Notes under the pieces: generated by a model
Databases searched by the model: none
Told to the model about the DNA's origin: nothing
Seen by the model: only the letters and a program-made list of their open reading frames with translations
Made by a program: the position numbers and the translations under genes
Part shown: piece by piece, positions 1-64,000 of the stretch
Layout: the number at the start of each line of letters is the position of its first letter
Numbering within the stretch: position 1 is the stretch's first letter
NCBI GenBank assembly: GCA_013265495.1
Contig: MU057880.1
Location: forward strand, 1,642,527-1,706,526
DNA from: Vicugna vicugna
Lineage: Eukaryota
DNA length: 64,000 nt
Direction of reading: 5' to 3'

Positions 1-159
1 TACACTTTGGCCACAAAAGCATACGGAGCATCTTCCATGTGTCTGGCACTGTTGCATGCACAGGGGATACAGCAGTGAACTAGACAGGCTAGGACCCTGC
101 TCTCATAACTTTTACAGCATAGTATGAATCATACATAAATAATTGTAGAAGTCATCAGA

Positions 160-205
160 NNNNNNNNNNNNNNNNNNNNNNNNNNNNNNNNNNNNNNNNN
201 NNNNN
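160..205. other. Assembly gap
   Basis: Run of N. Confidence 0.99.
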
Positions 206-2426
206 AGAGAAAAAGATCTTCAAAGTTATGGAGAAGCTGGTTCAAAAACCCTCACGTAGGAGCAACAGTATATATCAGTGTTACTGATAGATGAGTTCTG
301 GTTTGGGAGGCAAGATTTAATAGACTAGGATAAAGGTTCTGGGGTTTTCTTTATATGTGTGAGAGGAAGACGTGAGAGAGTTTTTATTAGGGGGCTAACC
401 TCATATTATTATTTGTATACTAAAAGAATGATCATTCAGACTACCTTGGGAGGAATAAATTTTAGGGGTCTGCAGTAAACAGGGACATAAATTAGGTGCT
501 ATTGCAATATTCCAGAGTAAGTGTGATTGTGACAGGTCTATAGTGATGTAGGAAATGGAGAGAATTTGCTCTTTATCCCAAAACAAAAAGCTAGAGGATG
601 GAGAAAAGTTTCCCCCTGATGCTCTCTAAAAGGATGGGCACTTTGTTTCTGTTTAATAAAATTAATAAATTATTGCTAGTCAGTTGATACACAGTGGCAG
701 AAAATAATATGAAAAGTCCAGAAGTGGGTTTTATAGTAAATGAAAAATCCAGGACAAACTATGAACAAGATAGTGAGATAAATTTCCATTCAGGTGTTAG
801 AAATTTTGAAGGATTTCTAAAATATGGGAAAAGTGGGATAAGATTGAAGAAGAACCCAGAGCAGAAAAATTCAGTCAAGGATGCTTGAAACATAAATCCA
901 ATGCTGAAGTAAGAAATTTTCCACTACAGAATCTCAGGGGAATGTCAAGTACAAAGAAAAAAATTTCAGGATAAGGGCAGAGTCATTGGGGGGCAGTTCA
1001 CAGAGCAACTAATTGGAAGACTATATTCTGAATAGCTGAGTTCAAAGTAGCATTTTTTTTTAAATGGTATAAGAGGTATACCAGGGACAGTCTTCAAGGC
1101 TACAGGCCTAAGGATAACTTTATAACTAAAATGATTGCTCAGGTGGAACTCCAGCCACACAGGTGGTACACGCAGAGGATGCCACCAGAGCCTGGGGTGG
1201 TAAGAAATCTTTACAAAAGGAAAATAAGTAAATATCAGGAGTAGTTGGTTCTGTCCGTTGGCCCCAAACCAAATCTTCTGTGAGTCCAAATTTGAAGTAG
1301 GAGTTCCGCCCAGGAGACAGCCAAGGTAGGTGATGTGTCTTGGGAAATAAAGGTAAGCTTAAGATTGTATATTCACCAGGTCAGTGGTGTACACACCCAA
1401 ACAGCAAGTTCTCTGCACACCCTCCCCAGCAGAATGCTGGTCTATAATGACATCCCCCTGCAAGCACCCTCACATATTCACCCAAGATGGGTAGGGTTTA
1501 AAAAACAGGATCTTTTATGTACAAGAGAACAGGCATTCTCACTTGAATTTAACTCTTTCATCTTTTCTCAATTTTTGGTAAGCTGAGAATTACCAAAGAT
1601 TTGAAAAAAAAATCATCATGGAAAAGGAGGTACTTCCATTACAAAAGTTATGTTGGTAATATTTTTGTTATTTGTTTGCAAAAACTCTTGCTATATCAAA
1701 GGTATTAGGCAAACATTGGCCTTAAGAATGGTAAATACTTTCCTCATACACTTATATTTTGACCTTGTGATGTATACTATGTCTTTATGCTTATGTACAC
1801 ATAAGTTTCCCTTTTTCATTTGTGGTTTATGGATACAGCATCATCTTCAGAAAGACTTTTCATAAATAATACAAAATTATTGTATTTCCATATTGTGTGA
1901 CCTCTTTCATTTTAATCCATAGAGAATTAATTTTCTTTTGTTTTTTTGTGATATAGGGATCATCTTGCTATCTTGAAAAGATTAGCATATTAGTGCAATG
2001 AAATTTTTCCCTTAATTTCTTTCTTGGTCACCAATTTGAAGTATTACATTTAACATAAATTAAACTCTGTTTCCTGAATCTACATTTTGTTCTATTCATT
2101 TATCCTTCAAACACTCTTTTAGAAGCATTTTGATATCTGAATAATTATTTATATTACAATTTCATTAGTCTATATTAATAAGCTCTGTCATTTGTGTTAC
2201 TGTTTTGTTTTTTGTTGTTCTTTGACTTCCTGGATTTACTGTGTAGACAAACATGTTATTTGCATAAAATAATGTTATCTCTCTAATTCCATCTCTTATT
2301 TTGTTAACATGATTCACAAAATGTTTGATAATGTATACTTCAAAGATGTAGCTTTTTCCCTTAATATTAATGTTTCTATAATTTTAACAGTAGATATGAT
2401 ATGTTGTCTGTTTTATATAAATAATT

Positions 2427-2860
2427 CACAGCAACATGGATCTCCCTAGAGAATGTCATTCTAAGTGAAGTGAGCCAGAAAGGGAAAGAAAAATACCATA
2501 TGTGATCGCACGTATGTGGAATCTAAAAAAAAAAAAAAAGAACATAAATACAAAACAGAAACAGACTCATAGACATAGAATACAAACTTGAGGTTGCTAA
2601 GGGGGAGGGGAGTGGGATGGGACAGACTGGGAGTTCATAATTTGTAGATACTGACAGGCATATGTAGAATAGATAAACAAGATTATATGGTATAGCACAG
2701 GAAAATATATACAAGATCTTGTGGTAGTTCACAGCGAAGAAGAATGTAACAATGAATATATGTATGTTCATATATAACTGAAAAATTGTGTTCTACACTG
2801 GAAATTGACACAACATTGTAAACTGACTATAACTCAATAAAAAAAAGTTATAAAAAAAGA
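2427..2860 (+). mobile_element. L1 3' end (young, camelid-type) inserted in an older minus-strand L1
   Basis: cagcaacatgga...ctaagtgaagtgagccagaaag...aaattgacacaacattgtaaactgactataactcaataaaaaaaa. The flank at ~2930-3160 is antisense L1 ORF2. Confidence 0.9.
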
Positions 2861-3396
2861 AAAATTTTTCTATTAGTTCATTGAGAGTTGTGTTTTATTT
2901 ATTTATTTTTTGAGCAGTAAGTTTTTGCTTCATCATTTGTGGATGTTGAATTTTATCATAAGATATTTTAGATTCTATTGAAGCAATCATATATTTTTTT
3001 CTCTTTAACTTTAATTATTTTGATAAATTACATAAATGGATTTCCTAATATGAGATTATTCTTGCATGCTAAACTAAACCCCATTTGGTTATGGTATATT
3101 AGTTTTCAATAACACAGATGGATTCCATTTGCTAATATTTTATTTAGGATTTATGTATCTACAACAAAAGCTGATCTACAGTGCTGTTCCATAGATATAT
3201 TCCTTGGAACATTGGTTTTCCATCATAGCTATTAAGTTTTAAAAAGTTATCTTTTTTCATTTAGTTTAGGAAATTCTAAGATACGAAAGAACAAGTGGTA
3301 TATTACACCTGTTTAATTAGGGCAAGGCAGTAAGGTAAAGAAATCTGAGGATTCTTCATGTCAAACACCTCAAACAGTTGAACAAAATAAAACCGT

Positions 3397-4275
3397 AAGA
3401 CCACAATGAGATATTAGCTCACACCTGTCAGAATGGCTATTGTAGAAAATAACTCAAATAGCAAATATTGGTGAGGATATGGAGAAAAGAGAACCCTTGT
3501 ACACTGTTGGTGGGAATGTAAATTGGTGCAGCCATTGTGGAAGACAGTATGGGGGTTTCTTGAAAAACTGAAAATAGAACCACCATATCACTCAGCAATT
3601 CCAATCCAATGTATATATCTGAAAAAAAAATCACTAACTCAAAAAGATACATGCACTTCAATGTTCATAGCAGCATTATTTACAACTGTCAAGACATGGA
3701 AGCAACCTAAATGTCCATCCATCAACAAATGAGTGGATAAAGAAGATGTGGTGTGTGTGTGTATATACATATACACACAGTGGAATACTGCTCAGCTGTA
3801 AAAAATAATGAAATTTGCCATTTGCAGCAACATGGATGGACTTAGAGGGTATTATGCTAAGTGAAATTAAGTCAGACAGAGAAAGAAAATTACTGTATGA
3901 TATCACTTATATGTAGAATCTAAAACATACAACAGATTAGTGAGTATAACAAAAAAGAAGTAAAGTCACAGATACAGAGGACAAACTAGTCGTTACTAGT
4001 GGGGAGAAGGAAGGGGGAGGGGCAATATAGGATTTACGGGATTAAGAGGTACAAACTATTATGTATAAAATAAGCTTCAAGGATATATTGTACAATACAG
4101 GGAATATAATCCAATGTTTTATAATAATTGTAATGGACTATAACTTATAAAAGTTGTGAGTCACTATTTTGTACCCTTGTAACTTTTTTGTAACTTTTGT
4201 AATGGTGTACATCAACTATACTTCAATTTAAAAAGATAGAAAAATAAATAAACAAACAAATAGATAAATAAATAA
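3397..4275 (+). mobile_element. L1 ORF2 C-terminus + 3'UTR
   Basis: Translates to [26 protein letters not shown]...TCTSMFIAALFT.VKTWKQPKCPS (L1 ORF2p C-terminus), followed by a 3'UTR and A-rich tail. Confidence 0.92.
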
Positions 4276-4864
4276 AATCGCATGAGTAGGCAAACCAGAG
4301 GACTAGAATAGAAAGTCCAGAGAACGTACAGAAGCTTGATTTATGATAAAGTGGGTATCTCAGATCACTAGGACAATGATAGACATTTTTAATACATTGT
4401 GCTGGAACAAGTGGATATTCACTTAGAGAAATGGATGAAGTTAGACTTAAACTTCACGTCATCAAAAATAATTAATCCAGATGGATGAGAGAACTGAGTA
4501 TAAAAATAAAATAAATTATACAATTACCATAAGAAAGCAATGATGACTTCTTTGGAAAGATGATCTAACTGTAACTTAAAATCCAGATTAAATATAAGAA
4601 AAAATGAATATATTTAACTTCGTAAAAATACAAAATCAGTGCAATGTGAACAAACAAACATAAGCCAAAAAAACATTGCAAAGTCAGAAGATAGTGCAGA
4701 ATGAGAGAAAATATTTCAACATATATCATAGCTTAAAGCTACTATTGAGGGAGAAATACAGCCCAATAAAATTGGGGAAAAATAATTCACAAAACAAAAT
4801 ATGAAAATGGCTCTTAAACATATCAAATGTAACCAATGCAAATAACTAAAATAAAATGCACTGA

Positions 4865-5511
4865 TTCTTTCAGATTACACTAATATGTGAGATATTGTAG
4901 TATTTGTTCTTCTGAGTCCAACTATTTCAATTAATATAATGTCCTCCAGGCTCACTAAGATTGTTGCAAATGGCAGGATTTCTTTCCATTTTAAGTCTAA
5001 ATAATGTATCTACCTATCCATCCATCCATGGACATTTAGATTGTTTCCATAGCTTGGCTGTTGTGCTGCAATGAAATCATCAAACTCATAGGAGCAGAGA
5101 ATAGAACGGTGGTTGCCAGGGGCTGGGTTGAGGAGGAAGAGGGTGATGTTGGTCAAAGAAATGCAAGGTTTTAGTTATGTGAGGTGAGTTCTTGAGATCT
5201 CAAGTACAGCATGGTTTACTGTCTACTTGAAATTTGCAAAGAGGATAGATCTTAAGTGTCTCCACTGAAAAGAAAAAAGAAAAAGGATGAAAAGAAGAGG
5301 AGAGAGGAGGAAAGAAAAGGAAAGGAAAAAATAGAAAAGATAGGAGAGGGAAGAGAGAGAAGAAAAGGAAAATGGTAACAATGTGGAGGTGATGGGTATG
5401 TTAATCAGTTAGATGTGGAGATTATTTCACAATGTACACATCAGAACACGGAGCTGTACACCTTAAACATGTCCACTGTTTATATATCAATTATACTTAA
5501 ATAAAGCTGTT
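4865..5511 (+). mobile_element. 5'-inverted L1MA-type insertion
   Basis: 4865-~5075 is antisense and ~5076-5511 is the sense 3' end. TSD aataaaatgcactga (4850-4864) / aataaaactcactga (5512-5526). Confidence 0.8.
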
Positions 5512-6492
5512 AATAAAACTCACTGAAATATAATGCTCATCTATTAGATTGGGAAACATTTTAAAGGTTGACAATATATCCTGCTAATGTGGCTTCAGGG
5601 ATCTCTAATATGTTGTTGATGGGAATGCAAATTGGTGCAACTTTCTGGGGTGATGTAGACTAATTCTGAAATTGCTGTCTGTGTATTTCAGCACTAAGCA
5701 AATAAGCCAGTGCTTTGAGGCTAATGGGAGCCCGTTTTTTTTTTTTTTCCTGTTGGAAACGGTTTACAAATATGGAAAGAAAGTTTACAATGAACCCTTG
5801 GTTGTTCAATTAGTATTGGAGATTTCAACAAGATAAATATTATGTTAAAAGAAAAACAAAGAAGGAAAAAGAAAGATAAAAAAGCAGAAAAGAGACTTAA
5901 GAAAACTGGAAACTAAATATAATTCACGTTCCTGCACTGGGCTCTAGAATATAAAAAAAAAAATTATAAAGCATGTTATTGGAAAAAATTTTGAGCATAA
6001 AATAAGAACTATATTTAGGAAATAATACTGTATCAGTGTTAATATACTGATTTTGATCACTTCATTGTAGTTAAATAAGATAATGCCCTTTTTCTTAGAA
6101 AATACACATTGAAGTGTTAAGGGTCAAAAACAACTTACTCTCAAATGGGCAAAAAGATAGAGGAAGTGATTGAGCAAATTGCCAAAATATTAACAGTTCG
6201 GGAATCTGGTCTATCCTAACAATTTTTCTGTAAGCTAGAAATTATTTCAGATAAGATAGATATAGTTTTTTTTACTTGCATGGATTAAATCTCTAAATAC
6301 ATTGGAAAAAAGATAGAAGATTAAAATATCAGGATAGAATAAGATTTTGTAAATAAATAATAAAAATACAAAGGAAATAGTGATGAACTTATTTATAACA
6401 AAACTTAAATTTCCCACCAAAAAAAACAGAAAAGTAAATGATAAGCCACAAAGATTTAAAAGATGTTAATATAGCTAATGTTTGCTTCATAT

Positions 6493-7011
6493 TGTTACCA
6501 AGTTCAAAGTTACTCTGCTTGCCACAGGACAGGACAATAAATCTGGAGATGAGGTGTTGGGGCAAGGAATAGTGACTTTATTCAGAAAGCCAGCAGACTG
6601 AGAAGATGGAGTGCTAATGTTCCAGAGAACCATCTTCCCCAAGTCAGAATTCAGGATTTTTTAATACTAAAAGGGGAGGGTGTGTGGTCAGTTGTTGCAA
6701 ACTTCCTGATGTTGGAATCCTTTGTTCTTGCAGCTGTCCAGGTAGGGCAGGTCATGCTATCCCTGGAAACCTTCAACAAAGAAAATATTATTTTCTATTC
6801 TGCAACTTTTAATCTCTATATAAATGGAAAAGTGTCAACCCTTAAAGGTCAGAGCCTTGAGGATGGGCTCTCCTGTCTATTTCAGGCTCTCGGTAACATC
6901 CTTTTACAAAAGGTGCAGAACCAGTGGTGACTGAGCCCAGGAAACAGAGCACAGGGTTAGAGACAAAGGAACAGATCTAATATGGAGTCAGATTTGTTCT
7001 TCCCTAGTACA
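6493..7011 (-). mobile_element. Solo LTR, ERV1-like family A, copy 1
   Basis: TG...CA ends, ~520 bp, AATAAA on the minus strand, homologous along its length to the three other copies. Confidence 0.88.
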
Positions 7012-9177
7012 TTGCATCTCTCTTTTAGATTTAAGAAAAAAAAGTAACAATACAGGAATTAGCAAAACATCTTCCCAATCCCTAAATAACTGCTACCCTG
7101 AAGTTGATATAAATGAATTCCCTATGTCTTTGTATGTTAATCGTATATGTACTTATGCACAGAAGTGGACAGAGTATTATTTTTATCATTAATATTTGTA
7201 TTAATGATATAATATTATATGCCATTTATATAATGGCAACACACTGATTCTATCATTTTGCTGTAACTATAAATGACCGAGGATTAGTATCCAGAATATA
7301 AAAACTCCCTTAACTGAAAAATAGATAGATAAGCCACCCAATTTAAAAACAAAGGATGTAAGCAAGCAATCCACCAGATAAACAAAAAGAGTAAAAATGG
7401 ATGCTCAATCTCACTAGTAAGCAAATTAATTAAAACTGCAATAAGACAGCACCTCTCAAACCTCAGATGGGCAGAAATAAATGTCTGGGTTCACCAAGCA
7501 CTGGAATAGATGTGAGGAAGGAGAAATGTTTGCATGTAGCTGGTGAGAGTGCAAAGTGGAACACATATTTTGGAGAGCATTTAAAAGATACATAACAGAT
7601 TCAATATGTGCATATCTTAGTGGTATTATTTTAAAATTTCTACCTTTGAAACACTCATTTCTGTGTGTAAGACACAAGTCTTTTTATTTTATCACAGATT
7701 ATAACATTGGAAAAATAGAATAAATGTAACTATCACTTAGTAAACAAATGGATAAACTGTATTTTTTCATACTTGGACTACTCTACTGCAGTTAAAACAA
7801 AAGAATATTTACCTGTATCAACATGAATGAATCTTAAAAACACAATATTGAATTCTAAGAACAATTTGCCCAAGGATAAAAACTCTAATTTGTCATTAAT
7901 ATAAAATGTAATGGTGAAAAACAATAGTATGTACATTTCTGGGCATACCTATATATGCAATAAGTATATAAAAACATAAGATTTATTTAGACACCAATTC
8001 CAGGATAGTGTTTATACACAAGTTGATAGATTATGCTGGTATTGTATTGTTACGATGTTATGCTCTCAAAATTGACAAAAAAGAAAATGGTGTAAAGCAA
8101 ACATTAAAAAATATGAACATCTTTTAAATTTCTCTAGCAAGTACAAAGGGTCGGGCATGTACATTTTTGTACTTTTCTGTGTGCTTGACATACTCCATTA
8201 TTAAAACATACAAATTATGCATTTTAGTGTTTTCCTCAAATCTTTAGGAAATATAAAGATATATTATTTTAGATATATATTATTAAGGCCACATTATTAT
8301 GAAATTCTTTGAAAATTGGTTCTTATTTAACTGCTATCTAAAACTGACCTACATGTAATACCATAAATCTAAAATACAAGTCTAAAATACAATACAATTT
8401 CTTTGTCTCCCAGGAAACTTTTTTTTTTTAATCACATCTTGACGGGAGATTTTGAAAGTGTCCTCTCTTCAGGCTGAGATGTTAAAGTTCACATTGGTGT
8501 GGGAATCCCCAATGTGACAGAACTTTCTGAGCCCAAATCTGTGATGAGAGGTGTGAGAACAGAAGTTATGGCTTGATTGTTGGAAGTGTCAATGTGAGAA
8601 AATGAAAAAGGTGATTACAGGAAGAGTTTGCAACTCTGAAGTGTCAAATACAATGTCATTTCAGAGAAAAATAGACTCCATAAAACTCATTTTTTCCACT
8701 ACACTCAGAAAACTTTCCAAACACTGCTTTCTCTTACAAACCGTAGATCAAAATAAATTATTTCCGTTTTAACCTTTACTGGAAATGCAATGCAGTTCTC
8801 TTTGAAGGTGAGATTTAAAAGATTTTTTAAAAAACTGTGTCAGTTTCTCCTTTACTTTGGCAATTCAGATTTGTCTTTGAGGCTGGGGGCTACCTTTACC
8901 AGGAGGTGGGGAGTGCTTATGGTACAAACTATTTCAGTGAACCCCTTAAATGTAACTATAGTTCAGTTTTAGAAAATCTTAAGTGAAAAAATGCTAACAA
9001 TGAGAAAAAGACACAAGAACTATGAAATCATCTTTTTTAGAATCTATCATAAACCTGAGGTTATGGCACAAGAATTCTGAATTCTGAATTCCAAGAAAGG
9101 ACAGGCACCTCTGGGAGAGGAGGTCTGTGCAGACCAGCTCACTTGTGGCAAAGAACAGGAGCAAGAGACACCAGTCA

Positions 9178-9679
9178 CCATCAAATGATTAAGAAGCTGT
9201 GGTATATTTGTACAGTGGAATATTACTCATCCATAAAAAAGAATGCAATAATGCCATTTTCAGCAACATGGATGGACCTAGAGATAATCATACTAAGTGA
9301 AGTAACTCAAATAGAGAGACAAATATCATATACCTCTTATATGTGGAATCTAAAAAAAATGGCACAAATGAACTTATTTACAAAGCAGAGACAGATTCAT
9401 AGACAGAAGACAAACTTATGGTTACCATGGGAAAAAGGATGGAAAGGGATAAATTGGGAGTTTGGGATTAGCAGATACACATTACTGTATGTAAAATAGA
9501 TAAACAAGTTTCTACCATATAACACAGGGAACTATATTCAATATCTTGTAGCAATCTATAATGAAAAAGAATGTGAAAAGGAATATATGTATGTATATGG
9601 ATGACTGAAACACTACCATATACACCAGAAATTGATGCAACATTATAAACTGACTATGCTTCAATAGAAGAAAAAAAAG
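9178..9679 (+). mobile_element. L1 3' end
   Basis: IKKLWYICTVEYYSSIKKNAIMPFSATWMDLEIIILSEV (ORF2p end) + 3'UTR + A tail. Confidence 0.9.
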
Positions 9680-12600
9680 CGTAAAGGAGCTGAAATTGAA
9701 TGTCTTGCTAAAAATCATGATGGTGGAGAACCAGTCAGACCCAGGGTAGCTACTTTTTTTTCAAGCAAATTAGATTTCAGAAGATTAGAAGGACATAATG
9801 GCAGGTTTAAATTCAGCAAGAGGCCATAACAATCCTAAATGTGTATATCCCTGAACAACAGAGCTTCAAAATACACAAAGCAAAAACCGACAGAGCTGGG
9901 ATGAAAATAAAGTTCAATGAAAGACGCTCATTATCATTAATGATTAGAGAAATGCAAACTAAAACCACAGTGAGAAACCCAACCAAACCAAACAAAACAA
10001 TCCCATAGGCTAATAAGTATGTTCATAGAAGCTTTACCCCTAAGTGCCCCAAACAGGAAACTACTCAAAGATCCACCATTTGTAGACAAAGTGGTTATAG
10101 AATATCCATTGAATGGAATGCTAGTGAGCAGTAAAAAAGACTGTAAAAGGATATATTCAAGAACATGGATGACTCCGTTATGCTAAGTGAAACATTCCAG
10201 ACGCAGAAGCTATTCACTGTATGACCTTCATTTATTCATATTCTGGGAAAGGCAAGCTTTTTGGAAAGTTTGACCATTGTTCCCAAGGGCTGGAGGTGGG
10301 AAGGTTGGATTTATCATAAAAGGGCCCAGGGGAACTTTGTAGAGGGTGAGTGAACTGTTCTCTTGATTATGGTGGTGGTTATAGGTTGCATGACTGCTAT
10401 GAGTGGCTCAGGAATTGTGGGTGGCAGCCCCAGGTGTCCTCAGAGGCTGATGAAGAGCAGTCCAGTGTTCTCCCATCCTCTCTCTCTCTGCCAGATGATG
10501 TGATGGCCAAGCCACAGCATGGACGACATCAGGGTTACTGGCACCACGTGGAGAAGGAGCCGGGAGCCCAACTTGATGGGAATTGTCCATGTCGGGTGAG
10601 TGAGAAAGAAGCCTTCAGAGCGTTAAACCTCAGAGACAGTGAGTCTGTTACCGTCTGACTCCTGTTCATGTGTCTGGTTTAGTCTAGCGTCTGGGGTCTG
10701 TCCATCACACTTAGCGGCCAACCTGCCCATTCGTCATGGCCACTTCCTCCTGCTAGAAACCCCCTGCAGAGACATCACGCGCTCCACTCACTGTGACCCC
10801 GTGGCACTAAATAAAACTGTGAAGTCAATGTTACTGGTTTTCATTGTTGAAATGTCCCCATCCACTACATCCACTCACTTCCCATTCTATTCAGTCGAGC
10901 CCTTGTGTTTAATGTGATGACTTGTGTTGTATTTTTACAGTAATCATCCAAGAAACATTTTAACAAAGAATTGAAGCTCTGCCTATTGAAATTCTAATAT
11001 GAATGCCTAAGGAGGCCATGTGGAGATTTCACGTTCCCTCCGGTCCTCCACCTTGTCTCCGTGAGTGTTCCTCACCACCAGCTCTCTCTGGTATTGATCT
11101 AGAAGGGAAAATGTGACATACAAGTCAATGAAGGGAAAAGGGCAGGCTGGGAGTTCTGAAGTGCCACGGAATAGGATTTTTAGACCTCTAAAAATGAGAA
11201 GAATGGCTGTATTTTTAATCACTCATTTTAAATCCCATAATATATATAAAATTAAATTGCTGAGTTGGATGAGATATAGAACTTTTTCATATATATGCAC
11301 ATATTAAAAGCCATTGACTGAGGCTTCAAATTCTGTTGCTTCTATGCATTTTTTCAGAGATAAGTGCATGCTAAAAGATACACTGAACAATTTAATAAGA
11401 AAATTTCCACTCAATGCTTATCTTCATTTGATGATTTTACTCAGTAAAGACAAAATTTTATGAGCTACTTTATAGTTTATTGGCAAAAAGGAAATATGAA
11501 AATATAATTCTCTATTTCTATTGCATGGTAGTCAGATCATCTAAATCTCAGGTGTTCAGGGGATTTCTCCCCAACTGTCTGGCATGGGATGCATGTATTT
11601 ATGTTTCAGGAGGCTAATAAAATCTTTAATTATATGGCGTGTCTGTGATTTAGTTTTTAATCACATTGCAATAGTCAAATATCACTAAATAATAAAGCTG
11701 CAAAAGAAATTATTTTCCTCCGCTGATAATTCATACGTAGAACATTTCTTGTCCTCAGAATGCTCCCGTTGAGTCAGGCTTCATTGGGAGAAATAAAGTG
11801 GGATAATGAAGAATCCATAGAAAAGTGTAGAATTTTAGAGTCCATGAAATAATAACAAGAAGAATCTAATTGCTCTCTGAAACCTGCCTATTTTGTATTT
11901 TAAATATCTGCCAACCTGAACTTTGTATCCAGCTCCTACACCGCCACTGTTGTTCAGTTACCTAACTGTTCATCTCACCTAATAGTTAGACTGATGCTTC
12001 TTCTGCCTCTTGTGTCTCCACAAATCAACTAGAGCAAACATTTTAAGATGTAAATCTGATCGTTGCGTCCGTCCTGCACCGTTCTAGCTGTGGTCTGTTG
12101 CTCCTCCCCCTTTCCCATACCTATCCTGAGCCTGGAAAAGCCCAATGCCCTTGCCAGCAAGGTCCCAGACATTGTTTAGGTTCTATCAGTATGGTGCGAT
12201 CTTCCGGGGTGAGTGAGATAGAGCAACAGTAGGCATTCTTCCAGTGACAGAGGTGATACATAAGTGGGGCTCGGCACGCGTGAGTTTCTGTGGCGATTTA
12301 TGTTCCTGTCTCAGAGACCTCGGCGCTGGCTTCCTAACCTTGACTGACCTCTGTGTTCTGATGAGACTTTTGACATTGCAGCACAGCTAGAGAAGGGCAA
12401 CTGCAAACCAGAGGTTTGGGGATTTTACTGTTTCAGATTTTCCAACAGATTTATTAGTGTCCATTCCCCTCTATGGAATCCCCTCTGCTTGAAATACACA
12501 GACTGGTTTCTATTTTCCTGACTTGAGTCTGACTAATATGCCTACTTTTTAAATTTTTCAGCAGCTTTCTACTGCAATACAAATGAAGAGGATTCTGTCC

Positions 12601-13709
12601 AGTCTTCTAAACAGTTCTGGTCCAGCCTCATCTTGTACCAGCCATCCATGTTCTGGGATTTTATAGCTGCTTAAGTCTTCAGAAAAGCCATGAACTCAGT
12701 TCTAGTTTTCTGACATCTGGTAATGATCAGCTTGCCTGACTGCCAAGTGCTAAAATAAATCACTACTTTTTAACACCCTGATTTCCAGCTTACCCTTTAC
12801 CATGATTTTTTTAATAGCCCCTTGCTCAGAACATTTTAATGGTTTCCTAATCTCTGTCAAAGAACTACAAACTCGGTCTTCAAAGCCAAAGAGCTGATCT
12901 CTCTCCTTTCTTATATATCTGATGTGTATTTGTTTAGGATGCTTGATGCTTTCACAAAACAATACTCTTACAAACTGTTTTGCATCTGAGATATCTCTTC
13001 CCCCTAAGCCTCCTCTAAACTTTACCAGGCAGAAACTCACCCATTTCCCAAGAGACTTCTCAAAGGTGATTTAGAAATTTCTGCTGCTCCCAACCAGATA
13101 TATATTCTTCTGAACTTAATTACATATAAAATTTGGCTTATGAGTATTGTGATCTTTGTATTGAGGTTTCTAGGTTCATTCTTCTGGCCAAGAACACCAT
13201 ACAAGAGAAACTATTTTCCTTTGTTCTGAGAAAATATTCTGATGCTCTAATAGAGATGTAAAATCTAAAAAATGTTAGATGTAAAATAACTTCACTAATC
13301 AAATATTTTTAAGACTGTCAAAGGTAAAAATTGGTGGAGAAAATATATGCTAGTCCTTGCCAGGGTACCAGGACCCCCTCTACAATATATTAGGACTCAT
13401 GTATCTCATTCATAAATATCTTAATTGGTTATCAAGAAAGATCACATTTAAGATGCAGCAGAGAACTAGTCTTAAGTAAAGCTCATTCTTATCTCAATGC
13501 ACTGCCTCACATAATGTTTTGTGTAAAACATTAGTACTTATAATTCAAATTATAAAATCTTTTGAATTCTATGACATCTTTTTGTTCTGAAAACAGCTCT
13601 ATAAATTGTACATTATAATATATATGAGGATAGTATCATATTGTATGAAGTTTTATTATATCTAATATACATAATATATAGGTAAAATATCTGAGGTCTG
13701 GAATATTTA

Positions 13710-14138
13710 TTTTATTTTATTTTAATTGAAGTGTAGTTGATGTGCAACGTTGTGTTAGTTTCAGTTGTACAGTAACGTGAATCATTTATACGTATATATT
13801 CTTTCTCATATTATTTTTCATTATAGATTACTACAAGGTATTGAATATGGTTCACTGCACGACAGTAAGGCCTTGTAGTTTACCTATTTTATATACAGTG
13901 GTGTGTATCTGCTAGTCCCAAACTCCTAATTTATCCCTCCCCTCCTTTCCCCTTTGGTAACCATAAGTTTGTTTTCTGTGTCTGTGAGTCTTTTCCTGTT
14001 TTGTAGATAAGTTCATTTGTATCATTTTTTTTCCTGTTCCACACATACCTGGTATCATCTGATACTTTTCTTTCTCTGTGTGACCGACTTCACTTAGTGT
14101 GATCACCTCTAGGTTCATCCGTGTTGCTGCGAATGGGA
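13710..14138 (-). mobile_element. L1 3' end with perfect 13-bp TSD
   Basis: Antisense L1 3'UTR. TSD tctggaatattta at 13697-13709 and 14139-14151. Confidence 0.92.
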
Positions 14139-17100
14139 TCTGGAATATTTAAGTGACTTGTCTAAGACCAAACATTGTTGGGAATTAAGCCAAGTCCTTC
14201 TCATTCACATTCAGTCCAAAAGATAGTCTTATAAATTGGTTGACTGATTGAATAGAATACCCATTGGATAAAGCATTGTAAAATGTGAAGGTTTTTAAAG
14301 TTTTCCTTGATGCTTTTACTATGGCAGTGAGAAAGGTTCAGGTGGCCCATTTCCTGGGAAGACACCCTTTGCTACCATATGGGATATGGTCATTGCAATC
14401 CAAACACATGGGCTGAAGCTTCATCAACAGTAAAAATCTGCTCTTCATTTGTAAAATGAAATACTTGAGAGTCAAGTGGATTCAAACATACAGGCTTTTA
14501 AGAGTGGGGAAAAAATCTATTTCTTTGCCAAGGAACTAATAAAGCTAAGCTCATTAAAATTTCAGTAATGGAATCAAACTCTAGTTGTCCCGTATAATCA
14601 AACCCATAAACCAGGTGAAGTGATATTATGAAAATAATAATTGAATAAACTGTGTAATGAATAAGAGATCTGTTCTTGAGGTTTTCCTACAGGTTTACAA
14701 CAACACTTTAATTGAACATTTTCGCTTTTGTAGTTTACCATGGTCAGTCTGCGAGGTGGCTGTTTTATTCTGCTTTGCTTCTGGCTGAGTGTGAAAAGGA
14801 AAGGAAGTTTGTGGGGGAGAGAGCTTTTATTTCTATAGAGATGTTGGCAAAAATAGAAAGCGGGGGACAGAAAATTACTAGGTAGGTACTGTACATCCTG
14901 TTTGTGAAAAAGTTCTCTTTTTCAGATGAATGTCAATAGGAATTCTTTTCATTCCCCTTAATTTTCTAGCACACAGTCTCAATATATTCTGACATTTATT
15001 TTAACAAAAGAAATGTTAAAGGGATCAGAGTTTTATATAAAATCCTTCTATGTACGAATTCCTCTAGATACTGTGTTTCTTTGTTTTGCTTAAAGTACAC
15101 TTCTTCTTGTTGGCATCCATCCTTGCTCTACTTTGCATGATTTCTCTTGTTTGGGGCCATACGAGTCACTGAAAAGAGATAGTGACTTGTCTGTTTTTCT
15201 AATACACATCATTCTTTTAGGTGACTAACTCCATTTGATGCTGCATTCATTTCTTAATAAAATAACCTTTGAGAAAGATATAAAATTAACATGCAAAAGT
15301 CCACAGCCTTCACATAAAAACTGGTAAGAAGATACAATAGAAGAGACAATCTTGTTTAAAAGGCAACAAAAATATAAAATGATTCATAACCATCTTTAAC
15401 AAGAGCTGTTCAAAACCACTTCCATTTACAGAAAGGAACTTTACACTTACAGAAAAGTTGTAAAAAATAATGCACTTATGTTTCCCCAAGCCTCTCCAGA
15501 TGTTAATATATTGCCTGATGATACAATAATCAGAACCAGGAAATTGATGTTGGTATAATATCATTAGTAGAAGACTTGAGTCAAATCTCACCAGATCTTT
15601 CACTGAGGTCCTTCTGTATTTCCAGGTCCTACTCAGGTTGCCTTTAGTCTCTTCTTCCCCTTCGCCTCCTGCAGGCTGATACAGTTCCCAAGTCCTTCTT
15701 GTGTTTCACAGTCTTGATACTTTCAAAGAGTGTTGGTCATCTGTTTCGCTGAACATGCCTCATTTGAGGTTTGTCTCTCGTTTTCTCATGATTGGGGGAG
15801 ATACATTTTTGACAAGAGTAGATAGCAATGGCATTGTGCCCTCAGTGGCTCACATTTTCAGGTTCACTATATTCTCTTATTTTTGATGTGTTTCACCTTG
15901 ATCACTTGGCATCCCCCACTGTCAAGTTTCTGCCAGCTCTTTTTCCCTGTAAAGATTTATCTTTTCCCTTGAATTTAATGACTATCTTGGAGGAGATCGT
16001 TGTTCTCAAATGTTCTCTCACTGGTTCTAGCACCTTATAAATGGTGTTGGGCAACCCTATAAACATCTGAAAAGATACAAAAATTGAGAAAAAAAATACC
16101 AAAAATCCTTAGAAAAATGGACACAAAGCCTGAATGAACAACTCACATCAAAGTATTAACAATGTCCTAACTTCAAGCAAATTAAGAGAAACGAAAATTA
16201 AATCTTCTCTAATGTATCATTTCTTTCCCATCATATTGACAAAAAAAGTTAAATCTTAATAATACACTCTGTTGATGAGACTCTGGGGAAATAGTCACTT
16301 TCAGTCACTGGTGGTGAAAAATTCAAGGTGTTGCCGTACCTGAGTCACAGTCACATCCCACAGGAGCAATAAGGTAGACTGAGGCAATTATTTGCAGGAG
16401 TCCTTATTAAGTATAAAAATGAGGATAATGAAGTGCAAAAGACTTATAGTATGCTGCACATTATGTGAAGAAAAAAGAGAAATAGAAACAAACTGAAATG
16501 CATTTATCTGTATTTAAGAAGCATTGGGAGGATAAATACCAAAACAATAAAAATGATCACTTTCAGAGGATTCTGGGAACAGTAAAGTCAAGGTATGAGA
16601 GAGGAAGTGGTCCCACTTTGGGCATACTTTGTTGTAGAAAAAATGCTAGGTATCTTTAATATTATAAAATTTTATACTTCACAGTTGTTCTTTAACATTT
16701 TGACAGTTGGAAGAATGTTTATATTCTACAGATTGAAAACACAATAAACCATGAAGGGTGTGAGGAAAATGACTAAGACAAACAAATAAAACATACAGCA
16801 TTTCATAAGCTAGAGAAGCATAAATAGCTAATAGAAGTAACTTTTAAAACAATATTTTCACTAAATACTCTGAGTCTAGGGAGAAAAATGAAACAGAACG
16901 GCAAACAAAGCAAGGACTCTTTTTCATAGGTTGGTTTTACATAGCAATATGAAAGTAGCAGCTCTGAATCTATTTTATGTGTGTTGTGACATTAGGCAAA
17001 TAAATAAATGGAGTGATATTTGGGGGAACCAGAGATTTCCCTAGATTAAAAAAAAGGAAATGTGAAGAAAAAAAGCAACTGAAGAGCAAACATTTGGAAT

Positions 17101-17709
17101 GAAATTGGGAGAGTCAGCATGAACTCATGATTTCTAGTATGATAAACACATATTTCTAATTCTCCCTCTGTACAGAGAAATGCAGAGTGTTAAAGATAAA
17201 ACAAACAAACAAACAAAGAGCCCCCAAACAACAAAGCTAAGAGTGAAAACAGCAATCTGTTGTCTCTCTGCTGCCATTACCAGATCTTTGACTAAGTCAC
17301 TAGCATTGCAGAGCCTTATTTTTATCATCTGCAAAACCACAGGTCACACATCTTTGAAAACATGTGGTGGGCATTCCAACGCAGAAACATGTAAAGGTGA
17401 TCTTTCTTAGAGACGTTAAGACCATTACTATTATAAAATGAAGAGATCACATTAAAGGGAGGCTGCATCTCTTCCAGAACTTCTACTGGAATGTGCAGGC
17501 TCTGGCCTCTGGCCCCTCTGCGAATATGCTGTGGGGCGGCCAGTCCTGGATCACCTCCGGCACCAGTGAAACCCACCATAACTGATAGCGTAGCTGTGTA
17601 CTGAGCAAAACCTCACCATTCTCACTGTGGGATGGTTACACATGCAACCTTGGGGAAGTCCATGCCAGTTTAAAAATCACATGTTTTAATTACTTACCTG
17701 CTGTCTTCT

Positions 17710-18193
17710 TGTTATGGACTGAATGTTTGTGTCCTTTCAAAAGTCGTATGTTGAACCCCTGACTCCCAGGCTGATGGTGTTAGAAGGTGGACCTCTGGGA
17801 GATACTCAGACATCAGTGAGGTCATGAGGGTGAGGTCTTCATGATGGGATCAGTGCTCTTACAGGAAAAGATCAGGGAGTCTGCACTCTGCCTGTGAGGG
17901 TATTATCTGCAAGCCAAGTGGAGGACCCTCAGCACAATGCAACCATGCCAGCATCCTGATCTCAACTCCCCAGCCTCCAGAAGGGTGAGAAATTTCTCTT
18001 CTTAGAATATGGAAACAAATATATGTATGCTCATGTATGACTGAAACGTGACACTGTACAGCAGAAGTTGACACAACATTGTAAACTGACTAAACTTCAA
18101 TAAAAAATATATATACATTTATACACTAAAACATTTCTGTGGTTTAAGCCACCTAGTCTATGGTTTTTATAGCAGCCTGAGCTGACTGAAACA
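17710..18193 (+). mobile_element. MLT1A-like MaLR LTR interrupted by a short L1 tail (~18000-18125)
   Basis: tgttatggactgaatgtttgtgtcc...gtttaagccacctagtctatggtttttatagcagcctgagctgactgaaaca. Confidence 0.85.
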
Positions 18194-19043
18194 CTTACTA
18201 AAGAATTCAAATAGCATCTTTTATCTGCATTTTTAATAAACTTGAAATAATGTCTTAAACATATTATTTGCACTTTATAAAATCCTATCTGGATGACTTT
18301 TTGGAAAGGATAAACCATATAATATATACACTGTGTGCAATTTTTCAACCAATAGTTTCTTTTTAAATGATCCCTTTTTATATTCCCAAAGGCACAACTG
18401 AGTATTGAATAAAATACCACATTGAATATTGAATTGAATATAACTTCTTCCATTATATAAGTCAAAAATAGTGAAATCACTTGACAAATTAATATCACTC
18501 AAGAAATCTTACAATCTCTTAAGTCAAAGGATTTTGCATGTAAATGAAATTGGTTCTCTTTAAAATGATGATGTCTGTTGGAGCCCACACCTATAAAATA
18601 TTGATACATTTCTTCCTCCAAAAAAAGGGACTATGCTAATATTCCAGAAAGCGACCAAAGGCCACTGCTCCAGATCTCCTGTGGCTTTGGAAACACGAGT
18701 CCTCAGCCAGTGTTTTAGCAAAGCGTCTTCTCGGTGCTGCGTCAGATCAGCCACTTGGGAAATACTGTGATGACTGGGAGAGGCACCATATAACCTCAAG
18801 GGGAGAAAGGGCAATTCCACTTTATTATCATAATTCTCCCAGTATGGAAGTGTAAATGTTTTATCTTTTAATTTCTTTGTACTGAAGATGCCAGCTATAG
18901 TTAAGATTGAGGCTAGAGATTTTTAGTGGAAGTACAGAGATGGGTGTGTATATGTGTGTGTCTGTGTGGGTGGTTCTCAGACTAAATGCGTTACATTGAC
19001 AATAAATCATAATTTCAAACCATGTAGAATAATAACATTAATT

Positions 19044-19894
19044 GGCAGTGCTCTGGGCAGTCCCAGGGATGTGTGTCCTGCTTACACAGGTGTTCCGATG
19101 GAACAGACCCGGGAACCCCCGATCCAGCCTCCCACCACCTTCCAGCCATTTTTCCAGTTGCAACCTTCAGAACCAGCCACTCTGCAACCCTCGGTCTCTG
19201 GAACCAGCCAAGACCATCCTTCGAGCTTTGCTTCTTGTTACGGATCAACCTTGAGCCCCCAGATTGGTCAGAATTACTCCACCAGGTGGAGGCTGCCCTC
19301 ACCTGCCCTGTCACCCTGCACCTGTGGGCCCCCTCCACTTACCTCTCTCTGGGCTCCTATTTCCCCCACGACCAGGCAGCTCTGGAGGCCGTGGGCCACT
19401 GCGCCTCAAATTGGCCAAGGAGAAATGCAAGGGCCAAGAGTATCTCTTGAAGATGCAAAGCCAGCGGGCAGCCTCACCCTCTTGCAGAATGAGAAGCCAC
19501 CCCAAGAGGAGCAGGGTGAAACCCAGGATGCTGCGGAAGCACCAGGGTCCTGGGGAAGAACCTGAACCTTTCGGGTCCGTCTGCCCTGGGCTCTGCCTGC
19601 AGACCCCTCCTCCGTGACTTCCTGGAGATGCACCTCCTGGAGGCGCAGGTGAGACTCATCCAGAAGACGGGCGGTGGACCACCTGGCCCTCCTGTGCAGG
19701 TGGGCTGGTCCCCGGGGGCTGGGCTGGTGTCCCTCCCGAAGGCTCAATCCCAAGCATGACTCAGGGGCTCTGGAGGCCAGCGGCCTTGGGGGGGCCCGCT
19801 GGTGTCAGGGCTTCTGCCTGAAGCTTTTCAACCATCTTGGAGCCCTCTCTCCAGCCTTGGACCAAATGGAAACAATAAAGATTTTTGCAACAAA
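19044..19894 (+). pseudogene. FTL: Processed ferritin light chain pseudogene (5'UTR + CDS + 3'UTR, intronless)
   Basis: Pieces in different frames match FTL: LSPQIGQNYST (MSSQIRQNYST; ATG->TTG at 19251), VEAALTCPVTLHLWAPSTYLSLGSYFPHDQAALEAVGH, LAKEKCKGQEYLLKMQSQR, EKPPQEEQGETQDAAEA, DFLEMHLLEAQVRLIQK, KHD near 19752-19760. The 3'UTR gccttggaccaaatggaa is followed by AATAAA (19874-19879) and a short A tail. Imperfect TSD aataacattaatt (19031-19043) / aataattaatt (19895-19905). No introns, several frameshifts. Confidence 0.96.
19071..19107 (+). promoter_or_regulatory. Decayed iron-responsive element (IRE) of the FTL retrocopy
   Basis: gtgtgtcctgcttacacaggtgttccgatggaacaga aligns to the FTL IRE (TGCTTCAA-CAGTGT-TTGGACGGAACAGA). 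The loop has an extra G and the upper stem is broken, so it is probably non-functional. Confidence 0.75.
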
Positions 19895-20029
19895 AATAAT
19901 TAATTCTACATTTTCTTGATTATAATACTGCTGCTGGATAAACAAATGGAGTAAATAAACATTTATTTCATGATATCCATTTGCAGTGAGCTAAGAATAT
20001 TCGAATATGTGTGATTGTATTTGTCTTAT

Positions 20030-20553
20030 TGTTATCAAGTCCAAACTCACTCTTCTCGCCCCATGACAGGCCAATAAACTGGGAGACAAGGTGTTGGGAC
20101 AAGGAATAACGACTTTATTGGGAAAGCCAGCAGACCAAACAGATGTCTGACTAATGTCCTGGAGAACCATCTCCCCCAAGTCAGAATTCTGGCTCATTTT
20201 ATACTTGAAAAAAAAAAAGAGAAGATGTGCTTGGTTGTTGCAAGCTTCTTGGTGTCAGAATCCTTTGTTCTTGCAGCTGTCCACGTGGGTTAAGTCATGG
20301 TGTCCCTGTAAACCTCCAACAAGACAAACGTTATTTTCTATTCTGCAAATTGTTATTTCTATGTGAATGGGAAAGTGTTACATCCTTAAAGATCAAAGCC
20401 CTGAGGATGGGCTGTCCTGTCTATGTCAGGCTCCAGGCAACATTCTTTTACAAAAGGTGCAGACCCGGCATGACTTGAGCCCAGGAAACAGCAGAGAGTT
20501 AGAGCCAAAGGAACAGGTCTGATATCGAGCCAGGTTTGCCCTTTTCTATTAAA
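20030..20553 (-). mobile_element. Solo LTR, family A, copy 2
   Basis: Homologous to the other copies. Minus-strand TATAAAA and AATAAA. Near 4-bp TSD ttat/gtat. Confidence 0.88.
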
Positions 20554-21401
20554 GTATGAAGTACTAATAAAGAGGAATGTCTCTTAAAAGTATTTGTATT
20601 TGGCCATACAGTGATTTAGAGAATTTCTCTGACGTCTAATGCTCTGTTCCTTTTTTAATCTCAAGTTCAGAGACGTTCCCCGTTTCACACAGTGCATATG
20701 GCCAGGGAAAACGGTGTGGCCGTGAAGGACGAGAGAGCCTTGTTTTCTGGAGAGTGAGGCTCTGAACTAGAACCATCAGAAGAAAAGTGGAAACATGAGG
20801 CTGAAAGAGGGAATTTAGAGAAAAAAAGGCAGCGGGGCTACATGGATCGTTTTAAAGAGATTCTCTTTGACTGCATTTCCAGGAGAGTTAGAGCTGAAAA
20901 TTAGGTCCAGAATCTTCCATTTCATGTCCTCTTTAAAAAGGAGTGCCTAATCCAATGTCATAAAGACTGCTTCCAGTTTTTATTTTCTCTAGCAGCCTTC
21001 GTGTTTTACATTTGGGTCTCTGATCTATATAAAATTAAGGTGGTGAGAGTTAGGGGCTCTGATTCATTTTTGTTCATACGGGTTTCCTGGTTGACTAGTA
21101 CCATTTCTGTAAGAGATCATCAAATCTCTACTGCACTGGAGCGAGTGCTTTATTTATGTTTTTTGAACGTGAGGAGAAAAGGAAGCACAGCAAGGTCCTT
21201 TGGCTGTCAAAGCCACAGTTTCCACCCCTGACTGATTTCTGGGGTACTATCTGTATTACCTCAAAAACATAAGTGGATTTGTTAAGCACGTAACTAAATC
21301 AGTGAGGAGGCTCTAGATACAAGAAATTTTCCAAATGAAATGCAAAGTGTCTCTGACAACTTGTTTCTGCCACAGAATGGAAACATGTCTTAGAATAGGG
21401 G

Positions 21402-21421
21402 GTGTGTGTGTGTGTGTGTGT
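21402..21421. repeat. (TG)n microsatellite
   Basis: Directly visible. Confidence 0.9.
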
Positions 21422-21609
21422 CCATGAAGATACTGGGAATAAGACTTTCAAGATAGCCTGGGGAGGTTGTCTTGAGGTTTAAGTGTCATTTCAGTAGTAA
21501 ATGTTTTATAGAAGTAGAGAACATTGCCTTAGATGATGACAAAGTAATAGTAGGGGTAAGATATATCTTATGATGAATTGTCCACAGTGGATACAAAAAC
21601 GTTAAAGTT

Positions 21610-22525
21610 CTTTCTTTGTTTTTTAATTTGCCTTTTCTGTTTCTTTTTTATTGAAGTATAGTTAATTTTACAATTTTGTGTTTGTTTCAGGTGTACAGCA
21701 TACTGATTAAGTTATATATATTATTTTCATATTCTTTTTCATTATAGGTTATTACAAGATACCAAATAAATTTCCTTGTAGGGGAACTATACAGTATGTC
21801 CTTATTGTTTATCTATTTTATATACAGTAGTGTGTATGCACAATCTCAAACTCCTAATTTATCACTTTCCCCTTTGGTGACTGTAAGTTTGTTTTCTATG
21901 TCTGTGAGTCTGTTTTTGTTTTGCAAATAAATTCACTTGTATTATTTTTTAGATTCTGCATATAAGTGATATTATATGATATTTGTCTTTCTCCATCTGA
22001 CTTACTTCACTTAGTATGATCATCTCTAGGCCCATCCAAGTTGCTGGAAGTGGCATTATTTCATTCTTTTTTATGGCTGAGTAGTATTCCTTTATTTATA
22101 TATATATTTATATATATATATATGTATATCCCCCACATCTTCTTTATCTAATCATCTGCCGATGGACATATAGGTTGTTTCCATGTCTTGGCTACTGTAT
22201 ATAGTGCTGCTATGAACATTGGGGTGCGTGTGTTTTTTCAAATTAGAGTTCTTTCCAGATATATGCCCAGGAGTGGGATTGCTAGATCATACGGTAAGTC
22301 CATTTTTAGTTTTTTAAGGAATCTCCATACTGTTTTTCATAGTGGCTGCACCAAACTACATTCCCACCAGCGGGGTAAGAGTGTTCCCTTTTCTCCACAC
22401 CCTCTCCAGTGTTTATGGTTTGTGGACTTTCTAATGATGGCTGTTCTGAGCAGTGTGAAGTGATACCTCATTGTAGTTTTGATTTGCATTTCTCTTATAA
22501 TTAGAGACACTGAGCATCTTTTCAT
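21610..22525 (-). mobile_element. L1 ORF2 C-terminus + 3'UTR
   Basis: Minus-strand [48 protein letters not shown]...[10 protein letters not shown], with a T-rich tail at the left. Confidence 0.93.
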
Positions 22526-24204
22526 TAATATTCTTTCAGCTGCAGCACAAACACACAGAAAAGTAAAATCTAGTGAATACATCATTTTGTAACACAGCAA
22601 CAGTGTGGCACAAACTAGACAGAGTCTTTAACACCAAACTTTATGGAGATTACAAAATATTTGTTAAAAATGCTTGCATGTATGTTGAGCACCAACATTC
22701 ACTGGACATATTTGACTAACCGATACAATTTGAATAATAACAAGATTATCTTTAAAAAGCCCTGTCATTTCAATTCTTTGTGTTCTCATGCCAGCATTAT
22801 ATTGATGGGACTCTATACCCAGAGCGGCTCAGTAGAAGTACTCTGGCTTCCTCAGGGCTTGCTAATCTCCATCCCTGGCTTATTTCGTCCTTGTTTCAAT
22901 AACTAGAGCAATGTGTTTGGGGCATCTCTTAGTGCTTGCAGAATTTCATAGACTGCACTGAACTGACTTTTCAAAATTCACCACAAAACCCAGTTTTACA
23001 TTCATTGCTTTTTCCTATTTTTTATTTTCTATATTCTTCAGGAAATGTGGGACTCCTGTTTGATGTGTTAACCCCAAGAACCACACTGTCCATTTGTGTG
23101 TCATGATAGCATCTTTCTCTCTAGCTGAGGATCTGACTCTACACCCGGTGCCTGTGGCCGGATCGGCATTTTCTCTGCTGCAGTGATCAGAGGTAACATA
23201 GCACTCTCTCTCGGAAAGAATCCCCTCTGATTGGATTCTAGACTGAATGTACATTCCCTGGTGTACAGCTCAGCAGTGCTTTCTGTGTAACATCTTATTT
23301 GTTATGAGACAGATATTTGACATTAATTCATGTTTATTGGGCTGCAGAAAGATGTTTGCATTTAGAAGATGCATGCTTGGTTTTAACTTGCTTTTATATT
23401 TCCATAACTCCAATCTCAATAACTCTACTAACAGCAATAATGATTAAAGAATGTGTTCTTCATAACGTCTCCAACTGGATAACGTATTTCTGAGCTTTTA
23501 TATTATTAAGCCAATGCTCAGGGACAGTGATGATTATGTAGTAAGCTCACTTCAATGCTCTAGTTTTTTTTTTTTTTTTATTGTTGTATTTTCCAAAGAA
23601 CCCTAAGCACTAAAGTAGAAATGATCAGAGAGCCGCGGGTGTACTGAAGAAGTATATATAGTTCAGGACATCAGAGTTGCACCTACCCCGTGGACTCGTA
23701 AATGACACACTCAGGTAATGATGTTAACGGGAAAGGAAATGAGAGTGTCAGAGACAATATGATGGCAAATGGATGTCAGCTGCTGTCTAATACTAACGGG
23801 GACAATTAAAAAAGTAGAGATCAGTGCAGGGGAGAATAAACCTAAGTATTCCTAATAAAAATCCAATTAAAGGAGTACTTACTAGAGATAAAACACATTC
23901 AGTAGAAAGATAACTACATTTCCTGGACGTTCTGAAAAAAAAAAGTGATAATTGCTAATGCTTACAACTTGGGGCTGGTGGCTAGATGGACTCCCTGAAT
24001 AAACACAGAGAGAAAAATTAAGTACTGCCTTATATTAAGGAAGGGACCCAAAGCATGTTTTACCTTTCAAAGTACTTGGAATCCTGGTTTGGTCTCCTGG
24101 TAACTTCAGACAATATTGAGATTAACACAGAGCCAAGGGAAGAACAGAAAGTCATTCTCTGCACACCAGGACACTCAACGTTAGGACCACAAGAAAGGTA
24201 CTTT

Positions 24205-24671
24205 TGTAACCAAGCAGGACCCTGGGGGGCCTTCCAGGGACAGACCCCTCCCCATACCCTCTGCTGTGGCTCCTCTCTGAAGCACCCAGATCATAGCATC
24301 TCATGTCTATTTCCTGAGTGTTTCAGATGCTAAAAACCACCACCAAAGGGAAGAAATTAACTACTTGATGATGGAGAGCATGTGGTCCCCAGACCTGGTG
24401 CCTGGGGGTTGAGAGTGTTGACTGCCCTGTTACTGCAACATCAACCAATCAGAGGACTGTGCACCAGCCGACCACACCCCCTCCAGCCCCACCCCTCACT
24501 TGCTTTTAAATGGGCTTTGCTGTAACATTTCCAGGAGCTTGAGGTTTTCTTGGGCATGAGCCTCCTGGTCCTCCTTCCTGGGCCCTGCAGTAAACCTTTC
24601 TCTGCTCCAAACTCTGCCATTTCGGTTTGACCTTATGGTGTATCGGGCACAGGGACTTGCATTGGGTAACA
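24205..24671 (+). mobile_element. Solo LTR, second ERV1-like family
   Basis: TGTAACC...GGTAACA near-inverted termini, CCAAT motif, TATA-like ttttaaa, AGTAAA poly(A)-like signal, near TSD cttt/tttt. Confidence 0.8.
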
Positions 24672-25167
24672 TTTTATCTTTCTTTCTCTTTTTCCTTCAG
24701 AGTGATAAACTGTATTTGACATCTATCTGTACTTACAACTTAAAAAATCAGATTTGACTTTAGTTCCAATTGTCTAAAACCACGTATCTAGATCTTGCTG
24801 CATCTGAACGTGTTTAGACGTTTTGAAGGGAGTTAAAGAAAACTGAAAGGAAAGTTGTTTAGCTTGAGATCGCCTGAAAAAATGTGAGGGACATCTCAGT
24901 ATTTCTATAGAAGATAAAGAAATTTCCATTTCTAAGAGGAAAAAAAAGAAAGAGTCAGAAGAAGGAGGATTTCCAAGGGAATAACTGGGTTCAAAAATAA
25001 CAAATGAATGAGAAGAATGTTCTCTGAGAATGAAGTCCTGTCTGTGAAGGAGCATTTGTTAGTGACCAAAACCAGTCAACATCCTCTAGAGAGGTCCCGT
25101 TGCCAGAAGTCAGGCTTTCGCAGATTTGCCTCCAGGCGTAAGTGTTTTCATCTTGTGTGACTTTGTA

Positions 25168-25577
25168 CCCGTGTCCCCCGCTATCCAAAACTAAAGCATT
25201 TCTGTGAAACCTTTTGTGAACCAAAATGGTGTAAAGCAAAGTAGCGGTCACCTTCGGACACATCTCGCTAGCAGATACACGACGTCAATGGAGGTAAAGC
25301 TTAGGTGGCTTTGCTGATGCGGAGATGCTGAGTGTGGGTCTCGGGGACGGGGCTTGGCGGGGGCCCCTTCACAGCTGGGGGTGCGCGCTGCCTCTGTGAC
25401 GGCTTGGCTGGCCACAAAACAAACGCTGTCTCTCCACTTCTCACCTTGTTTTTTGGTTTTTTTTTTAATTGAAAATCTTCTTTGGATTTCTTTCCATTAG
25501 CAAAACAGGTATTAATGTAGGATTTTCATGAAAGCAAGGTGGTATAAAGCACACTTTGGAAAAGTGAAGGATACCTT
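25168..25577 (-). mobile_element. Tigger-type (Tc1/mariner) non-autonomous DNA transposon
   Basis: TA on both sides; degenerate TIRs gtgtcccccgctatccaaaa / tttggaaaagtgaaggatacc. Confidence 0.75.
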
Positions 25578-25618
25578 TATTTGGAAATATCAGGTGGTTT
25601 AATATGAGGTTATAGCTA

Positions 25619-25942
25619 TAAAAAGGAATAAAATAATGCCATTTGCAGGAACATGGATGGACCTGGAGACTGTCATTCTAAGTGAGGTAAGTCAGAAAGA
25701 GAAAGAAAAATAGGGTATCACTCAAATGTGGTATCTTAAAAAAAGGAAAAAAAAAAACAAGAGGACACTACTGAACTCATCTACAACAGAAACAGACTCA
25801 CAGACATGGTAAACAATCTTATGGTTCCCAGGGAAAGAGGATGTGAAGGGATACATTTGGGAGTTTGAGATTTGAAAATGTTAACCACTGTATATAAAAA
25901 TAGATTTTAAAAAAAACCAAATTTCTTCTGTATTAAAAAAAA
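25619..25942 (+). mobile_element. L1 fragment truncated at both ends, with TSD
   Basis: L1 3'UTR ending early in tattaaaaaaaa. TSD gaggttatagcta (25606-25618) / gaggttctagcta (25943-25955). Confidence 0.85.
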
Positions 25943-28449
25943 GAGGTTCTAGCTAATGAGAGTGTGGGGTGGGGGGACAGGGAGAAACCTCACACCCTTC
26001 TTACTCTGCTAACTGCTGCATGACCTATGGATCCCAATACCTATGCCTGATCCACCCTGGGGTTCATATGGCTGCTTCGGAGACTGAAAATGAGAAGGGA
26101 GCAGAGAGGCAGTCGAGCAAATGACTGAAACCTGTTCACCATCCCAATTACTTTGATTGGAAAATGGGGAACTTCCAGCTGAAGCTGCCCCTGCAGAGCC
26201 TCGCTCCCCTCCCAGCTCACCTGAAGGGCTCTTACTTCCCACAAGTGGGTTAGCCTGTCTCCAGACAGTTAGCCCAGAAAGTCAGTGAGAAATTAATGGA
26301 ATCTAGAGAGGACACTTTATTGTCCTGCTGTGTTCCAGGTGAGGAAATTTGAGCTCCACATAGCATGTACAACCAGTAGAAAGCTACACAGCTTGCGATT
26401 GGCCAAATTTATACTAGGGCATTGCATTTTTGTAAGTATGTTCGCACCTTTATACCTTTGTTTTTTTTTAAAAAACGTGTTTGCGTAAAGATTCATTTAC
26501 AACTTCACAGAAAATAAGACTTAAAAATACTGTGCTATTAGAAAAAATCAAGTCCTTTCTTTAAATTAAAAACCAAAATCAAAACAATCTCTTAGAATGC
26601 AATTAACCTTATAAACTGTCTTCTCATAACTTAAGTTTCTTCAAATATATGTATGTATCTGCATGACTGGGACACTGTGCTGTATACCAGAAATTGACAC
26701 ATTGTAGTTGACTGTACTTCAATTAAAAAAAAACAACTCAGGTTTCTTTTAATAGAGTTGATATGTCCAAAGTCTTTGATTGGCAAGTACATCTATTAAT
26801 TATTCCTACAGAATGTTTTAAGAAGTCCATGTAAACATATTGAATTTATACTTGCTAATTACTCTGTTCTTCTGAAATATCTTTTTCTATCCTTTCAAAT
26901 GACAGTGTTACTAATAATTGAGGTTTTTTTAGGTATGTTGCTTTTATTCAAGATACATTATTGTTTGGTGCATGTACAGATATGTTTAAGTAGATCTAAA
27001 TAATATTTGTATAGATTTGTATATGTGGTTCAATATCTGCATCTGCGTATTGGGTTTTGTACTTTAAATGTGACAAATAAATCTTTTGGGAGGAAAAAAT
27101 ATACCTTTGCTTTTAAAATGTGTGTAGAAGGTTCTCACTTCCTTGTTATCATCCCCGTATTTATTCTGTCTCTTGATTTCAGCCAGCCTTATGTATTTAT
27201 TCATGACAAACCCTTTCCTGGGGCTTTCGGCACGGTTGGAAAATAATGAGAAATCAGGTCTATAATTAATCAGATTTTCTCTTTACTTATTGAAAAACAG
27301 AAACTTTAATGGTACGTGGTTCTATTGGTGAAGCTCTCGAGCGTTCGACTGCTTACGATTCAGCACATCAAACTGAAACAGAGGGTTACGAAGGTCAGAT
27401 GCAGTTTGTAAAAGCGCTTTGAACTTCCTTATGTACATTTTCATACATTTGTATCTTTATGCTAATTGGTTCTTGACAGCTTTTATTTATGTTAGTAACC
27501 GCCACCTGGATACATGGACTGGCAAAATGTCTACACTGAATTGTGAAATGTGGCTGAGAATATAGGTTCTAGAGACTTCTAATAGCTCCAAGTGGCTTGG
27601 AGATCTTGAGTGGGTTGATTTCACCTCTTAGTTTTTGCTTTTGAAAAATGGGAAAAGGGCACCTCCCTTATTGGGCTGCTGTTAAGTGTTAAAAATCTCC
27701 ACATGCACACGGAGCACTTAGAATAGGGGCAGCAGGACCAGTGAGCCCTACAAGGCTGTTTGCTGTTGATATTATTAGCACTGTTACTAAGTGTTTAGAC
27801 TTTGAGACTGATATTCCAGGTTTATTGCAGGTTACATTTTCCACACCATGTTCTGTTTCTCTCTCAGTATTAATGTATATTCTTTTGCTATATATTACTT
27901 GTATTATAAGTAATTTTATAACCTATGGGAATAGGGCAGATTATACACTGAAAATGAAATAAGCTTCCTAAAAACAAAAACACAGAAAATAGGGGGACAG
28001 AGATTAACATGGCACCCCACATGTGCAGAAATAACAGAGCTCAACTGGCAAGGTGGCCTCGGTCTAAAACATATCAAGGCACATGTCATAGAACCAACAA
28101 TAATAATAATAACATCTAAACTAGCGTAAGTCAGCACTAACATACAGGAACCTTTTTAAAATTTTAGTTCTTCCCTGGAAATTCAGGACTTTGCATCAAG
28201 GGCAAACAAAATGGCTTACATCATTGCCCTTAAACAAGACAGACATCCACGGTGAAATGAGCAACTTGCTTTAGGCTCAGAGGGGAAAAAAAGTACAATT
28301 CTTAAATTTTACCATTGTCTCTATTTTACTGTATATTTTAGTTTACTTTAATTGTTGGTTTTAGTGTGTACTTAAATACAGTGCAAGTAATGGGCCCAGT
28401 TTGCATGCATTTTAAAAACAACCTTAAATATGTGAATTAAGATGTGATA

Positions 28450-31400
28450 AAACTACAAGGAAAAACTGACACATTTTTTATTGCACAAAAGATTCTAACA
28501 ATTGTTTTAGTAAATAAGTCAAGCAGACAAAAAATTGGACTAAAAATTATATACAATTTGATAAACATAATAAGCTTAATTTGTTAGACATAAGTCAATA
28601 CATATTTTACATATAATATATAATTTTCTTCAGCAAACAAAATATGCTTTTCAAAGTTACATGAACTCAGATACAGGGCAAATTCTAAGGAATTAGTATA
28701 ACAGAACCATGGACTTGGATCACAATGAAATTAATGATATTAAGTTCCATGGAAGTAACAATGACAACCACAAAACCAAAATTCCAATGTGTGTAGCACT
28801 ATAAAAATTGCAATAATATACGAGTCTAATAAGAAGTGATAGGAAAGTTAAAAATGATTCATAACTAACAATAATGATGAATACACAACATATCAAGTAT
28901 TTTATGATTTGGATAGATGAACGATTGAAGGAAATATGTAACCTTAAACATCAGCAGAGAACAAATGCTAAGATTATGTTGAGGCAAATACTTAATACGA
29001 AGCCAAGAAAAGTAGAATGGAGGTAATGACTATAAAGGCAGAAAAATTAATAAAATAGAAAGCAAAAAACAAGTGGAAATTATAAGGTGGGACAAAAAAT
29101 AAGTTTTTTGTTAAGTCTAGTAAATTTTAAAATTCTAACAAGAATCATCAAGCATCAAGAATTCATATGTTAACAGCAGTATAAGTTAAAATTGGGATAG
29201 AACTAAACAATGGAAAACTACAAAAACAATAATGGAATGCTATAAAATACTTTGTCACAATAATTTTTAAATGTAAATGTATAACTAGACAAATATCATT
29301 TTTAAATGAGTCCCCCCAAAATATATAGAAAACATAGATATCCCTTAATCAGGCAAAAGAGGAACAACAATTTAAAATTTTTACAAAAGGTAAAACGGGT
29401 ATCAGTCATCGTCTCAAGGAAGCCATCTTTCCAAATTTTTAGAAACCTTCCTGGAAACTGTAAGCTTTCAGTCAATGTTTTTTTCAGTAGGCTAGTTTTA
29501 TCCCAGTCCTCAACAGGAAAAAATCAAGATGAAAAATTAAAAATATAGGACAATTTTACTTAGGAACACAGATGAAAAATCACCAAGAAAATACTAGCAT
29601 CCTGTATCTAGAAATGTATTAAAATGTACCACGAATGTAATGAAATTATTAGAAGGCTGCAAGTCTGGGTTAACAATAGAGAACATCTTAATGTATTGTG
29701 CTAGACAGTATTCTTTTTCCTGTCCATCCATTGCCTCTACTTGGGTGACAGTTCTACTTCCCTGCCCCATTGTGTCAGCCTGAGACAGGCAGTTTGCTTT
29801 CAGTGATGAAATCTAAGTTCAGTGCCAGGCAGAAACTTCAAACGGCAGCATAAGCTTCCTCATGATTATCCTTCTTTCCTTCTTTAAGAGAGAAGCTGTT
29901 CCATCAGCATAGATCTTGGATTGAAGACAACTTGGACTCGGGCTGCAGGCAATCTGTGATGGGCACTTAGCATGAAAAAGAAATGAGCCTCTGTGGTTCT
30001 AAGCTACTGAGTTTTGGGGGCTGTTGGTTACCGCAGCTCATCCTGACAGATTTAGTATTTTATCACATTAAGAACTTAAAGGTAAAAATTTAAATAAATC
30101 ATCCATTGTTCTGTAAAATCTTGCAATAAAATTCAACACTTATTAATGACAAAAAAAAAGTAAAATAAAATGAAAGAAAGTATCCTTACCCCAACAAGGA
30201 AAGCCTACAATAAACAATAGAAAAGAATGGTAAAATGTTAGAAACATTCTATTTAACGTCAGGAATAAGAAAAGCATGCTTATTATGTAAATATATAAAT
30301 AATATATATAAATATATTCAAATATATTACTTCTTGTGTTGAAGTTCCTAGTCATCACAAAAAGTCAAAGGAACAGAAACAAAATAAGTACTGGAAAAGA
30401 AGAAAAATAAATCTCTTTACTTACAGAGATTTGCTTACTTACATAAAAACTCCTAAATAATCTATAAAGTATCAGAATTAATATAAGAGTTTAAAATGAG
30501 ACAAGCTATATCAAAACTGATTGTATTTTTATAGACAAGCAGCAAAGAGAAAATCTTTCAATGAAATATACCATGTAAATAGCAGAATGTGAAATCATCT
30601 AGGAACAATGTTTAAGAAATGATAGAAGATATTTGTAAAGATTGCTATAGAACTATGCTGAAGACCATTTTGAAAGACCTAAACCAGAGAGAAGCATAGC
30701 ATGTTGCTGACTATCACAAATAGGCCATTTTATTTCAAATTGATAAATACGTAAAATGTGATTCTGATTAAAATTCTAACATTATTTGTATGGGATTTGA
30801 TAAGACTGATCTAAAATTTATATGGCAAAGTAAAGGGCTCAGACTATACAAAATATTCCTGGAGAATGACATGCAGCAGAGACTTGCCTACTAGATGTGA
30901 ATGCACAAGTAAATGCTACAGTAATTTAGAGTATATGCTGGTGACATAAGGGTAAAAAAGAGATAAACTGAACAAAGGCATGAGCATTGAAATGTTTCTG
31001 CACGTATATGAACTACAGAGATGGCACTGCAGTTCAGTGAGAAGAGTTTTCTTTAAATAGTGCCCTGATCACTGATTATACTTATCCAACATAAACCAAC
31101 AAAATGGGTAAACAAAATTTAATTTCAGGCAAATTAAACCCTTATGAGTGAAAAAAGAGAAACATTCAGGAGTTTTGTTTAGTGATGTCCTCAAGGACTG
31201 AGAAAAGACCTGGCACATGGTAGGTGCTCAATAAATGATTTGAATAAACATGTGATTATATGAAATCAGAGTAATGAGTGATTCCATGGGACATTTGTGT
31301 CTATAATAAACCATAAAGGAAATAATTAATACATTTTGCTAAGTTAAAGTAAAAATTTATGTTTATCAAAGGACACCATTAAAAAATATCAAAGCATAAG

Positions 31401-31620
31401 CTCCAAACTGGGAGAGCATATTTGCATCAAATACACATTAAAATATTAGTGTCTAGAATATATAAAGAACACTTACAAATCAGTAAGAAAATGACAGACA
31501 ACTCATTTAAAAACATTTTTAAAAGACATGAACAGTCATCTGGTGAAGAGATAATAGAAATCATTAGTAAACATATGAATAGCAGGAAGACTGCTCTATT
31601 AGTAATATTTTTCTAAGCTA
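28450..31620 (+). mobile_element. Old fragmented L1M ORF2 region with an MLT1-like LTR (~29697-30050) and an L2 tail (~31180-31250) inserted
   Basis: A-rich degenerate ORF2 motifs (ctaaaatttatatgg, gtgtctagaatatataaagaacacttacaaatcagtaag). MLT1-type end ctactgagttttgggggctgttggttaccgcagc. Confidence 0.65.
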
Positions 31621-32839
31621 GAGGTGGAAACATGGGTGTTTAACTTGTTAATCAGTATATTTATCTCATAAATAGACAGCTACATGTATATAGATACATA
31701 ACCTTTTGAAGTCTGAGACAACATAAAGAAAAAGATAGTAAAATTAATAAGAAGCAATGTCTGGATAGGAACTCTCTTAAAAAGATACTCCTTGTAAGCT
31801 AATAATAATAACATTAAAAATAATGATTGCTAGAATTTATTGAGTGCTTTTTATTTAGCCAGCACTAACTTGATAATTTGACATATAGTTTACATAATTT
31901 TACATAATACCTACCTGTACATATGTTGAATAGAAAATTGCCCCTGTCTCATAAAATGAGATTTTAATAGATTCCATCAAACCATAAACATAATTTGAAG
32001 ATTAAGAAATATACCTTTCTCCAACTTTTTGGACTCAAGACAGAGAAATACTAATAAAAATGGACGGTGGCCGATCTTACCTGGGCGGATTTCAAAGACG
32101 CTTCTCCACACATATTATTGAGTGTGTTTGAGGTATCCATCCACCGGCACGTTCATGACCAGGATGGATCACTGTGGCCATGCTTCTGCAAAGGGAACTT
32201 CATTACGCCCTCTGCCTGACTCCTTGGTGGTTCATCCTTCATTCCTTTGCAACAAAATGAATTCTCTGAATTCAGTACAGTGGAAGAACTCATCATGATT
32301 ATTCATTCACAGACTTGATATTGAACGGCTGCAAAGGACCAGAACCTGCTCAACAACCTAACAAGCTCTCCAGGAGCTTGCACTGAGCTACATTGAGCAA
32401 TTCTTTATTCTTTACCTGCTACCAAGACATCATTCTCTGGCCAATATTTCTTTCTGTAATGAATTTTGTTGGGGCCAGTGTCAGACACTGGGCAAACATT
32501 TCCAGGAGCAAAACTGCAGGGACAAAATAATTATGCCCAAAGATCAGCTTTACTCCAGCTCCTCTGCCTGAACAGAGCTCGGGGGACCCAGTGCTTTTTC
32601 ACCTCCAAGGCTCTGGAAATCCACTCGGGGCTCTTTCCTGGGCCATCCTCCAGTAAACAGTTGTTCCATCATATAAGTGCTCCTGGAGAAACTTTCTCCT
32701 GTGTCACACACCCATGTTTTTTGTCTAAATCACGTTGCAGTCTAGATTATCAATTAATTTTTGTTGTTGTTTTCACTTAATTTTTTCACTGCCGAATACT
32801 GTATGGCATATAATACTGACATTTACAGTGATCCTAGTA

Positions 32840-33353
32840 TGTTACTGAGTCCAGACTCACTCTGCTCATCACAGGACAGGCCAATAAATCAGGAGACGAG
32901 ATGTTGGGACAAGGAATAACAACTTTATTTGGAAAGCCAGCAGACCTAGAAGATGGGGGACTAATGTTTTGGAGAATCATCTTCCCCAAGTCAGAATTCA
33001 GGCTCCTTTTATACTAAAAGTGGAGGGAGTGTAGTTGGCTGTTGCAAACTTCTTGGTGTCAGAATCCTTTGTTCTTACTGCTGTCCATGTGGGTCAGGTC
33101 ATGGTGTCCCTGTAAGTCTCCAACAAGACAAATGTTCTGTTCTGCAACTTTTTATCTCTATATGAATAGGAAAATGTTACACCCTTAAAGGTCAGAGCCT
33201 TGAGGATGGGCTCTCCTGTCTATGTCAGGCTCTAGGCAACCTTCTTTTACAAAAGGCGCAAAACCAGCATGACTGAGCCCAGGAAACAGAGCCCAGGGTT
33301 AGAGCCAAAGGAACAGATCTAATATGGAATCAAGTTTGTTCTTCCCTATGACT
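32840..33353 (-). mobile_element. Solo LTR, family A, copy 3
   Basis: Homologous to the other copies. Minus-strand TATAAAA (33007-33013) and AATAAA (32924-32929). Confidence 0.88.
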
Positions 33354-36139
33354 ATCAGGGAGCAGATCGGGCAGCAGGTGACTGGCAGCCATGTGTGCAT
33401 GCCATGATCTGTTGCTAGGTAGGCTGAGTTCATACTCCCTGCCTACGTGCCCCCTTGCACCTCCTCTGAGCGGGTGTCACCATTTCTGGGGGCCCTGCAA
33501 ACTAGACATACTGAACAGTTTATCTGTGCTCTGCATTTTGTACAACAGATGGCCGGCGGGTGGTTTTTACATATGAGAAGTAAGTGGAAGTGGCATGCTG
33601 AATGCTCTATAAATACACAGCATGCTAAGCACCCTTTTGCCAAGCACTTTTTATTCTAATATGGACGTAGATCCTGTGACAGGTCTGCTGTTATGAATGC
33701 AGATGTACGGCATAATTATCTTCACGGTAAAAATAGGATGATTAGGACAAGGACTCATGCCTGCTCTTTCATCTTCCACATTAAGCTGCCTCTGTGTCCT
33801 TTGCTAGAGGCATGGGACACTTGTTGGGTGAAGAGGCATGAAGCTCACAAGGTCGTTTTGTGAACTTCTCCATCTGGATGGATCAGAAGCATAGGAGTAA
33901 ATGTCAGCTGTCATTCTCACGTGTTGGCAGACATCGATGATAATCTGTTGGACTGACTCAGTGGTCTCAGTCGACATCTAAACTTCCCAGAATGATTGCA
34001 GACTTTCCTGGGAAAGGCTGTGGTGGGAGGACACTCAAAAGGTCAGAAATGCAGACAGTAAGTTATAACCATCAATGCTTCCTTGAAATAAGATCTGTGT
34101 TTGGTCTCTTGGGGAATTCGTTGAATTGATTTAAGGCTTACACCAACCTTCTCCCCTCCAATAATTATTTGCTTGTTACTAATTCTGATAACGGTGACAG
34201 ATGTTGAGAAAACCTCTTATAAGCATGGGGCCCCGGCATTTTCCACACTCATGCACTATTTTTAAGACAGAACTTATATTTAGAAGTGCTTCTTAGGCAG
34301 AGTTTAACTCTCAAGCTGTAGGCAACGTTCACACATACGGATTGATCTCAGCATGAGTGTTTCTGAGTGTGGGTGTGTTCTCTGCATCCTTAATGGGTTG
34401 TCTAGTCCAATTCTATGATGTAAAATTGCAAGCTAATAAATAAGAAATGAAAATGACTCAGCTGAGGGCAATGGTGATCACATTTGTAAAGAAAGCAAAT
34501 CCTTTTGAAATAACGTGATCTTGTAAAGTTGATTTGAAGGCTATAGCGAACTGTTACGGCTAATTGTGTCGATCTGTGATTTAGCTGATGAGGAAATCTG
34601 CCACTAGTTATTCTTTGAATAGAATAAATTACAAATTAATATTTTGGAGGGAGAAAAGAAAACACAACAGATGCAAGAGATACTGGGATTATTCCTCATT
34701 GATTTTATTTTCATCCACAAAGCTCATCTTCATTTTGTGTATTTTCTTGCTGATGTAAATTGTAGTCAGTGAAAGAAAATTTATCAATGAATGATTCTTA
34801 TAATAAGCATGTAAGAAAATCAAGATTTGCTGCGTTAATGATGTGTCAGGGTAAGGAGCAATTGTCAGGAGACTTCATAGGCCAAGAAGATGGTCCACAC
34901 CTGCTGAGACCTGGGGACATGTGCTTAGAACTTTCCATAAAACATGTGCACATGGGGAAAAGGTGAGCATTAGAGCCTCCTGTGCCAGAGCAAAGAAAAA
35001 GCGAGCCTTTGGGGTTAGGATAGCTATATCTGACAGTGTTTCTATTTAGTTTAGACACCTGTGCTGGAGCCTAATCAAGTCTCTGCCCTACCCTGTGTTC
35101 CCCACCCCAGGACATTTGCACACCCTTCTCTTTCTGCCCCCAGTACTCTTCTCTGCCTGCACCAATTGACTCATCCCAGAGACTCCACCAGGCACTGTCC
35201 CTGCAGATCTTTGTAGTCTCACTGCCAAATGCACATTAAAGTCTTTGTACAGAGATCTGTTAAATAAAGAATTACATGCTAATTACTGGGGATCAGAAAT
35301 AATCAAATGAGGATCTCTGCCTTGAGAAACTTACAATATGAGATCCTTGAAATAAGCCTCCAGGGAAGACTGCCTTTTCAGGCTGTTGAAGCAATCTTTT
35401 CTCTTAGGCAGAATTTTGGTTTGTCAGTTTGATAAAAGCACTTAAAAGGATTCTTCCTGGTCAGGCCAGCCTCCCAGGCATAGAAGAAAGAGCAGTGTCA
35501 GTCTCTTTTCCCAGCCAGTGCCATTAGCTCATCTCCACTGGAAGCTTTTCTGGGGGGAGAGAGAGAATCAGAGCAGCCCCAACGTCCTGAGCAATCTCCC
35601 CATGAGCGGGAGGGACCGCGGCGCAAGGATACCAGCGCCTCTCCTGCCCTGCACAACGCTCGCTTTAGGATGACAGGACCCTTTTATTAGCAACTCAGAC
35701 CCCTCCTATTAATTCCCCATGTTTTATAAAATGGAAGTTAAATAAAAATGATCCACGATAAAGAATGAAACAGGAGGGGAGAAAATAACACAATTTTGGA
35801 ATCAAAGTCTACTTCCTATTTTTCCAGGAAAAAAAAAATTGTAATGTTAGCACGATTCTGGAGAGAAAAATCCCATTTCTGCGTGTTTGCTGTGAAGAGG
35901 AAAAGAGTAAATGGTAATAATAAATAAATTTGAGATAAACATTTCAAAGCAATGGAAATATCAAAACCAGTTTAAATTTTAAAATCCTGTTTTCTAATAT
36001 ATAAACTGCAGATAACGTTTGATCTATAATATTAATATCTATATATCAATAAATGAAATTATAATGTAAGTGCTTTGATTTTTTAAAAAATCACAAAATG
36101 GAATTTTTTTTTAAATGTGAGTCATTATTAGCACAGTAA

Positions 36140-36345
36140 TGAAGTGTAGACTTTGGAGTTAGATTCTTATCTTGACTCCGGGCTCTGCCACTTACTGTGT
36201 GATCTTTGGGCAGGGGGTGGTTACTTAATTTCTCTGTGCCTCTGCTTCCTCATCTGTAAAAATGGGAAAATATTAAGTGAGCTAATTCATGAAAATTGTT
36301 TTGAAGAATATTTGCACTCATTAAAGGCAAGCTACCACTGTTATT
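36140..36345 (+). mobile_element. MIR SINE
   Basis: ctctgccacttactgtgtgatctttgggca...ctctgtgcctctgcttcctcatctgtaaaaatggg core. Similar MIR remnants lie near 27570-27730, 49840-49970 and 52950-53110. Confidence 0.8.
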
Positions 36346-36683
36346 AAAAATATATAAATAATCACTGTTATTAATAAAATAGTAGTCTGGATAACACGGC
36401 CTGATTCTTCATTGTATTTCATTCCTTGCCATTCTCAAGATGAGTTAACGGTACCCTGTTTCTTCCTCAGTAATGCTGACACCCCCTGAGCATCTGTGCC
36501 CAGACTCTCCTGATTTTGCTTCACTTTATGGTTCTCAGATGACCCAGTCATGAACTTTCTTCTTTTAGATCTTTTCTCATCTTAGTTTCCACCCTACATG
36601 TCCTTTTTCCCCCATCCTTATCCCTCTCTGCCTACCTTCCCAGCTCATCCCCCAGGGCTCTTTCTTCACCCTATCGAGCATTA

Positions 36684-36999
36684 CAGTCAGTGCACCATGT
36701 CTCCGCATCTGCAGATTCAATCAACCACTGATGGAAAATATTCGGAAAAAAAACATTTCCAGAAAATTCCATAAAGCAAAACTTGACTTGCCGCACACTA
36801 TCAACTACAACTATTTTCACAGCACTTAACGGCATATTTGGTATTATAAGTAATTTGGAGATGATCTAAAGTAAACGGAGGATGTGTGTAGATTACACGC
36901 AATTACTACAGCATTTTACGTAAGGGACTTGTGCATCTGGGGATTTTGGTACCCACAGGGAGTCCGGGCAACCAGCCCCCTGCAGATACCAAGGGACTG
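36684..36999 (+). mobile_element. MER2/Tigger-type DNA transposon
   Basis: TA-cagtc...gcatctgcagattcaatcaacc...ggaaaatattcggaaaaaa...gcagataccaagggactg. Confidence 0.8.
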
Positions 37000-37219
37000 C
37001 ATATTGAAATCATCTCTTTGTTAAGCTGGCTCTCCCACTAGGTCAGAAAAAGCATAAGGGCAGGAATCTCTTTCATTTTTTTAATCTTGTGCCCTCTGAG
37101 CCTATCTCAATAACTTATGTTCAGTAAATGAGAGATAAATGAATAATTAGGATTATCAACTGATATAAATGCACTATTGTTTATTGGAGAGAGATCCTTT
37201 CTTCCATTGGAGTTTAGAC

Positions 37220-37430
37220 CAGTGGTTCTCAAGCCTGGCTGTGCATTAGCACCTCCAGGGAGCTTTTAAAAAAACAGCTTCACTCGGGACCCACCATTCT
37301 AATGATCAGAATCCCTGAGCAGTAGTGCTCAGATATAAATATTTTAATTTATATATATTTTTTTCAGACACGAATATTTTTAAAAGGTCCCAGGTGATTT
37401 TATTGAAACACCTTAATCGAGAATGCTGGT
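37220..37430. mobile_element. MER5-like hAT element
   Basis: cagtggttctcaa...gagaatgctg termini. Similar MER5-like remnants lie at ~39275-39410 and ~59545-59682. Confidence 0.7.
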
Positions 37431-40254
37431 CCAAAATAATATATTTTTAATATTCAGTTCATAAGAATATTTGTAAACAAAATTTAAAATCCCCCCCCCC
37501 CAAATTGAAAATCCTCTAAATCTAAATCCTTACCCCTGGTGGTATACCTTTAAGAGATTCTAACTAATAACAAGCATTGAAAAGCCTGTGAAGTTTTAGA
37601 TGTTTATTACTCACTTTTCCAATAATTTTATGTAGTGTTATTACCCTAGAGCCATGAAAGTTATTTTCTGTTTTCGTCAGGTAACCCAGATGAGGTGAGT
37701 ACAACTGTGCCTGCAAGATTTATTTAGCTGCAGAATTGGGTTGTTAAGATGTCAGTTCTCAAATGTCCTACCTTCCATTTGGGTCATGGTAAAAAAATCT
37801 TATGTGAATAATGAATTTTAAAATTTTAAGTCAAAATGTCCTCTCTCGAATGCCCTATATGCATCTGAAGTTCCCAATTAAGACTCTAGTCACTGAAACT
37901 TCTTACTGGTATTTCAAAGTTCAGAGATGTCCTTGCTTGCTATTTAAATCTTAGTCTGCACTTACAGTCACTAAAGAATGTTACAGATGACTGTATCTGC
38001 TCCCCTAATCAGAGTGAGGACAATACAGGTAAAGTTGAAGTTTCTTATGTGTAATTTCATGGTTGATAAGAATCAAAGTGAGAAAGTTAAGCTAGATCAT
38101 TAATTACGTTTATGTCCTAACAATGTTTTCTGTTTTACAAATATTTAATTCAACATAGCAGAGTTCATTTTCGGCCTTTGAGATTTGAAAGATGTTAGAG
38201 CTACAGCTCTTATTTTTATTTTTAAATACTGCACCTATTTTAAAAGAGATAATTTTCTTGTCAATATGTCAACATTTTGATAGGAAAATATTGCTATTAA
38301 ATTCTTATATCATGGGGTTTTTCATCTTCAAATCATTGCTATTTATAAAAACTTGGATATCCTAAAAAAAAAAAAAAACCAATGAAGCTAGTTTAGTAGC
38401 TCCAATTTCCTTTGTGTTTGGAATTTCCTTTTATTGATTGGTATCAAATTTTCCTCTGTTTTGCATACTCAGTTGAAAAGTTGAAACTCAATTTAATGTT
38501 TTAACATGTCACGAAACTTGGATGGATAATGAAAATATTAGAAAATAAGTTCTGATCATCCAGTTTACATTGTCGAGATGAAATTTTCTAAAGGTAGACC
38601 AGAAAAAAACTTCTAAAATTAAAATACAAAATGTAACTTTGGGACCAAAAATATCCCAAGAAAACTGGCAAAGTAAAAAAGAAATGTTAAATGATTTCCA
38701 ACGGTTTCAGGCTAAAATACAATATTTGCTTCAAACTTAAAATACCACTATGTTGTTTAGTATTTTTAAAGCATTAAAGAAAAGGAAGAAGAAAGGATAT
38801 TGGAGATTTTGATCAGCCAATCTGTCAGCTGTGTTAGTTACTTTTTAGTATTGTCTTCAGGATTTGAGGATTACCATTATTGTCAGAAGGTAATATCTGG
38901 GTTTCAAATTGTGCTTAGTTCAGGGGATGTGAACACTAGCAATCCTATTTTTATTTATATTTAATCCATGCTATGTAGTCTTTGAATGAAGTGCTAAGTG
39001 AAGGCTGATTGAACAGGCAACAGTTTGAACATAATGATTGATTCTGTTTGAAAACTTCCTTTAATTTTCTTCCCCTTCTATATTAGAGAACTTTTCTCTG
39101 CATAATTTTAACATCTAACAGTTGGTGGAGGCCAACCTACACACATTTAGCTCAGAGGCTCCGGAATCCGTGCTCGGTACCAAGCTGTATTTCAGGGCTG
39201 CATGACTGAGCTCAGGAAAACTTGAGCATAAGTAAAGGTGTGACTTTGCAGTATTCTCGGTATTCAATATGCATTCAAACCTCCTGGGTATATTGTTAAA
39301 ATGCAGATTCTGATCCAGTCAGTGGAATGTAGATGGAATTCTGCCGTTCTAATAAGCTCAGGTTAATGCCAATGTGACGGGTCCATGGACCACCCTTTCA
39401 GTAGCAAGGAGTAGACTGTTAAGAGTTTTGCAACTGTTTGGGTCTCTCAATACCAATGCTTCATTAAACAGATCAACTTTTTTTTTAAGATGGAAAATTT
39501 TAAGGATAAGCAGACAACCATCAAACTCTGCATACATTTTTTTTAATGACATCCACAATTTAGAAAGACATCTTGAGAAAACCTTTGATGTAATGGAGAA
39601 CTAGGGAGACCATTACTGCTTATATATAACTGATTAACTGGTGGCAAGGATAACTATTTCCGTTAATTCAAAACTCACTATAATTACACTCCTTTTAACC
39701 AAGTCTGTGTCTCTGGCTCTACCACATCATTTAAGACAGTTGGCAACCAACCAACAACAACTTCAAGACAGCGAATTCCACCTAGTAGTGAGACCAATTG
39801 AGGAATGAAACTCGGAGTGATGAAACTTGCAATTTGAAAGATACTAGAGCTATAGACCTTGATTTTATTTTTAAATATTCTACCTGTTTTAAAGAGATCA
39901 TTCCCCATGTCAATATTTTGATTGGGAAAAATTGCTATTGGCATAAATTTTTGCATCACGGAGTTTGGGATAGACATGGTGCTGTCAGGCCATCTGAACT
40001 TAAGCCACAGCAACCAGGATCGTGGACTGCAAAATCTCCAATCAAGTCAAACTTTTATAGAACAGATATTCATGTGAAATATATATCCTGCAAAGTTTTC
40101 ATTATTTTACCTGAAAAGCAAGAGGAATAATTATAAATGATAATTTTTTATCTTTTCACTAAATATTACCAGAAGTCCAGAGTACAGGTTTCTTCTACTT
40201 GTAAAACTCAGCTTTGATTCAGACTGAATGTTCTAGATGCTAAATGACAAACTT

Positions 40255-41640
40255 TTTAAAATTGAGGTATAATTGAAAAATAAGAATTGTATGTATTTAA
40301 GGTACACAACTTGATGTTTTGATATGTGTGTACATTATAAAATGATCACCACAATCAAGCTAATTAATGTATCCATCACCTCACACAGTTACCATTTTCT
40401 TTCTTATTTTGTGTCTGTGTGATGAGAACTCAAGATCTACTCTCTTAACAAACTTCAAGTATTCAATATAGTATTATTAAGTGTAGTCACACTGCACATT
40501 AGATCTTAGAACTTATTTATCTTGCAAACAGAAACTAGGTACCCTTAGGGCAACATCTCCACACTGGCCCCTCCCCTCTACCTCTGGCATCTGCCATTCT
40601 ACTCTCTGCTTCTATGAATGTGACGATTTTAGATTCCACGTATAAGTGAGATCATGCAATATTTGTCTTTCTGTGTCTGCTTATTTCATTTAGCATAACG
40701 TCCTCCAGTTTCATTTATGTTGTTCCAAATGGTAGAATTCCCTTTCTTTTAAAGTCTGAATAATATCCATTGTATACATATACCACATTCTCTTTATCCA
40801 TGCATCAGTTGGTGCACATTTAGGTTGTTCCTGTATCTTGGCTACTGTGAACAATTTGTTGCAATGAACATGAGAGTATAGGTATCTCTTTGAGAGCCAT
40901 GCATGTCAACTGATCTTCCAAGAACATACAATGAGAAAAGATAGTCTCCTCAATAAATGGTGTTACAAAAATAAAATATCTAAATGCAGAAGAATAAAAT
41001 TGGACCCTTATCTCACGCTATATACAAAAATCAACTCAAAGTGGATTAAAGACTTAAATGTAAGACCTGAAAATATAAAACTACTAGAAGAAAACATAGA
41101 GAAAACTCCTTCGCATTGGTCTTGGCTATGTTTTTTTTGGATATGACACTAAATGCACATGCAACATAGTAAGAATAGACAAGGGAGATTGCTCAAACTA
41201 GAAACCTTCTGCCCAGTAAAGGAAACAATCAACAGAGTGAAAACACAACCTACAGGATGGGATAAAATATTTGCAAACCATATATCTGATAATAGGTTGA
41301 TGCAAAAATATGTAAGACACTTACTATTAAAAACACAAATAACCTGATTAAAACATGGGCAAAGGACCAGAATAAATGTTTCTCAAAACACTGCTAATCA
41401 TCAGGGGATGCAAATCAAAACCACAGTAAGCTATCACCTGACACCTGTTAGAATGGCTATCATCAAAAAGTCAAAAGGTAAAAATGTTTTCAAGAATAGT
41501 AACACTTGCATAGTTTAGGCATAAATGCAAATTGTTATAGCCATTATGGAAAACAGCATAGAGGTTTCCTAGGAGTTAAACATAGAACTATCATGTGATA
41601 CAGCAATCCCACTTCTTGCTATATACCTTCAAAGGAAATA
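40255..41640 (-). mobile_element. 5'-inverted L1 (antisense 3' end 40255-~40895; sense ORF2 piece ~40896-41640)
   Basis: The plus-strand ORF2 piece ([10 protein letters not shown]...[35 protein letters not shown]) ends at caaaggaaata, and the antisense piece continues the consensus at tctcaaagagatacc. Confidence 0.85.
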
Positions 41641-42064
41641 ACAAATTACTTTTAACATTTAAATTTATTTTCCTTATTCCATTTTTGCTAAGGACAATGC
41701 CATGAAGTAGACTCTAAAAATCATTTACATAATAAATGTTTATTTATTGCTTATATGTGTTCCCACATGTTTTCCCAAAACAGATGTACTGATGATGTGC
41801 AATGATCTTACTGCTTTAATTTTGTTGCTTTTTTCCCTAAGGGTGCTGAATACTTTTACCCTCTTCCTTTTTGTCATACATTTTCATCATATTACTTCTG
41901 TTTTAGGAAGATTTACCAAATAACTACATGAACTTGAGTTGACAGGTGCAGTAACTCAAATATTTAATGAACAAAATGAATCACATTTACCTTGGTTTAC
42001 CTAGAATTGGAGATGAAGAACTAATATTTTCATATTAAAGTTCTGACTATGTGATAGCTAGGAC

Positions 42065-42597
42065 TGAAACAGAGAAGAAATAATCTGACTTCATATCAGA
42101 TCTGTTCCTTTAGCTCTCACCCTGCGCTCTGTTTCCTGGGCTCCGTCACGCTGGTTCTGCACCTTTTGTAAAAGAATGTTGCCTGGAGCCTGACATAGAC
42201 AGGACAGCCCATCCTCAGGGCTTTGATCTTTAAGGATGTAACACTTTCCCATTCACATAGAAATAACAATTTGCAGAATAGAAAATAACGTTTGTCTTGT
42301 TGGAGCTTTACAGGGACACCATGACCTGACCCACGTGGACAGCTGCAAGAACAAAGGACTATGACACCAAGAAGTTTGTAACAACCACACAGACCCCCTC
42401 CCCTTTTAGTAGAAAAGAAAGTTGAATTCTAACTCAGGTAAGACGGTCCTTTGGGATACGAGACCACCATCTTCTCAGTCTACTGGCTTTCTGAATAAAG
42501 TTGCTATAAATGTAATTAAACTCCCTGCCCCAACACCTCATTTCTTCATGTATTGGTCTGTCATGCAGCAAGCAGTATGAGCATAGACTCAGCAACA
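42065..42597 (+). mobile_element. Solo LTR, family A, copy 4 (opposite orientation)
   Basis: Reverse complement of the other copies. TG...CA ends, AATAAA near 42494, near 4-bp TSD ggac/ggat. Confidence 0.9.
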
Positions 42598-43039
42598 GGA
42601 TCAAAACAGAATAAGATTTAAATGCCTTAGTTGGTAATATATGGGAAAATATTTTGAAAAATATTTAAATGTTTTAGTCCTAACATCAAATATAAACAGT
42701 GAAACAATATTTTGAAGCCAAAACAATAAATCTGAAGTATTTAGAGTAGAAACATAAATGCACTATGCACAGACTCTTGAGTAACAGATGAAAAATATTT
42801 AAATTTAGGGCAAAGTTTAGAAATAGACAATCTTCCAACAATAAGACAAACATGTTTATATATCCTCTATGCTTAGTAGTGTAAGAAAAAATAAAATATT
42901 TTTGTAACAATAGTTGTTGCTTTTCTAAAGTTTTAAATACACAAAAAGTACTGACTAGCCTCAAATCTCCTGGGGAAACGCACATATTTCCCTGGACCAA
43001 GCTGTTAAAAGTAGATCAGTAGTATCATATTGTAAATAA

Positions 43040-43193
43040 ATAAGTGACAAGGCTATATGATACAGCACAGGGAAATACAGCCATTATTTTGTAATAATGT
43101 TAAATGGAGTATAACCTATTAAAATATTGAACCACTATGCTTTACACTTGAAACAAATATAATATTGTAAATCAACTATACTTTAATTAAAAA
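43040..43193 (+). mobile_element. Short L1 3' tail
   Basis: acagcacagggaaatacagccatta...attgtaaatcaactatactttaattaaaaa. Similar short tails lie at ~26645-26735, ~46310-46510 and ~48388-48480 (minus). Confidence 0.75.
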
Positions 43194-44656
43194 TGTTAAA
43201 TTGTAATTTAAACGACTATTTTCTACAAGTTCCATTTAGGAAATTACAGAAATTAAAGAAGCAGCAAGTGGACGTGCCCAAGAGATGTTGGAGATGTGAT
43301 CGAGCCTTTTTATTTTTTTTTCTTTTAATCATTGTGCATTTCAGAATAAAGATATTTCAAATCTGGAAATACATCCATGTGACAGAGGCAGTTTTGCTAT
43401 ATGAAAAAATACAGTAAATATGTTGAAAAAAATCAAATTAGTTTGAATGTTTTGAGAAATGGTCACAACATTAATATTTTGAAGGTAGATGTATCTTTCC
43501 ATAGGGTAATAATTAATTTCTAATATGTCCTTTATTAATTATTTTACAATGTGTGTCCTTCTCTCTGCTTTAACAGACTTGGAATCTGCAGCTCAGACGA
43601 CTTGCTTGAGCCAGAATGTCAAAATAGGGACTGAGCCTTGTTCCCAGTGTCTCCTGTCCTTTCTCACAAATCAAAAAAAAAGAGGAAGGAATTAATAAAA
43701 AGAGAGCGATGACCTTTGCTGTGTACCTGTCACGTTCTAGCTTCTGTGAGAGTGGAAAGTTTCTCATAATTATTTCTTTCAGTGCAGCTTCATATATTAT
43801 GAACTCTCTGCTGAGGCAGCTACCATCTGGTGGAAAAAATGAACATTTTCAACTTTCTTTTGGTCTAAACTTCTTAGCCTACAAAATACACTTTAAAATA
43901 CTTACCCATCGAGTTCTCTGAGAATTAAATGAGACCATACATTTTAAATATGTATCGAAGAATCAGGCATGCCCTAACCCTTTAATAAATTTTGGCTATA
44001 AAATTACAATTCTGTTGCTGTTACTATTATTAGTAGTATTTAATTCTTACAGCAGTAAATCTGGGTAGATATAATGCCTATTCTTGTTAATAAGGAGCTG
44101 AGGTACATATTTTGAGTAAATCTTCCAGGGTTCCCAGAGCATAAAAGGAAAACAGGAATCCAACCTGACTCTTCACTGACCCCAGGTCACTGTCACGTGC
44201 TTGGCATCAGGTTTCCTGAAATACAGCTCCACACTCTACCAGCTGTATGTCTTTGATTGAGAACACTTTTCTTTTTCAAAAGCTTTACATAAAACACAGT
44301 ATTTCCTTTTTATTTTCATTTCCAGTACCAAAATATTCACGCTGGTGTATACATTTGATTAAAAACAAGCTACATCCAGAGACACATTGTAAGTGGCTGT
44401 CATCTCCACCTTCTATGTGGTTTAGATACATGCATTGCCATTTTGAAAGACTTGTAGATATTCTAAAAATGCATTGTGAATCAATCGCAAATTTTTAAAA
44501 ATAAATACCTTTGGAGGGTTCATTTCAATTTAGGAAATAATGTCTTAATGATTTTGTGTGTTCCACAGATTCGTTTTTGGAAAGTCCATCATTCCTGCAA
44601 AGTCCTTGCGGCCTCCTTGAAAGTAGACAGTACTGGAAATTGCGTAATAATAAAGG

Positions 44657-44698
44657 CTTCATGGGATTTCTATGTTTCTTCATGGGATTTCTATGTTT
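44657..44698. repeat. Perfect 21-bp tandem duplication
   Basis: cttcatgggatttctatgttt x2. Confidence 0.97.
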
Positions 44699-45838
44699 AT
44701 TTCCTACATCAAAGATAGTAAAGTTGATGAAAATATTTTTATTTGAGTTATTCAGCCATTTTGCATTGGCTTTTTATGTCTGTACCAAACAAATGGGCGC
44801 AGTGTAATTTAATCCTTTGCAGTTTTGCCAGGGAATATGAAAACTGAAGTTAACACTAACGCAGAGAAGGGTGGAATGAGTTTTGGGTTGAATATGAACT
44901 AAATTTATATTTGTAAGCCAAGCTGATGCGGCTGACTCTATTACCCAGAGAGACTGAGAAATTCATACTACAATTGCAATAATTCAAAGCACAAGAAAAA
45001 ATTATTTTTTAAATCAGTAAGCTGTCTCCCTATTAATATGACTACTTGGCCAGGAGGGGCTGCAAATATATTTAGCCCTGCATTGTGCCACAGAGAACCT
45101 AAGAATTCTGTGTAGCCAGAGTTAAGTGTCCATTTTATGATCTTTCCACACATTTTGTTTTCTATTCTTCAGTTCAGGTTTTCATTTGGTTTTGTACTGT
45201 TTTGCTTTACAGTTTCCTATTCACCCTTGTTTAACAAGAGAAACCTCCTCTTGAACTGACATGTGGCAGGGCTGGCCCGGGATTTGTGTTTGGACTATAA
45301 TTACGGTTGTTTCTAAGAGCCAAGGAATGAAACAAAGTTCAGCAAGCCTTTCCCATTGGAGGGCCTCCCCATCATCTGAGTCAAGTCTATGGCTCTGAAG
45401 AGTGATGATGAGTCTTTATTTGAACTTCCATCAGTTCAAACGCCATTGGCTCTGCTCTGTCAGGGACAGGAGCAGCAGAAACCAGCCCAGAGCACACTGC
45501 ACTGTCATACTGAAGATAATTTCATGATAAATAGAAACCAGGGGGTCTTGTATCTGATAAATGCCCCCTGAATTATCATTCTTTTATAAAGGCCCTTCGT
45601 TTTAGCATCCATATGGGGAAAATACGCACTGGCAGGATTACTTTATGAGGATACTACTGTTGGACGTCACACAAATAATATACTCCATCTAGCCTGTTTC
45701 AGGGCTAGTGGTCCCCAGAGACGAGAGAACCAATGATGGAGTCAGATCTGAGCATCCGAAGGAAGTGGCTCTGGCTGGGCAGCAGGTGCGTGGGAGATGA
45801 GAGGAGTTTTCAATTTCCAGATAAAGAACAGAAAAGAA

Positions 45839-45955
45839 GGGGGAGGGTATAGCTCGGTGGTAGAGCGTGTGCTTGGCATGCAGGAGGTCCTAGGTTCCAT
45901 TGCCAGCACCTCCATTAAAAATACATAAATAAACCTAATTTCCTTCCCACTCAAT
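45839..45955 (+). mobile_element. Camelid tRNA-Ala-derived SINE (Vic-1-like)
   Basis: GGGGGAGGGTATAGCTCGGTGGTAGAGCG... with A box (45850-45860), degenerate B box (45893-45904) and the characteristic tail attaaaaa...aaacctaatt. Confidence 0.9.
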
Positions 45956-45957
45956 AA

Positions 45958-45979
45958 GGAGAAAGAGAGAGAGAGAGCG

Positions 45980-46029
<50 letters not shown>
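45958..46029. repeat. Compound microsatellite (GA)n(GC)9(GA)n
   Basis: Directly visible; the (GC)9 run spans 45977-45994. Confidence 0.97.
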
Positions 46030-46033
<4 letters not shown>

Positions 46034-48926
46034 AAAAAAAGGAGAGGAGTGGAAAGAGCCAGAGTAACTTACTGCCTTCTTCCACATTTACCTACCATGC
46101 CCCCTGGCCGCACTTTGGTTTGGGAGAAGTCCAGGAGAAGAATGAAATAACTTTCTATTGAGTAAGAATTCTGGACGAGGACTTGTGCTGAGTGCTTTGC
46201 ATTGATTCTGTCATTTAATTTTTGTTTTTAATGGAATTTATTTTGAGGGAAAGTGAGACAGGCTTTTCCCAAGTTGATCAGGACAGGATAATTCATTGCA
46301 ACTATTAACTATTATATATACAAATAGAAAAAAAAATTCCTTCTGTAGAGCACAGGGAACTATATTCAATATCTTGTAGTCACCTACAATGAAAAAGAAT
46401 ATGAAAAGGAATATACGTATGTGCATGTATGACTGAGACATGATGCTGTGCACCAGAAACTGACACATTGTAACTGACTATAATTCAATAAAAAAAGAGA
46501 AAAATAAAGTATTCATCAAATTTGGAGGAACAAAAAGAATAATCCATTTGGAGAAGACAGATATCGATGGCTGTGAAGCAGACCGAAGTTTGTGATCCCA
46601 CCAGGTAGAATTCACCCCCTGGGCTTTCCAAGTTCAAGAGATAAACTGTTCAGCCAGGTGTGGTTCAAGGTGGCAGTTCTGAGCTTCAGGGCTGGTGCTG
46701 AGGGAGGGACCTGGTATCAAAGTGACTCCATGGCTCCCTTTGGTACACCTCTATTGCTCCTTCTGTCTCTTTCATCTGCTCTGTGTTTCTCCTGCCCTGC
46801 CCTGTTGCTGTCTTAGACTCGGCCCTCGACGGGTGGATTGGGTAGTTTACTGTCACCCTAAGCATTGTCTCTTGGGCTAAGCACCAGTAATTATGTACTA
46901 AAGGATTAACCAAAAGCTGTCAGGTTTTTTTCAGTTAATTCTTAGGAAAGATTCATGGAGACATCAGGCCCTCTCAGAACTAAGAAAGCAAAGTTTTGAT
47001 GTAAAACACTTGATTCAAGAATCTTAATAAAACCTTGGCTACAGTGATCAAATAGATCAAATTAGCAACTCACATGTCCAAGTCTCTGTCTAACAATGTA
47101 GGATAATGAAGCTTGGTGTCAGTTAATCATTTAGGTCAGTAAAGAATTTTTTAGACAAAAAAAGTAAATTTAACACTTTCTAAAAGCTCATGTGTTAAAA
47201 GAGGAAAATTTGAAAGGGACTTAAATCCTTGGGAAATATCAACAGTTTATATCTTTCTCAGAAGCTCCCTCATTAAAATGATCAAAATGACAACAAGAAT
47301 GTAATAGATTGAGACCCACTGCAGTGAAAAAAAAATTACTAAGCAGAATGTCTGAACAATCATGCCAACTATGATGTTTATATTATAAAAGTGTCACATA
47401 AAGTATTAGAAAAGAAAATTATTATACTTTTTACTGTAGACATATAAAAAATTAAATTCTCAGGGTTTACTTTCCAGTTCATTTCTTAGGCACTCAAAAA
47501 CCTCCCTTGAATGGCAACTGTTTAGTATTCACAACTAACAAAACAAGGACTTCAAAATTTTTAGGATTTGATTTCTCTCATTAGCCAAATAAAAGGTTTT
47601 GAGATGAGGTATAAAGTGCTTCTTTTGATTTGACAGCATTTCCAAAGTTGGTACCCAAATGTACCCAAGTTTCTAAAAATGTCTACTCTGAACACATAGG
47701 ATTCCATTGTCAGCAATGACAGTAACTCCAATGGCACTAGGCAAAATAAAAGTGGTTTCAAGGAGAGATAATTAAATTTGATTATGATGGCAAATTATTC
47801 CTTCATCATTTGGTGGACCTCAAATGCAGTTATTTTAAGTCAAATCTACCATGTCACTGAGAAGTGAAACATGCTTGGAAAACTGAAATTAATTTAATTA
47901 ATGCCTCCTAGAAGTCAGACCTTGATACTACAGGTTACCTGCGGATGATGTGTGGAGTTTCTTCTTATAAATGATTGCCTGCAGTAAGTATCCACAGAAT
48001 GGTGCTCTCAAATCCAGGGTGAAATATTTTCTTAAATTCTTTAATAATCTTGTGCTAATATTTCATTCTTCAAATGATTTTGCCCAGGCAGGAAAAATGT
48101 AAGTATAGTTGTATGTATACAATTTTATGCCTACCCAGAGTCCCTCTCTCCATACAGATGCACACAAATGCATCCTCACCCTTATATATGATGTCAGGTG
48201 CATGATAGGTACTATATTAGTTACAGGGAACACAAAATATATACAAATATGAACCTGTGTTGTTTTTTTCATATGACTTCAACATTAAGAGAAAATCAGA
48301 TTTATTAAAATGCATGACATAGATCTTTGGATGCAACTGTGATAGAGTACCTGGATCAGTTTTACCTTCCTACTGTAAGGAGCTATTTTTTTTTAATTTT
48401 ATTTTTTATTGAGGTGTAGTTGATTCATAATGTTAGTTTCAGGTGTTCAGCAAAGTGTTTCAGGTATACATACACATGTATACACACACACATATAACTG
48501 GTACTGTTACTGGTACAATGACCATAGAATACTTTATCTCCATTTAGTCTTCTTTTTTATGCAGTATTTTTCTAAGATATTTTTTATCGTGTCACTTCAC
48601 AAGGTATTTTACTTATTGTTTATTTGTTGTTTTACTCATTTGGTCTCCCTTCATTACTCTGGATATTTCCTTCTGGTCAATATTCCAGTTCACTCATTTT
48701 CTTTTTAATTGTGTCTTAAACCACCTATATAATATATAATTTGTATTTTTCTATTTTCCAGTTCTACTATTTCTATTCAGGTCTTTTCTATTCAACTCTA
48801 AAAATACCTTATCCTTTTTGTTTCCTTGCTGAAAAGGAGTTGAACACTTTTTACATCTGTGAGTTTTTTTACCCTGTATATGGTAATTCTGGTATCTGGA
48901 GGGAATGTATCTGTTTCTGCTCTGGT

Positions 48927-49352
48927 TGTAGGAGAGTAGGTTCTTGCCTCAAACAGGAAAGAATTCAAGAGCAAGGCAGAGTAAAGTGAAGTTTATTTAG
49001 AGAGATACACACTCCATAGACAGAGTGTGGGCTGGCCGAGAAGGCAAGAGGGAGAGTGACCACGAGGTGTGGAGTTGTTAGGTTTTATAGGCTGGGTAAT
49101 TTCATATGCTAATGAGTAGGAGGATTATTCCAACTACTTTGGGGAAGGGGCTGGGGTTTCCAGGAATTAGGCCCCACCCACTTGTGGACCTTTTGTGGTC
49201 AGCCAGGGAGCTGTCCTGGCCCTGTGGGTCTGCATGAGGCTCAAGGTCTACTGGAAGTCAGATCTTCTGCATCTTGGTTCTAACCAGTCTGTCCTGTCCT
49301 CAGCTGCTGTGTCATTCAGTGGCTGTGCCCTGCCCCCTTTCCTCCTATTTCA
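48927..49352 (-). mobile_element. MER41-like ERV1 solo LTR
   Basis: The minus strand starts TGAAATAGGAGGAAAGGGGGCAGGG and ends gaattctttcctgtttgaggcaagaacc...CA, with TATAAAA and AATAAA. Its tandem GAS-like block resembles MER41 as I recall it. Confidence 0.7.
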
Positions 49353-50534
49353 CTCACTGTTACCTACTTTGTTTCTCCTTCATGTTATCAAATATCACCA
49401 AACACCTAGATTATCCTTGATTGTGCTCTAGACTTTACATTAAAAATGTCATTGCTTTAAAAAAAACAACTGAGGCCTAGAGTGATGCTACCTTCCTCCT
49501 GAAAGGATGTATGTTTGTTCCTGCCAGATGCCTAAAGAGAACACACCAGGCATCATCTCAGTCCAGCATTGGCCTTGATATTGACTGGGTCACTCAGTGA
49601 TGTAAATTTGAGGGGCTTTGTGGCAAATGATGGTGCATTTCTAGTTTACCCATTCTCCTAGAGTGAAGCTCTAGGATGTTTCCAATATGCACACTGGGAA
49701 GAATACCAGGGTGTCACTCTCGGTAGAATCTGGACCTCCATTTGCTTTTCCTCTAACAAAATGAGACTATGAAAGGTGTTGCTGAGTCTCTCAACTACCT
49801 CTTCTGGATCAGCGAACAGACTCAGAGCAAATCAAACTACTCCACCTCTTTGTGTCTCAATTGTCCCTCATGCAAATGAGACAGACATGAGTTCATGGTT
49901 CCTAAGACTGTGGTAAAGATTAAATGAGTCAACGATGTAAGACATGTAGTGTCTGGCACATGGTAAGAACTAAATTATTATCTATCAATATTATTTATAA
50001 TGTTAGCTCCTCCAAAGTAACGTTGGTGACCCCAGTTGATTACTGTTGGCTGGAGAGCTTCCAATGCAAATCAGACTGATTTATCATTTTTATTCCATAA
50101 ACATTTATCGAATAATTTTATGGATTAAAGTGTTTGTCAGGATAGACACAGGAAGCATCTAACCCCCTGGATTTGATAGAACAGCAATAAAGATTAATAT
50201 ACACAGTAACGAGGAGCAATTGTGGAATTATTAGCAGTGGCATTGAAACATTTCTGAAGTAAAGGATTTATGAGAGGCTTGTTTTCCTGATGCCATCCAA
50301 ATAAATGTGAACTTTATATTCAAAATCCCAGATATTTCTGGGGGAAAAGTTACTGTTTACCATGAAATAATGAAATTTGGGTGGTAAGGCCTAAATCAAT
50401 TGCAATTGACTCTCATGCACAAGCTAAAATAACCAAGGCTGGAATAACCAATCATATTGTACATGTTAAACTTACACAATGTTATAGTCAATTATGTGTC
50501 AATAATATTAGAATAAAAAAGCAACAACAAAAAA

Positions 50535-51155
50535 AAGAAAAGACACATGTACCCCAATGTTCCCAGCAGCACTATATACAATAGCCAAGACATGGAAACA
50601 ACCTAAATGTCCATCGACCGATGACTGAATAAAGAAGCTGTGGTATATTTATACAATGGAATATTACTCAGCCATAAAAAAGAATAAAGTAATGCCATTT
50701 GCAGCAACATGGAGGCACCTGGAGACTGTCATTCTAAGTGAGGTAAGCCAGAAAGAGAAAGAAAAATACCATATGACATCACTCATATATCAAATCTAAA
50801 AAAAAAGAACACAGAAGAAACTAATGAACTCAACTACAAAACAGAAACAGACTTGCAGACATACTAAACAATCTTATGGTTACTGGGGGAAAAAGGGGGG
50901 GAAGGGATACATTGGGGGTTCAAGATTTGCAGATACTAACTACTATATATAAAATAAACAACAAGTTTCTACTGTACAGCACAGGAACTATATTCAATAT
51001 TCTGTAGTAACCTATAATGGAAAAGAATATGAAAATTAATACATGTATGTATATGTATGATTGAAACATTATGCCATAAACCAGAAATTGACACAACATT
51101 GTGATCTGACTATACTTCAATTTAAAGAAAAAAGAAATAAAAAAAAGAAAGAAAA
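50535..51155 (+). mobile_element. L1 ORF2 end + 3'UTR inserted in the A-tail of an older L1 remnant
   Basis: aaagacacatgtaccccaatgttc...atggaaacaacctaaatgtccatc...tatacttcaatttaaagaaaaaag. An older tail lies at ~50455-50520. Confidence 0.88.
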
Positions 51156-53339
51156 TCCCCCCCAAAAAAAATTGATAAAAGAGTAAATACCAACTTAATA
51201 ATTAGTTCAGACAACTAGTCATATTTTAGAGCCTTATATTAATACATTGTCATGTTGAAATAAAGAGTAGTCCTGAAGGGACAGGATACCAGCATGATTA
51301 TGGTTAATTTGGATGAAATGTTAACTGATTCAAAGCAGATCCTTTTATATCCTGGTATTAGACATGATACAATTCTTCAGGCTGAGATGTTTTATTCTTT
51401 GGAAATATTACCTCCTCTACACGCTACGTTACCAACCTGATGACCATTCCCATTGGCTCCATGCAGATTGCCTCTTCCACACCTGTCATAAGGAAATCGG
51501 CATTCTTCATTCCCAGAGCTCTGAGTCTCCACTTCAATTTTACAGTAAATGAACTAACGTGAATGTTTATGTGACCTGTATGATAATCAGGAAAAATGTA
51601 TCCATGGATTTTCTTAAACTGTGCATCTATTAAGTTCCCTGAAATTGGTTTTGGTTTTAAAGCAGAGTTAACGGGTGAGAGGTAGGAAACTCCAGGTCCC
51701 CTACAATGCCATCCCTCCCTGTCTTGGAAACTGAGTACACATGTCCCCCTCTGCCTTCTAAGGAAGCTGCATCCCTAGTAACTAAGAGGTGAAGTTTTTG
51801 GATCACCTCAGCAGGGACATGACAACGGCAAAGTGATGGAAGCTGGCCCACCCAGAATGCGGGAAAAAAATTCCCAACCAGAAGGAGGGAAATTGTCTAG
51901 AAGTTGTCAAGAAATTGTCTACAGAGAAGCAAAAGCATAATAATGTCAACTCAAATCAGTCTTTTTATCATCACCATGCATTGGCAATTCTAAATAATGC
52001 CAATAATAATGTTCTCCAGCCCCAAATGTTTTTGCTGGGATAGCTCTAAACAATCACAGTCATTGCTGTGTTGTCCCTTCACACCTGACAGCATTCTTTG
52101 CACACTGCTTATAACTAACAGTGTTTACTAAATAGATATATACAGGTTCAAGTGAATGAAATAATTTTCTCCACATCTCCCATGTGTTCTTTACACTATA
52201 AAACATGCAAAATAAAAGGAATTCTGTTGAAAGGAGAAACAGACACTAGAGGCAAGAAATTCCACTTGAATAATTCAAATTATTACTTTTAAAATCTCAT
52301 TGTGACATATTCTTTGGTATCTTTTATCTATACTCTTCTGGAAATGCACAAACATTTTTAAACCTTTATCCCTTAAGATATAACTCAGGTTGATAATAGA
52401 CAATTAAAGGAAGTTCCTTGAGAATCTTTATAGATATGTCTTACTGTTCTATCTCCCAGCCTAAATTTTCATAAAGAAATATATTTTGAATGCATTTTGT
52501 TATTCAATTCATTGAGCAGAACCATTTCTTAACAAGATATTCTAAAGGAGTTGGCTTTTTTGAAAGAACAGAGGATCGTTTGCAACTAACACAGTCAGCA
52601 GGAGCTCTGGGTGCTTCTACATTTTAAATCAATGCTGCTCATCACCTCCCACAAATAGTAGTGATTTTTAAGTTTATGAGCCTTGAAGCCTTGAATTAAT
52701 AAAAAATTTATGTTAGTTATATAACAGCACGGGCTAATCAGAGTAAGAGTAAGATTAGGTTCTAAGCCTGCAAGGAATAAAATCATATTAATCACCAGTA
52801 TTTTTAAATGTTGAAATAACTGGCATCTTAGTGAGAAAAACTATACTGATGTAAAAATGAAGACCTATTTCCCAGTGTGCTTCCAGTATCAGTAAGAAGG
52901 GTTAACTTTGGCAAAAGACGATTTTATGTGACAGCCTGTTTTAATTGCTTTATTTGCATTATCTCCTTTATTCCTTATTAACAATCCCATGAAGCTGGGA
53001 ACATTACTATTCTCATTTTATGGAGTAAATGAAAATGATAAAAAGTGAAGAACTAGCCTAAGGCAACACAGTTCTAAGTAGCTGATAGGAATTCAGTCAG
53101 CTGACTCCAGAGCTAAATATGTTCTGAAATCATTCTGCTCTAAACATGACCTCAAACTTTAATCGCGGAGACTTCTCAGGATGATAAATCACAAATAGAA
53201 ATTTAGTTTGTTAGTATTTGTAACATAGTTATTTATTAAGGGAAAAATAGCCAGTCAAAACACTAGATGGAAATAATCAATTAGATTTCAGTACTTTTCA
53301 GTAGGACACATTGAAATTAGACATCAAGGTATATTGGAC

Positions 53340-56300
53340 TTCCAGGTAGCTGAAGACAATGCCAGTTGCCTCATTCCACATCTCCCAATACCCTCTCCAT
53401 AAACAAAACAGAACAACAATAATAAAAAAGAACAACTAAACACTCACTCACACACACACAAAAGAAAGCCCTCAGCAAAGTGTGAAAATAAAGAATGCAC
53501 AAACTTCAAAAACCTATGATTTAGAAAGGAAAAAGGAAACAGCACACCAAATCTCATCCAGCAAACTCTTGCATACCTATCTTGCCCCATTCTTTTGCAT
53601 CAAACAAGGGCAGGATAAGAAAAATTGCAGGAAGGAGAAGGAAGCCAACGACAGGACAAAAGTTGCTACCGAACCATCGATAGAAGGAGGAAATCCACCT
53701 TAAGTGTGAAAATGCAAAAGGATGTCCCAACAGAGCACAGCAGAGAGAACAAAGCAGAAACTGAAAGACACATGTGATTTGAAACACTGGTCTTTGAACA
53801 ACAGAGCTTCTTGGAGGGAAAAAAAGAAGTGAGAGGCATTCATTGACCAACAGGTGGTGAAAAGTATGAAGCCAAAAATACGACTGAGGATTCAACAAGC
53901 GAAAAGAGAATAAAAAAATCAGATAATACAAGAATCATCACTACCCACGAAGGTATCAAACCAAAGAAGCTGACTTTGCCACACTTTCATTGGACCAAAG
54001 TTCTTGGAAATCATCTCAAATTTAAAACATAAAAAGAAAAGAACTTAAATCTCTGCAAAGATATAACAATTTTTTAAATGAGATTCAACACTCTTCAATT
54101 AAGAAATCCTCCATTCCTTGCCCACCAAAAATCAACCAAGAAGCACATTAAACAAAAAAACAAACATCAGCAACAAAAAAAAAATTACAGGACACTCAAA
54201 ACTGAATTAAGTACAATCCAGCAAACATTTGAAGATTGAAAACCAAAAAACAAAACAAACAAAACCCTGAGGTACAAATGCAAAAATTAAAAAGAGAAAT
54301 GAGTAAAAACTAAGGTATAAATAAGAACACAGTGGAATAAAAGACAAAGTTATCTCAGAAATAATTACTGAAATAGACAGTGAACAAAGGATATTTGATT
54401 CAAGTGAAAATTTAGTAAGGTCACTGAAGAAAGTCAAGAAAATACCCAAGAGAATGTAATTGAGATAAGGGAAGAACTAAATAGGTCAGAGAAAAAGTGG
54501 TGGAAATATAAGACAAGCAAAGGAGTATTTATACAACAGCAGTCCATGAAGGAGAACAAAACATTTTAGCATTTTAGAAATAGAATCTAAGAAAATTTTA
54601 TAGTAATAGAAGATATGAATATAACTATTGTAGTAATAAGAGAACTGAATATAACTGAGTGCATAAGTAAATTAACCCCAAACTATCAACTCTGACACAT
54701 AATTCTGGAAAAATGACTTGACTTCAACAATGAAGAATACATCTTCAGTGCCTCTAGACATTTGTGTGTATGTGTGTGCATATGTGTAATTACATGACTA
54801 GAAAAAGACAGGGAAAAGGGTAGAATACTTTTATGTGACTCTCATGGACAATAGTGGCAATGTTATAGAAATATTGCAATTAAAACTGGAAAAGGGGAGG
54901 AGATAAGAAGAGAATAGAAGAAACTCGTTGATTGTCATACAGGCAATTCATGTGGATAAAAGATAATATTAAAAACTGACAAACTAGATTGTAGAATATT
55001 GAATAACAAAACTGAGGACCAAAAGCTTTAAAAGTTAAAAACATACTACAGTAAAAGTACTAGAGTAAAAAAAAACTACTCGTAAAACATCGTGTAAATA
55101 CAACCAAACCTTCTTAATTATCAAAAATTAGGCAAGTTAAGAATACACATCTCATAGAAAAAGAAGCATAGCAAATATAACACACATAAAACATCTTGAC
55201 AGAGCTGAGAACATATTAACTCACCTACTGAAAGAAAACGGTTTTCACAATGTAACATCCAAAATTACTCTGTGCACATAAAACATACATAAAACACATG
55301 AACCCTGAAAGCTGACATGAAAGAGAAGCACAAAGGCACATGGGCAACTGGAGACGTGAGAAAGAGGTACAGTGACCCTCACTAGAAATAAGCCCAAAAT
55401 ACATTAAACATGACAAAGAAAGGCCTCGTTTAATGTGAAAAGTCACCATTCACAGTGCAGATATGACACAAACACGACAAGAGTTGTAAGGAGCCAGATC
55501 AAAACACATCAGTAAAAGGCGATTTTCATACACTTCTCTCAAAATAAGACAAGTCGAGTGGACAAAAATAAATAAGCACATAGAAGATCTAAGCAACATA
55601 CTCCCTGCAGTGGATTTTATGGACGGCTGGTAAACTTGACACCCTGACAACTGAAAAGATACCTTCTTAAGCACTCACGTGACATTCACAAAATTCATCA
55701 TGTATTAAGTTACACACACATAGAGAATCACTAGATTCTGTAAAGTAGGCTTATTAAACAACAATCTCTCATCAAAATAGAATAAAAATTATTAACCAAA
55801 ATGGAAACCACCTATTAAATCAAAAGCGAAAAGGAAAGGTAAAAGCCTAATATTAAACAATTAAAGTAAAAAGGAAAGTAAACTAAATTACTTGTATTTA
55901 TGATATATGTTAAGGCAAAGATCAGAAGAAAGCACTAAACTCTTTTTTAGTAAAAGTTAAGGCATTAAATGAACAAAATTTAAAAGTAAGAATAAAGTAT
56001 AAAAATATAAGAAGTAAAGTATAAAGTATAGAATAAATTATACAAGTATTTTATAAAAATCTTGATTAAAATTTTAATTTTTAATGAATAAAATATAATT
56101 GGGGGCTCAAAAATAACAAAAGGAAGAAGTAAAAAGAAAGAGAAGGGGAAGAAATCACTAAAGTTTTCTTAAACACTAATGAAATAGAGGATAGGAAAAT
56201 AACAGGCCTATGTAAGACACTGAAATCCTGTTTAGGGGGTCGATTTGTTCTGGTTTGTTTAAGTAACCAATGAAAGAAATCACTGCATAATTTGCTTAAG

Positions 56301-57160
56301 AAAGAAAATGAGAAAAATACAAACGCAAAAAATGGAGAAAGTCAAAGGGACATAACCATTTAAAGAGAAAACATTTTTTAAAAATCCTAAGAGATTAGTT
56401 TGCAAACACAGTGTGCAAATAACTTTGAATGAATGATTAAATAAACATCACCATCTGGCAAAAGCCACAATTAATAACTTTCAGGAAAGAATTATCAATG
56501 GATGCTGAACTTTGTGGGTTAACCGGGATGAAAAACAGGCTTTTTAAAATTTATTTAAATGGTTTCAAATATTTCTCCAGTACATTCTTCCTAATTGCAA
56601 AGGGGCTAGTGTAAATTTATAGTGGAGGAACCAAGACCACACCCCTTATACAAAGCAATAACAATTAACACCCAAAATGAACCAAATCAACATCATATTG
56701 ATATGATACCCTGAGAAATGTGGGTCATCACTTTATTGTATTCCTGTTGAAAGTACATAAGTTGAATTTAGTCATGAGGAAGCATCAGACAAAACCAAAT
56801 TGAGGAGGATTCTGCAAAATACCTGTTCAGAACTTACAAAGCTAGAATGGTCCTGAAAGACAAGTGTTAAGAAACTATCCTAAGTTAGAAGGACACATAA
56901 CTAAATGCAGTGTTATCCTGGAGTATTTTCTGATCCAGAAAAAAAAAAAACATTAGGACAACTGATGAATTTTGAATAAAGTCTGTAAAAGTAGTTCCTA
57001 GAGTTGTATCATTGTTAATTCCTGGTTTTTATAACTGAATTACAATCACAGAACGTTAATATTTGAGGAGGCTGGGTTGCAAGGGCTTTTTATAATATTT
57101 TTTGCAAATTTACTGTCTGATTTTATTTCAAAACAAAACGTTAAAAACTAAAAACATAAT
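53340..57160 (+). mobile_element. Ancient degenerate L1M body (ORF1/ORF2 remnants) with an L1MC/MD-like 3' segment (~56430-57150)
   Basis: A-rich; endonuclease-region remnants (gcactcacgtgacattcacaaaattcatcatgtattaag); ttagtcatgaggaagcatcagacaaaaccaaattgagg motif. Confidence 0.55.
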
Positions 57161-58944
57161 GAACAAATGAACTTAAGGAAAGAAAATCTTTTTTAAATCT
57201 TTAACAATCTAGAATCATATAAAAACAATAAGTTAATTTTGGATTTGGGCACACTATTTTTTTTCTAGATAAACTAAAGAACAACATACTTAGTAGGTAA
57301 AGCTAAATATTGATTTGACAAGGAATCTATTTTTATTTCTGGAATATAAGTCAAGGTGAAAAATAATTTAAGAACGAGAATTTATTAATATATAGATAAT
57401 CATAGGGCAATAACTTAGAATGTAAATATCTGTCAGGACTTATAAAAGTAATTCACTTACGAAAAAAAGGAAGATACTTGATAACATATATTTTAAATAA
57501 ATTTAAATAAAGATTGGGTTTTTTTGGTCAGTTAACCAATAGAAGTTTAGATCATCAATTTTCATCCACTTATTTTATGTTATTTAAAAGACACACTATG
57601 TATGTGACTTAAGTATATCTACATATATAATAGTTTTGCATTACAAAGGACAAAAATCTTTATTCTTACCAAAATATCACTTCAGGGCTTTGGGTATGTT
57701 TGTTTGTTTGTTTGTTTTGGTGGGTTCTTAAACAATTTTTTGGTAATTTATGGGAAAAGAATAGATAATTTGAGGGCATGATAAAAAAGCTTAATTACTC
57801 AGTTGCTTATAATAAGAAACAAGATAAAGATGAGAAGGAATATTTTGTTCGGGGCAGCTGTATCCTAGGAAGCTTTATTTAAAATACTCATTGTGAATTT
57901 AACAGAAGTATTTAGCTCTAAGACAACAAACAGATTGAACTACCAATTTACGTAGCAAAACATCTTAAATTTATATTTTAAATCTGTATTTTTAAAGGGA
58001 TTTAATGGAACGTTATCTCCAGCTGACAAATTACACATGCCAGCTTCAAGCTAGTTAATCATCCTGGAAAAACCAGCCTTCCTTGCCGTTCCACTGACAA
58101 CCCACCTGCAGGTAACTGAGTCTGGCTTCCACTGTTCCTCTTAAGATTTAAAGGATTTAAAATGCATAGCACTACAGTGGGATATTAACTCTGATGCACT
58201 GCAATTCCGCACACATAAAACTCGGAGGATTTAAAATAAATCTGTTGAGATAAAATGAAGATGATTTTTAAACAAATCTTGTTTAAGAACCGTGAACTTC
58301 AGTGTAAGATCCACAGTGCCCAAGGCAGACCACGACCAAGTTCATCTATAAGGCCAAGCTCTTAAAATTGGCAGACTGTAAATCAGTATTTATTGTGGGC
58401 TTAAGAGAGATCCCGTACATGTGGTGAACTTCCTGGGTAAAACAAACAAGGATGGGCCATAAAAACACTAAACAGTTTATCAGTTATGCTAATCACATAA
58501 CCAGGACCCCATCTACCTGCATTTAGAAAGACACCAGCCATTTATTATCATCACAGACAGTCAACAGGATTGAGGTCAAACAGCACCTGCCAAGCGTCCA
58601 TCAAGACATCATATTTTAGCTTCAACATGGAGAATAATATCATACTTGTCTTAGTGAATTTGGATGATTTCAACCCAAATCTTCAGGAAGATTACCTTTT
58701 CAGTCAACTATTAGAAAAACTGAAATGATCTCAGGCTAATGATCCCAATGAAACATTGGTCAAATCATATTTTTATGCTTTCAGAAACATGGGCTTACAA
58801 AGGGAATATTATTAAAAAGTCCTTTATATCTGAGGTTAAACTTTTAGAAAAAAATCTGAGAAAAGAAAGCAACAATGATCATAAGCAAAAACTACTGGGA
58901 AAGAGCAGCAGTTGCATGGGTCATTTTTTAAACAATATAATTCT

Positions 58945-59143
58945 TATTTTTTATTGAAGTGAAGTCAGTTTACAATGTTAGTTTCAGGTGTACAGCAAAG
59001 CGATTCAGTTATGCATATACATACATATATTGTTTTTTTTGATTCTTCTCCAATTCAGCTCATTACAAGAAATTGAATATAGTTCCCTGTGCTCTACATT
59101 AGTTTGGGATTAATAGATACATATTACTGTGTATAAAATAGAC
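58945..59143 (-). mobile_element. Very short 5'-inverted L1
   Basis: Antisense tail 58945-59098, then a sense piece agtttgggattaatagatac...aaaatagac (59099-59143). Degenerate TSD catgggtcattttt / cctggattattttt. Confidence 0.75.
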
Positions 59144-60635
59144 ACCTGGATTATTTTTAAAACTGAATTTTATGAACAGTAAAACCAAAGTAATTACCCA
59201 GAGTTCTTTAGCATTTGTCACTCTTAGTAGAGTGAACGTATCTGTGTATTCTGGCTTGCCTGTAGTTCCAAAATCATTATTAAAATGCCTCCTTTTGTTT
59301 TCAAAATGCCCAGTTTAGTTACACAGTCTCCATACTATAATGCACATAATGGGGAATTCAGTGATTCATCAGTGTTGAAGAATCGCCAGCAAATTAACCG
59401 ACATCCTGATGGCGTTCTCATTAGCTCACCTGCACATTTAAGGCAAATGCTCGACCTTTAACTTCACATCAATCACTTAAGAAAAAGGAGCCCATTTACT
59501 GAAAAAATAAAAAGAAGATACTTTGACTCCTTTGAGAACTTGTTCCTTACATTACGTCAGCCAACCGGCAGTGTTGGCATCACCTGGAAGCTTGTTAGAC
59601 CACAGATCTAGACCTGCTGACCCCACATCTCAACCAAATTGGAAGTGACTCACATGCACATTTTAATTTAAGAGCCACTGGTGTACAGGGCACCCAGACA
59701 GAAAGCTGTGTGAATCCAAGCTTGCTTCCTGTCTAGATGTGTCTGGGCTACTGACACCCCCACCTTCTGGAGCGTGGCTAGACAGAGTGGTACCCTTCAC
59801 CTCTCAGCCAAGGATAACTGACGGAGGAGAATTTACTTTCCAGGTGAATCCCTAACGAGATCAACGTACAACACCCAACTGCTTGCAGGAGCCACACTGT
59901 CTCTCCCAGCTCCTGTGCTCAATGCAGTCATCACCCTGCGAGCGATTATATAAGAAACCAGGACAGGAAGGAGGCTCAGGGTGAATCTCATTGGCTTCTG
60001 TCCACAGAATACCCACGCATGACTTGGAGCGCTCCAACTTCTACTGGATCAAAGCCTTTCTTATCTAGAAAAACACTTTATGAACCAAATCATCCTTTCA
60101 GATGGACAGGATTAACTCCAAAACAGGCTTAACTTTTGTTTGTGGTACAATTTGAGTTAGAGCCACTATTTAAGTGTGCCATTGGGATCTATTTCCCACT
60201 TCCTCCCCCAGGATGGGTCAGGGAACGGGTGGTAGGGGTCAGGTGCAGTAGATCAGGCATGAAAATCGTTATCTGCAAAGGAAGGTATGCATTAAATGCC
60301 TTAAATGGATTCAAGCTTTTCTTTCCAACTCTCTAAAGTAGGTAATCATCATAAGAGATTTAAGAAATGCTCTTAATAACCGTACATTTGCAAGTTGCTA
60401 CTTACATTACCTTTTCTTTTTTCAGGCTTCAAAGATGGAGAAGCTGTTCACCAAAGAGTGTTTAAATACCCTAAGATCACCACATGTGGAGAAGTCATTC
60501 AAAAGAGTGACAGGTCAAAATAAAGCAATTAATAGCCAGAGAGGAGAAAAAGAGTCTCTAATCAAACCAACGTGGAAAAGCAGATAATAGAGAATGTAGA
60601 CTTAGCATTTATAGAGACATTAGAAAGAAGAAATG

Positions 60636-60658
60636 TTTTCTTCTCTTTTTCTTTTCTC

Positions 60659-60689
<31 letters not shown>

Positions 60690-60721
60690 CTTCCCTTCCC
60701 TTCCCTTCCCTTCCTTTTTTT
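60636..60721. repeat. Polypyrimidine tract (TTTTC)n/(CCCTT)n
   Basis: About 85 nt of only C and T. Confidence 0.95.
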
Positions 60722-63700
60722 GCTACAAACTCAAAACACATTAAGGAAAGTTATAAGCAAAGAGCTAGCATAAGGTAGGGGTCCAGCAAAGAAGATCTGA
60801 CTTTTCCAGTGTTAAGAGTCATTGCAATTTCTTTGTAAAAAGGACCTGGCACTATTATCTATGTTAAATATGTGTGTGAAATTGTATAGTTCTGCTAATC
60901 TTTTAAAATCTAGTCATTACAGCCATCAAGTTCTGAATTAGACTTGCTGCGTGTTTCTGTATTTAAATATTTGAGTATCTTCATCTGATTACTGCCAGAA
61001 GGAGAAAAAAAAAAAGGTATAAGAACCTTGCCTTTGCAAATGCAGATGAATAAAGCTTATTTCCTTCTGCGGTCTCCATACGTTACATTAAGTTATTGGG
61101 AGCATTTTATTAAGTAAATCGGAAAGTTCTGCCGATATCAGAATCAATATTAGCAGTGTACCATTTCCCAATTAAAACACTGTTATTTGGGCTGTTTTAT
61201 TAGTTTTTCAAAAGGAAGGTGAAGAAGGTAAAATCTATGTAAGAAAAAGAAAGGGAAGACATGATGTGAGGATATTGGGAATGAGAAAAGAGATATTTAA
61301 TGTTTAACATAATATAAATAATAAGTATCATAAGTACAATATATCTAAGTCATGGGCCAAGGGGCTGATTTGTTTTCCAGCTACAGACATCATCCTAACA
61401 CGCAGGTACAAACGTTCCTCATCCCATCCACTTTGATTCTCTTAAAGGAACAGATGGTTTCTCCAGTAAAAGTTTGTTGCTTTAAAAACTAGCCATGCAC
61501 TGAAACAGTGCAGGGTCCCTCCACCAGAGTCGGACGGGTTATACTTCTAGTAAAGGGGAAAAAAAAGCAGACGAACTTAAATTCTAGGTCAACGTGTACT
61601 CTGATGTAGGTTACTAAAATTTTTTGCTAGCACTGTGAGACATAAATAGCAGACTCAGAAGCGAGGGTCAGAGCCTCAGATTTAAGAAGACCCCCTCTTT
61701 TATTGTATTTCTTTGTGTCTTTTTCCTCTCCTTTGACAGTGTCAGACGCCCCTGCCCCACTTCTGTTCCCTTTCCTGATTCTTTTACTCACAATCACACA
61801 TCAGGGGGCCCCGTTACATCTATTTCTTCTCACGATCATTACCCCTGTCTCCGCTTATACCTTGTGTCTGGTGACAGCCTCACACGGGCATCCAGCCTCC
61901 AGTCCCGACTCATCCTCCACTCTTAGTCTAAAATACATTTTTACAGCTCCCACAGGGAAATGCATACATATAGATGCAAGAATCCATAGCTTCTACCCTC
62001 CTCAGGATTAAACCATCTCTTGGTTTCTAAAACATGGGCTGTGTTCCATGGAAGGCTAACCAGAAATATGGTATAATAAGAAAAGATCGCACACAGGCAA
62101 CAGAGATCAAGATTTCAGTACCAATTGGTGAGAGTGCATTAAGCTTCTCATTTGAAGGAGATGCAATGATTCTGTGAAGTTATCAAACAGCATTTAATAA
62201 GTTACCTTTTTCTAGACACTACAATTCCCTGCATAGCTAAAGTGTGAATAACCTCAAAAATGAAATGAAACACTATTTCTTCCCTTTGCTTCATAAAATA
62301 TTTCAAAACATCCTTTTAAATTTCTACTACTATATTCTAATGCCTGTTACTGTACATCAAAACTGCTGTTTGGGGATTCAAACGATGTCCCCACTTTAAA
62401 AACCCCTTCTTTCCAAAAGTATAATCAGGTATATTAATAGGTGGATATATTTGTTTTAAAATCCACTATCTTGGGATTTAGTGTGGTAAAATACATTTCA
62501 ATTTGCTATTTTACAAATATTAAAAGACACAAACTCCTATTAATTTTATTATTTCATTTGAAATTAAATCTTTTGTTATTCATCATTGGATTGTAGATGA
62601 TATTTATAAATTATAAACATACATTTTTCACATCCTCATTTTCGTTTTCAAGCGTATTTTGAATTAGAGATATAATATTCACCTGCCTTTTTTTTTTTGG
62701 AGAAAACAAAGATTCAATAATCACTTACTCAATGTCTCTATCCTTGAGGAATTGATTGTTCAGAAAACAGGTGACATAAATTATGTAATATGGCATGAGT
62801 GGTCTGCAATTATAAACAACGGTCCAGGACAGCACAGGGGTTGGCTATGAAAAACAGTCATGGAAGACTTCTTGGAAGAGGTGATATATATTCTGGGTCT
62901 TGCCAAATGGGTACAAATACTAAGGGTATTGAGAGCCTGTGGATATTCTCTGCAGAATGAGAAGTATGGTCAAATGTATAGAGGTATGAAATAATCCTGT
63001 TTTGAAGGAAAAAGTAGGAGGGTTTTCTTTTTTTATAATTAGACTTCAAGATATGTTTGAATTTTGCTTAAGAATGTGGCTAACAAGAAGAAATGGACTT
63101 TGTGTAACTTGCTGAAGACTTCTTCTCACAGCAGATGGGGAACCAGTAAAATATGAGAGTGAGATATGAAGTTTTGTGTTTTTTTTTTTTTACAAAAAAG
63201 ATATCCCAGTAGTATTTTGAATAACTGGTCAGAGGGCAGGCAGTGCAGTCATGAGATGGCTGCAAAATTTCAGTGAAGGGTGAGGGCTTAGCAGCAGGGG
63301 AGGGAGTGATGCTTCAGGTCAGGGAGTGGTGAGGCTGTGGATCTGACCAGACATAGCACATATGTGCCAGTGACAGAGGTGTGTCAGTGTGACAAAGATC
63401 ATAGTCACAGCTGAGCGGAGTAGGAAGAACACGAGGGGAAGGTGCTTTCTGGAGTACGTGGCTGCAGGTGTCAAGGGGCAGCTGTCGGAGTGAGGCTGCC
63501 CTTCCCTTGAGAGTGATCAAAAGAAAGTTCCAAGCGCTAGGACTGAGATGTCATTTCCCCTACTTTCTCCACCATCAGCAGGACCAAAAAGGAGCCTCAG
63601 ACACCCATCCATCTGACCACCCAACCACACACCCTAGACATCTCCATCTGCCTTGAGTCAATCAGGACTGAATTTATCACGCCTTTCATGTCCCTTTTTA

Positions 63701-64000
63701 TGTCAGTCACTGAAACAACACTCGACGCACAGGTCCCTCTCCACCTGATGTGCACTGAGCTCCTTCAGGCTCTAGGCATTGCCTTTGTGGTCCTTTCTGA
63801 CCAAACCTCCAACTGCTGAAATTATTTACTATGCCCTAGAGAATTTCTGCTCCATCATCAGTAAAATTTCTATTTCCAAATCTGTCCTGAGCATTCCTTT
63901 CACTTACTTAGTCTGATAAGAACATCGTTGTCCCCTAAAGAAACTCCTTCCCTGGCTGTCTTCTGAACTGCGACATTTTCCTCCAGTTGCCTTCATACTA

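Follow-up and report, generated by a model that had tools for sequence, protein, structure and literature searches.

A 150-bp tract shared by two inverted solo LTR-like repeats in Vicugna vicugna: a candidate recent gene conversion

How did two diverged repeats, located 22 kb apart and in opposite orientation, come to share 150 identical bases? The question is raised by a stretch of 64,000 nucleotides of the Vicugna vicugna genome (contig MU057880.1, positions 1,642,527 to 1,706,526), which is analysed here in full and referred to as the window, and whose own coordinates are used throughout. Comparison of the window with itself yields four copies of one repeat of approximately 520 bp, all of them within 36 kb, with copy 4 inverted with respect to copies 1–3:

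6493..7011, minus strand: copy 1, same repeat family, unconverted control; no TSD found
20030..20553, minus strand (LTR sense): copy 2, 524 bp, aligning end to end with the other three copies; CA end, TATA-like box at LTR position 351, poly(A) signal at 435
32840..33353, minus strand: copy 3, same family, between copies 2 and 4, unconverted control; no TSD found
42065..42597, plus strand: copy 4, 533 bp, inverted with respect to copy 2; TG...CA ends, poly(A) signal at LTR position 430

Read in LTR sense (the minus strand for copies 1–3), all four copies have a CA terminus and two of them a TG start. The motif AATAAA is present at LTR position 425–435 in the four copies, a TATA-like box at 341–351 in two, and a 4-bp near-TSD also in two (copies 2 and 4), and no PBS-like start was found downstream of any of the four. 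From these termini, near-TSDs, promoter and poly(A) signals, and from the lack of a PBS-like start, we read the copies as putative solo LTRs of an endogenous retrovirus. The label ERV1-like is an assumption based on the 4-bp TSD, and the family is presumed to comprise thousands of copies genome-wide. No Pfam family matched any of the 205 stop-free frames of at least 62 residues in the window. In a search for further copies of the family, a 24-nt motif from the window had no match in metagenome contigs, and a 20-nt motif had three matches in metagenome contigs and one in viral contigs, all four attributable to chance and extending over no more than 36 nt. Copy 2 also carries an expanded A run (20207–20218), approximately 100 bp from the shared tract, at which the other three copies hold a shorter A/G stretch.

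Several other elements surround these copies. A frameshifted, intron-less retrocopy of ferritin light chain (19040–19900, plus strand), with a poly(A) signal and an A-rich tail, ends approximately 130 bp from copy 2; two of its frames match ferritin light chain, with best E values of 2.4e-6 and 7.6e-4, and the LTR sense of copy 2 points into the retrocopy in antisense. A second group of repeat fragments, 67–84% identical and found in both orientations (2424–4233, 9187–9678, 13706–14139, 21611–22480, 25614–26736, 46296–46508, 50537–51154, and 58938–59102), presumably represents L1 3' ends. The self-comparison also revealed a direct repeat pair of 143 bp outside the other repeat groups, with 74% identity and its members 1.6 kb apart (38183–38320 and 39832–39966). 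Finally, a short tRNA-like SINE (near 45845–45920), which we take to be camelid Vic-1-like, lies beside a GA microsatellite with a CG run inside it, the two together covering 45845–46030.

The shared tract occupies the homologous position in both copies, and is accompanied in the adjoining sequence by shorter perfect runs:

20314..20463, no strand assigned: tract in copy 2, LTR positions 91–240, identical to copy 4 at 150/150 bases
42156..42305, no strand assigned: tract in copy 4, LTR positions 92–241
20261..20312, no strand assigned: perfect runs beside the tract between copies 2 and 4, 30 bp (20261–20290) and 19 bp (20294–20312)

The tract in copy 2 equals the reverse complement of that in copy 4 at every one of its 150 bases, and is limited by mismatches between both copies at 20313 and 20464. 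It is the longest exact match of the window (the runner-up, between copies 1 and 3, reaches 43 bp), and no indel is present at either edge, so that the replacement would be gap-free and at exactly homologous positions. Copies 2 and 4 differ at 69/223 sites in 20031–20259, 4/54 in 20260–20313, 0/150 in the tract, and 21/87 beyond it. Over all non-tract columns, 92/359 sites differ between them (25.6%), the highest value of the six pairs, and their longest perfect run outside the tract is the one of 30 bp. Within the tract, the differences from both copies amount to 24/149 sites for copy 1 and 17/145 for copy 3 (12–16%). Thus, the original prediction was right about an exact reverse-complement tract, about both LTRs being diverged outside it, about three differences in the adjoining 53 nt or so (at 20291, 20293, and 20313 within 20261–20313), and about copies 1 and 3 being unlike both others inside the block. 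Due to its position upstream of the TATA-like box, the tract probably lies in U3.

Chance is a poor explanation for such a run. In 100,000 shuffles of the match vector of copies 2 and 4, the longest run had a median of 20 and a maximum of 65. When a Sawyer-type test was applied to the 160 polymorphic columns, copies 2 and 4 agreed at 30 consecutive sites, while no run exceeded 16 in 20,000 permutations, which places the p value at the floor of the test (5e-5); under the same test none of the other five pairs showed a significant run (p 0.14–0.91). The prior identity of the pair in the tract region is estimated at approximately 79%; after scaling for the slightly lower local divergence, some 31 differences would be expected in 150 bp, and the probability of observing none is approximately 1e-15. 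As a negative control, the longest exact match among the presumed L1 fragments is 31 bp. The 43-bp match of copies 1 and 3 (6838–6880 and 33181–33223) corresponds to the LTR portion in which the tract lies, and is not significant by permutation.

The grouping of the four copies changes locally. Sites joining copies 2 and 4 against copies 1 and 3 amount to 11/144 in the tract and 4/359 outside (Fisher p=3.5e-4), and because of this enrichment the tract can be said to carry changes private to one copy. As these 11 informative sites cover only 20329–20434 (106 bp), its true length is approximately 106–150 bp; its right end falls in a stretch that is also common to copy 1 (a 24-bp match, 6901–6924). 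The 53-nt block flanking the tract varies rather little among the four copies, with 4/54 differences between copies 2 and 4 and 6–10/54 in the other pairs. Since it is kept in all copies and holds no site joining copies 2 and 4 against 1 and 3, this block is not counted as converted. A longer or older tract was also considered and rejected, given the absence of such sites in the flank and the fact that, once the tract is removed, none of the six pairs is significant (p 0.11–0.94).

These observations are probably best explained by a single, recent, and non-reciprocal gene conversion between neighboring solo LTRs of approximately 80% identity, an event known from one assembly. Three of five features of non-allelic LTR conversion were found, namely identity beyond background, local regrouping of the copies, and unexchanged flanks. 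The non-allelic conversion originally proposed thus stands as the best explanation and has passed all internal tests; its reality is probable, as judged from a single assembly, and the adjoining flank, which had been mentioned together with the tract, adds no support.

According to the model, one of the LTRs or its immediate vicinity would suffer a double-strand break in the germ line, and the broken end would invade the inverted copy 22 kb away as a template for repair, either through a fold-back loop or on the sister chromatid. Pairing would take place on short perfect runs—such as the 30 bp that survive beside the tract, any runs inside it having been erased—and the runs in 20261–20312, as the longest surviving pre-existing homology, are a possible pairing site. 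Approximately 106–150 bp would then be copied, erasing around 30 differences, with a resolution without crossover, of the synthesis-dependent annealing type. A CpG-island-type hotspot at the neighboring ferritin retrocopy was discarded, as its GC content is 60% but its CpG o/e only 0.28. Either copy may have been the donor: site patterns leaned to copy 2, with a likelihood ratio of 13 (approximately 5 in scale-free form), but in a leave-block-out control the test misclassified true copy-4 blocks as copy-2-like, with lnLR up to 8.3 and 6.0.

The event would be young. The 0 differences in 150 sites bound later divergence at 2.0% (95%), and the corrected distance between copies 2 and 4 elsewhere, 0.31, is at least 15 times this bound. 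At 5e-9 per site per year, a value derived from the rate and generation time given in the available text of PMC8605555, its age would be below about 2 million years, and at an assumed 2e-9 it would be below about 5 million years. No function is implied for the tract.

An assembly error is an unlikely source of the tract, although it would produce precisely such a lack of differences. It would require that gap filling, the choice of a path through the graph, or polishing had overwritten the homologous part of one copy with the bases of the other. The maximal tract length also equals a common read length, 150 bases being usual for short reads, and the assembly was scaffolded, as indicated by a gap in the window:

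160..205: run of 46 N, the only one in the window, approximately 20 kb from the tract

However, 150 bp is an upper bound, with informative sites over 106 bp and a right end common to copy 1, which makes the match to read length weak. Moreover, no perfect run of more than 30 bp exists between copies 2 and 4 outside the tract, which is short for a graph jump, and reads would be expected to map to their own locus before one diverged by 20–25%. Both tracts lie within one gap-free stretch, and the partner of the tract is a neighboring copy. Regarding read data, 19 of the 24 runs listed (seven studies, two organisms) contain 66–90% of 261 words sampled from 19000–21500. Because the words of the tract are present at either copy, these shares support the locus, and do not bear on the tract or on the artefact.

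An exchange that involves the flanks can be evaluated by means of the target sites of copies 2 and 4, which read as follows:

20026..20029, plus strand: left near-TSD of copy 2, TTAT, matching its partner at 20554–20557 in 3/4 bases
20554..20557, plus strand: right near-TSD of copy 2, GTAT
42061..42064, plus strand: left near-TSD of copy 4, GGAC, matching its partner at 42598–42601 in 3/4 bases
42598..42601, plus strand: right near-TSD of copy 4, GGAT

As assembled, the target-site flanks agree at 3/4 and 3/4 bases, and if swapped at only 1/4 and 1/4. A fixed inversion is therefore rejected, since the flanks fit the assembled order and not a swap. Both the near-TSDs described beforehand for each copy and the argument drawn from them against a fixed inversion are hence sustained. 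The likelihood ratio computed for unswapped flanks (>1e4) is optimistic, given that the LTR ends were set by alignment after seeing the data, although its direction is clear. Outside the tract, 11 sites pair copies 1 and 4 against copies 2 and 3, a grouping that hints at two subfamilies; they stand on both sides of the tract, nine before and two after, and agree weakly with no exchange of flanks, two sites being little on the latter side. Flank continuity is uninformative on an inversion, as no repeat that recurs in the window directly encloses either LTR. An inverted segmental duplication or palindrome was rejected, because homology ends at the repeat (alignment of 20038–20536 with 42082–42589) and the flanks of copies 2 and 4 share none. 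In addition, the intervening 22 kb had been proposed to be inversion-prone. This is conjectural, because the perfect identity of 150 bp falls below the minimal efficient segment of approximately 200 bp described for rodent cells by Mansai et al. (PMC3924818; according to this work, shorter homology may still allow conversion), and because the flanks are unswapped; no inversion was seen.

It is very improbable that a third source—an unlinked copy or an LTR-derived cDNA—supplied the tract to both copies, or that the tract results from two crossovers, or from inversion followed by re-inversion, accompanied by conversion. Precedents exist, as human LTRs have been reported to receive tracts from several donors, unlinked ones included (PMC4921805), and yeast elements to be converted by way of cDNA (PMC6598467). 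Nevertheless, a third donor requires two events with matching limits. As for an exchange, a pure reciprocal swap moves sequence without making copies identical, a single crossover is rejected by the unswapped flanks, and the sites that pair copies 1 and 4 against 2 and 3 on either side are distributed as expected without it, with the weakness already mentioned for the two after the tract.

That the tract is simply a well-conserved segment of the LTR family, or that selection on a common enhancer preserves its identity, is hardly credible. Divergence is indeed somewhat lower here than across the remainder of the LTR (19/144 sites inside and 59/361 outside between copies 1 and 3), and the tract lies within the probable U3. 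However, the two available controls, both of them local copies, depart from the tract at the 24/149 and 17/145 sites given above, and both stand together against it at 11 sites, a figure near the per-site rate at which copies 2 and 4 each stand against both controls elsewhere (35/358 and 43/360). Moreover, selection is not known to yield 100% identity at every non-coding site over such depth.

Gene conversion between the two LTRs, the preferred reading, has well-described relatives, which are compared here on the basis of the available portions of the published texts. Trombetta et al. (2016; PMC4921805) described non-allelic conversion among human LTRs, including solo ones, with maximal tracts of 14–450 bp (mean 99), mainly in U3. 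The vicuña case resembles those events in its short LTR tract, 100% identical to a paralogous LTR, in its probable location in U3, and in its intrachromosomal donor. The human events, however, were recognized by population resequencing on the Y phylogeny, as clusters of 2–8 SNPs with minimal tracts of 3–86 bp, whereas here a single assembly suggests that around 30 differences were erased over at least 106 bp. The length of 106–150 bp fits published tracts, both those of human LTRs (14–450 bp) and those of duplicates, with a mean of 250 bp according to Harpak et al. (10.1101/135152), who also report that conversion slows with divergence.

Partial conversion between Alu elements, of which 98 cases were collected by Doronina et al. 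(2021; PMC8230782) and whose same features were reviewed by Fawcett and Innan (2019; PMC6598467), likewise produces mosaic dispersed repeats and, according to both works, favors neighbors, as is the case here. Unlike copies 2 and 4, known from one assembly, the Alu cases were required to be present in two data sources and supported by orthologues. For Alus, an optimum of 89–100% identity and a range of approximately 10 kb are cited, in contrast to the ~79% and 22 kb of this pair, values that lie outside the reported favorable ranges and count against conversion, and conversion has been described to fall sharply at approximately 80% identity (PMC3924818).

In camelid genomes, tracts have been detected with GENECONV between the LTRs of one element, in 1,765–1,908 elements per species (PMC8605555). 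LTR–LTR conversion in camelids is the subject of that survey and is probable here, but there the two LTRs belong to the same element and run in the same direction, whereas copies 2 and 4 are independent insertions in inverted orientation; the word 'solo' is absent from the main text of that survey. No published account of this locus was found in a literature search covering main articles. Conversion between LTRs and between Alus is thus already known, and the case of copies 2 and 4 differs from it in degree only, by divergence and distance.

Inverted homologous repeats that flank a spacer can also yield inversions by non-allelic homologous recombination. Copies 2 and 4 share this arrangement with inversion-mediating repeats, but their flanks are unswapped, and their homology is confined to one repeat of approximately 520 bp at ~79% identity, rather than to long, near-identical arms.

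The weight of the finding is small, as it concerns a single event of a type already published, and the window has no recognized intact gene (no Pfam match in the 205 frames). It would grow with population polymorphism, repeated tracts, or inversion alleles. If the event is real, repeats that are tens of millions of years old and diverged by approximately 20% would still exchange sequence over 22 kb, which would bear on the dating of repeats and on the annotation of their subfamilies, and a block of probable U3 (enhancer-type) sequence would have moved between loci. A more far-reaching reading, which we consider quite unlikely, is that of a germ-line conversion still polymorphic, having taken place at approximately 20% local divergence with only short perfect homology (of which 30 bp survive), far below the usual threshold, and leaving a 150-bp inverted seed that restarts concerted evolution. 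If it were true, the population should harbor additional tracts or infrequent 22-kb inversion alleles, and the locus would offer a natural case in which homeologous recombination reopens exchange between repeats that had seemed to be beyond it.
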